Source: Heteronotia binoei (Eukaryota). Taken from it: a stretch of 64,000 nucleotides of DNA. The DNA lies in assembly GCF_032191835.1 (NCBI RefSeq), contig NC_083243.1, positions 164,424,001 through 164,488,000 of the forward strand, given 5' to 3'. Shown one piece after another: positions 1-64,000 of the stretch. Each line of letters opens with the position of its first letter. Positions within the stretch are counted from its first letter, which is position 1. Under the pieces are notes generated by a model, which was not told the DNA's origin, did no database searches, and saw only the letters and a list, made by a program, of their open reading frames with translations. Both the position numbers and the translations under genes were made by a program.

Positions 1-1169
1 AGCTTTTTCAATGGCAAAAAGGGAGGAGATCCCCTTTGACTGCGAGCAAGGTTGTACAGGGGATCATGGGCCCTGCATAGATAAAAGACATATGGGAAGG
101 CTCTGGAGGAAGAAGGAGAATTAGGTGAGATTAAGTGAAAAAGCTGATTGGATACAAGCAACCATTTCCTTGAAACAGTATAAGTCCAAGTAGGGAAAAC
201 AGGTGACATCTTTTTTCTCTCTACTGGAGCTAATAGCTCCTTGCAGAAAGATGTGTGATTTCTATCCTGGAAAGAGTGAGGTGGTGATAGAGAGCAGCTA
301 CTCTGAAAGGAAATTAAAAACTTTGGAAGATCTGATGTTGGAAATCTCACATTTCACCTAGTTTGGTCCTGACATAGTTAGAAATGTTAATATATTTAAG
401 GATTACAGCATATAGAATGTGAGTACAAAGGAAGATTAGCTGTAACAGCATCTCAATAAATTCTATAACCCACCATAATTGGATTTATATCCCACCCTAT
501 ATTCTGAATAATATGTGTGTATTTTTGTTAAATATTTTGTAAATTATTTTGCATAGAATATTCTGTTAGAACAACAGGCATCCAACAATACAAAGACAGT
601 TCAGAATACTGCCTAAAGGGCACGCCAAATGTAACTTACATAGTGGCAATTTTCATACAACATATAATAGCAGCAGGCCTCAGATATAATAGCAGCATAT
701 AATAGCACTAGTATCATCCAACATATTCAATTCAATACTCCATATTCAGTATTAATCAACATATTCAATTCTGTGTTCATTAGTCACTCCAATGTTCATA
801 CGAAAATGCTAGAAAATTCACTGTAAATACTCTTCTTCAGTGAACCCGCTATAATGATTAAACTGGTCCCTAGAATGGTATGGCAATTTTCTACAATGCC
901 CCAATAATTTTAATTTTTTATTTTTTTCTCGCAAGGCACCATCAAAGATCTCTTCCTCACAGATTAAAGCATCCAATTTACAGTGTGGTGTAGCTTCTCT
1001 GTAAACAGGATGCTAGAATTCTCGTATGAATGCTTATGTGTACCAGTCTGCTTATGGTGTGCAGGCTATTGGGCCATGGTGCATCCCTGGAGGGCCAGAA
1101 AGCACAATACATGCTAGAATGTTGTCTGTCATTTTGTACTCTTCAGTGTACTGTGTTCTAAATCCTCAG

Positions 1170-1322
1170 TGATCCAATACAGCTTCACCACCATTTTTGT
1201 GGCTGCCTTCCCTCTTGCCCCATTGCTGGCCTTTTTAAACAACCTCATTGAAATTCGGTATGATGCTGTCAAGATGGTGAAACTGCAGAGGCGCATGGTA
1301 CCAAGGAAAGCCAAGGATATTG
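1170..1322 (+). CDS. ANO9: Anoctamin-9 (TMEM16J) internal coding exon, TM7-TM8 region: (V)[50 protein letters not shown](G)
   Basis: Acceptor ...aatcctcag|t at 1169/1170 and donor attg|gtaagg at 1322/1323; phase 1 at both ends. The translation contains the anoctamin motif FPLAPL and the ANO9-like [12 protein letters not shown]. Confidence 0.95.
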
Positions 1323-1733
1323 GTAAGGTGATGATTAGGAAGAAAAACTCCCTATTCAGACCATTCAGGACAGGCTTCTGTATCACCCCCAGGATTTTTA
1401 GTGTGATGACACTGGACTCATTTACATAATAACATAAGAAAAGCCATGTTGAATCAGGCCAGTGGCTCATCCAGTCCAACACTCTGTGTCACACAGTGGC
1501 CAAAAACTAGGTACAAAGCAGCAGCTGATGCAGGTCAAGAACGAGTCAAAAGTTTAGGAAAAGAGGAATAGTATAGACATTGCTACTCTGCTACTTGGAT
1601 ATACTCTTAGCCCAGATATTGTGAGGACATAAGATTTCAAATGCCTTTACTGGGTCCATGTGACGTGCAGAGCCGCCCCTCCACCTGCCCCCGATAAAGC
1701 GAGGGGAAATGGTTTAAATGAGCTGTATAGGCT

Positions 1734-1909
1734 CAGGACTGGATCTACATGTTTTTTTGGGGGGGCAAAATTAAAAAATGACACCCCCTTATGGGCTCAT
1801 TCTATCTAATGGGCCCATAGATAGAATGGACTCCATACCCAATTTGGTGCCCCCCCCACCAGCGCCCGGGCAAGCATCCCTCTCTGGCCCCCCCTCAGAT
1901 CCAGCTCTG
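1734..1909. mobile_element. hAT MITE
   Basis: Termini caggactggatct / agatccagctctg; 8-bp TSD tataggct / tgtaggct. Confidence 0.75.
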
Positions 1910-2437
1910 TGTAGGCTTCAGCGTTAGAAAAGGAAAGAGCCAAGCAGAGAAGGAATCATTAGCATCTGAGACTTGGACCTAGTCTGGAAAACTAGCCTCA
2001 ACTGCTCGTGCTGAAGTCTCAGGACAGTGTGCACATCTGTTGTGACTCACTGGCAAATGAAGTCCAAGTCTGGCTTAAAATGGTGAAACCTGGAATAGAT
2101 AATAAGAACCTGCTCTCCTGCCTTTGCTTGGCCAACAAGGCAGTGTGTTATGCTAGCTGGATGCCAAGCTCCACCTTTTTTTGCTTTAAGCCACCGACCT
2201 TGGGGGCCCTCCCCAGGTCTAAATTTGGCATGGACACCTTATAATAAAAACTCAGAAACTGGTGGGAGAAAGAAAGGAGGAAATATATTTGCTTGTTTCC
2301 TTCCCTTGGTCCTGGGACCAGTAAGCACATTCTTTATCAAGTGCTGAAAATTGAGGGGGGGGGGGATGTTTTCAGCTTGAAGCTGACCAAGACAAAATCT
2401 CTCTCTCTCTCTCTTCCTCCCCTCTTCCCTTTTGCAG

Positions 2438-2585
2438 GTATCTGGCTGCAGGTCCTGGAAGCGATTGGTATGTTGGCTGTCATTGCCAATGGCCTGGTGA
2501 TTTCTATCACCTCAGACTTCATCCCCATGCAAGTGTATAAATACACACTTGGCCCATGTGTACAGGAGAATTACACTGGCATAGA
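2438..2585 (+). CDS. ANO9: ANO9 exon: [49 protein letters not shown](D)
   Basis: Long pyrimidine tract ending tttgcag|g, donor ataga|gtgagt; phase 1 in and phase 2 out, compatible with both neighbouring exons; anoctamin GIW...AVIxNG...TSDFIP motif. Confidence 0.95.
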
Positions 2586-3474
2586 GTGAGTGCCGTGAAA
2601 GAGCAGACTAGCTGCACTGGGGATGCAGAATATGATAATCATTGTGGTAATTTCCTTCGAGCTGAAGCTCCTTCCCCATTGTCAAAACTGTGTGTGAGAG
2701 ATCATCTGTAAAGTAGGTCCCACATACTGGAGAGCGATTAGAAGATATTGAAAGATGTGTCAAAGGAAGAAGTTAGTACTATTTAAAGTGGGCAAAGTGT
2801 GGCAAGGGCAAGTGAGATGTTTTAAAAGTTAGCCTGGTTCCATTCCACTGGCAACAATGTTTCTGGTGTGTTTCTCCAGCTCAATGGGTGTTCCATTGAT
2901 AAGAAGAACATGCAGAACAGTCTTGCATCAGAGAAAGAAACTTTTGCATTGCAAGAATGTGCCATGAACACAAAAAGACACACAGTATCTTGCTAGACAG
3001 GCTCTGATTTGCATCCTGCCTCCATGGCGAATTTTGAGGACATGCACAGGTTAGAATTAGCTCTAGAAAGCAGTGTGCTTTTTCTTCCCAGTGTGCCTTC
3101 TCTGCTTTAGTCTGCCTCCTCTCCATGTAACTGTCCTGCCCTGTCTTGTCATATAACCCCCACTGCACAAAATTTAATTACATCCATCAAAAGCAAGGGC
3201 TGATAAGAGCTGCAGAGTGCACCAGTATCCTCCATGAGATAGGGAAGTAAAATTCCTATCAGGTTGTTGTTACTAGGCATAGAACAGGAGTAAAAGTTCA
3301 TTTGGATGGATAAGCAGAAGACACTGGAGTGACTTGCCCGTCTGTAACATGAACTATTATTCAATACAATGACAACAGCTGTTTCCCCAAAGTTATTTAA
3401 ATGTTTTAAAAGAGAGAATCTTATTATAGGTGAAAAAATCCTATGTAGAGGATTGATTTAAAATCTAGTTATAT

Positions 3475-3650
3475 CCCACTAGTTTCCTCAATGGGGATTG
3501 AAAGCAGTTTACAGTGTTGTTCTCCATTTTATTCTCACAACCACCATCTTGTGAGGTCGCTTAGTCTGAGAGAGCCCATGGCAGAAAAGGGATTCGAAAC
3601 GGGGTTTCCTTTATTCTAATCTAATCCTCTAACTACTAAACTGCGCTCAT
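3475..3650 (-). mobile_element. MIR-like SINE fragment
   Basis: ggattcgaaac (B-box on the minus strand); ttattctcacaac...tgtgagg CORE-like segment. Confidence 0.6.
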
Positions 3651-4110
3651 GGTTTTCATCCACCCTGTTTTAAAATGCTTTGTAATGTCTAATGGAAATA
3701 CATACATAACAAAACTTTTCTCCCTACTACAACAACAAAATCTGAGAAGAGTCCTCAAGTAAAGCAGGCTCAGGCTACGTATTTTCACAAGTAGCTAGGA
3801 ATATTTTAAATACAAATCATTAAAAGATGTACACTGTACTTTACATTACACAAAATGTAGAAATGGCTCAGTTTATTTAATAATTTTAAGACTGAAAATA
3901 AAACAATGGACTGGACAACGCATCAACAGTGCCAAGTCCAATGCATCTGCTTTGAGAAAATTAACACAAATGAAATATAAGATCAAAACAAATCAATGCC
4001 TTGCTAAAAACTTTTCTGAGCTTTGCCAGGGTCTTATAACTTGCATAATTTGCCTAAGACACTATTGTACCCTAAGTAATGTTCTTTCTTTTCTTTTTGC
4101 CTGTTTGTAG

Positions 4111-4227
4111 CTGTTTGACAGGTTATGTGAATCACAGCCTTTCAGTATTTTCCATCCAGGACTTCAAGAATCGCAATGACCTGTCAGATCTTAAAGACTC
4201 CATGGGGAATAAAATAACACACTGCAG
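4111..4227 (+). CDS. ANO9: ANO9 exon: (D)CLTGYVNHSLSVFSIQDFKNRNDLSDLKDSMGNKITHC(R)
   Basis: Acceptor tttgtag|c, donor tgcag|gtattg; phase 2 to phase 2; the GYVNHSLSVF motif is typical of ANO9. Confidence 0.93.
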
Positions 4228-7213
4228 GTATTGGCAACTGTGTGCTTTTCTTTCCATATTCTGAGCTTCTGAACAGAAGCCTGACAGCTCAATCCATTAA
4301 GCAGAATGTGTGCATAGCCCTCATTTTCTTTCGCATTATCAGTATAGCTCTATAATGGCATGGCTGCTCCTTTCCCTACATGAAATATACATGTAACTAA
4401 TCTTGGCCCACCTTCCTGCAATAGTCCAATGAATGGAAAACCAACATAATACTGGGCTGCTATAGAGATGGCTTTCATTCCATCCCAATTACACTACAGA
4501 TGGATGAGGATGATGACAAAGAGCAGCCTCGTCTTTCTGTGAAGTCAGCGCCCTGCCTTGAGTGCTGAACAGTAGTAGAATTTCTTTGATCTTGATGGCT
4601 TTGTGTATTTTGATATCAGTGGAGGGCAGAGAATTTGGCATAGTTCATCTAAAATGCCTATTTATATTGTTTTATCATGGTAAAATGAAAAAAAAAAATT
4701 GCACCAAGAAATACCTGGAATTGCTGATTCCAGTTCCAGGTTTCATAGCTGGAAAGTAAGTTTCTTTGTAAGGAGAACATAATTTTCCTTCAGCACCCCT
4801 TCTGATTTTATGAACAGACATAACAGGGAAAGCTGTGGTCCTTTCTGCACTCACAACTTACTGCAAAGTATCCCAGCAGTCAAGCCTTTAAACTTGACTT
4901 TGAGTTTCTGTGCCTGTCATCCGCACCAGTCTGACACCATCTGGTGTATTTATTCTGCAACCTCAAAAAACCTGTACTTCTCTAAACTGGGGTGGAAGCT
5001 TTCAAGCATGAGAACTGCAAATGTCACGTGTGATATATGGTGGGCAGTGTCCAATTTTTTTTTTTAATTATGCAATTGCCCCATCACAGCTGAGCCATAG
5101 TATCCAGCAAGCACTTTCCATTTAAATCCTCATCATTCATTGTTTGTGCATGCCTTTTAGCATTAGTAGGCTGAATGATAGGGGACAGAAAGGAATCCAG
5201 GCAAAGGGGGGAAACCCACTGTTGAAACAAGCCAGACATCTCAAAATTGACAAGGAGCTGAGAAGCCCCATTTTCCAGTATTGCAAAGCACTAGCAGAGA
5301 GGGCAGCTCTGCTCTGTGTGTTTATTGAGTGTCTCTGCCTTTGGAGAGGAGAAGGTGCTGCTTGATTGTCAATGACTTCTGATTATCAGCAAACAGCCCC
5401 ACCCCCCTTCCTACACACACAGCTAGCTTCTCCCCTCGTGGTCTCCCACCTCCTCCTCCTTTCTAAGCAGCCTGCCTGTTCTCTCCCTTGCTGTTCCCTG
5501 ATCCGAGAAGCAGAGATGCAGAAGCCAGGCCAAAGATTTCTCCTTCAAGGTTCAGAGGATGGGTTTGTCCTGGCTTCTGATTAGTGCTTGTGAGGTGGGG
5601 GTGGGGGGTGGATTCTTCCCACTTTTCCTCAGGGCGGCAGGAGAAGGCTGCGCAGAACTGAATGGCTCCCCGCAGACAGTGATGCTAACGGCTCCCTGCA
5701 AATTCAGCTGTGTGCTGCCTTCTCCTGCTGGCTGGTTTAAACCTGGCAGGCTGCTTGATGACTTCTGTTGAGCTGTGTGGTTTAAACCAGGTTGTCCAGC
5801 AGAGCCCCAGACAACCCTGCAGGGAGAACTCTCTCTTTTTAACCCAGAGCACCCACTAAAATAACCTTTACTTGTTGGCAGGGCTGGTGCATGGGAGAAG
5901 GCAAACTAGGCAAATGCCTCGGTACTCCCCCAGCCTCTTCAAGCCAAGAAAAAAATGGGGCTTCCCCTCTGCAGCACCCACCAAACTTGGTGAGCGCCGC
6001 AGAGGGAAACTGACCAGCGTTTTTTCTTGGCTTTAAGGGGTCAGGGGAACTCATCAAGGAACCTGCCGAGCCCTCCTTCCACACCTCATAGCCTGCTCCC
6101 ACCAGGGGCAGGAGTGCGGCAGCAGGGCAGGTGCAGGTGGGGAGGTGTGGGGCAGGTGCCAGCCTGGGGTGCCAGAAGTCCTAGCACTGGGCCTGCCTGG
6201 GTCCTGGGCAGGCAAAAGAAGAGGAGGCGGTGATGTGCACACCGTTCAGAGTGCCTTCCTTTGCAAAGGAAGGCAGCCTCCAAGTGGTGGAGAGGCACCC
6301 CATTGCCCCTTTCACCTGCCTGGGTCCTTGCCTGAGGTGGCAGGACTCATGGCTGGTGCATGAGAGTAGGCAATGTAGGTGGCAGCCTGGGGGGCCACCT
6401 CACCTACGGGGCACCCCTTCCCCACCACTCTTGGCTGAGACTGGCTGGCTGGTGCATCGGTGGCCCTCTCCACTGAGCCTGGTTTCCCTTGCAAGAGCAG
6501 ACAAGCAGGGTGCGTTCTTTTCCTCCAAGCTCAGAGGAGAAGAGTGCGCCCCACCCCGCCTGGATGCTCTCACCTGAAGCCAAGCAGGACGTCTTCTTCT
6601 CCTCTAAGCTCAGCTTCCCTTGCAAGAAGAAAGAGGCGGTATGTGGCAGCAATGTGCATACTGCCATGCAGGGGGCAGGGGTCTTTGCCTGGAGTGGCAT
6701 CTCTCTCCTGCTCCAGGTTGTTGGTGGCTCTGTCCACTTCTCTCCCCCTCCTGGAATAAAAGCCCTGTTCCAACCAGAGCCGAAGCAAAGCCCGTTTTTG
6801 GGTGGTTGAGAGTATGTGTGGGACAGCAGCAACTTCCAACACCCCCCCCCCACTCCCTGCACCTATGACTGGGCAATCTTGAGAGACAGCTGAATTGAAC
6901 CTCCAGCCTCTGGGAGGGGCGAGGGCCTGCAGGCTTTCTTCCTTCTTTTGCAAATATAGACATAAAACTCTGTAAAAGGTGAGGAGTAAATTTTTAAATG
7001 TGGATGCATTTTGAATGACACAGATCTCTAGCAGATAGATTCAGTGCTCATTAAACCTGAGTGTAGAAACAGCCAAAGTCAGCTTGGAAGAGGAGCAAGG
7101 GGGGAAATCGCCATAAAGCCACCTTCAGAAAAGCCAGGGAAACAGTAAACAGAAAGTAAACTGAGAGCTGAAGGGACAAAAATCAATGCAAAACTAAACA
7201 AAAAACCAAAAAA

Positions 7214-9255
7214 GGTAGGTAGGTAGGTAGGTAATTTTATTTATATCCCGCCCTCCCCGCCGAAGCAGGCTCAGGGCGGCTGACAACATCATTCAATTAT
7301 ACAAAAACAACAAAACAACAAAGTTACATTTAACGTTAAAATTCTAATAAGTTTAAAATTGATTAATTAATTAGTAATAAAAGTGCTAGTGCTGTTTGTT
7401 CTTTATATGATGGCGGTAATCCTTAGCAGTCACTTCCTTCATCAGCAATCACTTCCTTCATCAGCGAAAGCCAGTCGAAAGAGGAAAGTTTTGCAGGCCC
7501 TGCGGAATTGTTCAAGGTTCCGCAGGGCCCGCATTTCCTCTGGAAGTTGGTTCCATAGGTTCGGGGCTACAGAGGAGAAGGCCCGATTACGGGTGCATTG
7601 CAGCTTCACCTCTCTTGGTCCGGGGGTGGTCAGCAAGTTTTTTCCAGCTGACCTCAGTGCTCTCTGGGGTTCGTATGGGGAAAGACGGTCCCTAAGGTAG
7701 ACAGGTCCTCGACCATATAGGGCTTTAAAGGTGATGACCAGCACTTTGTAACGAACCCGGTATGTAACTGGCAGCCAGTGCAGCTCGCGCAGCCCAGGCT
7801 GTATATGCTCCCATTTAGGGAGCCCCAGTAACAGTCTGGCCGCTGCGTTCTGCACCAGCTGCAGCTTCCGGGTTCGGTACAGAGGCAGCCCCATGTAGAG
7901 GGCATTACAGTAATCCAGTCTCGAGGTGACCGTTGCGTGAAGTACCGTTGCCAGATCTTGGCGCTCTAGGAAGGGAGCCAACTGCCTTGCCCGCCTCAAG
8001 TGGAAAAAGGCTGACTTGGCAGTGGCTACAATCTGGGCCTCCATTGATAATGAAGGCTCCAGTAAGACTCCCAGACTCCTAACCCGGTGCGCCGCTTTCA
8101 GCGGCGCCCCGTCGAAGACCGGAAGAGGTATTTCCCCTTCCCGGGCGCCCCGACCCAGACAAAGGACTTCTGTCTTCGCTGGATTCAGTTTCAGCCCACT
8201 CTCCCTCAACCATGTTGCCATATCCTGCAGGGCCCGGTCTAAATTCTCAGGGACGCAGTCAGGCCGGCCGTCCATCAGCAGATAGAGTTGGGTGTCATCT
8301 GCATATTGATGGCACCCAAGTCCATATCTCCTGGCAATCTGGGCAAGAGGGCGCATATAGATATTGAATAACATTGGTGAGAGAACTGCCCCCTGAGGCA
8401 CTCCACAATCCAGTGTGCGCCTCCGGGACCGCTCACCACCAATTGCCACCCTTTGTCCCCGATCCTCGAGGAAGGAGGAGAGCCATTGTAAGGCAGACCC
8501 CCTCACCCCTATATCGGCGAGGCGGCGGGTCAGTAGCCGACGGTCGACCGTGTCGAACGCGGCCGACAGATCTAACAACATCAGCACCGCCACACCGCCC
8601 CGAACCAGATGCCGTTGGAGATCATCTACCAGGGCGACCAGTACTGTCTCCGTCCCATAACCCGGGCGAAAGCCGGACTGGCAAGGGTCTAGGATGGAAG
8701 CTTCATCCAGAAAGCTCTGCAACTGCGACGCCACTGCCCTCTCTATTATTTTACCTAAAAACGGTAAATTAGAGACCGGTCGGTAGTTTGCCAATTCGGC
8801 CGGGTCTGCTGTACTTTTTTTCAAGAGGGGTCGGACCAAAGCCTCTTTCAGGGATGATGGAAAGCGCCCCTCCGAGAGGGATCTATTTATGATGTCCCGT
8901 AAAGGACATTCAAGCTCCCTCTGGCAGGATTTAATTAGCCAGGAGGGGCATGGGTCCAGATCGCAAGTTGTAGGGCGCGCAGAGGAGAGAATTCCGTCGA
9001 CTTCCTCCAGGTTGAGCGGGTCGAAATGATCCAGAGTTAAATCAGAAGACAGGCATGGGGCCTCGGGCTCATGTACTGTATCTAAGGTGATGGGCAGGTC
9101 CTGGCGGAGCGACGTGATTTTGTCTGCAAAAAATTTCGCAAAAGCCTCACAGCCTATTTCTAATTCTCTGACGTTTGGTCTGCCCTGGGGCAGTGTAGTT
9201 AAGTGTCCAATTATTTTAAACAATTGTGCCGGGCGCGAATTTGCAGACGCAATCT
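7214..9255 (-). mobile_element. Young 5'-truncated L2-clade LINE with an uninterrupted RT ORF (about 600 codons) and an (ACCT)n tail
   Basis: ORF 7442-9325 has NYRPVSNLPFLGK, QSGFR, GVPQGAVLSP, YADDTQLY, SRLDYCN and LHWLPV motifs; 3' UTR ...gccgccctgagcctgc...gatataaataaaatt followed by (acct)n; no endonuclease domain. Confidence 0.93.
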
Positions 9256-9604
9256 GCAACCCAAAACACCCTGATGGACGTGCAAAGTAAAGGGGGGGGG
9301 GAATGCAGAATGAAAAAGATACCACAATGGAGAGGCATTGTGAAAGCTAGGAAACCACCAGTGCATAAAACGCCTTGGTCTGTTGGTTGGGTTGAATGTC
9401 CTACCACCCGGTCTCCTAATGAGCTGTAAGAGTTTCAGCCAGTTTATCAAAATGGAGCCCTTCTCATCCAGTTGGTCTACAGCTGCCCTTCATCAGATTG
9501 GCTAGGAAAGGCTGCAAGTGGCCTTTCTCCGTATATAGAAATAGAAGGCTGGGTGAGGCAGTGCACAATGCAGCATTTATGATTTACTATACCCCTTCCT
9601 GCAG

Positions 9605-9698
9605 GTACAGAGATTACCGGAATAGTGATGACTACAGTTACTCTGTCATGTTCTGGCATGTTTTTGCAGCACGCCTTGTCTTCCTTATCGTGTTTGAA
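9605..9698 (+). CDS. ANO9: ANO9 exon: RYRDYRNSDDYSYSVMFWHVFAARLVFLIVFE
   Basis: Acceptor ccttcctgcag|g, donor gaa|gtaagt; phase 2 to phase 0; anoctamin CRYRDYR...FW...ARLxFxIxFE motif. Confidence 0.95.
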
Positions 9699-10480
9699 GT
9701 AAGTGTTCTAGATAGAAAGGCAGTCTCTGGCAGAGTCCCCCACAGGGTGATTTGAGAAGTGGGAGCCCTACAGCTGCTTATGGTGCTGCTTTAGGTGCAT
9801 TATGACCACAGGTGCTTCCACAGTGAATTGGTTCTTTTGATAAGCTGTCACTATGCTGTTCCTAACCAATTACTGATGAAAAAGGCACTAAAAAAATCTT
9901 CCAGGTGCACCAGCTCCACTCAATCGGCTTGAAGTCCTGGGTTTCAGTAGGATGACATACATATTTAACTGATATTTAGCATTTAAGATAAGAAACATAC
10001 ATCTACTGCTCGTTTCAAGAGCTCCGTAGCAACCAGACTGTATCAATCTGTAGAGTATGGAAACTTGCACTGCATGGGTGTGGAATGGCAACTGGACCCA
10101 GTTTCATGGTTAGAGAAACCAGCCTGCCCCAAATTCCCTTACGTGGAACTGTTCATTTATTTGTAGCATCTCTGTCATGCCCTAATTTAACAAACGTCAA
10201 CATGAGTTCCAGCTAGGGTTCCAACTAGGCTCTCATCCCACTACTGGCCAGGCAAGCCTGCTCAGCTTCAAAGATGGGATCATGCTTTCAGTCTATGATC
10301 TGAGCCCAGCTTCTCGCCAGTAAGTAAGAGAGTGGTCATCTTGACTTTCAGGAATAGGAGGCCCATATTGAATTATTATTGGGACATCACATTGTTGGCA
10401 CAGTGATGGGTTTAAAAGCCTCCCAGGCCAGTTCTTTTACAGTCAGTTGGAGGGTCAATATTGACTGTAGTAAGGGCTTG

Positions 10481-10680
10481 TTATCAAAGATTTCAGGTTT
10501 TCACGGCTGGTAACATCATTAGGGTTTGTAGAATCTTTCGGGCTCAAGTGCCGTGTTCTACTGGAGAAAGTTTTCCTTCCAGACGTTTCGTTCTCAGCTG
10601 CAGAGAATGAAACGTCTGGAAAGAAAACTTTCTCCAGTAGAACACGGCACTTGAGCCCGAAAGATTCTACAAACCCTAAT
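10481..10680. mobile_element. Penelope-like element remnant forming a 78-bp inverted repeat
   Basis: Arms 10518-10595 and 10603-10680 pair at 76/78 positions around a 7-nt loop; contains gacgtttcg/cgaaacgtc, typical of reptile Penelope ends; flanking direct repeat tagtaagggcttg / tagtaagagcttg. Confidence 0.65.
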
Positions 10681-10875
10681 AGTAAGAGCTTGATTTGGAT
10701 CTACATCACTGAATTGCACGATGTAGCAATGAAACAGTTAATCATCCCCAAAAGCCATTGTTAAGCAAATGAACACAGCAGATTGCATCGGCTATTGTTG
10801 GCCACTGCCTAGATATTGACTGCAGTTAATTTCTTGTGAGGAACAAAATCTGATCTCTCCATTGGCTCTTTGCAG

Positions 10876-10988
10876 CATGTGGCCTTGTGCATCAAACTGA
10901 TTGCAGCCTGGTTTGTCCCCGATGTCCCCAGAAGGGTTAAGAATCTATATCTGAAAGAAAAATGTGACAGGCTGCAGAGACAACTGAG
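10876..10988 (+). CDS. ANO9: ANO9 exon: HVALCIKLIAAWFVPDVPRRVKNLYLKEKCDRLQRQL(S)
   Basis: Acceptor ctttgcag|c, donor gag|gtaggt; phase 0 to phase 2; HVALCIKLIAAWFVPD matches my recollection of mammalian ANO9, which fixes the paralog. Confidence 0.93.
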
Positions 10989-11884
10989 GTAGGTACTTTT
11001 TGTTTTAGATGTGTTTCTCCTCAGAGCCAAACTAGGCATTAGGTTTTACAAATGTTCACCACAGGGGCTTGCAGCTATAACTGCAGCTGTGAGTTCCTGA
11101 TAGCAACTCCATTTAGAAGTGCTGCAGGGACCCAGTTCAGATTGGGATGATGGTGTGGGGGGAAGTGGGGTTTCTGCCTCCCTCCCATTCCAACACGGAC
11201 CAGGAAGGCATCCTCCAATAGAGCAAACAACATTCCTTTGGGGCCATTTCAGCTCTGAAAAATGGTGCGGGGGAAGAATGCCCACTGACACACTCTGGCC
11301 CTGGTCTGAACTGAATCACTGCAGCACTCCTAAATGAAGTTTCCAGCAGGAACTCACAGCTGCAGTGTGGCTGCAAGTCCCTGTGGCAAACTGGTGTAAA
11401 ATACGAAGTCTAGTTTGGCCCGAAGAGTCAAAAGGAGACAGGAGTTTAGACTACAAGTTGACTTTCAGGGAAACTGTGATCTTCTTGACTTTGAAGAGCA
11501 AAGCATTAGTGGGAGAAGAAAACTTGTCCCAAGGGCATCTCTGTGATACGGGACCCAACCATTTCTGGGTAGACAGGTGCTTTTGAGCACGCTGAACAAA
11601 GACTTAATTGTACAATCTGATGTAGGAACATTTGTTTCTCTCCATTGCTTGGATGTCTTGAACAGAAGATCTAATATCATGTTCTGGTCTGATTTCCTTC
11701 AAAAGGAGTCAGCTATGCTGGACTTCATACAGAATGCCATTAGCTTGGGTTCTGATTTATCCTCCATGATAATTGAATGGTAGTATGTCTAAAGGACTCT
11801 TCTTGGCCTTAATTGTTACGAAATTGGTTGTTCAAGTAGCCCATCAGGACTTGGGAGAGAAGAGCTGCAGGAAGTAGGCAAGTC

Positions 11885-11925
<41 letters not shown>
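11885..11925. repeat. (TG)n(AG)n compound microsatellite
   Basis: Direct reading. Confidence 0.95.
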
Positions 11926-11926
<1 letters not shown>

Positions 11927-12423
11927 CAGTTTTTAGATGCTGGAAGAGGCTGAAAAGGGAGAAACAGACTGCTCTGAGTTGCATGAAGTATGTTGGGTGT
12001 GCAGGATCTCTGTCTTTGGGGAATCTGATGTCGGTAGCTGATCTGCTGCCCTGAAGATTTGCCTCTTTGCCTCCACCTGTGCTGTATTTGTAGATAAAGC
12101 AAACACTACAAAAACACCTTCAGTCTCCAGTGCTCTCTCCTCCAAAGGGAAGCAATAAGTTTTTAAAAATCTTTAATTATGTTTGTCTGTGTCCTTTATA
12201 AAGTTTACATCTCTGCTACTTGGCATTGCATTTTATGGCATACATGGCCCAGCCCCACAAAGTTCCGTTTATGTCAGATCTGGCCCTCATAACAAATTTT
12301 GACATCCTGATCTAGGTTAATTAATATCCCTGGACCTTTTTATCATTCAGAGAAGTGGGCTCCACATCACAGCATTAAGATTATGATCCTAAGCACACTT
12401 ACCTTGAAATAAGTACCAGTGAG

Positions 12424-12531
12424 CAGGGCTTTTTTTGTAGAAAAAGCCCAGCAGGAACTCATTTACATATTAGGCCATACCCCTGATGCCAAGCCAGCCA
12501 GAACTGCATTCTGCTTTAAAAAAAAGCCCTG
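12424..12531 (+). mobile_element. hAT MITE, CAGGGCTTTTT family
   Basis: TIR cagggcttttt / aaaaagccctg; TSD ccagtgag / ccagtggg. Confidence 0.85.
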
Positions 12532-12609
12532 CCAGTGGGACTTACCCCTGACTAAAGATATATTGCCTTGGGATGCAAAAGTGATGGTGTGGACACCAAT
12601 ATTTCATAT

Positions 12610-12835
12610 TGAGAACCAGTGTGGTGAAGTGTTTGGGAGACCCAGGTTCAAATCCCCACTCTGCCATGGAAGCCTTCTGATTGATCTTGGACTAGTTACA
12701 CACTCTAAGCTGAACCTGCCTTATGGGATTATTGTGAGGATAAAATGGAGGATAGGAGAACGATGCAAGTTGCTTTAGATACCCATTGGGAAGAAAGGTA
12801 GGGCATGTATGAAGTAAATACACATAAAATAAATA
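12610..12835 (+). mobile_element. Older MIR/Squam-like SINE
   Basis: ccaggttcaaatcccc B-box; gggattattgtgaggataaaatgg core; A-rich tail. Confidence 0.7.
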
Positions 12836-14614
12836 CCTTCCAGTCTGGTTTTTGCATTAATTTAACTATTGTGTCATCTTGCTTCAGGTGGACAACCATG
12901 TCAGGGGATAAGTTCTAAAAACAGTGAGTGGTCCACCATGAACATACTGAGTCACTAGAGCACATTTTATAACTAGGCTGGAGATCTCAAAATCCCTGAA
13001 AGCAATTAGTTCTGTACATTTTTTACTCTACCCTTCCTCCAAGGATCTTATAGCACTTGTGACTTTCCCCATAAAATAAATCCTGCTTTGGCCTTTGGCT
13101 CCTGGATTGTCCCTATGAGAGAGAACTCTGAATAGACTGCACATGTGAGATTACCCAGTGCGTTACCCTTCTCAAACACAACATTAATAAGCAAATTCTC
13201 TCCAGACTGACTAACCTTCTGTGTTGGCAAGTAAGACATACTGAAGGCAGATCCAAAGAAGATGTGGTAGTGCCTCTGGTACATATAGCTGTGAGGTGAC
13301 TATGCAGTTTATAGTAGCAGCCCCCCCCCTATAAAATTGAATTATTTATGATTTCCCCCCCTGCAAATATAGTGCCAAACTTATCTATATAGTGAGAAAG
13401 CTAAATCACTGGAAGGACTCAGTAGGAACACCTCAACTGGATAGCACACTGCATAAATTATAGCAGCAGAGATACAAGATAAAACCTACATGCTTAAATA
13501 TGAGAATTTAAGTCCATGTCTGCTTGCCAGTTGGCCACTCAGTGATCCCTGTGCTTGAAACATATGCTATAAACCCCACCCAGACTACAATTTTTTTGTG
13601 AGAACAACCTGTGACATTTTTGGGGTTGATTAACAAGTAAATGTTCTGCAATGCGATGATCATGCATCAGGTGGTCAGTAAATTCTGTGTTGAACTTCCA
13701 ACTTCAAATGACTCCATTCTATCTTCATCTTAAATATACATATTCCATTTTTCTTTAACATTCTTAGAAAGATTTACAAGGGACTCCAAGTGATCTCCCA
13801 TTCAAGCAGTGACCAGTTCCACATCTCCTTTCTTTTGCCATTGTTACACCTCAACTAACTTTTTATTGGGGAATATTAATATTTCTTAGCTCAAAATGGT
13901 GAGTCTACGAGAGGTGAGGTGAGCAGGGATCTCTGTCAATGTCTACGGAGATAGACCACTGAAAATCCTTTGGTTAACAATGGATTTTATTATAGGTATA
14001 GGGTTTCAAATAGATACATCCCAATCAAACAATTTCAAGAGGAATACAGTGGTTAGCTGAATAAGTATGGATGGGGGAAGGTGATACAATACCTAGATCT
14101 TGTAGGGTAGGCTCAGTCAGAGGAAATCCAAGGCCTCTGGAGGGAGATTTTTCTTGAGAAGAAGGGGGGGTGAGGGTAGGAAGGGATGGAGGGAGGAGAG
14201 GATGTAGGAATTCCCTTTTCTTTCCGACTCTCTGACTTCTCTTTTTTTTCTTTCCTTCTCTCTTCTCTAACCTGACAGGTGAGGTTGCCTGTTTTCTAGG
14301 GTAAATTACGTCACATCAAGTGATTCAGTTACCCAATGAGGAAGCAGAGTGTCACACGAATGGAAAATCGGGGTGTCATATGTGGAATATCCAATCAGAG
14401 ATCATTGTGTCATAGATCAATACCCCAATAGAGGAATTTTAATTACACTGGCCAAATGACTTTTTATGGCCCTGTTTTTTTCCAAACTGATTCCTTTGAA
14501 GCTCCCCAAAAGTACAGGGGTGTCTTTCTGGATATCACCATTGCTTATAGGATTCTGTTAATATGCTCTAAGACCCAACTGTGAAATGATGAAAGCTGTT
14601 TTTCTATTGTTTAG

Positions 14615-14642
14615 TGAAATGGATGACTCCACAGAAGTATAG
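14615..14642 (+). CDS. ANO9: Probable ANO9 terminal coding exon: (S)EMDDSTEV-stop
   Basis: Acceptor ttttctattgtttag|t; phase 2 joins AG+T=Ser; TAG at 14640-14642; the STEV end resembles the mammalian ANO9 end STDV; AATAAA follows at 14918. Confidence 0.75.
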
Positions 14643-14917
14643 TGAAATGCCAAGGAGGGTGCTAAGAAGGAATTTGGAGCCAGAGCCTTGCAGGATGGTG
14701 CTACAGGCTTTGAAGATGCCAGATAAACCCTGCAGGCCTTATCATTCTCGTATGCATGCTACTGTTGGACTTTGTCTCTTCATCAAAATGCAAAGACAGC
14801 AGTTCAAGAGGCAGTTTTGAATATTTCAGCATTCTGTAGAGAAGTGAAAGTGTCTGGTAGGAATATAGCTATATATAAGAGAGTGAGACAGCATTAAATG
14901 GGAATGTTTGCACTGTC

Positions 14918-14923
14918 AATAAA
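14918..14923 (+). terminator. Candidate proximal polyadenylation signal of ANO9
   Basis: AATAAA about 280 nt after the stop codon, followed by U-rich sequence (tttgttg). Confidence 0.5.
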
Positions 14924-15609
14924 ACAATAATTTGTTGAAAGGCTCAAAAGAATTTTGGTTTACCAGGATTTCCATTTACTTCTACCATGAGAGGCAGGCA
15001 AGATTCTACCACAACACATCTGGCACTTATAAAAAAAAAACTTGTACCCAGCTGTATGCCTCATAAGCACTGGTCATAAGCCAAGCCAAAATCTCAGTCT
15101 CCATTCATGGCTGTATATCTATGCTCTATTTTGTTCTCTTTATTTTCCTATTGTTCCTTGGTTTAGAAAGAAATATTTAATTTTGGAGTCTGGATTCTTT
15201 AGGTAAAATCCAAAGGCACATGTGCACAATATCTTTACCAGCAGAAAAATCCCAACAAAATCCCTCAGTGGTTTTTTCAAACTCCATTGAATTCCTAAGG
15301 CAGTTTGAAGTGTGAAATTAACTAAAAGGAAGGGGGTGGGTGCTCTTCAAAGTAACACATGCACCTTTTGAATGATTTCCCTTGCCTTGGATATGGGAAC
15401 AGGTTTCTTAACTTTTGTATGTCAGTTTACACAATGGGGCCAATTAACTACCTCACAAAGGTTCTGCTTGATGTAAAAAAATAATGTTTAAGGCCTTCTC
15501 CATATACTAAATGTTTTCTGATTCTTAGTCCAATGTGCCCTTAGAGTAGATGCCCTCATTCAAGCTTCAAAAGCTGCAGTTTGTGCATGTGAGACAGACA
15601 TCGTTCACC

Positions 15610-16623
15610 CAGGGCCAGTGCTAGGCTTTGTGGCACCCTAGGCGAATCACCCACTAGCGCCCCCCACCCCCATTATTAAAAAATATAGGGAAACTGAAGA
15701 GTGCCAAACTTGAAACTTTTCACATTTTTAATTTTCTGATTTTTAATTTTTCAAAAATTGTGACATTATAAAAAAAATTGTGTGAATAAGTGCTTGCCGG
15801 CCATGTTAGGAAGGAGGGTAGCAGGATACATTCGTCCACTGTTGGTGGGAATGTCCGATGGTGAATAAATTCTGGAAATCTATCCTGGAAATAATATCGA
15901 AAATAATAGGGGTTAGTATTCCATTTACGCCCGCAGTGGTTCTATTAAATCTATGGCCTGACCAGGAGCTTTCTACCTTAAAGCAGGAACTAGTCGCATT
16001 ACTTTTACTTGCTGGTAAGATAACTATAGCCACTTATTGGAAACAACCTAATTGCCCCCCACTCCAGAATTGGTGTAACAAGGTGTGGGATGTACTAATC
16101 CATGACAAGATGACAACAACTATAATATTGCTAGACAATGTAAGGGCGGGTGACTGGTTCTTACAAAAATGGTTTGACTTCCTTGAGTACGTGAATAGTG
16201 CTGATACCACATTTGGGAAACTACCGGCTAAATATTTGAACTTTATGATTTATTAACCTTTGACTGTCTGTAACCCTCGGCCTAATGACTTACTGGCATT
16301 TATACAGCATTTGTTGTATTTGTATCCAAATGCTAACTAGAAATATCTGATGTGACGGTTCATACAAAGTTTTTGTTGTGATTCCCTATGATAGGGAATG
16401 TTATTTGTAAAAAATTCCTTTTTTTTCAATAAAATTTAAATTATAAAGGATGAGGTGGGAGGCCAAGTCACACATTGGGGAGAGGGGAGTGGCTTGGCTT
16501 TGTTGAGGGTAGCTTGGTGATAGGAGAGGACAAGGTGACAGAGGTCAGGAGCCAGAATCATGCATCAGGGAGGGGGCACCCTAGGCGACTGCCTACTTTG
16601 CCTACTCCTATGCACCGTCCCTG
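15610..16623. mobile_element. Non-autonomous hAT element (CAGGG termini) interrupted by an L1 fragment
   Basis: Termini cagggccagtgc / gcaccgtccctg; 8-bp TSD cgttcacc (15602-15609) / ccttcacc (16624-16631). Confidence 0.75.
15804..16447 (+). mobile_element. L1/Tx1-type LINE 3' fragment (ORF2 C-terminus + 3' UTR) nested in a hAT MITE
   Basis: DTFVHCWWECPMVNKFW (CCHC-knuckle region), LLLAGKITIATYWK; AATAAA at 16428-16433 with an A/T-rich tail. Confidence 0.85.
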
Positions 16624-19178
16624 CCTTCACCTCACCTAATTTTCTTTCCCTTTGTAAGTGAAGTCTACATTTCTATTCCCAGTGGAGGTATGCTTCTTTT
16701 GGATTCTTCATTCAAGGTGCTTTAAGAAATGAATGAACTGTGAACACATATTTACAAAGAGAACACAGCTTAATAATCATCAATTGTATTGTCTCAGATA
16801 GGATTATTGATCATCCAACAGTCTGCTTACATGAAGATAACATGGGAAAACAATGTAGAGCTTTGGTACCTTTAATACTATACCGTAAAGGGAATTCTGA
16901 CTGGTGCAACTTGTCACATCACTATGCCACATGGGTAAGAAAAGCTGCAGTTGAAAAATTCACTCTTATGCGCCACTGTTAAAGGCTCAGAGGCCCTGTG
17001 CTTTAGTGTACTTGGTTACCCTACATAAACAGTTCTGTTTCATACCTCATGTGCTTCCCTTGCAATTGAGTGATGTCAGTTTTGCAAATCAAAGAAAAGC
17101 AGCAAAAGGTAAGGCTTCAGGTTTTCTTTTAGATGTGGCCCAAATACTTAGTTCATTCATCTTCTGTTGTGTGGATTGAGTTAGAATGCTTGAATAAATG
17201 TTGCAGTTAATTTTTTTTATAAAGGCATCTGACATCTATTGTTCATTGCTTTCACATTTTACACTGTATACATAATAAAATACTTGCTTTAGAACTATGT
17301 CGTAACATTGAGAATGTAATGGTGCCGTTTCTGCTAGATGATGTTTCTGTATTATTTTTACTGCAGGGAGGAATCCTTACTTATTGCAAAGAAATTAGTT
17401 GTTGATTTCCATGGGCTTAAGTCATTTGTGTAATTGGGAGATTTGAAACAAAAGAATATGGGTTCAAGGAAGAAAAATGACCTTTAGATGCTTAGTACAC
17501 ATGTAGTTTCCACAGAAATTATGCTCCCAGGTCCAAATTTCACTGGAATTTAGTGACACTTGGAGAACAATCGGAAACTCATTCCTTGAAACACCATAAA
17601 ATTTAATTCTAGGCAGATTTGTCTGAGAATCTGTCAGTGCCTCAGTCCAAAAAGGAGTTTGCTTAGGGAATATTCTTTTGACTATATAGTACCACTCAGC
17701 AAAGAGGGCGAGCTGGGGTGGCATGGCATCTTAAGTGGCCCTGTTGACTACCCCCTCTTCTCTGCTGGATTCCAGGATAGGCCAGTATCAGGTCCATGCT
17801 TGTTGTGGCCTGGTCCCCTCCCTGCCCCACCGGTGACAGCCTCCAAAGCTGTCATTGCCCTCTTTGCCTTCCCCATCCTTCCTATGGGGTTGAAAAGAGG
17901 ACCCATGGTAAATTCAGGCCCTGGCTTTTGGCTCTGTGGATTACTTGAACAACAATGACCAAACCTTGCATATTGAAGAGGGAGGGGGGCTTAATTCTAT
18001 TTAGAATTTCCCGGATTATTTGTTCTTGTATTATGCCTTGTATTTAAAAACAAACAAACCACAATTATTTTGAAATGCTGTGCACTGTGTAATTTTTATT
18101 AACTTTAAATTTTATACAATAAACATGTTAAAAATAAAGATGATTCCTTTTAAACAAAAAGAGTAGCTTGGTTTTATTTTGGTTTTGCATAGTCAGCAGA
18201 CATCCTGGGCTCAAAGACATCCTATGAGAAGATAGATAAATAGTGCTTTGGGTGAAGGAATAATTTCTCCCCTGCCATTATAAACAACTATCTGTTCTTG
18301 CATTTGTGGCTAAGAGATTGTTTTATTATTCACCTCTTCTCCCCAACACCAGATTTTCTAACGTTGTTACTAGTAGCACTATTATTTGGGAAACTTCAAG
18401 TTGGCAATCTTGTTGAGCCTATAGGAATTTTTGAAATTTTGAGCATGAGTAGAGGGTGCACCACAAAATGGCTGCCATGGAGAGGGAATCAGACACAAAA
18501 GGGCTGCCATGGTCGGTGGAGTCATTTGTGAAATGTTGGGAAATTCCAAGCCTAGTTTCCTCCAACAAAGACAGATACTTCAGAATAGATACTCCCTTCT
18601 GACACAAGCTCAGTTTTTAGGCTTTTCTAAGGGGCGGTTTGGAGCAACTGTATCTACAGCCCAAATCACCTTCCTAATCCAAAATGTATCAGTGATTCAG
18701 CTGGAGGTGGCTGAGAAAGATGGTGTTGGCATGGTGGAATATGGCAGCCATGGTCATGTTCTGACTTCATGGCAAATGCATCTGCCACTGTCCTCCCTGC
18801 CATATGCTATGAACTAGCCTTGGGAAGAAGCAGCCCTCACTCTGATCATCTTCTTTACTCCCACTTCTTCCTCCTCTCCCAGCCCAAGAAAACTTGGCAT
18901 GGTGGAGTAGTCTTGGCTGCTCAACAGGAGGCAGAAAGGAAAGGAAAGAACATGCCTTGTGAAAGCAATGGAAGTGGAGGCACTTTATTCTTTTAATTGC
19001 TGCTAACTGATGGTGTGCAGCTGCAACAGTGGTGATGGATCTAGGTCTAACCCAACAGTCATAATACTTACTTGTACCTGTTAATGTTCTTGTGAAAATG
19101 CTATGTCTACCTAGGCCCTGAGGCCCTGGAGGAGCAGATGTAAAAGCCTTACTTCCAATAAGCACTTTTAACCTATGT

Positions 19179-19545
19179 TAGGGTTGCCAAGTCCCCTGCA
19201 CTTGCCGGCCGGGGACTATCGCGCGCACTCAAAGCGCATGCGCGATGCGATGACGTCACCTGGAAGTGATGCCAATGCACCCTATTATACCATAGAGTTT
19301 TCCCTCCCATATGGCTAGACGTCTGGGAAAACCATAGGATTTTCCCAGAAATGCCTAGAACGGTTGCCGTGCAACATCACCGGCATGATGATGTCACTTC
19401 CGGGCGATGTCATCTCGCCAGCGATATAGGGGGAGGTTCCCCCTGCTGGCCCAATGTGGGCTGGTGGGTTGGGAACTTCCCAGGCGATGGAAGTCCCACC
19501 TGAACTGGGGGAAGCCCTGGGCGGACCGGGGGCTTGGCAGTCCTA
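19179..19545. mobile_element. CpG-rich hAT MITE (TAGGGTTGCCA termini, Blackjack-like)
   Basis: Termini tagggttgccaag / cttggcagtccta; perfect 8-bp TSD acctatgt (19171-19178 / 19546-19553). Confidence 0.85.
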
Positions 19546-19564
19546 ACCTATGTGCATGTGTATG

Positions 19565-22500
19565 TTCAGTTCAGTTTTACTACATAGAGCCAATGGCCGT
19601 TACAAATAGTAAAAACAGACAATAAATGTAGGGATTCAGTTTTAACAGCAGAGAATTTAACTGCGCCACAGAATGTAATGTATTGAAGCTTTGTTATGTT
19701 ATGATAAGGAAACGTGCTGTTTGTGTGATCTGCGCAGGCGTTATCTGTGGTTACGTTGACCAGACACATATAATTAATTGGCTAATGTTGGTGGAATGAT
19801 GTGAGGTCATGGTTTCAATAAAAGCTGGACGGACAAAGGCAGGAGGAGTCTTCTGAGAGGAGTCTTCTAAGACTACAGATGCCCTCTCAACCTTTGTGCG
19901 CACCCCTTTCCTATAGTCAGACGTCTCCCGGAATTTTTATTGTCTCCTAAATCTTTCTTTCCACACCTCAATGCCGGAGCGAAAAAACTGTAAACCTATA
20001 TTAAAACTCTAAAAGTTACATTTTGAAGCTTATTTCATAAAAAAGACAACAAACATCTGCTGAATACTAATTATAATCTTGGCTGGCCTAAATTGACACT
20101 AGCCTGGCTCAGATTCTCTTTGTTGCTAGGGCAAAAAGAGCAACCTTGTATGAAACCTCTGGCTCCAAATCAGCAAGTAAAATGTAACTTTTCCTGTCAA
20201 TTGTGCTAAGGTCTGAATTGGCTAGGATTGTACCTAATTTTTTTTCTTGGACTGATAGGCCAACAAATAATGGCACAGGTCTTCAGGATCTGGGGCTGAG
20301 CGACTGGTGTTCGGGTGTACTGACCTCCAAGCATAGCTATTTGCATTGTTTAAAAATGAATGACTTTGAATGCTGAGCATAATTTAAAAAAGGAAATCTT
20401 TGCCAGATATTGTGCCCTAAGATGATCCAATTTAATTGATTTGTACCAGGGTGAAAATTTGGTTTCTATTATAACTTGCCTATCTGTGGCAACATTGTGT
20501 GTGTATATTTGCACCCTGAAGTCAGCCTGAGAGGCTCCTTGGACGACATCTGGCATATTATATATTTGAAGAATTTTGTTATAATTGAATTGCCACCAAG
20601 GATCTTTTAGGCTTACGGAGAAACAAATGCTTGAAAGGTGACCTACTGGGGCTCTCTTCAGTTTGTGCCAGTAATTAAAAAAGGGCTTTGTGTGCATGTG
20701 CCCGAAAAGAGGAAATGCCCAATTCAGCTCTCAACATTTAAGCTGGAGTATTTGGAGGCAGTACCAATAGCCTTTCCAGTAAGAGGTTTTGGATTCTCTT
20801 CAGGTTTGCAATCAGGACATCATTCCATCCCCAAATCTCCATGCTGTAAAGAAGTTTACCTTACTCTGAAAGAGCTTTAGGACTGGGTCTATCTAGAACC
20901 CCCTTTGGAGCGGTAAAATTTGAGAATTGCTCCAATTGAACAGAGGGCTGTTGATTTTATAATTTCTGTGTGTGCTTTCTAGGAGAACGTATCTCTAAAA
21001 GTGATGCCAGATATTTAAATGTTCAGCATTGATTGACTGGGGATGCATCTACTGACCAGCAAGAAATACACCATTTTCCAAAGACTATCACCTTGGTTTT
21101 CAAATAATTTATTTTTAAAAGCGCTTCTTTACAAAAGTCATTAAGCCCGGACAGCAACCTTCTTAAACCAATGTGGGTTACAGACAACAAAACCATGTCA
21201 TCAGCATAAAGAAGAACTGAAATCTTCCATGAAGCAAGGCTGGGAGGAAAAAGGTCAGAGCCTGAAAGCTTCTTAGTGATGTCATTAATATAGAGGTTGG
21301 AAAGGAGAGGGTCAAGGACACAACCCTGTTTCACACCTCTGGCTACTGAGATATTGTCTGTCCAGGAACTGGCGATACCTACTCTTATTCTAGATTATGG
21401 GTTTCTATGGAGTTCCCTTTTTATATGCAGAAGGGGTTTGTCAATATTAGTTCTTGCCATTTAGACCAGAGCCTTTCTCTATCAATTGAGTCAAAAGCAG
21501 CTGCAAGGTCAACAAAGGCTGTGTATAGGTATCTAATGGGACCTGTTACACAATCTATAGCTATCTGGTACAATGTAAGGCAATGCTTGATGGAACTTTG
21601 GTCCTTCCTAAAACCAGCTTGTTCTGGTGAGATGACCCAATTATCAGCTTCCCAGCCTTCCAGTTTTCTCAATAAAAATTTACTATAAATTTTAGAGGCT
21701 ATATCCAACAAGCTGATAGGACAGTAGTTATGAGGGTCTGATTTATTGCCCTTTTTGTAAATTGGCACAACAATGCTTTGTTTCTAGCCAGCAGGAAGGA
21801 GTCCAGAAGAGTTTACCTTCCTGCTGCCAATACAAGAACTCCTTCCTTTGACAATTCGGGGGCTCAAAAATCAGAAAATTGCTTTAAAAGCTCTGGAAGG
21901 ATCATGTCTTTGCCAGGAGCCTTTCTGTATGAGAGAGCGTCAATGAGACTTTTCCCGTCAGATGAAAGCCACTGAGGTGCATCACGGGAGCTAAACTGAC
22001 AAATTAATTGATCAGCAGTACTGGTATTCCTGATGAAGTTGCCAAGGACTTTACTAAAATGAAAATGCCAGTCTTGGGTACTGATTTGAGCATCTAGCAA
22101 GGGAGATGTATTGTCTATACCTAGGGACACCAAATTCCAAACCTAGATTCATTTTTTTTTTGGTGCACTGCAAGATTAAGTTTTTTCCTTTGGGATCTAG
22201 TGAAAGTGAACTTCTTTTGTTTCAACAGATCTTTATAGGATGATCTCATTGACAGTAGCTGGTTAGTGGACCCTATTTGGTGGAATGCAGCTGCTGTAAG
22301 TATCTTGTCAGCCTGTTCCTAAATTGTCTACATTCCTGGTCAAACCAAACCCCTTGTGATAACAGCACAAGGGGCTTGAGACTTATTCTGGACTAAATAA
22401 GATCTAAGAAATTTTGTTATATCTTCATAATGTTTAACTGGATCAAAGTCATTTATCATCATTTGTTGCAAAGACCAGAGAGCTCCTCTCTCCAGAAGCT

Positions 22501-22900
22501 GAGCTATATGGAAGTAACTGATTCTTCTTTCCCCGAAGTGAACACCATTGATTGTATTTGTTGGGTTGCTAGAGGAAGTGGTTTCTGGAAAGTTTAAAAA
22601 CTGAGTGGACTATGATTGCTCTCTGATCTGTCTTCTACTCTAAAGTGATTAATATGTGATAAAAGAGAGAATGAAACCAGAATGTAATCTATTGAGCTGG
22701 CACCCTGGGAAGATAAATAAGTGTATGTCCCTTGTGAAGAATCAGACCTAGTACCATGTAAACTATGAAGCTGATGAATTGAAGACAATTCTAAAATTTT
22801 TACTCCAGCCTTATTGATGGTTGTTTCTTCAGACCATTTGTATAAAAGGCTTGCTTGCAGGATAACCTGATAGGACAATCAGGGGAACTGTGGAAACCAG
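19565..22900 (-). mobile_element. Degraded non-LTR retrotransposon (RTE-X-like, clade uncertain): endonuclease C-terminus, RT, C-terminal domain, long 3' UTR with (ACTGA)n tail
   Basis: Minus-strand fragments GASSIDYILVS...ESNHSPL, PIYKKG...NYCPISLL, QAGFRK, AFVDLAAAFDSIDR, KQGCVLDPLL, LLYADDMVLLS; the minus strand ends ...gtaaaactgaactgaac near 19565. Confidence 0.8.
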
Positions 22901-23639
22901 CACCTATTGTAGACTTTCCAATTTCCCAGGGCAGTGAAGCTGGGGCTTCACCAGAGGCATTGCTATGATAGGTCCCTAAAAGAATGGGGAGGAGCCAGTG
23001 ACATCACAGTGAGGGGCCTCTGTTATCACTACCTATAGAGGTAGTGCCATGGGGGATTCAGGGAGATGCTCCCCAGAAATTTAGCGGGAACCCCCCTAAC
23101 AATGCCCCTGGGCTGGGCCAAACTCAGGAAAAGATGGGAGTTGGCTTGTGGTTATAGTGGTATTTCAGCAGTCTCCAGCTGCGTTCTGTTTTTGAAATTC
23201 AAGTTTAGAATAGTCGTTTTAAGATCTGCAAACATGCATATCGTGTGCATAGGATAAACTAATGGTCACAAATTTGACAGTAAAAGGCAACAGAGAAAAG
23301 CCTTTAGGGGCTATGGAGACTGATTCATATAGGTATAATGAATTGATCTTTGAGTATCTGGGGCTCTGGAGGGGCTGTTTTGTTTTTTTAGGTAAAGGCA
23401 CTAAATTTCAGCAGAGCATCTGGTACCTCTCCTCAACCCCCCCCCCCAAAAAAAAAGTTTCAGAAAGATTGGACTAGGGGGTCCAATTCTACGAGCCCCC
23501 AAAGAAGGTGCCCCTATCCTTCATTATTTCCATATGGAGGAAAGACATTTTAAAGGCATGCGGTCCCTTTAAATGTGATGGCCAGAATTTCCTTTGGAGT
23601 TCAATCATGTGTATCACACCCTTGCTACTGGCAACCCTA
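22880..23639 (-). mobile_element. TAGGGTTGCCA-family hAT MITE remnant; left boundary uncertain
   Basis: Terminus ctggcaacccta ending at 23639; internal ...ggggctctggaggg... also seen in the copy near 52010. Confidence 0.5.
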
Positions 23640-24066
23640 GGTATACCACAAAGTTCACCCTCTGAAGCTGTCATTTTCTCCAAGGGAACTGATCTTTGTA
23701 GTCAGCTGTAATTCTGTAATCCTGTGCCTGCATCCTGTTCCCTCCCACTACCAAATTTTATGGCTAAGTGTCTATCAATACAGCAGTAAAACAGGGACTC
23801 CCACAGACAATTTTTAAATTGTACAGTTTATGTTTTTAACCGCCCTGACCTATGTGAATTCAGAGAAGGATGGTATACAAATCTAAATGATAAATAAATA
23901 AGGTAAGGCTTTGTGCATGTTTATGGGAATGTAGACAATTTTTGATTAATGTAGGAATGTAGACAATTTTGACATTATAAACTAAACACACAGAGACAAA
24001 TGAGGCCTGGGCATACTCAATTGCCATTCAGGAGACATGCTTAGAATAGTTGTTATTTAAAAGGAG

Positions 24067-24265
24067 GGGAAACAGAGAGAGAAAATCTGCTGACACCCCC
24101 TATGAATGTAAGTTAGGAGAAAAGTGAGAATAGGAAGAAGTTCTCGTTTACTTATTTCCCAGAGTGGGAAACAGAGAGGGAAGATCTGCTGAAACCCCCT
24201 ATGAATGTAAGTTAGGAGAAAAGTGAGAACAGGAAGGAGTTCTCATTTACTTACGGTATTTCCCA
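24067..24265. repeat. Two-copy 99-bp tandem duplication
   Basis: gggaaacagagag...ttacttatttccc starts at 24067 and again at 24166, with a few substitutions. Confidence 0.9.
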
Positions 24266-25564
24266 CCTTACCTTGGTTCCCTGCTTGTTAACAATGAGAT
24301 CTACAATTAGCAGAATCATGCCCTTAGGAACAGGAATTTCCAGAATTGTAAGGAGAAATAAAGTTATATTTTATGAATAACTTGTCTAGTAAGCCAGAAT
24401 CATTACATGCAATTTCATTTTAACTAAAAGTGTTTGAACTTGTACCCACATTCCAGGAGCAGAGGTGCTTCAAGAAGATTGCTTAAGATTTGCTGTAAAA
24501 CTGTAATTTAAGTGTATCCTTATCTGTCCAGATGCTATAAATCTTCATGATTTGGCCTCCATACTACTTGTTTTACAGTGGCACAGCTACTGAGTGGGAG
24601 AGACCCTGACACCAAACATTGTGAATATCCACAGAAATTCAGTTTGTACAGAATGAATGGAGCGGAGGTTTTTCCTAATCACAGCCAGGTTAATGTAGCC
24701 GCTCCTATTAAAAGACCCATCTAATACAGACAAGATTTTTATTTGAAGCACGTTCAGAAGAGGAAACATCCTGGCACCTGCATCTGAATTGCCATGGAGA
24801 AACACTCACTACTTTGTGCCTCCTAATGCTTTTTATGGTGCTGGCCGTTTCACATGATAAAAAGGGGTTTATTTTGGAAGACAAGGCTCTTAGTGTTGCA
24901 GTAAATTTTCCACATACACAGGATTAATTTGATGGGCTCATTATTGTAAGTTACAGTCATTTATTTAAGCTCAGGAGTGCAGAAGCAGGAAAGTGAAATT
25001 ACACACATCATTAAAACTGATTCAAAAGCTTGTCTAATGCCTGTCACTGCTTCATTTCCTACTTTAATAACTATTCTGTATTTTTTCTCCCATCAAAGCC
25101 AAAACTGTAGGGAACTATAATGATTCCGGCGCTACAAGAAGCTGGGTTACCCTTAGAGCGTACTAAAAGGTGTCTTCTCCCTAAATACCGTTAATTTGTT
25201 TATGGTCCTTTGATGGTCACAGCTAAAACTTGAACATTTCAGAATCTACCCTAAAAGCATGCCACTCACTTAGTTGCATTCCCTAAATTCTTGTATTAGG
25301 TTTCTTTGAGACTGCCTCAACTGTCAACTCCAGCTAGGGTTGCCAATATTGTTTTCTGGCCATGTAGAGCTGCATGGCAAACAGAAGTTCAGCTAAAGAC
25401 ACTCTTCCCAGTGTGTAGTTACAGTGAAGAAAAAAAGCTTCATCTGCTGAATTTAAACTTTCCACAGCAGGGCATAATAGCCAAGCCAGAAAGAAAGCTG
25501 GCAGCCGACTCACAGCTCTCTCCTTGACACACAGACTTGTTTACCCAGGCAGAAAGATTTAGTC

Positions 25565-25752
25565 CAGGGGTGTCAAACTAATTTGTTAGGAGGGCTGGAT
25601 CTGACATAAATAGGGTTGCCAAGTCTAACTCAGAGAATATCTGGGGACTTTGGGGGTGGAGCCAGGAGACTTTCCCTAAAATAAATAAAAACACAGCAGT
25701 GCAGTTCCCCTAGATATAGTAATCATTATTTCACCCAAGCAGCCGTAAATCA

Positions 25753-25786
<34 letters not shown>

Positions 25787-26795
25787 GCAAAAATAAAAGT
25801 TTGCAATCCCACACTTGTGTGGTCTCACTGGGGCAATTTACTCATGAGTTGCTGAACTTCCAATAACACAGGGAAACCAAAGATTCAAGTTTACCTTTTA
25901 CTATGCAAACGACCTCTGAAAAGCTTGTACAACAAATGTAGGGTCTGGGTTGCTTTCACAGCTACTGGGAGAAGCCAGGTTGTTCTGCCTGCTCACCCTG
26001 CCCCCATTCGGCCTTAAAGACACAGATACACCATCCAAAAAGGAAGCCTTTGCAAACTTTCTCCTAGAGTTCTGAAGGGGAAAGGCACATGGCAGCTGTG
26101 GGGTGGAGCTTCCCCTTGCTGGCCAGATGACTGGGGGCAGGAAGGAACCTGGGAAAGCAGGAGAACCCCTGCTGGGACCTGGTGATTGGCACGCCTAGAC
26201 ATAAATGAGACCTTGTCGGGCCAGGCTGTGTTGGGCTGGGCCATGTGTGTACCTATTTAAGATTAGGTAGCGGAGATATAAAGTGTTTTAAGGACACAGA
26301 CAAACATGATTAAAGATTTTTTTAAAAAATAAAACATGCTTAAAACATTAGCACTTGTTGGTCTTAAAGGTGATTCATTTGTATATCTCCCATGGGATCC
26401 AGGGAACTGGGCAAAGGAAGCTCTGGCTCCTTCCCTCCCTCCCCAGGGGACCAGGAGCCAGAGGAGCCTCAACCAATGGAGAAAATGGAGCTTCTGTGCA
26501 ATTGAGCAAGCTTTGCAATTGTTGTTATGTTTTCATTGTTGTTTCAATTTATTTGATCACACAAATGTGACTGTGTGACCTCTAATCTGTGAGCCGCCCT
26601 GAGCCTGCCTCGGCGGGGAGGGCGGGATATAAATAAAACAAACAAAAAAACAAATAAATAAATAAAGCAAGCAGAGATGCAGAAGGAAGCAAGAGAGGGG
26701 GAGAAGGAAGCAGACAAGAGCCAGTTGCTTGTGGGCTTGATAGGAGTCCTCCTGGGGCCTGATTCAGCCCCCGGACCGCATGTTTTACACCCCTG
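25565..26795 (+). mobile_element. hAT-Charlie-like MITE (CAGGGGTGTCAAAC termini) with nested inserts: TAGGGTTGCCA fragment at 25611, microsatellite, L2 3' tail at about 26585-26665
   Basis: Termini caggggtgtcaaac / gttttacacccctg; perfect 8-bp TSD atttagtc (25557-25564 / 26796-26803). Confidence 0.85.
25753..25786. repeat. (TC)n(AC)n compound microsatellite
   Basis: Direct reading. Confidence 0.95.
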
Positions 26796-27268
26796 ATTTA
26801 GTCCATTACAGGAGTATGGAGCAGATGCACTCATCATGTCCCCGCTGTTTACCATAAATTGTCAGATTAAAAGAAAAATCTAGAAGACACAATTTGCACT
26901 AGTACTGTTAGCAGGGCCATATGTGATGTTTCTCTCCAGTACTGAGTTACCAGTACGTTATTTTATTTATTTTATTTATGTTGTATTTATATCCCACCCA
27001 TTCTATGCAGACTCAAGGCGGCTAACAACATAAAATACACAATAAACAATAAGAAATATTAAAACAAGCAATCAAATACATCAAATTATGGGGGTTCTCC
27101 TAAGACCTAAGGAGGGAATTGGTGGAAATCAGCACAAGTGTATACAAGTACTGGCACCTTCTACCACCCCTGCCAGCACTGACTGTAAGTACCAATGTAA
27201 AAATGGGATACTGGTACAAACCTTAATAGGCAGCAGGAAAGGGCAGTAACCAGTCTGTCCAGTGATTC

Positions 27269-27350
27269 CTTTTCCTCCCCAGAAAGGAGTACCACAGCTG
27301 TAGTAATCCCTTTCTTTTCCTCCCCAAAAAGGAGTACCACAGCTGTAGTA
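27269..27350. repeat. 45-bp-period tandem duplication
   Basis: cttttcctcccca(g/a)aaaggagtaccacagctgtagta at 27269 and 27314. Confidence 0.9.
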
Positions 27351-27789
27351 CTTGCTTTTTTAAATGCTGTTTTATTAGGATGCTGTGGAACTAGGATTTT
27401 TCTTTTATAAATAATGAAGGTATGCTTTGTTTCATGGAGCTGAAGTAGATATATTATTCTCTTACAAGGGTTCAGTGAGACAGTTTAAATTTTTATTTTA
27501 TGCTGCGCACCCACTCTTTTCCATCTCCAGAAGAAGTCCTGCTTCACTTTGAGCTCAAAGAGAACAAGTTCTATCTAAGCTTAGCCCCAAAACATAAAAG
27601 AAAAGCCAGGAGATTCTATTTCACTGTAGAATCTTGCCATTTTCTATCATGTTCTTAATTAAGATTGATGAACCAATCATTTGAGAATAATGCCATTTGA
27701 TACTTCAGGACATGTACATATTTCAGTTTCTTGTTTGCTTTGGATTTTATATAGAAAAAACAACAACATGGGATCACAGTTCATAATAG

Positions 27790-28419
27790 AGAAAATACAG
27801 TCAATCAAACACTATAATATGCTGACTAACATATTAGTAAAACTTTTATCAAGAGTACTTTTATCACAAATCTTACAAAGCTATTTGTCACATTAAAAGG
27901 AAGTACAATATTGCAAAAAGTCCATCCAGTGAGCACCTGGTTTAGGCTCATTTCATCAAATTCTTTCTCAAGGATATTCCTGTACACGTCAAAGTGGTAC
28001 TGAAATATAAATTTTAAATTAAAATTTAAAAAGTTTCTTCCATTCAGCTTTGTGTTGTATCTTGTTATAACTGCCATGGTTTAGTCCAGGATAATAATTT
28101 TGAAAGAAACAAAAAGGTTGCGGAGATTTGTACCAGTCAAATCCAGAAGGCCTTTGCATCTGTTTTAAGAAGGACTGATTTGCTTCAAATGCATACACTG
28201 ATATATATCAGGAGGCTGATAACCTTTACGTGTCCAGGAATATCTTTGAGAAAGAATGACTAAATGAGCCTAAACCTCATTGGATGGAGTTTTTGTAATA
28301 GTGTACTTCCTTCTAATGTGACAAATAGCTTTGTAAGATTTGTGATAAAAGTACTCTTGATAAAAGTTTTACTAATATGTTAGCCAGCATATTACAGTGT
28401 TTGGTTGTCTGTATTTTCT
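27790..28419. repeat. About 200-bp inverted repeat (arms 27790-27994 and 28224-28419) around a spacer of about 230 bp
   Basis: Manual reverse-complement alignment; a core of about 70 bp (ctaacatattagtaaaac...gtcacatta) is identical between the arms. Confidence 0.9.
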
Positions 28420-28527
28420 GGATTTTATATAGGCATCTAATTTAGCACATTAATTGAATCTCCAAAATAAAATCTAATAATCCATTGCTGACACATAGAT
28501 GTAACACATTCACAATTTACTAAAGTC

Positions 28528-28790
28528 AGAGCCTTTTTGATGTAGTGGTTAAATGTGCGAACGCTTATCTGGGAGAACCGTGTTTGATTCCCCCCTCCTC
28601 CACTTGGAGCTGCTGGAATGGCCTTGGGTTAGCCATAGCTCTTGCAAGAGTTGTCCTTGAAAGGGCAGAGAGCTCTCCCAGCTCCACCTACCTCACAGGG
28701 TGTCTGTTGAGGAAGACGATAAAGATTGTAAACTGCTCTGAGACTGTGATTCAATGAGAAGGGTGGGTTATAAATCTGCTGTCTACTTTT
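28528..28790 (+). mobile_element. tRNA-derived SINE (Squam3/MIR-related)
   Basis: A-box-like tagtggtt, B-box-like gtttgattcc, body ctcacagggtgtctgttg, tail gggttataaat. Confidence 0.8.
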
Positions 28791-28889
28791 CTGGGGGAAT
28801 AAGGCTGATCAGAGTTCCGGAACCTCTTTGTGGAAACAAAATTCTAATTTTTAAAAGTCTCTTAAAAGGTTTAAAAGCCACGTGTTTTT

Positions 28890-29140
28890 CAGTTTGGTGT
28901 GGTGGTAAGTGCACTGACTCTTATCTGGGAGAACCGGTTTTGATTCCCCACTCCTCCACTTGCAGCTGCTGGAATGGCCTTGGGTCAGCCATAGCTCTGG
29001 CAGAGGTTGTCCTTGAAAGGGCAGCTTCTGAGACAGCCTCTCAGCCCCACCTATCTCACAGGGTGTTTGTTGTGCTGGAGGAAGATAAAGGAGAGTGGAG
29101 GGCGGAATATAAATCCAACATCGTCGTCGTCTTTTTCTTC
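28890..29140 (+). mobile_element. tRNA-derived SINE (Squam3/MIR-related)
   Basis: Same head and body as 28528-28790; (TCG/TCT)n tail. Confidence 0.8.
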
Positions 29141-29329
29141 ATTTCTCTCTTGAGAGTTCCAGCACTATATTTTCCAGGGGAAAAAGCCCTAACTAAAGTA
29201 AGCATCAAGAACTTGCCTACATGCCTCGTGCCAAATAACAGCCAAACATTTTTCCTCATACCGTTTGGAAAGAAAACTGTACATAGCTGCCTGCCTGCCC
29301 CAAGGCCATTGCTTCCAAGCCTCCCTTAC

Positions 29330-29760
29330 TAAATAAGCCGCCGCCTGTAACTAGCTGCGTTACTCATAGCGTCTGTTTCCTTCCTCCGTCTGTGTTGCAG
29401 AAAAACAAACACGAGCCTCACCCTGTTCAGGTGTGTTTAGCCTAAAAAAAAAAAGGTATCGCGAGGAATGCTGGGAGATATAGTCTTTGCGCTCAAGAAA
29501 CCTCTGGTTTGGAAAGCTCCTGTACTACATTACCCAGAACGCTCCACCAAAGGAGGTGTAAAGAACTGCCCTTTGGCCTACCTGAGCGCAGACTACGGGT
29601 TGCTTTGGTAACAAATAAGAACGAAATTTCTTCTTTATTTCCTCGGTAGCCAACAGTCTTCGGGCAGCAGGTTACTCCTGGCCAGTTAATATGACTTCTT
29701 TGAATGGAGGTAGGCTGCCCTTGTCGGTAATATTTTTCCCGCATCCAGGAAGGTATATGC
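29330..29760 (+). promoter_or_regulatory. Candidate promoter and non-coding first exon of the SIGIRR-like gene
   Basis: Locally CpG-enriched sequence, not recognised as a repeat, between ANO9 and the leader exon; GT donor-like sites at 29455/6 (aaag|gtatcg) and 29752/3 (gaag|gtatat). Inference only. Confidence 0.35.
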
Positions 29761-30414
29761 AACCACTTACATTTCTTTCTTCACTCAGCCCAACAATATA
29801 AGAACGCTATTTTGTGAGGAACAAAAGTTTGTCCCTGTTCAAGATTGTATGACGACAGTAATTATCCTACAGTATTATCTTACATTGGGGCAAAGTGTGG
29901 GAGGACCTGTTGCCTTTTATTTAAGCAGTAACATTATTGGGTTACAGAAAGTCCTCCCCCCCGCCCCCTATAGTATAGCTTCCCTAAACTAGTTGTGATT
30001 GTGAAAGCCTAAAAACTGGATTAAGCCCGTGAACAGACCGGAGTAGGATTCTGAGTAGACTTGTTTAGGAGGGCAATGTTCAAAACTACCAGTGGGTCTG
30101 CTACAAATTTACTTGGAAGTCAATCTCGCTTAATTCAAAAGGGCTTATTTCCAAATAAGTGGATATTGAATTATAGCCTTTGTTTCCTTCTAAATTAAAT
30201 AAGAACAGGGCATACACTCCTATTTTCATGGAAGTAAGATCAATTAATGCTAGTGCTATTTATATGGAATTTTAAGATTGCAGCTTTAGGTTCAGTGTTG
30301 GTACTTTAATAGGGAAAAATAAGGACTATCCAGCCAAAGCTATGCAGTTTTAATGTGCAATCTCATAAACATTAATAGAAAAATAAATGTTATTGAATGC
30401 AGTAGAATTGCTTC

Positions 30415-30560
30415 ATTATAACCATATTCAGTTCATTTCTTTTATTATTACGGTCATTTGACCAAACATATAGTCAGTTTTACCGTTTGCACAATAACCG
30501 ACATTTATACAATAAAACATAATAAAATATAAACCTGGTTACAATACAATTTCCATAGCC
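30415..30560 (-). mobile_element. LINE 3' end fragment, possibly related to the 19565-22900 element
   Basis: The minus strand reads ...tggtcaaatgaccgtaataataaaaagaaatgaactgaa (stem-loop, poly(A) signal, gaactgaa tail). Confidence 0.5.
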
Positions 30561-33344
30561 TAAGTATCAACACACAGAATTTGGCTAGTTGGTATGCAGT
30601 CCTATTATTTATTATATTCAATTTGTTATAATCAAGCTTAGCTTTTTCATGAGCTGCCTCATTATATGGGCAGGTAAAAAACATATGCTCTATGGACTTG
30701 ATCTCTTAATGAACATGTGCACAGCCTTTCAGAATAGGGGATTTTCTTCTACCTACCTTCCACGTAGCCATTTTAAAACTGCATTGTACATACAGCTGAT
30801 TTCCCATTTAAATGAGGGGGCTTAAATGTGCTGGCTGTATATTTAGTCATTACTCTTTGTTATTAAACTATAAACTATAGTGCTACTTCTGGCTTCTAAA
30901 AATTCCTAAAATAGAATGTGATTACTGGGAGAACATACTAGATAGCCAGCATTTTATGCTGAGGATTGTCTTCGTAAAACTGAATTTCAGTTTATTAGTG
31001 AATAACAAAATGAATAATTGGCAGGAAATGGAAATATTTTGAAAATTACTGATCCCTTTGGAAATTGCAGAGCTGAAATTGTGTGGTCTGATTTCTAGGA
31101 TAGCAGAGTTGCCTGATAGCTGTATTGAATTAATGTATTTGTAAAGGAGAAATCTGTGATCTACTGGGAAGATTCTACCTAGGTGTTTTTTGGATTTTTT
31201 TTGTGCTGTGACCTTTACAAACAAATGAAAATGGAATTTGTCAAGAATTTGAGTTAAAATTATACTATTGAAGAAATTATATCTTGAAATTTTCTAACAA
31301 ATGTACTTTTGAGTTCCAGGGGGGTAGAATGGTTGCAGGCATTAGTGCCCATAATCGTTACATACTGTACTGATGGGCAGTATACCAGAAATATTTTTAT
31401 GACTGCTAAAGCTGTGGGTTTTATGAAATTAGTTCAGGATGTGAGTCTAAGCCGGGGGTGGGAGGGAGGAACTACATTAAAAGTTATTCCTGTCACCTCT
31501 ACATGGGGAAAAAACACAGCCTTATGGTTGAGGCATCCTGTTCTTCTTAAGATTTATTTCTTTAAATGTAAAAATTTCATAGAGAGGAAGCATAGTATTT
31601 ATGACTGGTCAAAGCTAGTAGCATCCACCACAACTGGAACTAATTGACCTCAATTCACACCTCAGTTTTTCGTGTGTCCTCACTTTCACATCTTATTTGG
31701 CCCTTATGTGCCAGGACAAAACATTTATTTTACTCCTGCTTTTAATTAAGGTGTTGCTCTTTTAACATAATTTTTATATTCTGCTTCTAGCCCAAGAACT
31801 GTTTCATGAGACTAATTTTAAACTGTTCAGTGTTTGTGCTGTTATATTTTGTAAGTGGTCTTAAACAAGTTTTCTGTTCAGGTGGCATAGATGTTTTCTA
31901 AATAAGTCAAACTGTTCTATTGTTTATTTTGGTGCTACCCCCTAATCTTGGTTTACTTTGATTATTATTTCTGCTGTTTCTCTGATTTTGATTCTTTCGC
32001 AGAAGCTCATAATTGATTTTTGCTGTTATGAGAGTAATTATTTTATTTTTGTTTTACATAATTATGTTAATTTTGTGAGGTGCATCAGCTATCTTATTTG
32101 AAAGGGATATATAAACAGTCCTTGTTTTGCATTCGACTCAGTGGGGGGAAAGGGTGGAAAAAATTTGAATACAATGTAATCTGGAAACCAAAAAAAATGC
32201 CAGGTGTGACATATCTGACCCTTCAGTTTAAAATGATGGCAGAACCAACCAGAGTTACTTACCTGTGTGAAAGCTGGTAAATGCAAGTGAGCTATGTTAT
32301 CCATCTTTAATCAGTATCTTCTTGATTAATGCTGACAAGTAAATTACCTGTACCCCTCCAGTTGCTTAATTAGATTAGTAGAATGAGTGCATTCATTAAA
32401 GACAGTACATTATATATTGAACAGAGGATATGGTCAGCTAATTTGTCTAGAGCAGCTTGCCAATCAGCTATTCTCACTAACTCTTATTATACTGACTGAG
32501 AAACAAGATATTAAGAGAAGTAGCTGTTCTCCATGAAGTCACCTCTGAGCGGCCTCTTTCTCAACACTACTGCATTAGCAGGATTGCCTATAGCCTCTTT
32601 CTGAATGCATATTTTTATTCTGTGTGTGTTGCAGATATATATTTTAGAGTCTTTTAGTACTGTAATTGGATTCGGTAATATTTCTCATTGGCATGGTGTA
32701 GCTGTACAGGTTTAGCCTTGCCTTGCAGTCTCAGCTTTTACCTCCAAGGAAAGCATCCCCCCAGCAGAGCTAGGTATGTTTACCTGTTTTTGCCCCTGTG
32801 GCAGCAGCTTTACAGCAGGATTTGGGGATTGTTGCCCTGGTGCCACAGAGCAGCAAGTCTCACAGCTGCACAGCTCTTGAGCAACCTGCCTTCTGGCTTT
32901 GTACTGAGCAAATGCCTGGTCGCTTGCTTTGCTGCCAACAGGTTGGGCAGGTTTTATTTATTTATTTAAGTTTTGCTGGTTTCGTTTTCCCATTGCATGC
33001 AGGTGGAATGATAGGAGGAGCAATGATAGCAGGTGGGAGGCACCGGCTCTTTCTAGTGCAGGCCTGGAACGCTGTGATTGGGGGTGGAAATGGAACAAGT
33101 TGTTAAAGGAGGACAGGGATTGAACAATAAGAAAGGAAAAAAGATATTAAACAGGCAACGCTAGTCTTTTGGATAGTCATGTGATTAACATGGCTAAGAT
33201 CAGGGAGTATACAGGAAGGAAGTGCAAGAAATTTCAAGATTTGAAGGTTTCTGCCTGAATCTGAAAGAGGGGACTCCAGAAAGGTAATGCTTCCTCTTGT
33301 ATTTTTCTTCCAGTTTGCAGATTGTTACTTGTGGATGAACCAAA

Positions 33345-33438
33345 ATGACTGTGAAGCTGCCCTTTCTTCTTTTTGTGACATCTGTGCCCTTGGCTCTTGC
33401 CACAGGGATTAAGCAAAAAAGGACAGCAGCCTTACAAG
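33345..33438 (+). CDS. SIGIRR: Putative first coding (signal-peptide) exon of the SIGIRR/DIGIRR-like gene: MTVKLPFLLFVTSVPLALATGIKQKRTAALQ
   Basis: Acceptor tttgcag| at 33320, ATG in caaaATGa context, donor caag|gtgaga; ends in phase 1, matching both downstream Ig exons; basic n-region, hydrophobic core and an A-L-A cleavage motif. Confidence 0.65.
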
Positions 33439-34899
33439 GTGAGACTAGAGAAGGAAAAAGTAATATTTTATGTTTGTTTGTGGTTGTTGGTTTTGCTACA
33501 CGCACAGAGCTAGTGGGTTTGTCAGTAAAGGCCCATGGTCTCATGCTGTTTTTCTTTTTCTCTGTCCTTGTTGCCTGACCTTAACAAATCACTTGCCTTA
33601 GCAAGTAAACTGTCTTTTCTGTAGAGGTGAATACCTCTTTTTGGAAGTGGTGGCCTTCATTCTGAGTATCAATATTTTGAGGGAGTATTTGAATTTAAGA
33701 TTTGAAACTTTGTTTTGAAAGGCATCCTTGTTCCCAATGGATTTGCACAGATTGCCTTGTTCCTAATGCCAGTTTTCACCCTGTTTCTGCTCTGGTTAGC
33801 CAGTGAGATTACGTTTGGGTAAATTCCCTCAATATTTACTCCCAGCTGCATCTTTTCCAATTATTCTTGACACCTCTCTTAATTCTGTAGCCTTTTGGCA
33901 GATGTTGCTGGCCTCTTCCTGGTTCCATATGAATTTCTAGTTGCTTGATAGGACTGGCTTTTCTCAGACAAAGGGTCTTACAGAAGTCAACCTGTGTCTT
34001 TCCAGGAAAGCTTCCTTTCTCCTTGTCTCCTGCGTTAAGATAATCTAGGGGTATATAAAGTAAGGGAGCTCAAATTGCATCCAATGTTCTTCTGAACTTC
34101 ACAGTTTAGCCTTGTTTGTAGCTTCTGCCCATGCATGCAGGACCTTTGAAGTGTAGGTCTGGAGATGGGATCTCACAATGCAGGAAGGTTCCAGGCAGTT
34201 GTGTTCTAAAGGGCAGCTCACCAGTGCAATAAATAGTGCAGCAATTTGCCACTAAATTAGTGGTAGCCAATCCTTTTGACCAGGATGCCATGTGCCCAAT
34301 CCAAAATATGAGACACTGTTGCTTTAGTGTGCGGCCTCCTATGTGTTGGGGTGGTTTTGCCTCTAGTCTGTGGGGCTCAGGAGCAGGCAGCAGTGTAATA
34401 GTGAACAGGCACATCAGTAGGTCTGACTTTACTATAGGTTAGGGGCTCTTATGCTGCAATTTAGATATGCCACAAAAACTGATTCCTTGTGCCATATGTA
34501 CATTGATTACTTATGCACTAAATTAAATACAAAGTTGCATATATAATTGGCACAATTATACCCCACTCTTAAGTTTTCAAAAACTCTGTGAAAGAAGTGG
34601 CTGAACTATAAATCTAGGAAGCAAGCTGACTATCTGCTGGCTGTAGTGCCATATGTCTGCATATAATGTTTTTATCTAAGTTAAGAAAGCTTTCCATACC
34701 CTGTTTACTGTCCTCAAATATGGGACATGTGGCTTTGAGGGTGTAGGAATGAATTATTCTTTCATAATGATTCCTAATGCAAAGTTTAATGTGATAACCT
34801 ACATTCCTAAAACTGTTTGAAATTATCTCAGTTGTTTGAACCTCGCAGTGCAAAGCTGTTGCCTTGCTCTGTTTCCTGGGAATGACAGAAAGGTGAACA

Positions 34900-35040
34900 A
34901 AATGGACAAAAGGAAATACTTCCTTACTCATCAAGGAATTCACTGCCAGCTGATATAGTGATGGCTGTAAGCATGGATAACTTTAAAGGAGCTTAGAAAA
35001 ATTCATGGAGGATAGGTCCATCAGTGGCTACTAGCCATAG
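34900..35040 (+). mobile_element. CR1 3' end fragment
   Basis: Similar to 57580-57710: ggaattcactgcc...gtgatggct...ggtccatcagtggctactagcca. Confidence 0.7.
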
Positions 35041-35054
35041 TTACTAATCAGAAC

Positions 35055-35730
35055 CCTCATATTGAGGGGGAACTGTCCCAGCGACACCCACTGGAATGTG
35101 GGGTGCTGCAGGGAACTGTTCTCTCTCCAGTGCTAACATCTATATGCGCCCCTTGCCCAGTTGGTCCAGAGGTATGGGCTGGGTTGCTATCAGTACATTG
35201 ATACCCGGTTGCAGGGCTTTTTTAAAAAGCAGGAATGCAGTTCCGGCTGGCTTGGCATCAGGGTGTGTGGTCTAATATGCAAAAGAGTTTCTGCAGGGCT
35301 TTTCCTGCAAAAGTCCTATGTGTAATAATTATGATGTTAGGTGGTGTGGCCTAATATGCAAATAAGTTCCTGCTGGGCTTTTTCTACCAAAAAAGCCCCG
35401 CCTGGTTGTATCTGTTGTTGGAAGAATGGACAGACTCCACCGCAGAGGTCTTGGGCAGGGCACTGCTAGCCATGACTGGTTGACTCCAAAAAAGCCAACT
35501 GAAATTAAATCCAGCAAAGACAGAGGGTTCTGTACCTGAGTTGTGGGGACCTGAGATCAGGAATCCAGCTCACAAGCCTTGATGGGATACTGCTAAAGCC
35601 AGTGCCGATGGTGAAAAGCTTGGGGGTGCTCCTGGATGCCTCTCTTTCAGTGGAGGCCCATGTTGCCACAGTTGCTTGATAGGCCTTTTATCATCTATGG
35701 CTGTCAGGCAACTGGTCCCATACCTCTCTT
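35055..35730 (+). mobile_element. L2 RT fragment interrupted by a MITE
   Basis: acatctatatgcgccccttgcccag...ggtatgggctgggttg matches the NIYMRPLAQ...YGLGCHQY segment of the other L2 copies; later KSLGVLLD-like segment. Confidence 0.75.
35212..35400 (-). mobile_element. hAT MITE, CAGGGCTTTTT family, inserted into an L2 fragment
   Basis: TIR cagggcttttt / aaaaagccccg; TSD cccggttg / cctggttg; internal duplication. Confidence 0.8.
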
Positions 35731-38248
35731 CCCAGGACTTAGCTACAGCCCAAATATAGGAGACAGAAGATTGCAAATGTATGGTAACCTTGATCATGGA
35801 GTACAGATGTAAGCCTTCACCCTACACAGCAGCCATTAGACTGAAGGGAAATAGATTGCTTACCTCTTGCTTCTCAGCAGCTATAGCTTGATGGAGGGCA
35901 GGATGTATGCCATGAATAACAAAGCTAAATTTTCCTCCAGGAGTCTTTAAACTGGTAGATGGTCTGCCCACCTTTGCAGTTTAAATAGTCCTTTTGGGAT
36001 GAATGATTAAAACTGATGGGAAAGTGCTTCCTTTAATCTTGATTGATTCACCCTAAATGGCAGCCTCTCTAACAGGTTAAAGGTTTTATGGGGGGACTGA
36101 GGAGCGGCATGCATACTATCAGGTACACATGTCCAAACTCCAATTTCAAAAGGACTTTTACATACAGCATGGGGAGGGCAAATAAACATACCCTTCTTCC
36201 TGTGTTGCTCTGCTTGGGTTCAGTGATGGATCAGAAACCTGAGCTATAAAGGAGGTTGGAAGGAAATTTTCTGTGTCCCCCTCACCTCGTATGATTCCAC
36301 TTTATTCTTCTACTGAACGCAGTGCTGTAAATTCAGTCCATATAAGCAGGTGTTCATTCCATTCAGCAGTTGTTTATTTAGCATAATTTAGTGGCTGAGA
36401 AACGTTGTTAAGTTTCTGTCTTTTTGAATGCATATTATTATTTTAAACTATGCACACCTGATATGCAAGAGTGTGTGGAGTGCTACATTTGAACATTTTT
36501 ATAGCTGTAGTTTTTCTGATGTATAGGTGGTTTCTTTAAATAGCTGGACTTGGCCATCCATGCTAAGTAATGCAGCAAACTTTCTACCTGTTTTCCCCAA
36601 AAGAAAAAGATGATGTCATCTGGGTCTGACCTCTTGGATTTGCTTCAGTGAAAATTGCTCCTCTGGGGAGATGTAATTTTCCATTCAGGCTTCTTGAAGT
36701 TTCATGAAGCTCTTGCTTCTGTAGTCACTGAGACTTAGTGTGTCATGCACACCAAGTTACAATGTCAAAGCAATATATGTCCCAAATATAAAAGCTATAG
36801 GTAGGTTGGAAGTTATGATAAACCTTATCTTTCTCTGCCCCTCCTTGGTACACAAAGTTTACATACGTTGGCTTGTGGACATGGGAAAAGTACTGACAGT
36901 GTCAATACAATAGTGTTCCTGTCTGCTGGACTGATAAATGGGATTATAATCCTTGAATTTTACATTAAATAGCCTTGTTCAGTTTTCACTGTTGCAACTG
37001 AGTAAACTGAACCACATTTTATAGATACTGTTTTTGAGTGAGTGAGCCATTACCTTGAAAAGAAAGTGTCTGAGCTTGAAAGTGTATGCATGGGAGAAAG
37101 GAGAAAAAAAGAAAATACTGATTTGTTGAACCACTAGTAAGTTACTTATTCAGTAAAGTCTATTCTTTATTATGGCATATTAAGTCTATTCTCTTTCTCC
37201 AAAGATCACTCAGTTTCTGTCTGATCTTATTAATGCTAACCTTTATATGGTGTCGGTGGTGTAATACCATGCTCCGCTATAATGGAGGGAGGTGAAGGGA
37301 TAGCTAATCTGACGTTCACATTTTGCCACTGTGCTTCATGAATGCTCCAGCACAGGCTCAGCACAGTGGGAAAATACTCAACCAGTGAGGAAGTGTAGAG
37401 TGAAACTTTCTGAAGTAAATTTTGGAAGATGGGGAGGCTTTTAAAGTTAACAGTAAATGGTATAGCACTACACAGCAAATAGCACAGTAGGATGCTGCAA
37501 AGCCATGACGTCCATTAGAAAACAGAAGTTCACAAACAGTGTGGTCATGGACTGGAAAGGAGGAGATCCTGTTCTTCAAGATCTATTAGAGAATCCATCT
37601 TCAGCTAGAGTAAGGACAACTATATGTATTGCACCTGAATAAAGCACTCCACCAATAAATGAGAGTATGTGCCGCTGTCTCTTGTGTGTGCATGTATTTA
37701 ATGGCTGTTATTAGTGATGTCTTTGGCACAGTAGGAGTCCATGACACTTGCATAGGCACACTCCACATAGCTCTTGCAGCAGCAGTGGTTGTGCTAGTGG
37801 CAGAAAGAATAACCTTTTCTCATTGAAAAGATAATATTGTTTCAGTGCTGGGAAAGTGAGATCCCGTGAACAGAGATAGAGCCCCTTGACTGCATACATT
37901 TCACAAGAAAGGAATAAATGTAACTCATTTATTTTATTACCTACCCATCACCTGGAAAATCTCCAATAATTTGGCAAGTATAGTTTGCTGCACAGATCTC
38001 TGCTATTTCGTTAGTACTCTCTTGGATGGCTGCATACAGATTTTTTTCTGTGTTTCTTTTCTCTTCTGCTAAGTTTGGGCTACCAGATGACCTCTTTTTA
38101 GAGGACATGCCCTCTTTTTTGGTGTCTGTCCTCTTTTGGGCTTTTTAAAAAAATGGATGAAATTGTCCACTTTTTGCCTTATAGTCCCCCTGTGGAGGCA
38201 AGCTGCAGCTTAAATAGTAGGAGTATTTAAAATTAGATTTGTCATAGA

Positions 38249-38407
38249 CAGGGGTCGCTTTGTAGAAAAATTGGTGGTGGAGCTCATCCAGGGATTGTTA
38301 TGTAGCTGCTCCTTCTATTCAATGGACAAGGTGGGGAGGAGGAGGGGGAACCCTCAGGAAGGTTTAGGAGCTCTGCTCCTGTGAGCTCCTGCTGAATCCG
38401 AGGCCTG
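38249..38407. mobile_element. hAT MITE
   Basis: Termini caggggtcg / cgaggcctg; perfect 8-bp TSD gtcataga (38241-38248 / 38408-38415). Confidence 0.8.
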
Positions 38408-41400
38408 GTCATAGAGATCAGTTGTTTGAAGTAGTCTATCAGGAAATTTTGCTTTTCAAAATATGGTAGCCCTAGCTAAGCATGGCTGGGATTTGGCAAT
38501 GTGCACAAAACTATAAGCAAAAATTTAACTCAGTTTTGCTTTACTGTATACTATTAAGTTCATCAGCACGAAAGCACGTATTTATATGAATCATAAAGCA
38601 TTTAATTGTTTCAATTTGTGGTTTGTCTATCTACGCTTCGGCCTGGGGCAAGCGGCTTTTAAGTACAGGTGCCTTTCAAGTTACACAGTTGATGTGGAAC
38701 AAGGAATGAAAAGTCTGCAGGGCCCCACTGGTTTTAATATTGGTTCAACCACCAGAATACTGACGAATTTTGCAAGGAAGCATTTTACGTAACAGTTACT
38801 AATCTAAATTTATTGTGGCAGTTTTTGCTTTTTTTTTTTTTAAGGTTGTGAAACCAATTTCCCAGTCTCGCAGCAACATATGTTCAGTTGTTTGTCTGCT
38901 GTATATATTATTATATAGAGAACAGGTTGATGCTTACAGTCCAGAAAGAAAGGGATCTCTTTATGTTACTCGTCTTTGCCCTAGGCTGCTCAGGGCTTTC
39001 ACAAAACCTGTTTCTTAGTCTCCGCACAAACAAAAAATCCATCTGGATTAGCTGCATCTCCTAACATAATGACATTTTGCATCTTTTTGTAATTGCTTGC
39101 CCAGGGCTCTGATCCTAAATACATTGGGTTGGAATAAGGGGTTTTGGGTTTTTTTTGCAATTTCATGAACTTGTTGTTTCCAAGTAAGTATGTTTAAAAA
39201 TGAATTGGTAGTCCACTACAGCTTTTGCAGATGAGTATATTTACCCTTTGGACTTAAGTGGACTTATGGTGCTGCATTGCATCTCTGGGTCAAGACCATT
39301 ATTTTTGGAGGCTTGAGGGTCTTTTGTGCAAAGGGCTAGAATGCAGCAGGGCATGAGATCACTAGTTGCCCGGATAAGTCATGCTGCTTAATACTTGTCA
39401 TTATTTGTAGTGTACTTATGTTTGAATTGAGTACAGGACATGGGGTTGTGGTACTGAGGGAATGCCTATATAAACTGACAGGAATACAAATGGCTGTCTA
39501 AAAGGCAAGTTGAATGAAATATATTGGTATGAGCAAAAGACAAGAGTACTAACTAGAAAGAAAGAAGAGCAAAGGAGTCAAACTTGATATAGCTAAGTTA
39601 CAAGTAAATGGACTTTAGTTCCGTTGAAATAAATAAGACATAAGAACATAACTTTCTGATGGATTATAGCTCTGGAGCTTAGTTGTAGTGTACAGAAGCA
39701 TCATGCCAGACGTCCATTTGCTTGAACTTCTGTAGTCTTATTTTTCCGGGAACATACATGCACATGATTACTTTATGCTGAAGCCAGTGCTTATATGATA
39801 ATGGCTACAGGGTATGCATCTCAAGGTTAGATAATTTCTCAAAGCCCTAATTCCTGCATGGTGCTGTCCACAACAGGCATGAGTGAAGAGCTGGTTCAGG
39901 GAAAGAAGTGGAGGGTCCAGTGAAAGAAGTGACTGAGAGTTGCTGCTGTAAGGCCCCAGCACAAACTGCTGCTGGCACTCTGTTGTCACAATGAAGCCTG
40001 TGTCACAAAGAAACACAGATTGTGTCTGATAAGAGAAATTGTGGAACAGAAGAAATATGTTTAGTAGGAATGCATGGTTCAAAGATTTTTTAGTAAGTCA
40101 ACACTGAAGTTTATCTGAATACCTTTCTTTTGGATAATGCTTTTTCTGTTTGTTTGTACTCATATATAAAGTTTCCACCGATTTCCTCCTTAGGGCTTAG
40201 ACAAGTGCCTCCACCCAAAGGTGCCAGTACTCAGTACTAGTGAGTACTGTCACACAAAAGATCTCTGCCTTTTGGAAGATGACATATTTGAGAAGCAGGA
40301 ATTAATTTCCTGTAGGAATTAATTTCCTTTGAGAAGAGTTCTTATTTTTGAGATTAATACTCCAATATCTGAAATTTACACGACTGAGGGCAGTGCTCTG
40401 ACTTTCAATTTGCCCTCTTTTTAAAACAGCAGGTTATTTGCATAAACAGGAAAAACGTACATCTTCCTGTAACCTCTTCATGGAGCCAGAAACAAGAGTT
40501 CTAAGTCAGCAGATAGGCAGCATATTTCCATACTAGTAGCTAAGGACCCAGCTCCAGTTATAGCAGTCCGACTTGGAGCAGCTCTTGAGGGCCTCAGGAA
40601 GAGGTCTTTCACATCACCTATCTAATCTTTCTAACTGGAGATGCTGGGCTTTGAACCTGGGACCTTGTTGAAGCAAAACAGATGCTGTACAATTGAGCCA
40701 CACTCCCTCCCCAAGTATGATGATGTTGGTTTTTTTCATTCATGTTTGCTGAGAGGAAGAGCATGAAATGAAATCATGTGGCAGGACTACTATATAGGTG
40801 ATTTCTCATGTAATATCCCTGATTATGACAGTGCAAACAAGCACTAAAAGCTACATGCCACTTGATTCCCAAATGTGTAACCTAAGGTACCTTTTAAAAT
40901 GTATTTACATTATTTATAGTTCGTCTTTCTCACTGAGACTCAAGGCATGTTATATAGTGAAAACAAGGAGAAATCTGTAACAGAAGTGAAACAAAGCATA
41001 CTCATTTAAGCATGACATGTTAAACCATGCAGAAAGTACATAGAAGGAGCATAATTGTAGGAGCATACTTGTAGCATCAGACAGATGTTATGAGGATCTG
41101 GTTTGTGCAAATCAACCATTCATTTTGTTATCACTTGCTGCGCTTCATATGCATAGCTCCATCAATAATAGCAACAGTGCTGTTACATAAATTATGTCAA
41201 CCACCCTTTTTAAGGCAAAGGGCCATGATAGTGATTCATGATACTTTAATTGTGAGACAATGATATAAACAAGTTGTTGGGAGAGGGACTCTATGGGTTT
41301 TAGTGGGAGGGGGAAGCAGCTTAGTTCCACTCTGCAGAGTCTTTAGACAACTGGACACATGCCCATGTTAGGCAATCACTGCTGGAGGAGAACAGTGACA

Positions 41401-41841
41401 TGTATACAATGAACACACTTTATTACCACGGTTATTCTGTCAGCAATTATAGAATAGCATATTTATGGTCACTGCATTTGGTGGTTTTATCATGTTGCCT
41501 CAGGAAAGCCTCCTGATACAGAAATGATGTTACAATTATCAGTGGATATAAAATAGTGAAATTGCAACTTTAAAAAATACTGATTATATTTGATTGCCTA
41601 TTTGAGAACGTTGGTCTATTTCCTTTTTCCGTACAGCTTGCTCCAGCTGTTTACCTCTTCTGAGTCTGTGTTTGTGTTATGTGTTGGGAGGAGAGTGGTG
41701 GAAATGTGTCTCCAGGGTTAATTAACTCATTAGAACCTAGATATGCTGGCTCATTTCTTGAGTTGCTTGAGAACTGATTGAACTAACCTGTACTTTCCCT
41801 AGTTTTCCATCAGTGCAACTGCAATAACACATTTTTCAAGT

Positions 41842-42736
41842 TGTGATGGTAATGAATGGGTTAACAAGAAAACTAAGGACGCATAGAGCCTGCGTCAGGT
41901 GATCTGAGGGTGGGGGCCAGAGTGCTCGGAACTCTCAGAGGTGATTGACAGCTAACGGCTGAGGGCAGTTAGTGTCAGACGGAGTCTGAGGGAGACTGCT
42001 GAAGAGAGCAGTGGGTCTGAGAAGGAGCTGAGACAGTAGCTGTGGAGAGTCTTTGAGAGAAGCAAAGCTCACTGTTCACTCTAGTTAGACAGTCACAGGG
42101 CTGTGTGTGACTAGAGGAGAGTCACAGTAAAAGACCTGAGAGGTCACAGACACAGAGACACTTCTCTTAAGAGCTAAAGAGGTGGTTGAGGGAAAGATGT
42201 GGGTCTAGAAGTCTAAAGGGCTGGGAGAAGAGACACCAGTCGACTTAAAGGACTTGGCACATTATACCCAAGAGGCCAACCCAGAATAGTGTTGGAGAGT
42301 GAAAGCTGTATGATCTGTGAAACCTGAGGGACCTAAGTGAACTAGATATTATAAAGCCTAAACTACGAAGAAACTGTTAACTGCTTGATATACAATATAG
42401 CCCATGTATATATTTCCCATTCCCCAGTTGAAGACGGTGTGTGTATGTTAATAAATTTCTGTGGTTTACTTTAAAGTTCTCTGGTGCCAGTATATTGGGA
42501 AAGATATCAAAACTGCTGTGGTCCCCTACCTACAAACTGAGGTTATATCCATCTGAAAGCAAAACAAACCCCCTGAAGAGACTAGTAGTGAGAAATCCAT
42601 ATTACAACCACCCCTTGAGTTCCATAGTCGTGAGGGAAAAATTCAAAAGGAAGAACTGAGGTGGAAGAGGGGCTGGGGTAGCCATAAGCCGCATATAGAA
42701 GTGATCCAGTGAGACCGTGAGGCGTGCTGTTATACA
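41842..42736 (+). mobile_element. Probable solo LTR (Gypsy-like)
   Basis: TGT...ACA termini, GA-rich R-like region, AATAAA at 42450-42455, flanked by aagt and (a)agt as an imperfect short TSD; no coding remnants. Confidence 0.55.
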
Positions 42737-43049
42737 AGTCTTGTATATTTAGTAAATCTATGAGGCAATCTTTCATTTTTCTTTCTATAATACAGATTTA
42801 GAATAGTCTCAGCTAGTTCAGTTCACTTAGAACAGTCTTAAGACCAGCATACAGGTTAATCAGACATAAAATACAAGAGGGATTTGAATCTTCAAAATGT
42901 GATCCTCTTAATTAAAGAATTAATGCACAGAATTTACCAACGCCATGTGATAGATTCAGCTAGGCCTCCTGTGACCAGTGTGAGTGTGGACTGCATGGAG
43001 GATGATTGTGTCCTGCTTGCTGTAGAAGTGTGAACTTGATTGTGAGTGA

Positions 43050-46000
43050 TGGGAGTAGTTGCAATTAAACTGATATGCTTTATCTGTCTGTATCCCATCC
43101 CAATGGGGTCAGGTCAAATTACTTGCCTCCGTCATTGGTGTTATGCAATGCCAGGTCCATTAATAATAAGACCAATCCTTCGGGACTTCCTATGGACTTG
43201 GCTTGTGTGACTGAGACCTGGGTGAGAGATGGGGAGACAGTAGCTCTCTCCCAGGTGGCTCCCCCGGGATACTCAGTCTTTCACCAGTCATGAACTAGCG
43301 GGCGGGGGGGAGGAGTGGCCCTATTCATATGGGAGGCTTACTCCTTCCAGGCCCTCCTGTCTCCAAAGGTCAATGGCATCGAATGTGCTGGTCTGGCATG
43401 GGATGTTGGGGAGGGTTTGGGGGTCTGCCTGGTGTACCAACTGCCTAATGCCCCAGCCAACGCCTTACCGTCCCTGATGGAGGCCGTAACAGGCTGGGCA
43501 TTGGAACACCCAAGGATTTTGGTCTTGGGTGATTTCAGTCCATGCCGATGACGAGGACTCTAGTTAGGCGGCGGAACTGGTGTCATCCATGGCAACACTA
43601 GGACTCTCCCAATTTGTTACAACACCCATGCATCAGACCAGGCACATGCTGGATTTGATCTTTGCGATGGGAATCTTAGTGGACCGGATCACTGAGGAAG
43701 CAATACCGTGGTAGGACCACTACACTCTGAAGGCTTGTATGGATGTGCCACCCCAAACCTGTTTAGTTGGCAAGCATATTTTAGCTCGCCCATGGAACCT
43801 GATGGACTCAGTGCGGTTCTAGATGGCCCTGCAGGACCCCTGGCCCCCCAGCAATTCTCTAGAGGACCTGGTTGAGACCTGGCAAGACCGGCTCACCATG
43901 GCCATCAATGAGATTGCACCATGGTGCCCTCTGCGCCCTCGTTCAAAGCTGGCCCTGTGGTATAACCCAGAGTTGCGGCTGCTGAAACTAAGGCTCAGAC
44001 AGCTAGAGAGGCGGTGGTGGCGTACTCGAGATGAAGCGATCAGAACATCTTATAAAGAGTTTATGAGGTCCTATGAGATGGCAGTCAAAGCCACAAAAAA
44101 AGCTTATTTTGTGGCTAAGACTGCATCTGCGAATTTGCGCCCGGCATAATTATTTAGTATCATTCAGAATCTTACAACTACCCCAAGGCAGACAAAACTG
44201 TAGGGATTTGGATATAGTCTGTGAGGCTTTTGCGACTTTTTTCGCAGATAACATCTCGTCGCTCTGCAATGACTCCCTGCCACTGTTGAAGCAGTAAGGG
44301 AACTCAAAGCTCCGTACCTCTTTTCCAGGTCAGCTCTGGAGGAAGTCGACAGAATTCTCTCTACTGTGCACCCAACAACATGTGACCTGGACCCTTGCAC
44401 ATCCTGGCTGATTAAAGCTTGTTGGTTGGAGCTACGATATCCTATACGGGATATCGTAAATAGATCCCTCTCTGAGGGGCTCTTTCCAGGGCCTCTCAAA
44501 GAGGCAGTGGTCTGCCCTCTCTTGAAAAAACCATCACTAGATCTGGCAGAATTGGCACACTATCGGCCAGTCTCGAATTTGCCCTTTTGGGGCAAAATTA
44601 TTGAGAGGGCAGTAGTGCTACAGTTACAGAGTTTTCTGGAGGACGCTTCCATCCTGGACCCGCATCAGTCCGGTTTTCGCTCAGGTCATGGGGTGGAGAC
44701 AGTACTGGTCGCCCTGGTGGATGATCTCCAGTGGCATCTGGACCGAGGCAGTTCAGGATACTGATGTTGTTGGACCTGTCGGCTGCATTCGACACGGTCG
44801 ACCATCATTTGCTGATTCACCGCCTCGCTGACGCAGGGATTCAGGGGTTGGCCTTATAATGGCTTTCCTCTTTTCTCCATGGTCAGGGACAAAAGGTGGT
44901 GATCGGGGGACAGTCATCCCAGAGGCACTCACTTAACTGTGGAGTGCCTCAGGGGGTGGTGCTCTCCCTAATGCTGTTCAACATCTATATGCGCCCCCTT
45001 GACCAGATTGCCAGGAGGTATGGGTTGGGTTGCCATCAGTACGCTAATAACACCCAGCTCTGTCTACTGATAGACAGTCGGTCTGCCTGTACCCCAGAAA
45101 ATTTGGGTCTGGCGCTGAAGGCCGTGGCAGGGTGGCTTAAGCTGAGTCGACTGAAGCTGAATCTGACAAAGACAGAGGTCCTTTGCCTGAGCCGCAGCAG
45201 CCCGGGAAGGGGAATCCCCCTACAAACTTTTGATGGTGCGCCACTTGCAACAGCACCCAAGGTCAGAAGCTTCGGGGTGCTACTGGAACCTTCATTGATA
45301 ATGGAGGCCACTGCCAAATCCACCTTTTTCCCTCTTAGGCGGGCAAGGCAGTTGGTCCCTTTCCTCGACTGTGGCGACCTAGCAATTGTGACCCACACTA
45401 CGGTTGCCTTGAGATTGGACTACTGTAGTGCCCTCTACATGGGGCCACCCTTGTCTCAAATCCGGAGACTGCAGCTGGTGCAGAATGCAGCGGCTAGGCT
45501 GTTATTGGAGCTTCTCATGCGGGAGGACATACAGTCCGCGCTGCGGGAACTGCACTGGTTGCTGTTAGTGTACCGGATTAGCTACAGGGTGCTGGTTATT
45601 ACCTTTAAAGCCCTATATGTCTTAGGGACCTATATGGCTTAGGGACCATCTCTTCCCATATGTTCCCCAGAGGGTACTCAGATCAGGGACACAGAACCTG
45701 TTATTGATCCCTGGGCCGAGGGAGGCAAGATTGAAGACCAATCGGGAGAGAGCCTTCTCTATAGCGGCCCCCTATTGGTGGAACCAACTTCCGGAAGAAG
45801 TAAGAGCGTTGTGGGACCTTGCCCAGTTCCGCAAGGTTTGCAAGACAGCTTTATTTCAACTTGCTTTTAATTGATAGCTACATGTGAGGATACTCAAGAC
45901 TTAAGTTATTGGAATCTACCATTAGCACCAAATTGTTTTAAAATGTTTTAATTGTTATACTGTTTAAGGTTTTAATTAGTTAATGCTCAGTATTTGTAAA

Positions 46001-46086
46001 TGTTTTTATTGTTGTAAGCCACCCTGAGCCCACTTTGGCGGGGAGGGTGGAATATAAATCCAATTAAACAAATACATAAATAAATT
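43050..46086 (+). mobile_element. Older, degraded, near-complete L2-clade LINE ORF2 (endonuclease + RT), same family as 7214-9255
   Basis: Fragments LCNARSINNKT, LACVTETW, GGGVAL, LVLGDF (APE endonuclease), HYRPVSNLPF, GVPQGVVLS, LQLVQNAAARLL; many stops and frameshifts; 3' end gccaccctgagccc...aatataaat with an A-rich tail. Confidence 0.9.
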
Positions 46087-46110
46087 TATTTCTGACTTAT
46101 TTCTCTTCAG

Positions 46111-46450
46111 CCTTTGATATATCCTGTGTGGACCCAGATCGCTTTTACAGTCACACTCTGTGGATCCAACAACATTTTAGTTAAACATTTGGTTAAAGAT
46201 TTGTTTTGCCTATTGGATAAGCAGAGCCTCCAGCTACTGCAAACTACCTCAGCTTTTAATGTTGATTGGAGCAAAGACTGTCATCCACTTAACCTCAGTG
46301 CTTCAGGATGCCAACACAGCACACTGCACAACAAAACTTCCTATCTCTCCTTTGAGCACATAGAGGCTGAGGATTCAGGCAATTATACCTGCACACTCTA
46401 CTTGAATGAACAGAGAAACGCCTCCTTCACTATTTGGCTGGTCATGGCAG
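46111..46450 (+). CDS. SIGIRR: Extra Ig-like domain exon (IL-1R1 D2-like) of the SIGIRR/DIGIRR-like gene, with an apparent +1 frameshift near 46175-46178
   Basis: Acceptor ttctcttcag|c, donor gcag|gtgagt (phase 1). Ig hallmarks LFC...DWSKDC...LSFEHIEAEDSGNYTC. The phase-1 entry frame reads AFDISCVDPD...QQHFS then TAA at 46182-46184, one base out of frame with the Ig core. Confidence 0.7.
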
Positions 46451-47744
46451 GTGAGTCAAGGGAGTGGGGAAGTTGACCACCAGTTTAACTCTGGAGTGAA
46501 AACCTTACACCTTTGCCGCCTCTTATACTAGTGCTCCAGACAGGTCCTTTTCCTACTTGTTTGGCTTAGCAGTCTGACAAAGGAAAACTGAAATATCTAA
46601 CTATGAATAGAAGTTTATTTTTTAATGTCTGCCATAACATATAATTCCACTCTTTCTGGGCTGCAGTGAGTAAATTGTGAAAGTAGATGTCCATCTGCCT
46701 ATGAGAGAATGGTAGACATTTAGTTCCTTTTGTGTGCCTGTTCCCATTGCACATGTTAGGTTTAGTCCTGATTAATTTTATAATGGCAGAATGGAACTTT
46801 CCCACCTCCCTTCTCCTACTTTAGCCCACTGATCTCTACAAAATGCTCCTCCTGGGGGAATAGGGAACCCTGAGGAATGCTATGAGGGGGCTCTGCAGCA
46901 GGAAGGGGAAACCGGTGGAAACTGATAATTTGGTCTGAATCCATCCTCCTTATATCATACAAAAGAACAGTGAATACCATTGTAAGAGCAGTATGTAGTC
47001 AGATTGCTATAATTCAGTGAAAATGACCCTGTCTCCCTGCACATACTACATTCTGTTGTGGAGGTACAACTTAGATGTGAAAGAAGGCTTCAGAGTTCAG
47101 TAACTATTAACAGTGAGTGATGAGGCTTGAAATGCGAGAAAAGTGTCTGCAGGTGCTAAAAAGAGTGCAAAAAACCACATTCACCCCTGCTCCATGTAAA
47201 TAAATACGAGATTAAGAATAGCTGTGCTTGATATTTAATGTGCGTGTTCTGGGTTTTGTTTTTTAAATATGCCACTCCTTATAACTTTATAAATTACTTG
47301 CAGGTAATGTTAACAATAGCTGTGAGCTGTCAGATTTTTGGACATGAAATAAATAAAACAGACAAGAGATTAGATCTTTTATTTTCAATTCAGTATTAAA
47401 GGAGTGTAATGTAGCAGTTGGGACAGATAAGTATGCTGTCATTTCTGCTTTATTATCTTGTATGGCACATTTAAACTACAAACTGTGAAACTATAAATCG
47501 GAAAGGAGCATTTTATTATGGTGTTAGCAACATGAATCAGCCTAAAGTAGTTTTGGGCAGTCCATTGTATTTCCTTTTTTTTTTTTTTTTCAAAAAACCC
47601 ACCTTTGTTTTGTTAAGATGCTTTTTTAGGATTCTGAAAGTTGTCCTGGCTCAGCTAAGGATTGGATATGGATCCCAGAGAAAAGTTGAGGAGGCCCCAC
47701 CAGTACATATCTTGTAATGTTCCCTTTTTCAAAAACTGTGAGCT

Positions 47745-47960
47745 AAGAAGTGGGGAATGGTGAGACCATCAGACTAGGATCTGGGAGAGCCAGGTTCAAA
47801 TCTCCCCTCTGCCATGAAACTTGTTGAGTGGCTCTGGGCCAGTTGCACACTTTCTGCCTAACCTTCCTCACAGGGTTGTTGTGAGGATTAATGTGGCAAG
47901 GGAAAATATCTGTTGCTATGAAATCTTTAGAGGAAGGGCAAGTTAAAAAATTTATTTAGA
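47745..47960 (+). mobile_element. Older MIR/Squam-like SINE
   Basis: ccaggttcaaatctcc B-box; ctcacagggttgttgtgaggatta CORE-like segment. Confidence 0.7.
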
Positions 47961-48709
47961 TGGGATTAGGTAGATTTTTGGGGGTGAGAAGGATTTCTGG
48001 CTGAGAGAAGGAAGCTCTGGTAGAATAGAAAGAAGTGTGAGAGCTGATTAAAGCGTGCTTTAGTGGTTTGGCCTACCACTGTCCTGTAGGACCCCTGGCC
48101 TACCCCTCTATCTATTTTTCATAAAGCGATGCAAGTCTCACTTCTCTCCTGCCCCCCCCTTCCCTTTAAAGGAATGACTTCTGTAAGCTGATAAAAGGCT
48201 AGGCTAAGGTGCATGGATGGATGAACTGGCATCGTGGGGAATGAAGGGGAAAGAACATCATGCTGGACTCTGAACAGAAATTGAGAGTGCAGTATGTCTC
48301 TAAAAACAATTTTTTTTGCCAGATCTCAGCTACATGTAATTGAGCTCCGTATTCCTCTTTTATTCTGAACACCTCTATAGTGATACTTTTTACGCTTTCC
48401 AGGGAATAGTGGCTATGACTTTTCTCTGTAGCCCATGCTGAATTTTCTTGAGTCGAATTAAAGGTGCTGAATGAAGGAGTGGATATATACAAAAATACAG
48501 ATGGTTAAACTGGTTAGCTTTCAAAACAGAAGGGGAAGTAGTTGAGTTTCATCAACCAAACTATCAGAATAGGGATAATGCTTAGATGCAAGGCATCTTT
48601 TTGACAGGGTTAAATACTGTGCATAGCATTTTTGGTGTGCAATCTGGTAGTAGAGTACCCTTATTCAAAATCTCTCTGCTGATGTGCTGTTCTTTTGTCT
48701 TTCTAACAG

Positions 48710-48887
48710 ATCTTTGCAGTGTGCTACCCAAATTCCTCTACCCTTCTAATAATGTGACTTTGGAGCACACTTTAGGGAGCCAGTTAACATTGAACTGCAC
48801 TGTGCAGCTGCCCTTTAGCCAGAACTGTGACCTTGCCCTTTACTGGATGAAAGATGACCAGTGGTTAGATGGTAATACCACCCAATG
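48710..48887 (+). CDS. SIGIRR: SIGIRR Ig domain exon, first half: DLCSVLPKFLYPSNNVTLEHTLGSQLTLNCTVQLPFSQNCDLALYWMKDDQWLDGNTTQ(W)
   Basis: Acceptor ttctaacag|a, donor aatg|gtaaga; resembles the SIGIRR / IL-1R1 D3 pattern PxFLxPS...LGSxxxLNCT...WxKD. Confidence 0.92.
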
Positions 48888-49314
48888 GTAAGAAAATTTA
48901 CCTATGAAGTTTGTGTAAAGTGGAGACAACAGGATGTGTAAAATGAAGGCAATAGAGATGGGGGGAAAGGCTAACAAGAATTATTTGCAAACGAATGTTT
49001 TTCCTGGGTTAAAGTTAAGAGCCATTTTTCAAAAATAGACTACAAGCAATTAGCCTTTGTGGAATAAAGGGCAGTTATGCAGTGATGGTATATAACCTGT
49101 GAGAAAGAATAGCAAAGTTAGCTTTAGGGACTGAAAATATGATCGCTATATTTTTGAAAAAGAGTGTTTAGCTTCAGCGCTAGAGAACAAGAGTGTGCAA
49201 AGAGGAAAGGATGGGTCTCAGTGAGATGTTGCTGTGCTGATGGGGAATAACCTTAATAGATTGTGCATTTCTGAAACATGAATACTCCATCATGTTAATT
49301 TACAGCAGAGGAAT

Positions 49315-49620
49315 CAGGGCCACATTACGACTTTTGTGGGGCCTAAGTACTTTTGCCTTTGTGAGCTGTTCCCACTATAATAATATCAATATTAAAATTA
49401 TTTTTCATGTAACTTGAAATACTTGACTTTTTTCTGCTTTAGGAAAAATTTAATAGATTTTCATGGGCCCTAAAATTTCATTTTTCTGATGTGAGAAAAC
49501 AAATTAAAATATTTTCTTTGACCCTAAAACATTTTTTCCTTTTGATTTTAAAAGAAATTTAAACATTTTTGTGCATCCTAGGCAATGTGCCGACTGTGCC
49601 TAATAGAAAAGTCAGCCCTG
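49315..49620. mobile_element. hAT MITE with CAGGGC termini and an AT-rich interior
   Basis: Termini cagggccac / gtcagccctg; degenerate TSD agaggaat / agagaagc. Confidence 0.6.
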
Positions 49621-50073
49621 AGAGAAGCACTGAGTCCAGCAACAAATTTTTACATTTTTAGCAGTAATAAAATATCTGTTGTAACTGCATAGTGGAGATG
49701 CTTATTTGAAAAAAGACATTTGGAACTACAGAAAGAATTGAGCAATCCCAGCGCTTTCATAGAAAAATAATTCTGGAAAGTCCCAAATAAGATAAACTTT
49801 TGCAGAACAGACACTCTGGGCAGTCAGTTTTCTATTATAAAATATCTTCATGTTATTATAATGGCTGTATTCCCAGAGTGGTGAATTGTATGGGAATAAT
49901 AATGGCACTTATGACCCATCCATGTCCAAAATTCAGTGTTTCATAAAGAGACATAGGGGTAGAGCTCCACTAAACCTCTCTTCAATCAAGCTCTTGACAG
50001 GAATTCGCGGGTGTCCCCCCCCATCTTTTCCCCTTTTAAATAATATAAACTCAAAATATTTATGATTCATCAG

Positions 50074-50204
50074 GTTCAATGACAATGCAACAGAGATATT
50101 TGTCTCCAGCGCTTTGGATGTGAATGTGACTACTGATGAGAATTATGGAGATTTTGCCTGCTTGGTTAGAAACAGCACAGCAGTTTTCACACTGCAAAAA
50201 TCAG
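50074..50204 (+). CDS. SIGIRR: SIGIRR Ig domain exon, second half: WFNDNATEIFVSSALDVNVTTDENYGDFACLVRNSTAVFTLQKS
   Basis: Acceptor catcag|g, donor tcag|gtattg; phase 2 to phase 1; contains the YGxFxC Ig F-strand motif. Confidence 0.92.
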
Positions 50205-51617
50205 GTATTGTTTTGTTATATTGGGAATGGGTCTGGTTCTTTCTTGAAGGACTTATTAAAAAAGACATTAAAGATTCTGCTAGCTACTCCATGCATCCTA
50301 CCTAGATAAAAGTCCCACTAGCATTGCTAAAATGCGGGGCGAGGAGCCTTGTTGTATATCATCCGCATGGTGAAACCCTGTGTGGCTTTTTGCTGCTGAA
50401 GATGCAGAGGCAGCAACAACAGGGCATTAATGTGTCAGTTTCTCCCTCTCTTTCATCTCCCTACATCTGCCACCTCCATACCTACTGCACAATCATCATA
50501 GATAATGATTCCCTAATGGATTTGGCCAGATCCATTGGCTCCATTCCCATTGGCTATGGTGTACACCCCATCAGTGATTGGCCTATCAGCCACCATTCAA
50601 GAGAACCTGCATGCCATTGGCTGGGCCTACTCCTCTCTCCTGCCTGCTGTTGCCTACCCACTCTCTGATGCGTTTTGAAGAGAAAGTAGGCAACAGCAGC
50701 AGGGAAGTGGTGAAGAGACAGGGAACGAAGGTGGTAATGCGACTATGTGGCAAGGCCTCGTCCCGCTGGGAGCATTTCCTTAGAGTCCATGGTGGCCACT
50801 ACTTTCTTGTCATTCCCTCCCTCCCCTCAGCCTTGCCCCAGGACCGACAAGGATTGGCCCACTGGGGAAGCTGCTAGCCAGAAACTGATGCTAGGCAACC
50901 AAGGTTGCTTCTGTCAGTAAAGGGAGAGGTCTCAGTTGAATAGAAAGCAATTTTTTTCTCTAGGATGGGGATAGAGGTCTTCAGCCAGGAGATCTTCAGC
51001 CTCCACCTGGAGGTTGGCTACCCTAGGCTTGGCAGCACCCCCTAAGTGACTTGCTGCTATCAGGCTGGCGTGACTTAACTAGGCCTGGCTGCTTGCTCCT
51101 GTTCAGCAGCCACCCCACAATGACAGCCAGTGTGACTTAGCAGTTGCGAACTCCAGGTTGGGAAATTCCTGAAGATTTGAGGGGTGGAACCTGGATAGGG
51201 TAGGTTTGAGGTGGAGTAGGACCTCAGACAGGTACAATGCTATATATGCCACCCTCCAAACCAGCCATTTACTGCTGAGGAACTACTATTGCCAAGCTTC
51301 AGATGAGGGCTGGAGGTCACTCAGAATAACAACTGCTCTCCAGATGGCAGAGATCAGCTCCCCTGGAGGTGGGGAGGAAGTGAATGCCTTCATTTGGGTG
51401 GGTAGGAAGACAGTAAGGGTGTGGGGGACTCGACCAGAGCCTCTTCCTAGAGCCCATTATGTTTTTCCTCACAACAGGCCTTATTCCTACTAGTGTTTCT
51501 AATGCCACAACCTGCTATATCCTTTGAATTCCCATTTTTCATTTTTTAAAAAGTTACTGCAGAGATAAAAAAGGAAAGGTGCACTCTTTATATCTATGCA
51601 GCATAAAAGGGCTAGAG

Positions 51618-52605
51618 CAAGAGTTCAAACTTGTTTGTTAGGAGGGCTGGATCTGACACAAATGGGACTTTGTGGGGCCAAGCCATGTGTGTCATAAAAT
51701 GTAATGTGAGATAGCAGAGATATAAACTTTATAAAGAACACAGACAAACACAATTAAATATATTATTTTTAACTTAAAATACAAACATGCTTGAAACTCT
51801 TGCAATATTTTGTTTAAAATGGAAAGGTGGGGGAATAGGGTTGCCAATCCCCAGGTGGGGGCAGGGGATCCCCAGTTTGGAGACCCTCTCCCCCGCTTCA
51901 GGGTCGTCAGAAAGCAGGGGGAGGGGAGGGAAACTCTGCTGGGAACTCTATTATTCCCTATGGAGATTTATTCCCATAGAAAATCATGGAGAATTGATCC
52001 GCAGGTATCTGGGGCTCTGGGGGGGCTTCTCCACCCCCACCCCCCGCCCTTTGGGGTCTAAGCAGATCAGCAATGGCTCTCCAGTGTAATATCCCCCTTT
52101 GGTTGTGGGTTCCCAGGTTAGAATACTCATTAGGTCAGGTCCATTAAGTAGAGATAAGCTTGGCTCAAAGCATCAACCCTTTATTTTCAAGGACACAATT
52201 CCAGGAAGCCTGAGCTTTAGCTGTCTATATAGGAATTGGAAACAGAAAGTAGACAGTTTGGTTATGATATTGCAGCTCAGACAAAGCTACGAGGAAAATG
52301 TGGAATGGATCTTCCATTAAGGTTCCTGGGTCCTATCTACCTGGGCACAGAGACGTAAATGGAAAATCCACTCCACATTCTCCCTAAAGCTTTGATGGAG
52401 AGTCAATTCCAAATTTTCCTTGCAGCTTTGTCTGTGCTGCAGCCTGCAAAGACAAGGCAGAAAAGGCAGCAGGGAACTTTGTCAGATTTGAAGCTTCAGA
52501 CAGTGTGGGCAGGAGGGGGGGAGGGGGAGAAAAGAGTCCTGGGGGGCCTGATTAAAGCCCTTGGTGGGCCAGTTCTGGCCATGGGATGGACATTTGACAC
52601 CCCTG
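51618..52605 (+). mobile_element. hAT-Charlie-like MITE, same family as 25565-26795, with a nested TAGGGTTGCCA element from 51836
   Basis: Shared ttgttaggagggctggatctgaca body; right terminus tttgacacccctg; perfect TSD ggctagag (51610-51617 / 52606-52613). Confidence 0.85.
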
Positions 52606-53864
52606 GGCTAGAGAGTTATGTTTTAAAAGATTGTGGTAGTAGATCATTAAAACATTATTGTGTTGTAGTGATCTGGAAACTTGATGAGTAAAACATGCTT
52701 GAAAATGCTTTCTACTGGTGGTGGGAATAAAGAATAGTGGCTGTATGGAACTGATGAAGAGAAATCGTGCACTGATATGTGTTGAAACTTCAAAAATGTG
52801 CACTTTGCCATCCACACAAGATCCAAAAATATCGTAAAACCAGGTTTGGAAAAGATTACATCAAAGCAGGGAAAATGCTAGAAAGTAGACAGTTTGATTA
52901 TGATATTGTGTGGATGTTCTGAAGAACTGTCTTCCAGTTTAGATGTGAAACTGAAGCAAGATGTTGTTGTGGAAGCACCCCAGCCAAGATCTCCTGTCCT
53001 GTTTAGAGGGAATGCATTTTTGAAGACTGTGTTCAGAAATGTTATGTGTCTCAAAGAATTTGGGAAATTGTTTCAAATGTTTCCTTCTCTATATAGAAAG
53101 CTGATTGCTTTTATTTCCTTAGCTGCAGAGGCAGAATATTTGCTCCTATTTATTTCTTTGCTTTTATACTGCATTTGTTTATTTTTTGTTTGTTATTTGT
53201 TTCATTTTATTTAACCTCAATGTGTGTTGCATTGGCATTGTTTTGATTTTTATGATTTTATGTTTTTATGTCTTAATGTACTTTTATATTTCATGTATAT
53301 ACATGAACATGTAAGCCGCCTTAACATGTAAGCCACTTTATATCCCTCCCACCTGGCGGGGTGGGAGGGATATAAATCGAACAAAATACATACATAAATA
53401 TCAAAGCCTACACCTGCTCCTTGAATGATCTTGCCTGCTTTATAAGGTTCTCGTACTCTAATTGCAATAGGGTGGCTAAAGGTCCCCAAGCTAGATTTTC
53501 CAGTTTTCGAAACTGTCTGCAGTAAAAGTAGCCTCTGGCTATGTAACCCTGTTGCAAACCTGAAACCCTGTTCTGGTTTTAGGGATTCAGTTTGCAAAGG
53601 TATCTTGTGATAACGTCATTATGAATCTGATGACAGAAATTACCACATGATGGCACCAGCATACAATGAAAACCTTCCTGAGATATTAGTCACTGCTTTT
53701 CCAGTTACTCTGCTTTGAAATTAATTACACATTCAGGCAACATGTTTTTCTTATTCTGTTTAGCATGCTTGAATCTTAAAAATCCTCTGTCTGGAAGTTC
53801 CTTTGGATTGCTGAAATAATTTCAAGATCAGAGCTTGGCTTATTTTAAAATAACATCATCATAA

Positions 53865-54030
53865 GGGAGGTGGTGGGCTTTCCTTCTTTGGTGGCTAGAT
53901 GACCATCTGACAGCAATGCTGATTCTGTGAACTTAGGCAAATCATGGGAAGGCAGGAAGGGTTACATCAGTGCTTCGTTCTCAAGGCCCTTTCTTACACA
54001 CCCGGGGAAATGCTGATCTTCACTTGGGGG
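53865..54030 (+). mobile_element. 3'-UTR-like fragment of a different CR1-type element, directly abutting the long CR1
   Basis: gggaggtggtgggctttccttc...gctagatgaccatctgacagcaatgctgattctgtg resembles squamate CR1 3' ends. Confidence 0.5.
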
Positions 54031-57000
54031 ATGTATTTGATGAGCCCCACTCTGAACGTGGCAGCCCCTTTGCTGCCAGGGAGCATGAGGGTCGAGAGGG
54101 AACAGGGCACCGTGCTGAGGATAAGGAGAATGCGCCCTCAGAAGGGACCTCTTCTTCAGTTGGTGAGCGGGTATCCTTTTGCACCAAGGAACCATCCCTG
54201 GGCAGGGAGAGATGGGGGGGTCTTGGTAGTTGGTGATTCAATCCTTAGGCAAGTAGACAGCTGGGTGGAAAAAAACGTACTGACCGAATGGTGACTTGCC
54301 TGCCTGATGCAAAGGTAGCAGACATTACACATGTAGTAGATAGGCTGATAGACAGTGCTGGGGAGGAGCCAGGGGTCGTGGTGCATGTTGGCACCAACGA
54401 TGTGGGGAAATGCAGTCGTGAGGTCCTGGAGGAAAAATTTAGGCTGCTAGGCGGGAGACTTAAGGCCAGGACCTCCAAGGTAGCCTTCTCAGAAGTGCTA
54501 CCTGTTCCACGTGCAGGGCTGGAGAGACAGGCACAAATTAGAAGTCTCAATGTGTGGATGAGACGATGGTGTAGGGAGGAAGGATTTAATTTTGTTAGGC
54601 ACTGGGATGCTGTCTGGAACAAGCGGGAGCTGTACAAAAGAGACGGTCTCCACTTGTCCCCAGATGGAACCAAGCTACTGGCACTTAAAATCAAAAAGAT
54701 GGCAGAGCAGTTCTTAAACTAAATCTTGGGGGAAAGCCGACAGGAGATGAAATGAATCTGGTTCGGGAGGACTCATCTCAAAGAGATGAAGGGTTACCTG
54801 TTACTTTTCTACTGAGTATTGGATGAGAGTTGTCCACTGAGATGGTGACAAACAGTATGGAATGTCTGCCAAAGTCTCGAGGCAGCAGGAGGAAGGTTGC
54901 GGGCCTAACTTGCCTGGGAAAGTATAGATGTTTGTATACAAATGCTAAAAGTGTTCGAAGTAAAATTGGTGAGTTGGAATGTTTAGTGTTGGGGGAAAAC
55001 ATAGACATTGTGGGAATTTCAAAAACTTGGTGGAATGAGGAGAATCAGTGGGATGCGGTGACTCCGGGATATAAGTTATATCGGAAGGATAGGGAGGGAA
55101 GGGTTGGAGGTGGGGTGGCTCTGTATGTCAGAGAGGGTATACAGTCCAGTAAGACTGAGGTCAAAGAATTAGATTTCCTTCTAGAAATGCTTTGGGTCAA
55201 AATAGAGGGCCCAAAAGGAAATTTAACTATGGGAGTTATCGCCCACCAAATCAAAAGATAGAGGACGATTATAATATGATGGAAGGATTAAAGATAGCTG
55301 CTAAATGTAAAAACTGTGTCGTAATAGCTAATTTTAATTACCCACAGATTGATTGGGTCAATATGTGTTCAGGTCGAGAGAAAGAGATTGAGTTTCTAGG
55401 TGCTCTCAATGACTGTGCTATGGAGCAGATGGTCACAGAACCTACCAGGGGTGGGGCGATCCTGGATTTGGTCCTAAGTAATGCCCAAGACTTGGTGAGA
55501 GATGTAAAAGTGATCGCACCACTTGGGAGCAGTGACCATAACATTATTGATTTCACCATTTGTATAAATAGGGAGTTGCCCCAAAAGACCAGCACAACCA
55601 TGTTTAACTTTAAAAGGGGTAAATTCTCTGAAATGAGAAGGTATGTGAAGAGGAAACTGAAAGGAAAGGTAAATACAGTCAAAACCCTTGGGGAAGCTTG
55701 GAGGCTATTTAAAACTACAATCCTAGAAGCTCAGATAAAATATATACCACAAGTTAGGAAAGGCACAAACAGGTATAAGAAAAGGCCTGCATGGTTAACA
55801 AACAAAGTAATGGAAGCTGTAAAAGGTAAGAAGGATTCCTTTAAGTGGTGGAAAGCTAGTCCGTCAGATTAATAAAAGGGAACACAGGCTGTGGCAAATC
55901 AAATGCAAGACTGTGATCAGGCAGGCAAAAAGGGACTATGAGGAGCATATTGCAAAAAGCATAAAGACCAACAATAAAAATTCCTTCAAATATATTAGAA
56001 GCAGGAAACCAGACAGGGAGGCAGTGAGGCCCTTGGATGACCAAGGGGTAAAAGGATTACTGAAGGGGGATAGGGAAATGGCTGAGAAGCTGAATGCATT
56101 TTTTGCCTCCATCTTCACTGTGGAAGACGAGAAGTGTTTGCCTGCTCCAGAACCACTTATATTGGAAGGGGAGTTGAAAGACCTGAGTCAGATTGAGGTG
56201 ACAAGAGAGGAGGTCCTACAACTGATAGACAAATTAAAAACTAATAAGTCACTAGGTCCGGATGGCATACATCCAAGAGTTCTGAAAGAACTCAAAGTTG
56301 AACTTGTGGATCTTCTGACAAAAATATGTAATCTTTCATTGAAATCTGCCTCTGTTCCTGAGGACTGGAAGGTAGCAAACGTCACCCCCATCTTTAAAAA
56401 GGGTTCCAGAGGAGATCCGGGAAACTACAGGCCAGTCAGTCTGACTTCAATACTGGGAAAGTTGGTAGAAACCATTATCAAGGACAGAATGAGTAGGCAC
56501 ATTGATGAACACGAGTTATTGAGGAAGACTCAGCTTGGGTTTTGTAAGGGAAGATCTTGCCTCACTAACCTCTTACAGTTCTTTGAGGGGGTGAACAAAC
56601 ATATGGACAAAGGGGACCCGATAGATATTGTTTACCTTGACTTCCAGAAAGCTTTTGATAAAGTTCCTCAACAAAGGCTCCTTAGTAAGCTCAAGAGTCA
56701 TGGAGTAAAAGGAGGGGGCCTCTTGTGGATCAAAAACTGGCTAATTAACAGGAAGCAGAGAGTGAGTATAAATGGACAGTCTTCACAGCGGAGGACGGTA
56801 AGCAGTGGGGTGCCGCAGGGCTCAGTACTGGGTCCCATGCTCTTTAATTCATTCATAAATGATTTGGAGTTGAGAGTAAGCAGTGAAGTGGCCAGGTTTG
56901 CAGATGACACTAAATTGTTCAGGGTTGTGAGAACCAGAGCGGATTGTGAGGCACTCCAAAGGGATATGTTGAGGCTGGGTGAGTGGGCATCAACGTGGCA

Positions 57001-57845
57001 GATGAGGTTCAATGTGGCCAAGTGCAAAGTAATGTACATTGAGGCCAAGAATCCCAGCTACAAATACAAGTTGATGTGATGTGAACTGGCAGAGACTGAC
57101 CAAGATAGAGGTCTTGGGGTCGTGGTAAATAACTCACTGAAAATGTCAAGACAGTGTGTGATTGCAATAAAAAAGGCCACCGCCATGCTGGGAATTATTA
57201 GAAAGGGAATTGAAAACAAATCAGCCAATATCATAATGCTCCTGTATAAATCGATGGTGCAGTCTCATTTGGAATACTGTGTACAATTCTGGTCACCGTA
57301 CCTCAAAAAGGATATTATAGCATTGGAAAAAGTGCAGAAAAGGGCAACTACAATGATTAAAGGTTTGTAACACTTTCCCTATGAAGAAAGGTTAAAACGC
57401 TTGGGGCTCTTTAGCTTGGAGAAATGTCGACTGCGGGGTGACATGATCGAGGTTTACAAGATTATGCATCGGATGGAGAAAGTAGAGAAAGAAGTCCTTT
57501 TCTCCCTTTCTCACAATACAAGAACTCGTGGGCATTCGATGGAATTGCTGAGCAGTCAGGTTAAAACGGATAAAAGGAAGTACTTCTTCACCCAAAGAGT
57601 GATTAACATATGGAATTCACTGCCATAGGAGGTGATGGTGGCTACTAGCTTAGCCAGCTTTAAGAGGGGATTGGATAAAAATATGGAGCAGAGGCCCATC
57701 AGTGGCTATTAACCACAGTATATATATATATGTGTGTGTGTGTGTGTATGCACACATACATATATATTGGCCACTGTGTGACACAGAGTGTTGGACTGGA
57801 TGGGCCATTGTCCTGATCCAACATGGCTTCTCTTATGTTCTTATA
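54020..57845 (+). mobile_element. CR1 LINE, 5'-truncated: ORF1 (SGNH/GDSL esterase domain) plus disrupted ORF2 (endonuclease + RT)
   Basis: VVGDSILR...VVHVGTNDVG (ORF1); CLYTNAKS, NYRPVSLTS, YLDFQKAFDKV, GVPQGSVLGP, FADDTKL (ORF2); CR1 3' end ...cctgatccaacatggcttctcttatgttcttat; several frameshifts. Confidence 0.93.
57719..57767. repeat. (TA)n(TG)n microsatellite inside the CR1 3' UTR
   Basis: Direct reading. Confidence 0.9.
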
Positions 57846-58204
57846 ACTCTTTGATTCTAAGTGTTTACATAAGGTTTCTTCTGAAATGATCTGTTTAAAT
57901 AGTGCCTTTTGAGATTCTTATACTAGAAGTCACTGTGAATGTGACTGTGAAGGCTATGAAGAATTTAGTTCATGGACAAACAGCCAGAACAAAGCAAAAA
58001 TCTGTAATCTTGACTCATTTGATTTATTTCTGCAAGCAAGCCTTGTGAACAGGAATGCTTTACAAAATCTGGAGATGATCTAGTAACATGGAGCTAGGAT
58101 AACTTGGTTTGTTCTGATAGGTGTTTTAATCGCTTGATATCTGTTTGTTGATGCATAGTTGCCCCCTACTCATTATTGTTATATTGTTATATTATTGTTA
58201 TTGT

Positions 58205-58318
58205 CGGAGCTTTTTTGTGGAAAAAGCCCAGCAGGAACTTATTTGCATATTAGGTCGCACCCCTGGCACCAAGCCAGGCTGAAATTCATTCCTGTGTTCC
58301 TGCTCAAAAAAAGCTCTG
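58205..58318 (+). mobile_element. hAT MITE, CAGGGCTTTTT family
   Basis: Termini cggagctttttt / aaaaaagctctg; perfect 8-bp TSD gttattgt (58197-58204 / 58319-58326). Confidence 0.85.
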
Positions 58319-58506
58319 GTTATTGTTATATTATTTGTTGCATTTGTCTTTTAGAGACCGCACAATCCTGCTGAGCATCCAGCAACAACTGTATAGATTT
58401 ATAGGACAATGCTTATGAGCACAGCTCTTCTCTTCCTTTCTCACTTCCAATGTATTGTGTAATTGACTGTCATGACTATTGAGAGAAGTGTTCTTGCCTT
58501 TTACAG

Positions 58507-58650
58507 CAGAGGCTGCTGGGCACTTGGGTGCTGTGCTAGCTGCATTCATCATCCTGACATTATTGATACTAATGAGCGTGACATATGTGAAGTGTCGTCT
58601 GAATGTGCTGCTGTGGTACAGGAACCGTTATGGCGATCTGGAGATTAATG
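58507..58650 (+). CDS. SIGIRR: SIGIRR transmembrane exon: AEAAGHLGAVLAAFIILTLLILMSVTYVKCRLNVLLWYRNRYGDLEIN
   Basis: Acceptor ccttttacag|c, donor aatg|gtaatc; hydrophobic helix followed by the SIGIRR-diagnostic YVKCRLNVLLWY. Confidence 0.95.
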
Positions 58651-58704
58651 GTAATCCCTTGGAATGAGGTGTGGGTTACTGGCCCTTTTCCCCTTGGTTA
58701 AGAG

Positions 58705-58806
58705 CAGGGCTTTTTTGGTAGAAAAAGCCCAACAGGAACTCATTTGCCTATTAGGTCACACCCCCTGTCACCAGCCAGAACTGTGTTCCTGCTATAAAAA
58801 GCCCTG
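58705..58806 (+). mobile_element. hAT MITE, CAGGGCTTTTT family
   Basis: TIR cagggcttttt / aaaaagccctg; same internal sequence as 12424-12531; TSD not preserved. Confidence 0.75.
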
Positions 58807-59320
58807 GTTGTTTTATGCTGTGGGAAGTGGTTGAGGGGATTTGCATGATGAAATCTTGGCACTGTCGGCAAAGTGGTCTATGATAGCATCTCACAAAGGA
58901 AAATTGTATGATGGTAGAACTAAAGTGAAATTACTGTCTTCCTGCCTTAACTGAACATCCAAGCATTCAGTATCAGCGAGGGGGAAGGCTCCCCCCCCCC
59001 TTTTTGTGGTGCTTATGGCAATGTAGCAGTGCAAACTTAAATAGCTACACCCTTGTAAATCCATTGATTTTGGTTAACTTAGAAGGATGCAACTTCGCTT
59101 AGGATTGTGCTGTAGCTTTTGCCGAGCTTGTCATTCACTTGCATGGGATTTACCTCCGAGGAGAGTCCAAGATAAAATTGCAGAGTCAGTCTTGCCCTAG
59201 CTGGGAAATTCTACAGGAGATACACTCTCAGTGTTATGGTTGGTCTGCACTGGAAAGAAATAATGATCTCATGACATGAACTGTATTTCCACTTTTCTCC
59301 TCTCTGTACTTTTCCCACAG

Positions 59321-59464
59321 ATGGCAAGCTCTATGATGCCTATGTGTCTTACGCTAACTCAACAGATGACAGAAAATTTGTGAACTTCATAATGAAACCA
59401 CAGCTGGAAAATCGTTATGGTTACAAACTCTTCCTAGATGATAAAGATATCCTTCCCAACTCAG
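59321..59464 (+). CDS. SIGIRR: SIGIRR TIR exon (box 1): [48 protein letters not shown]
   Basis: Acceptor tttcccacag|a, donor tcag|gtagag; [14 protein letters not shown] box 1 and GYKLFLDD motif. Confidence 0.96.
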
Positions 59465-59812
59465 GTAGAGAACTGGTCCAACACCCTCTTTAGTGTTTAC
59501 CTGTTGCAAACAACTTTGCTATTGAACTCTACAGATAGGAATTGATTAGTTAACTGAGCACCTTGATACCACTAGTTTAACTCAAATGGGATTGTTTATG
59601 TTGGTTTACTTGTAATGGGGTAATTCAACATTGAGGGACAAACTAGGCAAGCCCCCATGAAATGCATGATGAGATCCCCTGTGGCTAATGGAGGTTTTAC
59701 AGCACAAAGCAGCAGAAGGGACAGCAGTGGCAATCATATTAAGATTAGGAATGTGGTACAGCAGGAAGTGCTGCTTGTTGCAGTTGGCCCATGGGATGGA
59801 GCATATTAACAC

Positions 59813-60195
59813 TGGAGCTAGTTTGGTATAGTGGTTAAGTGCGCCGACTCTAATCTGGGAGAACTGGGTTTGATTCCCCACTCCTCCACCTGCACCTGCT
59901 GGTATGACCTCGGGCCAATCATAACTCTCTCAGAGCTATTCCTCTCAAAAGCAGTCCTTGAAGAGCTTTCTCAGCCCCACCTATCTCATATGGTGTCTGT
60001 TGTGGGGAGGGGAAGGGAAAGGAGATTGTAAGATGCACTCAGAGCTATTCCTCTCAAAAGCAGTCCTTGAAGAGCTTTCTCAGCCCCACCTACCTCATAT
60101 GGTGTCTGTTGTGGGGAGGGGAAGGGAAAGGAGATTGTAAGATGCACTGATACTTTGAGTGAAGGGCAGGGTATAACTCCAATCTCCTCTTCTTG
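59813..60195 (+). mobile_element. tRNA-derived SINE (Squam3-like) with an internal 109-bp tandem duplication
   Basis: Head tagtggttaag...gggtttgattcccc; the unit starting at 59929 is repeated from 60038. Confidence 0.85.
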
Positions 60196-61200
60196 ATGTA
60201 TATAGTTTTTCTATATGGAGAACTATCAGCTGGGGAGGGCTCTAAATCAGGAAAGTGGTGCAGAGAGAGTATAAAGCTCCTTTGTCCCATTGCCATGATT
60301 TTGATCTGATTCCCTCTCCTAATCACATATAGTTGCTGTTAGCTGCTTTTTTTTTGTGAGAGTCTGCTCATTGATTTCCCATTTATCATCTAGTTAGATC
60401 CTAGCCATGTATACTTGGACTATTCTGTGGACTGGTTGGTCTATCTAATTTTTTTTCTTTAATATTTTCCCCCCGGAAGTATTCAGGGCTTGTGTATGCA
60501 GTAGAACTCAAATAGCTGTAGACATAGCAAATTGCCCCTACACTCAGTGTGCCCCCATTCACATTCTTATGTACTCTTACTTTGGAATGTATGCATCCAA
60601 CAGACAACACACACACACACAAATCCTGCACTACCCTGATGATAGGAGGAGTGGGAGGGAGGAAGCACATGCAGGGAGGAGCTGGGACCGTACTTATGGA
60701 GGGTGCTACTCATTCAAGAAAATGGCAGCTGTAATGCAAAAAGAGTATTCTCCAAGTACTTTATCCCCTTTCTGAAGATGCACTTTGAAAAGGGTCAAAC
60801 CTGATACGCCATTTATCAGATAGCAGCTGAGAAAAAGTACATTTGAGCTGTGATTGCTATGCCAAGAAACACAGTTCATCTTATAAACAAAACCTCATCT
60901 TTTGACTGTGCTCTGAAGAATAAAATGAAGATGCGCCTAATGTTTGGTTTCTTCCTGAAACCACTGGCACCCATTTTATCCAAAGCAAATAGTGTCATTT
61001 GAAGGAACATTAAACACTATAGAGAATTGGGTGGCATTGAGGAATTGACTCCTTTCTTCAGGGCATCTGTTTGGAACTGATGCAATTTTTGTTGTTAGGA
61101 TGATTCTTTCCAGTACAGAAGGTGGGTGAGAGCTGAAGTAGTGGTAGGCTAACATTGGGCCTTTACCGAAAAGAGATTCAACTTTCTGTCTTTTCCCCAG

Positions 61201-61303
61201 AGCCTTCTGCAGATCTGATAATGAATGTCAGCCGGTGTCGTCGCCTCATTGTCGTTCTTTCTAATGCTTACCTGGAACAGGAATGGTGCAACAGTAATTT
61301 CAG
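61201..61303 (+). CDS. SIGIRR: SIGIRR TIR exon: [34 protein letters not shown](R)
   Basis: Acceptor ttttccccag|a, donor tcag|gtaaga; EPSADL...[11 protein letters not shown] is a SIGIRR signature. Confidence 0.96.
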
Positions 61304-61665
61304 GTAAGAGAGACAATTGGTTGCTGTTTTGTTGAATCTTCTTGGGCAGCTTTCATTATAGTGGCAGGGTCTTGTCAGCTAAACTAGTGCAGTTGATATC
61401 CACAGTGTCAAAAAATTCATAGATGTCTGGAAGTGAAGTATAGAAGTCATGAGTTTTTAATCTCTTAAACCTTCTGACGTTCAACCAAATGGGTTGAATG
61501 CCATTACAATTAGTGAAACATTTGAATGAATTCTTGAGGTGCCTGGATCATATGCAAAGCCTCTCCTGCAGTTTGGTTGGATGCTGAGGAGTTCCACTAC
61601 TGCCTGAGTGAAGTAAATTTTCCTATAACTCTTTAAACTACTAGTTTTTCTTTTTTCATTTCCAG

Positions 61666-61816
61666 GGAAGGTCTGTGGAGACTGTTGGAACTGTCTCAGA
61701 GGCCAATCTTTGTTGCCTTCGAGAGCCAGTACCGGGAAATAGCACATCCAGCCATTGATTTGCTGAAGCAGCACAAGAACACGGTGACTCTGCTGATATG
61801 GTGTGCTGGTTCCATG
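61666..61816 (+). CDS. SIGIRR: SIGIRR TIR exon: [51 protein letters not shown]; the remaining exons lie beyond the window
   Basis: Acceptor tttcatttccag|g, donor catg|gtaaat; phase 2 to phase 0; REGLxRLLEL..RPIF..FE..HPA..LL.QH motif. Confidence 0.95.
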
Positions 61817-62240
61817 GTAAATTGTGGGCTGCAAGCCTGTGACTTCTCTGTCTCATTTCCTTTTCTCAGCAGCAAAGTAATATTTGAAACTGTTCAAGAA
61901 TCATAGAACTATAGAGCCATCTTGTTTTTGGATGAAGGCCCCTATGCAATTTCTTGACCTAGCAATGCATGCAGTAATGACATTCTTCTTTTTGGAGTGC
62001 AGAGAAGAGAGATCACATGATTGCTACATTTGTTAATTATAGGCTGAATGTGAAAACTGGTCAGAGTGTGTCTTAGGGGATATGAAAATGGTATTTCTCT
62101 GCCTAGTTGAGAGCTTAGTGGCATCTGCTCCTGAGGCTGTTGTGTGGAGACCACTGGCAAGTGTGAACTGTGCCTCTGATGCTGAAAATGTGGAGAGGAA
62201 AGTAAGATTGACTTGTAATGCCCTAGATTTTTTTTAAAGC

Positions 62241-62243
62241 CGC

Positions 62244-62279
<36 letters not shown>
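62241..62279. repeat. (CG)3(TG)n microsatellite
   Basis: Direct reading. Confidence 0.95.
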
Positions 62280-62282
<3 letters not shown>

Positions 62283-64000
62283 AAAGCCAGTATCTGAGAA
62301 CTGAGAATTGATAGCTTCAGCCAGAGAGCTCTTTTAACACAAGGGCTGTACAAAGTCAGGAGACAGTGACTGATTCAGAAAGTTTTTGACCTCCATTCTA
62401 GCAGTTTAGGCATTTCTGATTATATCCTGTTATATTCATTACCATATACAAGCAATACATGGCCACATCTTTTTGACTGTCAATACTACTTGCGGTTGTA
62501 CATCAAAGCAAGAGATCAGCAAAGAGTATAAAAGCTTATTTGTGTCATGAAAATATGCAATTTAATATTATTGATAATTGACATGTTGATAATGTTTCTG
62601 CAACTGAAACACTGATTGTTATTTGTCCTTTATTAGGAAGTGGCACACGTGAGGTCATGTAATATGTTATAAATATCCACAGGAGTACCTTGCATAATTG
62701 TTCTAGTGTACTGGATTATTGGCAGCTGTTCATCTTTATCATCTCCATTTCTGTAAAGCATTTCTAGGAAGGCCTTTAGCCCCATAAAAATCTTTGCCTG
62801 CCATTCCCTTCACGTACTGGTTATCCCAGCATTCCAACTATCCCTCCAGTATGCTTGAACTTCAGTGTTTCTCTTTCCTGGACCACCCCTCCTCTGCCAA
62901 CACCCTCCTCCTAAGGGTGTTACAAGATTCACAAAGTAAGAAAAAAACAAGGAGGCATTTCCTCTTCCACAGTTACACCAGGTGTTGTGAGAATGGAGGG
63001 GAAAGCTGGTAAGCCAGTTATGGGAACTGATACAGAGAAGTTGTGCAACAAACATCCAGCTGTTTTTCCAGAGAACCATGGTATTTAAAAACAAAACCTC
63101 CCATGTGCAGATAAGCTTTAACTGTCATGGTTGTGAAGAAAAGTTTTGAAAACATGTGGGTAGTTTGTCTGCTAAAAGCTTATAAATCAAACTGAATCAG
63201 TGTGAGGCTTTCAGTAATCAGGGTATTGGTCTACATTCACATCCTGTGCCTCCACTAGCCTGGTCCTTTTCACCTTTATTGTCTGCCACTTTTTCCAATA
63301 TCCAAGTTATATAAGGTTAATTTGTATAATTTAGGCAGCTTTCCATTTCTATACTCCAGTATTTGGTTTATGTTAGTCAGAATAGTGTAAGATGGAGATT
63401 TACCATAGAAATCAGTACAGTGGCCAGAGGCCATGGATAACATAGAAAGTCTGATGGGTTACAACAGTTATCTCTGGATTTCTTTTTTGCTTCTGTCTGC
63501 TCACAAGACATCATATGCATTGAAATATTGTGCTGCTTACAGGACACTTTACACTTGCACTCACAGCTATAAATATGGGAAGAAAACTGATTCTCGTAAT
63601 CTGGGAGAATACAATTGAGGGTATTATTGTACTATTGTATTTCTACACTGCAATGAACATACATTCACTGTGCATGGACTTTGGAATAACAAGTATGTAA
63701 AATCCAATCTAGGCCTTTTTTGGGGCAAAATCTTTCCCCCCTCCATTGGAATTTCAGCTTTGGAAACTTTGAACACCTCTCTCTTACTAGTTTCACACAC
63801 ACACGCACACAATCCCTCCCAACTTTGTCTTACCTAGATGTAATTTCTTTGATGGAACCCTTGACAGATGCAAGTAGACAGGTAACCTGTTGTTATATGG
63901 AGATGCATTGTTAGAGCAGCAGTTCTCAGACAAATATTAGATGAGCTTAGACCAAAGTTTGATATAGATAATAAATCTCAAAATGGAACAGAGAAAGGGG

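What the first reader, a model, noticed from the sequence alone, without database searches (positions are those of the whole stretch)
33345..50204. A squamate SIGIRR with a two-Ig, DIGIRR-like ectodomain
Seen in sequence: upstream of the canonical SIGIRR Ig exons (48710, 50074) lies a further 340-bp exon with canonical splice sites. It encodes an Ig fold (LFC...DWSKDCHPL...LSFEHIEAEDSGNYTC) with four N-glycosylation sequons (NLS, NKT, NYT, NAS). Established knowledge: mammalian SIGIRR has one Ig domain, homologous to IL-1R1 D3. IL-1R1 D2 carries WYKDC and GNYTC plus an extra disulfide between an A-strand Cys and the WxKDC Cys. Teleost DIGIRR has two Ig domains. Inference: this exon is the D2 homologue, so the locus (syntenic with ANO9, as SIGIRR is in human) retains the ancestral two-Ig architecture in an amniote. 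That would place loss of the first Ig domain later and make it lineage-specific. I cannot tell whether this is already annotated for reptiles.
Basis: partly seen in the sequence, partly recalled or inferred. Interest (0 to 1): 0.85.

Follow-up and report, generated by a model that had tools for sequence, protein, structure and literature searches.

The report
Broken second-Ig exon in gecko SIGIRR
The extra exon is a real relic of the ancestral two-Ig form of the immune brake SIGIRR, which many reptiles still make, but in this gecko (Heteronotia binoei) it is frameshifted, so the gene as assembled encodes only the ordinary single-Ig protein.

Summary
The 340-bp exon (46111-46450) is real. It has AG/GT splice sites and the quoted motifs and sequons. 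It is the orthologue of the N-terminal Ig exon of two-Ig SIGIRR/DIGIRR: 48% identity to the sturgeon cluster that holds 'DIGIRR [Acipenser sinensis]', and E 1e-40 against a profile built without the window.

The window is Heteronotia binoei. Here the exon carries 13 extra bases relative to the intact 327-nt exons of two other geckos: a 12-nt tandem duplication plus one base. 'SCVDPDRFY' lies in one frame and 'LFC...WSKDC...GNYTC' in another. Reading from the conserved signal-peptide exon (33345-33438) stops at TAA 46182-46184.

RefSeq annotates only 410/408-aa single-Ig proteins for this species. They start at ATG 46444, seven bases before the exon's donor.

About 550-aa two-Ig 'single Ig IL-1-related receptor' models already exist for 13 squamates, the gharial, a newt, sharks and sturgeons. 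Birds and turtles are single-Ig, and turtle mRNAs still carry the dead exon as an upstream ORF.

So this is not a retained two-Ig receptor. It is probably a young, lineage-specific loss, but I could not check sequencing reads and a one-base assembly error is not excluded. No paper in the searched library describes two-Ig SIGIRR in tetrapods.

The parts
33345..33438 (+). Ancestral signal-peptide exon (94 nt, ends in phase 1). In this genome it opens a 55-codon ORF rather than the receptor ORF.
   Evidence: It is 71-81% identical to the annotated leaders of Sphaerodactylus, Paroedura, Euleptes and Eublepharis SIGIRR. Spliced to 46111, it terminates at TAA 46182-46184.
43084..46084 (+). LINE insertion of about 3 kb, ending 26 nt upstream of the D2 exon's acceptor. 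It is specific to the Heteronotia lineage. Boundaries are approximate.
   Evidence: Reverse-transcriptase ORFs (Pfam RVT_1). The flank 42950-43083 is homologous to the sequence directly 5' of the D2 exon in Paroedura (L011:23402-23532) and Sphaerodactylus (L001:12926-13054).
46111..46450 (+). D2-type (DIGIRR Ig1-type) Ig exon, frameshifted: 340 nt against 327 nt in intact geckos.
   Evidence: AG/GT sites. Pfam Ig_2 26.9 bits and I-set 23.5 bits, each just under its cut-off. Sturgeon DIGIRR cluster at 48% identity, E 7.5e-14. The D2 profile splits between two frames: profile positions 4-25 in frame 2 and 25-113 in frame 0.
46173..46203 (+). Lesion zone. CATTTTA stands where relatives have six bases (+1). 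It is followed by the tandem 12-mers GTTAAACATTTG / GTTAAAGATTTG. The stop TAA is at 46182-46184 in the leader's frame.
   Evidence: DNA alignments against Sphaerodactylus and Paroedura show a net +13 nt. Stop position.
46444..46450 (+). Annotated start of the single-Ig protein: ATG GCA G|gt, the 'VMA' at the end of the D2 exon.
   Evidence: The CDS range of P0178 (XP_060118167.1) maps here, and L002 is identical to the window over 20,557 nt. The exon model reproduces residues 1-286 of P0178 exactly.
48710..48887 (+). First exon of the retained Ig domain (IL-1R D3 equivalent).
50074..50204 (+). Second exon of the retained Ig domain.
58507..58650 (+). Transmembrane and juxtamembrane exon.
59321..59464 (+). 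TIR exon 1.
   Evidence: Pfam TIR
61201..61303 (+). TIR exon 2.
   Evidence: Pfam TIR
61666..61816 (+). TIR exon 3. The remaining exons lie beyond the window; the CDS ends near window-equivalent 89471.
1118..2586 (+). 3' exons of ANO9, the syntenic neighbour.
   Evidence: Pfam Anoctamin, E 3.4e-21 and 1.2e-5.

Best explanation
The window is the SIGIRR (IL-1R8) locus of the gecko Heteronotia binoei.

The 340-bp exon is the orthologue of the N-terminal Ig exon of the ancestral two-Ig SIGIRR. In fish this form is called DIGIRR, and the domain is the counterpart of IL-1R D2. Most squamates still encode it behind a cleavable signal peptide.

In the Heteronotia lineage the exon has been disabled. 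There is a +1 shift and a 12-nt tandem duplication early in the domain, between the A-strand cysteine motif and the LFC motif. A 3-kb LINE has landed 26 nt from the exon's acceptor. Several otherwise invariant residues have been replaced.

A transcript that joins the leader to this exon therefore carries only a 55-codon upstream ORF. The receptor is made from ATG 46444, the conserved Met at the very end of the dead exon (context GTCATGG). The product is a leaderless single-Ig, TM and TIR protein of 410 aa. Bird, turtle and, by the literature, mammalian SIGIRR have the same layout.

Shown: homology, the frameshift, the lineage-specific insertion, and the annotated product.

Inferred: that the lesion is real in the animal, that ATG 46444 is the start used in vivo, and that the protein still acts as a TIR-domain brake on IL-1R/TLR signalling.
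For: - Identity of the locus: 0 mismatches to GCA_032191835.1 over 20.6 kb. The exon model equals residues 1-286 of P0178.
- Homology of the exon.
- Frameshift.
- Intact 327-nt exons and 546-aa two-Ig proteins in Paroedura (same family, Gekkonidae), Sphaerodactylus, Euleptes and Eublepharis; Heteronotia has only 410/408-aa isoforms.
- The LINE is absent from Paroedura and Sphaerodactylus.
- Heteronotia-specific changes at sites constant from sharks to lizards: FCPLD>FCLLD, VNH>VKD, YDH>YSH.
- On the Heteronotia branch, leader+D2 has 3 synonymous and 16 non-synonymous changes, against 8 and 7 in D3+TM+TIR (Fisher p = 0.03).
- Precedent in turtles: two independent RNA-seq contigs carry the leader plus a frameshifted D2 exon as a 128-codon upstream ORF, followed by a 417/418-aa single-Ig ORF starting MEDLCS. 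The Emydura genome has a D2 pseudo-exon with a stop and a frameshift.
Against: - I could not inspect reads. The +1 lies in a run of four T. Removing one T would give an open exon with a 4-residue insertion, so a single-base assembly error would produce the same picture.
- The rest of the exon is still 78% identical to Sphaerodactylus, has no other stop in its own frame, and keeps both splice sites.
- The excess of non-synonymous changes is not significantly greater than in Paroedura (p = 0.22). Any loss must therefore be recent.
- Use of ATG 46444 after one leader AUG and three further upstream AUGs (46259, 46308, 46406) is an annotation, not a measurement.
Confidence: 0.72

Rival explanations
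1. The frameshift is a one-base assembly error. Heteronotia then has an intact two-Ig SIGIRR with a 4-residue (VKHL) insertion.
For: The extra base sits in a T4 run. The remainder of the exon is open and well conserved, with all four cysteines, both splice sites and four sequons kept. Every other annotated gecko has the two-Ig form.
Against: The lesion zone is complex, with several substitutions plus a diverged 12-nt duplication, rather than a clean homopolymer slip. Invariant Pro, His and Asp residues next to it are replaced. A lineage-specific 3-kb LINE sits 26 nt from the acceptor. The NCBI pipeline produced no two-Ig or 'low quality' model for this species.
Confidence: 0.2
2. The exon still contributes protein through a different splice pattern. 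One route is skipping: 33438>48710 is in frame and gives signal peptide plus a single Ig domain. The other is a cryptic acceptor at 46179-46180, which would restore the frame and give an Ig domain lacking its A strand.
For: Both junctions are in frame (for skipping; the sequence for the acceptor at 46181). RefSeq lists three transcripts for the 408-aa isoform, which implies several 5' variants.
Against: There are no transcript data here. The cryptic acceptor has a purine-rich, poor polypyrimidine tract. The truncated domain would lose the cysteine that pairs with WSKDC. Both annotated proteins start at MADLCS, not at the leader.
Confidence: 0.1
3. The exon is not part of SIGIRR at all: a chance ORF, a piece of a transposable element, or a separate gene.
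For: It lies only 26 nt from the 3' end of a LINE.
Against: Orthologous exons sit at the same position in SIGIRR of four other squamate genomes and in a spliced 2.8-kb transcript. Profile E 1e-40. The LINE is a later insertion.
Confidence: 0.01

Closest known systems
DIGIRR (double-Ig IL-1R-related molecule) of teleosts and sturgeon
   Same: Same gene lineage and layout: signal peptide, N-terminal Ig, second Ig, TM, TIR and C-terminal tail. The window's exon is 48% identical to the cluster that holds 'DIGIRR [Acipenser sinensis]'. DIGIRR occupies the SIGIRR chromosomal position, and no fish has both (PMC9020223, PMC9448908).
   Different: In this genome the first Ig exon is out of frame, so no two-Ig product is encoded. 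DIGIRR has been described only in fish. I did not compare directly with a teleost DIGIRR sequence.
SIGIRR / IL-1R8 / TIR8 of birds and mammals (single Ig, about 410 aa, no signal peptide)
   Same: The annotated product here (410 aa, MADLCS...) has the same architecture and start position as chicken (MAEFCS...). The human protein is also 410 aa (PMC3482685), and mammalian SIGIRR lacks a signal peptide (PMC9448908). ANO9 synteny is shared (PMC4090809 for chicken and human).
   Different: Here the ancestral leader and a nearly complete D2 exon are still present upstream. In the chicken mRNA the 1.2-kb 5'UTR has no significant D2 remnant.
Two-Ig 'single Ig IL-1-related receptor' RefSeq models of other reptiles (Paroedura picta X1, Sphaerodactylus townsendi, Anolis carolinensis X1, Python bivittatus X1, Gavialis gangeticus X1 and others)
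   Same: Orthologous leader and D2 exon with the same phases and splice sites. An intact 552-aa form is present in a spliced RNA-seq contig (L006).
   Different: Those exons are 327 nt and open. The Heteronotia exon is 340 nt and broken.
Turtle SIGIRR with a fossil D2 exon
   Same: A frameshifted D2 exon is retained in the mRNA as an upstream ORF. The main ORF starts at the Met at the exon's end.
   Different: It is an independent and older event. Emydura also has an in-frame stop and a Cys>Tyr change.
IL-1R1 / IL1RL1 / IL1RAP domain 2
   Same: Four-cysteine pattern (SC...LFC...W-x-K-[DN]-C...NYTC). The profile's best stretch is in D2 of four family members. The Foldseek top hits are IL1RAPL1, IL-1R1 and IL-18R-alpha ectodomains.
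   Different: Sequence similarity is weak (E 1e-5 to 1e-3), and generic I-set domains such as titin score as well or better. No D1 equivalent exists in the window.

Membership tests
SIGIRR / IL-1R8 orthologue | Ig domain, single TM segment, TIR domain and long C-terminal tail | tested here: met
   The exons translate exactly to residues 1-286 of XP_060118167.1. Pfam TIR. The tail is present in P0178 but is encoded beyond the window.
SIGIRR / IL-1R8 orthologue | Conserved synteny with ANO9 | tested here: met
   Anoctamin exons at 1118-2586 on the same strand, upstream.
DIGIRR-type two-Ig receptor | N-terminal Ig exon homologous to DIGIRR Ig1 | tested here: met
   48% identity and E 7.5e-14 to the sturgeon DIGIRR cluster. 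Profile E 1e-40.
DIGIRR-type two-Ig receptor | Signal-peptide exon | tested here: met
   33345-33438 is orthologous to the annotated gecko leaders. No signal-peptide predictor was run.
DIGIRR-type two-Ig receptor | One continuous reading frame from leader through Ig1 to Ig2 | tested here: not met
   Stop at 46182-46184. The exon is split between two frames.
DIGIRR-type two-Ig receptor | Two-Ig mRNA or protein expressed in this species | not testable with these tools
   No reads or transcripts of H. binoei were available. RefSeq lists only 410- and 408-aa products.
IL-1R family domain 2 | Best similarity to D2 rather than D1 or D3 of IL-1R paralogues, with the extra A-strand to C'-region disulfide | tested here: inconclusive
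   The best stretch is in D2 for IL1RL1, IL1R2, IL1RAP and IL1R1, but in D1 for IL1RL2. Foldseek gives family-level matches only.

The most novel reading that the evidence does not exclude
Single-Ig SIGIRR did not arise once. It is the repeated end state of decay of the same exon, at least four times in amniotes: mammals, birds, turtles and Heteronotia. Crocodilians and most squamates keep two Ig domains. Each time, the new start codon is the conserved Met at the 3' end of the dead exon. Heteronotia binoei would be the youngest known case, with close relatives that still make the two-Ig form. That makes it a natural experiment on what the first Ig domain and the signal peptide do.
Probability: 0.55. 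Interest if true: 0.6.

Novelty: new member of a known kind. Interest (0 to 1): 0.45.

Why it matters
SIGIRR/IL-1R8 is a widely studied brake on IL-1 and Toll-like receptor signalling. In the papers I read, its single Ig domain and missing signal peptide are described as the standard vertebrate form, and DIGIRR is described only in fish.

The data here show that the two-Ig form with a leader is the ancestral state of jawed vertebrates. It persists in sharks, sturgeons, a salamander, a crocodilian and most lizards and snakes. The single-Ig form arises by decay of one exon, whose last Met becomes the start codon. That explains why amniote single-Ig SIGIRR has no signal peptide.

It also bears on the claim that SIGIRR shows no sign of IL-1R ancestry (PMC5861070), because the lost domain has the IL-1R D2 signature.

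For this window the practical message is narrower. The gene should not be annotated as two-Ig unless reads overturn the frameshift.

Tried and rejected
- **Word-indexed search with the exon:** it found nothing, so no ORF-level copies from other gekkonids or from independent H. binoei data could be recovered.
- **Locus look-ups for Paroedura X2 and Eublepharis X2:** these failed because only the longest isoform is on record. Paroedura X1 succeeded later.
- **Alternative phase-0 leader exons between 28 and 46 kb:** none was credible. The problem turned out to be the frameshift, not a missing exon.
- **A third (D1-like) Ig exon in 30000-48700:** none found.
- **A D2 relic in the chicken 5'UTR:** a tblastn extension looked suggestive, but the profile search gave no hit, so I rejected it.
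- **CpG island at the leader:** none, which is uninformative.
- **TE or chance origin of the exon:** rejected.
- **A single 13-nt duplication as the lesion:** it fits worse than a 12-nt duplication plus one base (my reading).
- **Second structure job for the window's own broken domain:** not run, because the ortholog model was enough for the family-level fold comparison.
Full report
**1. What is in the sequence**

The exon at 46111-46450 is 340 nt, with AG before it and GTGAGT after it. In frame 0 it is open. It joins 48710 in frame.

The downstream exons can be delimited so that they translate exactly to residues 1-286 of one database protein. These are the Ig exons 48710-48887 and 50074-50204, the TM exon 58507-58650, and the TIR exons 59321-59464, 61201-61303 and 61666-61816.

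Pfam places the exon at the Ig_2 and I-set thresholds (26.9 against 27 bits, 23.5 against 23.7 bits). ANO9 3' exons lie upstream on the same strand.

**2. The flaw in the observation**

The leader exon (33345-33438, 94 nt) ends in phase 1, but the Ig core is open only if the exon starts in phase 0.

Orthologues explain why. They read ...SCVDPDRFYDHTVWTQQDSVNHLFCPLD... in a single frame. In the window 'SCVDPDRFY' is in frame 2 and 'LFC...' is in frame 0.

- tblastn with the Sphaerodactylus protein splits the exon into 46110-46172 and 46192-46449 in different frames.
- A D2 profile built without the window matches profile positions 4-25 in one frame (E 3e-8) and 25-113 in the other (E 1e-40).
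- DNA alignment against the intact 327-nt exons of Sphaerodactylus (L001:13088-13414) and Paroedura (L011:23563-23889) shows 13 extra bases.
- The extra bases are two tandem 12-mers (GTTAAACATTTG / GTTAAAGATTTG), preceded by CATTTTA where the relatives have six bases.

**3. Which genome, and how it is annotated**

The window is identical over 20,557 nt to Heteronotia binoei GCA_032191835.1, CM063345.1.

RefSeq gives this species only XP_060118167.1 (410 aa) and XP_060118168-70 (408 aa). Both start MADLCSVLPKF. That CDS begins at ATG 46444, and 'ATG GCA G|gt' is the last seven bases of the D2 exon. The annotators' model therefore uses the exon's donor but treats the rest of the exon as untranslated.

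**4. What the exon is**

An exhaustive HMMER search of 1.84 billion representative proteins returned mostly multi-Ig proteins, plus four single-stretch hits. One of them, P0033 (48% identity, E 7.5e-14), is a 547-aa sturgeon protein. Its 90% cluster contains UAB59905.1, 'DIGIRR [Acipenser sinensis]'.

Searches seeded with it and with the gecko protein found proteins of about 550 aa named 'single Ig IL-1-related receptor' that carry this domain:

- Squamates: Sphaerodactylus, Euleptes, Eublepharis, Paroedura (isoform X1), Elgaria, Hemicordylus, Varanus, Lacerta, Sceloporus, Anolis, Rhineura and Python (isoform X1).
- Other vertebrates: Gavialis, the newt Lissotriton, three sharks, sturgeons and paddlefish.

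A 2.8-kb Logan RNA-seq contig (L006) encodes an intact 552-aa two-Ig squamate protein as one uninterrupted ORF. The form is therefore transcribed and spliced somewhere in squamates.

The domain is strongly conserved from sharks to lizards: SCVDxDRFYDH..W...LFCPLD...W.K.C...GNYTCTLYL...SFT.

**5. Is it the IL-1R D2 equivalent?**

A profile of the domain against PDB sequences puts its best stretch in D2 of IL1RL1 (126-177), IL1R2 (147-205), IL1RAP (135-197) and IL1R1 (about 140-181). For IL1RL2 the best stretch is in D1. Generic I-set domains such as titin score at least as well.

An AlphaFold model of the Sphaerodactylus ectodomain has mean pLDDT 84. Its best Foldseek matches are IL1RAPL1, IL-1R1 and IL-18R-alpha ectodomains.

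Together with the four-cysteine pattern and the position next to the D3-equivalent domain, this makes the D2 assignment reasonable. It is not proven.

**6. Is the break real and lineage-specific?**

For:

- All four other annotated geckos have intact two-Ig models, including Paroedura of the same family.
- The lesion zone is complex. The two 12-mers already differ from each other, and the bases before them differ from the relatives at several positions.
- Residues constant in all 16 other sequences are changed next to the lesion: Pro in LFCPLD, His in VNH, Asp in FYDH.
- A 3-kb LINE with reverse-transcriptase ORFs has inserted 26 nt upstream of the acceptor. It is absent at that spot in Paroedura and Sphaerodactylus. 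The CTGAC branch-point candidate remains.
- Parsimony assignment with Paroedura as sister gives, on the Heteronotia branch, 3 synonymous and 16 non-synonymous changes in leader+D2, against 8 and 7 in D3+TM+TIR (p = 0.03).

Against:

- Paroedura shows a milder version of the same contrast (5/8 against 11/5; p = 0.14), and the two lineages do not differ significantly (p = 0.22).
- The extra base lies in a run of four T. Apart from this shift the exon has no other stop in its own frame.

I put the probability that the loss is real at about 0.75. It must be young.

**7. How the gene then works (inference)**

With leader and D2 exon in the transcript, the leader AUG opens a 55-codon upstream ORF. 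Three more AUGs (46259, 46308, 46406) precede AUG 46444, which has a good context (GTCATGG). Alternatively, transcripts may start downstream of the leader or skip the exon. Skipping is in frame and would give a signal peptide plus a single Ig domain.

Turtles are a direct precedent. Two independent RNA-seq contigs (L009, L010) carry the leader plus a D2 exon with one frameshift, as a 128-codon upstream ORF. A 417/418-aa ORF starting MEDLCS follows at once. The main ORF is 97% identical to Terrapene SIGIRR.

The Emydura genome shows a D2 pseudo-exon with an in-frame stop, a Cys>Tyr change and a frameshift. Its annotated protein starts inside the relic, MLYLKGHRNSSFTIRLAMEDLCS.

Chicken, Python X2, Lerista and Paroedura X2 proteins all start at the same Met (MAEFCS / MADLCS). 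The start codon of single-Ig SIGIRR is therefore the conserved Met of the ...[RQ]L.MA-D-LC... end of the D2 exon. This accounts for the reported lack of a signal peptide in mammalian SIGIRR (PMC9448908). I did not examine mammalian sequence.

**8. Distribution**

- Two Ig domains: sharks, sturgeon and paddlefish, teleost DIGIRR (from the literature), a newt, the gharial and most squamates.
- One Ig domain: all listed birds (about 410-415 aa), turtles (about 417-434 aa) and Heteronotia. From the literature, also mammals, zebrafish and carp (PMC9448908).

The gharial keeps the domain while birds and turtles lack it, so those two losses are independent. Heteronotia and mammals add two more.

**9. 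Literature**

DIGIRR is treated as a fish molecule and as a 'transitional' form (PMC3482685, PMC3705552, PMC9020223, PMC9448908). A 2025 survey of more than 400 species describes SIGIRR-like proteins as having one Ig domain or none (PMC12108812). A 2018 study found no evidence for IL-1R ancestry of SIGIRR (PMC5861070).

I found no paper describing two-Ig SIGIRR in tetrapods. The library searched is open-access only, and Gu et al. 2011 (the DIGIRR discovery paper) could not be read.

**10. Verdict**

The exon and its homology are real, and the evolutionary inference is right for reptiles in general. However, reptile two-Ig models are already in RefSeq. This locus, as assembled, is an example of the loss rather than of retention.

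Noticed in passing
window 43084-46084: A 3-kb LINE (reverse-transcriptase ORFs, AT-rich 3' tail, possible AATTAAAC target duplication) inserted 26 nt upstream of the D2 exon's acceptor. It is absent at the orthologous spot in Paroedura and Sphaerodactylus. It may have weakened inclusion of the exon before or after the frameshift.
   Followed up: partly
window 54000-57650: A second, longer LINE with a largely open reverse-transcriptase ORF (418-aa stretch; RVT_1 E 2e-35) in the intron between the second Ig exon and the TM exon. It helps explain why the CDS spans 43 kb here, against about 18.5 kb for the same part of the gene (from the end of the D2 exon to the stop codon) in Sphaerodactylus.
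   Followed up: no
L009 266-652 and 691-1944; L010 249-635 and 674-1930: Turtle (emydid-like) SIGIRR mRNAs retain the signal-peptide exon and a once-frameshifted D2 exon as a 128-codon upstream ORF ahead of the single-Ig main ORF. The uORF is called with a GTG start in L009, so the true initiation codon was not checked.
   Followed up: partly
L007 9759-10054: The Emydura macquarii genome has a D2 pseudo-exon with an in-frame stop, LFC>LFY and a frameshift. The RefSeq protein (434 aa) starts inside the relic, at MLYLKG.
   Followed up: partly
P0180, P0177, P0179 (proteins): Species with an intact two-Ig isoform (Python, Paroedura) also have predicted leaderless MADLCS isoforms. A short isoform may therefore pre-date loss of the D2 exon and make that loss tolerable. 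The Lerista record has only the short form.
   Followed up: no
window 61666-61816: In TIR exon 3 Heteronotia has IWCAGSM where other squamates have W[RH]A[GS]SM. This puts a new cysteine at a conserved Arg position.
   Followed up: no
L008 1-1223: The chicken SIGIRR mRNA contig has a 1.2-kb 5'UTR. A tblastn extension hinted at a D2 remnant just upstream of MAEFCS, but the D2 profile found nothing significant.
   Followed up: yes
window 12413-12775, 58130-58279, 58655-58831, 59822-60147: Repeated short ORF fragments with the motif ...FLVEKAQQELI...LGHTP... and ...ELFLSKAVLEELSQPHL... recur in introns and intergenic DNA. They are presumably a SINE or other interspersed repeat family.
   Followed up: no

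What the first reader, a model, noticed from the sequence alone, without database searches (positions are those of the whole stretch)
46111..46197. +1 frameshift from an imperfect 13-nt duplication at the start of the extra Ig exon
Seen in sequence: entering from the phase-1 leader gives A-F-D-I-S-C-V-D-P-D-R-F-Y-S-H-T-L-W-I-Q-Q-H-F-S then TAA (46182-46184). The Ig core is one base off this frame. The shift coincides with cattttagttaaa (46173-46185, 13 nt) followed by catttggttaaa (46186-46197, 12 nt). Removing one T from the T4 run at 46175-46178 gives a fully open ...QQHLVKHLVKDLFC... frame, whose first Cys could pair with the WSKDC Cys as in IL-1R1 D2. Inference: either a real recent inactivating mutation or a homopolymer sequencing error. 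The rest of the exon has no stops, so any real lesion is young. Skipping the exon joins the leader (phase 1) to 48710 (phase 1) in frame, giving a single-Ig SIGIRR. If real, this captures a DIGIRR-to-SIGIRR transition.
Basis: partly seen in the sequence, partly recalled or inferred. Interest (0 to 1): 0.75.

Follow-up and report, generated by a model that had tools for sequence, protein, structure and literature searches.

The report
Frameshifted extra Ig exon, gecko SIGIRR
In the Bynoe's gecko genome, the exon for the second (outer) antibody-like domain of the immune brake SIGIRR carries 13 extra bases that break its reading frame, so this gecko appears to be losing a domain that turtles, birds and mammals also lack; sequencing reads have not yet confirmed the one extra base that matters.

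Summary
The window is Heteronotia binoei (identical to GCA_032191835.1 chromosome CM063345.1). Entered in phase 1 from the leader exon, exon 46111-46450 reads a conserved N-terminal block, then hits TAA at 46182-84. The Ig core lies one base off this frame.

I first suspected that a downstream in-frame acceptor explained this. Orthologues rejected that idea. Paroedura, Sphaerodactylus, Eublepharis, two other squamates, gharial and sturgeon DIGIRR all read both blocks in one frame.

DNA alignment shows H. binoei alone has 13 extra nucleotides, seen as a period-12 tandem array plus one base. It also alone has a 3-kb LINE inserted about 26 nt upstream of the acceptor and a roughly 10-nt deletion in the pyrimidine tract.

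RefSeq lists only 408-410 aa single-Ig proteins for this species. They start at the conserved ATG (46444) in the last codons of the broken exon. Turtle and bird SIGIRR use the same start. Paroedura picta, in the same family, keeps a 546-aa two-Ig isoform.

Substitution counts show no extra decay, so the lesion is either young or a one-base assembly error. I put this at about 75% real. Turtles carry different lesions in the same exon.

This is a new, young example of a known kind of domain loss. Two earlier scan notes on this same window agree; none concerns other DNA.

The parts
33345..33438 (+). Leader (signal-peptide) exon, 31 codons plus 1 base, ends in phase 1, donor gt at 33439-40
   Evidence: It matches the N-termini of the Paroedura, Sphaerodactylus and Eublepharis two-Ig proteins by tblastn and by eye.
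43084..46084 (+). LINE insertion of about 3.0 kb, specific to H. binoei, with decayed RT ORFs; it ends about 26 nt upstream of the Ig-exon acceptor; flanking TTTAT on both sides
   Evidence: Pfam RVT_1 hits. In Paroedura, Sphaerodactylus and Eublepharis the flanks 42950-43083 and 46085 onward are contiguous.
46090..46110 (+). Branch-point-like TTCTGAC, a shortened pyrimidine tract and the acceptor AG (46109-10); about 10 nt are deleted relative to other geckos
   Evidence: Alignment A3. Pyrimidine count 17/20, the best of all AGs nearby.
46111..46450 (+). Extra (membrane-distal) Ig exon, 340 nt, orthologous to the first Ig of sturgeon DIGIRR and of the squamate and gharial two-Ig SIGIRR
46111..46184 (+). 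Conserved N-terminal block read in the leader's frame, ending at the premature TAA (46182-84)
   Evidence: The block is conserved in all orthologues.
46171..46203 (+). Period-12 tandem array (2.7 copies) holding the 13 extra nt; copies at 46173-85 and 46186-97; T4 run at 46175-78
   Evidence: There is a 13-nt gap in all other species.
46186..46449 (+). Ig core in the +1 frame, 88 codons with no stop, carrying the LFC, KDC and YTC cysteines
46444..46446 (+). Conserved Met codon (ATGGCAG|gt), used as the start codon of RefSeq H. binoei SIGIRR X1 and X2
   Evidence: The CDS range of P0210 starts at L006:10001, which is window 46444. The same 7-nt exon end occurs in turtle, ostrich and other geckos.
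48710..48887 (+). First half of the retained Ig domain (phase 1 to 2)
50074..50204 (+). Second half of the retained Ig domain (phase 2 to 1)
58506..58650 (+). Transmembrane exon
59320..61816 (+). First three TIR-domain exons (about 59320-59464, 61198-61304, 61663-61816); the gene continues beyond the window
   Evidence: Boundaries come from BLAST and are approximate.

Best explanation
The window holds the 5' two-thirds of SIGIRR of Heteronotia binoei. In squamates, crocodilians and sturgeons this gene encodes a leader peptide and two Ig domains, the layout called DIGIRR in fish. In the H. binoei lineage the exon for the outer Ig domain gained 13 nt. A 12-nt unit already nearly repeated in the ancestor (Paroedura has about 1.7 copies) was duplicated, most likely by replication slippage, and one further base was added in or next to the T run. 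Translation from the leader ATG therefore stops after 55 codons, and the two-Ig isoform is lost. The gene itself survives. The last 7 nt of the broken exon (ATG GCA G) hold a Met codon conserved from sturgeon to gecko. From this Met the single-Ig, transmembrane and TIR protein is read without a signal peptide, as in turtle and bird SIGIRR. Shown: the insertion, its lineage specificity, the frame break, the conserved Met and its use in public gene models. Inferred: that the extra base is real, that slippage was the mechanism, and that the Met-initiated protein is what the animal makes (through an alternative 5' end, leaky scanning or reinitiation).
For: The window is identical to the H. binoei assembly over 27.5 kb, and its exons are identical to XP_060118167.1. 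The HMMER search of 1.8 billion proteins with the exon found specific relatives that read the two frames as one; the full-length one is sturgeon DIGIRR. Two-Ig proteins of 511-561 aa are annotated in gharial and in squamates including three other geckos. H. binoei alone has 13 extra nt, a LINE next to the branch point and a shortened pyrimidine tract. The H. binoei RefSeq products are 410 and 408 aa, and both start at 46444. Paroedura and Python also have annotated isoforms starting at that Met. The start codon of ostrich and sea-turtle SIGIRR is the same ATGGNAG|gt exon end. Turtles carry other lesions in the same exon: a 4-nt deletion in emydid mRNA, and two stops plus deletions in Chelonia. 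Mammalian SIGIRR lacks a signal peptide (PMC9448908).
Against: The frame break depends on a single base. With T3 instead of T4 the exon would be open, with a 4-residue insertion in the low-confidence stretch between the first two strands of the predicted fold, which could be tolerated. No reads, second assembly or same-species transcripts could be reached. On the H. binoei branch the exon shows 10 nonsynonymous and 6 synonymous changes, against 8 and 8 in Paroedura, so there is no signature of long neutral decay. The leader exon and both splice sites are intact. How the Met-start mRNA arises is unknown, and three upstream out-of-frame ATGs lie in the exon.
Confidence: 0.75

Rival explanations
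1. Assembly error: the 12-nt duplication is real, but the extra base is a consensus indel error, so H. binoei has an intact two-Ig SIGIRR with an in-frame 4-residue insertion (HLVK).
For: The rest of the exon is open and shows no H. binoei-specific acceleration. The leader, acceptor and donor are intact. The insertion falls in the low-confidence stretch (residues 20-23, pLDDT below 50) between the first two strands of the predicted Ig fold.
Against: A 4-base run is not a typical site for a homopolymer error. The repeat copies also differ by a substitution at the adjacent base. The same lineage shows other structural damage around the exon, namely a LINE 26 nt from the acceptor and a pyrimidine-tract deletion, and replacements at residues invariant elsewhere, such as Pro to Leu in FCPLD. 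RefSeq gives no two-Ig or 'low quality' corrected model. The sequencing technology of the assembly was not verified here.
Confidence: 0.15
2. The frame is rescued by splicing: a downstream AG (46149-50, 46179-80 or 46197-98) is used as acceptor. Each gives a phase 1-1 exon of 300, 270 or 252 nt that is in frame with the Ig core, so a shortened two-Ig protein is still made.
For: All three AGs give stop-free reading from a phase-1 entry. The 46151 start even supplies a Cys (TLC) upstream of LFC.
Against: All orthologues use the AG homologous to 46109-10 and encode the conserved SCVDPDRFY block, which these acceptors would delete. Their pyrimidine tracts are poor (10-12 of 20 against 17 of 20). 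A product of about 510-540 aa would be the longest isoform, yet the longest RefSeq product is 410 aa.
Confidence: 0.04
3. Exon skipping: the leader is spliced directly to 48710, giving a single-Ig SIGIRR that keeps a cleavable signal peptide.
For: Both junctions are phase 1, so the join is in frame. The LINE insertion and the shortened branch-point-to-AG distance could weaken inclusion of the exon.
Against: Such a product (about 439 aa) would be longer than the annotated 410 aa, yet it is not on record. The annotated CDS starts inside the supposedly skipped exon. Turtle mRNAs keep the broken exon.
Confidence: 0.06

Closest known systems
DIGIRR of teleosts and sturgeons (Gu et al. 2011, cited in PMC3705552; Acipenser sinensis UAB59905.1)
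   Same: Leader peptide, two Ig domains, TM and TIR. The H. binoei extra exon aligns to the first Ig of the sturgeon protein at 48% identity, with all four Cys and the GNYTCTLYL motif.
   Different: In H. binoei the first Ig cannot be read through. The name DIGIRR has, to my knowledge, been applied only to fish; the squamate and gharial two-Ig proteins are labelled 'single Ig IL-1-related receptor' in RefSeq.
Two-Ig 'SIGIRR' of other squamates and gharial (e.g. Paroedura picta XP_077177365.1, Eublepharis XP_054827658.1, Gavialis)
   Same: Orthologous gene with the same exon structure, and 78-83% protein identity in the extra Ig core to Eublepharis and Sphaerodactylus.
   Different: Those are intact. 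H. binoei has the 13-nt insertion, the LINE and the pyrimidine-tract deletion.
Single-Ig SIGIRR (IL-1R8/TIR8) of birds, turtles and mammals
   Same: The product predicted for H. binoei starts at the positionally identical Met (ATGGNAG|gt) and has one Ig, TM and TIR, with no signal peptide (PMC9448908).
   Different: Birds have no trace of the extra exon: in ostrich, tblastn found no relic in the 6 kb upstream of the start, including the 3.4-kb spacer from ANO9. H. binoei still has a nearly intact exon and leader. No mammalian sequence was compared here.
Turtle SIGIRR 5' region
   Same: The extra Ig exon is present but disabled. It is still spliced into mRNA, and the protein starts at the terminal Met.
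   Different: The lesions differ: a 4-nt deletion in an emydid, and two stops plus 18- and 6-nt deletions in Chelonia. None is shared with H. binoei.

Membership tests
SIGIRR (IL-1R8) orthologue | One Ig, TM and TIR architecture, with sequence identity to annotated SIGIRR | tested here: met
   Window exons match XP_060118167.1 at 92-100% by tblastn; the mismatches lie where alignments run past exon ends, and the exon translations read identical to the protein. Genomic identity to the H. binoei assembly is complete. The orthologous turtle mRNA ORF carries Pfam TIR.
SIGIRR (IL-1R8) orthologue | Conserved neighbourhood (ANO9 upstream, PKP3-like Arm-repeat gene downstream on the opposite strand) | tested here: inconclusive
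   An Arm-repeat gene lies downstream on the minus strand in H. binoei L006 and in ostrich L011, and an anoctamin lies upstream in ostrich. The upstream part of the window was not examined.
DIGIRR-type two-Ig receptor | N-terminal signal-peptide exon | tested here: met
   Leader exon 33345-33438 is intact and homologous to the leaders of two-Ig orthologues. Signal-peptide cleavage was not predicted with a dedicated tool.
DIGIRR-type two-Ig receptor | A membrane-distal Ig domain orthologous to DIGIRR Ig1 | tested here: met
   Pfam Ig_2 and I-set at the gathering threshold. Ig fold of the orthologue model, pLDDT 75.
DIGIRR-type two-Ig receptor | Both Ig domains readable in one open reading frame from the leader | tested here: not met
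   TAA at 46182-84 in the leader's frame, with the Ig core in the +1 frame. There are 13 extra nt compared with all orthologues.
Lineage-specific exon pseudogenisation (real mutation) | The lesion is absent from close relatives | tested here: met
   It is absent in Paroedura (same family), Sphaerodactylus, Eublepharis and two other squamates.
Lineage-specific exon pseudogenisation (real mutation) | The lesion is confirmed in raw reads or a second individual | not testable with these tools
   No reads, alternate haplotype or same-species transcripts were reachable. The word search with the exon found nothing.
Lineage-specific exon pseudogenisation (real mutation) | Relaxed constraint (dN/dS rising towards 1) on the affected branch | tested here: inconclusive
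   10 nonsynonymous and 6 synonymous changes on the H. binoei branch against 8 and 8 on the Paroedura branch. The numbers are too small to separate them, and the exon evolves fast in both lineages.

The most novel reading that the evidence does not exclude
The conserved ATG-GCA-G at the very end of the extra Ig exon acts as a latent start codon. This has let amniote lineages repeatedly turn a secreted-leader, two-Ig DIGIRR-type receptor into the signal-peptide-less single-Ig SIGIRR simply by breaking the upstream exon. Birds, at least two turtle lineages with different lesions, and Heteronotia (the youngest case) would each have done so. Squamates with an intact exon may already make both forms from alternative 5' ends. 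If so, H. binoei and Paroedura picta form a natural pair for asking what the outer Ig domain does.
Probability: 0.45. Interest if true: 0.55.

Novelty: new member of a known kind. Interest (0 to 1): 0.35.

Why it matters
SIGIRR/IL-1R8 is a much-studied brake on IL-1 and Toll-like receptor signalling. Its single Ig domain and missing signal peptide have been explained by descent from a fish DIGIRR-like ancestor. The data here show that the two-Ig form persists in crocodilians and most squamates, though it is hidden under the name 'single Ig'. The outer domain has been disabled several times by different lesions. Every single-Ig sauropsid form examined starts at the same conserved Met codon of the lost exon. 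H. binoei would be the freshest such loss, with an intact two-Ig relative in the same family. That makes the function of the outer domain experimentally approachable. For this one gecko the finding is modest: one isoform is lost and the gene is kept, and the public annotation already lists only single-Ig products.

Tried and rejected
1. Alternative-acceptor hypothesis. I initially favoured it because the core frame is open from 46111 and three downstream AGs give phase 1-1 exons. I rejected it once orthologues showed that the block upstream of the break is conserved coding sequence.

2. Unseen intervening exon or phase-0 entry. Rejected, because annotated orthologues join leader and Ig exon directly.

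3. The word-index protein search with the exon found nothing. The full HMMER search was needed.

4. The PDB sequence search and the Foldseek search of an orthologue model gave only generic I-set Ig matches, with IL-1R-family chains (IL1RAPL1, IL-36R, IL-18R alpha) scattered among them. They could not assign the domain to D1 or D2.

5. Testing for relaxed selection by parsimony counts was uninformative.

6. Literature on the H. binoei assembly method was not found, so the prior for an indel error rests on general knowledge.

7. Same-species transcripts or reads were not found in any reachable collection.

8. Programmed +1 ribosomal frameshifting at TTT-AGT-TAA was considered. There is no supporting evidence and I put it below 2%.

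The spliced coding sequence was never joined for a search. Exons were searched one at a time by reference, and the joined step was left out. No contig that I took for human was fetched, saved or compared.

Full report
**What is in the sequence**

- A strong acceptor (pyrimidines 17 of 20, AG at 46109-10) opens an exon that runs to a consensus donor at 46450|gtgagt.
- In the frame set by a phase-1 entry, the exon encodes A-F-D-I-S-C-V-D-P-D-R-F-Y-S-H-T-L-W-I-Q-Q-H-F-S and then TAA at 46182-84.
- The frame that starts at 46111 is open through all 113 codons and contains a typical Ig core ending in GNYTC. Pfam places it at the gathering threshold for Ig_2 and I-set.
- The exon is 340 nt, one more than a multiple of three.
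- The two repeat copies (46173-85 and 46186-97) are present. Tandem Repeats Finder reports a period-12 array of 2.7 copies at 46171-46203.
- The leader exon 33345-33438 encodes a hydrophobic 31-residue N-terminus and ends in phase 1.

**A rival I raised and then rejected**

The core frame is open from the first base of the exon. Three downstream AGs (46149-50, 46179-80, 46197-98) would each give a phase 1-1 exon in frame with the core. I therefore first thought the frameshift might come from choosing the wrong acceptor. Related sequences settled the matter.

**Relatives**

The word-index search with the exon found nothing, so I ran the full HMMER search. Apart from generic multi-Ig proteins it returned four specific hits:
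- two short ORFs from unspliced genomic contigs of other squamates (loci L001-L003);
- a 547-aa sturgeon protein whose cluster includes 'DIGIRR [Acipenser sinensis]';
- a 128-aa ORF from turtle mRNA contigs (L004 and L005).

All of them read the SCVDPDRFY block and the LFC...KDC...YTC core in one frame.

A search with the turtle main ORF then listed named SIGIRR proteins.
- Two-Ig forms of 511-561 aa are annotated in gharial and in many squamates (Anolis, Sceloporus, Pogona, Lacerta, Varanus, Elgaria, Hemicordylus, Rhineura, Python), and in the geckos Eublepharis, Sphaerodactylus, Euleptes and Paroedura.
- Birds and turtles have only forms of about 410-420 aa.

**Which genome this is**

The window's exons match Heteronotia binoei XP_060118167.1. 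The locus fetched for that protein is identical to the window over the whole 27.5-kb overlap, with no mismatches (GCA_032191835.1, CM063345.1). H. binoei has only two annotated products, of 410 and 408 aa. Both begin MADLCSV. The recorded CDS range starts at window 46444, which is the ATG in the last seven bases of the broken exon. Paroedura picta belongs to the same family and subfamily. It has a 546-aa isoform X1 with the leader joined directly to an intact extra Ig exon. This excludes an unseen intervening exon.

**The lesion**

I aligned the exon DNA of H. binoei with Paroedura, Sphaerodactylus, Eublepharis, two other squamates and the turtle mRNA. H. binoei alone has 13 additional nucleotides, exactly at the repeat. 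Paroedura reads CAA GAC TTG GTT AAT CAT TTG TTT TGC at this spot. That sequence already holds about 1.7 copies of a 12-nt near-repeat. The simplest history is a slippage duplication of one 12-nt unit, which is in frame and adds four residues, plus one extra base in the first copy. The two copies differ by TTTTA against TTTG. The extra base can therefore be read as a T added to a T3 run next to a G-to-A change, or as G replaced by TA. Only that single base breaks the frame.

**Other changes private to H. binoei**

- A roughly 3.0-kb LINE with decayed reverse-transcriptase ORFs occupies 43084-46084. In the three other geckos the flanks are contiguous.
- The LINE sits immediately 5' of a conserved branch-point-like motif (TTCTAAC in the others, TTCTGAC here).
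- About 10 nt between that motif and the AG are deleted.
- Several replacements hit residues that are invariant or nearly so in 18 other sequences, sturgeon included: Pro to Leu in FCPLD, His to Asp, Leu to Gln, and a new unpaired Cys.

**Is it old, young or an artefact?**

I assigned changes by parsimony with Sphaerodactylus and Eublepharis as outgroups.
- In the extra exon, the H. binoei branch has 10 nonsynonymous and 6 synonymous changes. The Paroedura branch has 8 and 8.
- In the remaining 407 residues the two species have 9 and 10 private replacements.
- The exon therefore evolves several times faster than the rest of the protein in both geckos, with no added decay in H. binoei.
- Together with the absence of further stops, this means the lesion is either recent or not real.

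If the run were T3, the four-residue insertion would fall in the low-confidence stretch between the first two strands of the predicted fold (pLDDT 75), where it could be tolerated.

I could not reach reads, an alternate haplotype or same-species transcripts, and found no paper on how the assembly was made. Several points favour a real lesion:
- A 4-base run is an unlikely site for a consensus indel error.
- There is neighbouring structural damage.
- Several conserved residues are replaced.
- There is no two-Ig or corrected gene model.

I put a real frameshift at about 0.75 and an assembly error at about 0.15.

**How the gene probably works now**

The leader ATG opens a 55-codon ORF that ends 266 nt before the next exon junction, so such mRNAs should be unproductive and prone to nonsense-mediated decay (inference). 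The annotated proteins use the Met codon at 46444.
- That codon, in the form ATGGCAG|gt, ends the extra Ig exon in every gecko examined.
- The annotated start codon of green sea turtle (ATGGAAG|gt) and ostrich (ATGGCAG|gt) SIGIRR has the same form.
- Paroedura and Python also have annotated isoforms that start there. The single-Ig, leaderless protein may therefore be a normal second product in squamates (inference).
- Three out-of-frame ATGs lie upstream within the exon. This favours an alternative 5' end over leaky scanning, but it was not tested.
However, it would give a product longer than any on record, and the recorded CDS begins inside the exon.

**Parallel cases**

- Emydid turtle mRNA contigs from two sequencing runs keep the leader and the extra Ig exon but carry a 4-nt deletion in it. 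Their main ORF is 97% identical to Terrapene SIGIRR.
- The Chelonia mydas genome has the exon directly upstream of its annotated ATG, with two in-frame stops and two deletions, none shared with the emydid.
- In ostrich, tblastn found no relic in the 6 kb upstream of the start, which includes the 3.4-kb spacer from ANO9.
- Gharial is intact.

The outer Ig domain has therefore been lost more than once in sauropsids. H. binoei is the least decayed instance seen here. Mammalian SIGIRR is reported to lack a signal peptide (PMC9448908). No mammalian or human sequence was compared.

**Comparison with what is known**

Fish DIGIRR was proposed as an intermediate between three-Ig IL-1 receptors and SIGIRR (Gu et al. 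2011, as summarised in PMC3705552). A 2025 survey describes SIGIRR-like proteins as having one Ig domain or none (PMC12108812). I found no paper noting the two-Ig form in reptiles, although the RefSeq models exist. The H. binoei locus fails one defining feature of a DIGIRR-type receptor, a single ORF through both Ig domains. It meets all tested features of a SIGIRR orthologue.

**Verdict**

It is unproven on real versus error, and probably wrong on the exon-skipping route. This is a new, young member of a known kind of event, lineage-specific loss of a domain-encoding exon. It is of moderate interest, mainly as part of the recurrent pattern and as a natural contrast with Paroedura.

Exons were searched one at a time by reference, and the spliced sequence was never joined for a search. 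The only read-through of the break used X at the break.

Noticed in passing
window 43084-46084: A roughly 3-kb LINE (RVT_1 fragments, + strand) has inserted in the H. binoei lineage only. It lies 26 nt upstream of the extra-Ig exon acceptor and directly 5' of the conserved branch-point-like motif, with TTTAT on both flanks. A deletion of about 10 nt shortens the distance from that motif to the AG to about 15 nt.
   Followed up: partly
window 53944-57630: A second LINE with better preserved endonuclease (Exo_endo_phos_2) and reverse-transcriptase (RVT_1, E 2e-35) ORFs lies on the + strand, in the intron between the retained Ig domain and the TM exon.
   Followed up: partly
L004:266-1944 and L005 (emydid turtle mRNA contigs, Logan SRR27880523/27): Turtle SIGIRR mRNA still carries an intact leader and the extra Ig exon, with a 4-nt deletion. 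This gives a 128-codon upstream ORF ahead of the 417-aa main ORF, which starts at the conserved Met.
   Followed up: partly
L010:5695-6003 (Chelonia mydas): A relic of the extra Ig exon sits directly upstream of the annotated SIGIRR start codon. It has two in-frame stops and 18-nt and 6-nt deletions, which differ from the emydid lesion. The exon therefore decayed separately, or after a shared earlier cause, in the two turtle lineages.
   Followed up: partly
L011:5950-6010 (Struthio camelus): The ostrich SIGIRR start codon lies in the same 7-nt exon end (ATGGCAG|gt, phase 1) that terminates the extra Ig exon in squamates and turtles. tblastn found no other trace of that exon in the 6 kb upstream of the start, which includes the 3.4-kb spacer after ANO9.
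   Followed up: partly
window 33408-33425 (end of leader exon): The residues after the hydrophobic core of the H. binoei leader (GIKQKR) differ at four of six positions from the GSELER/GSEQER of other geckos. This may be another sign of relaxed constraint on the two-Ig isoform.
   Followed up: no
The annotated protein includes FNDNATEIFVSS, which is encoded from 50074.
   Followed up: yes
protein search tools: The word-index search with the 113-aa exon missed P0006 and P0008, although both are in the allowed length range, share several words of 5 to 10 residues with the query, and are in the collection. The full HMMER search found them.
   Followed up: no
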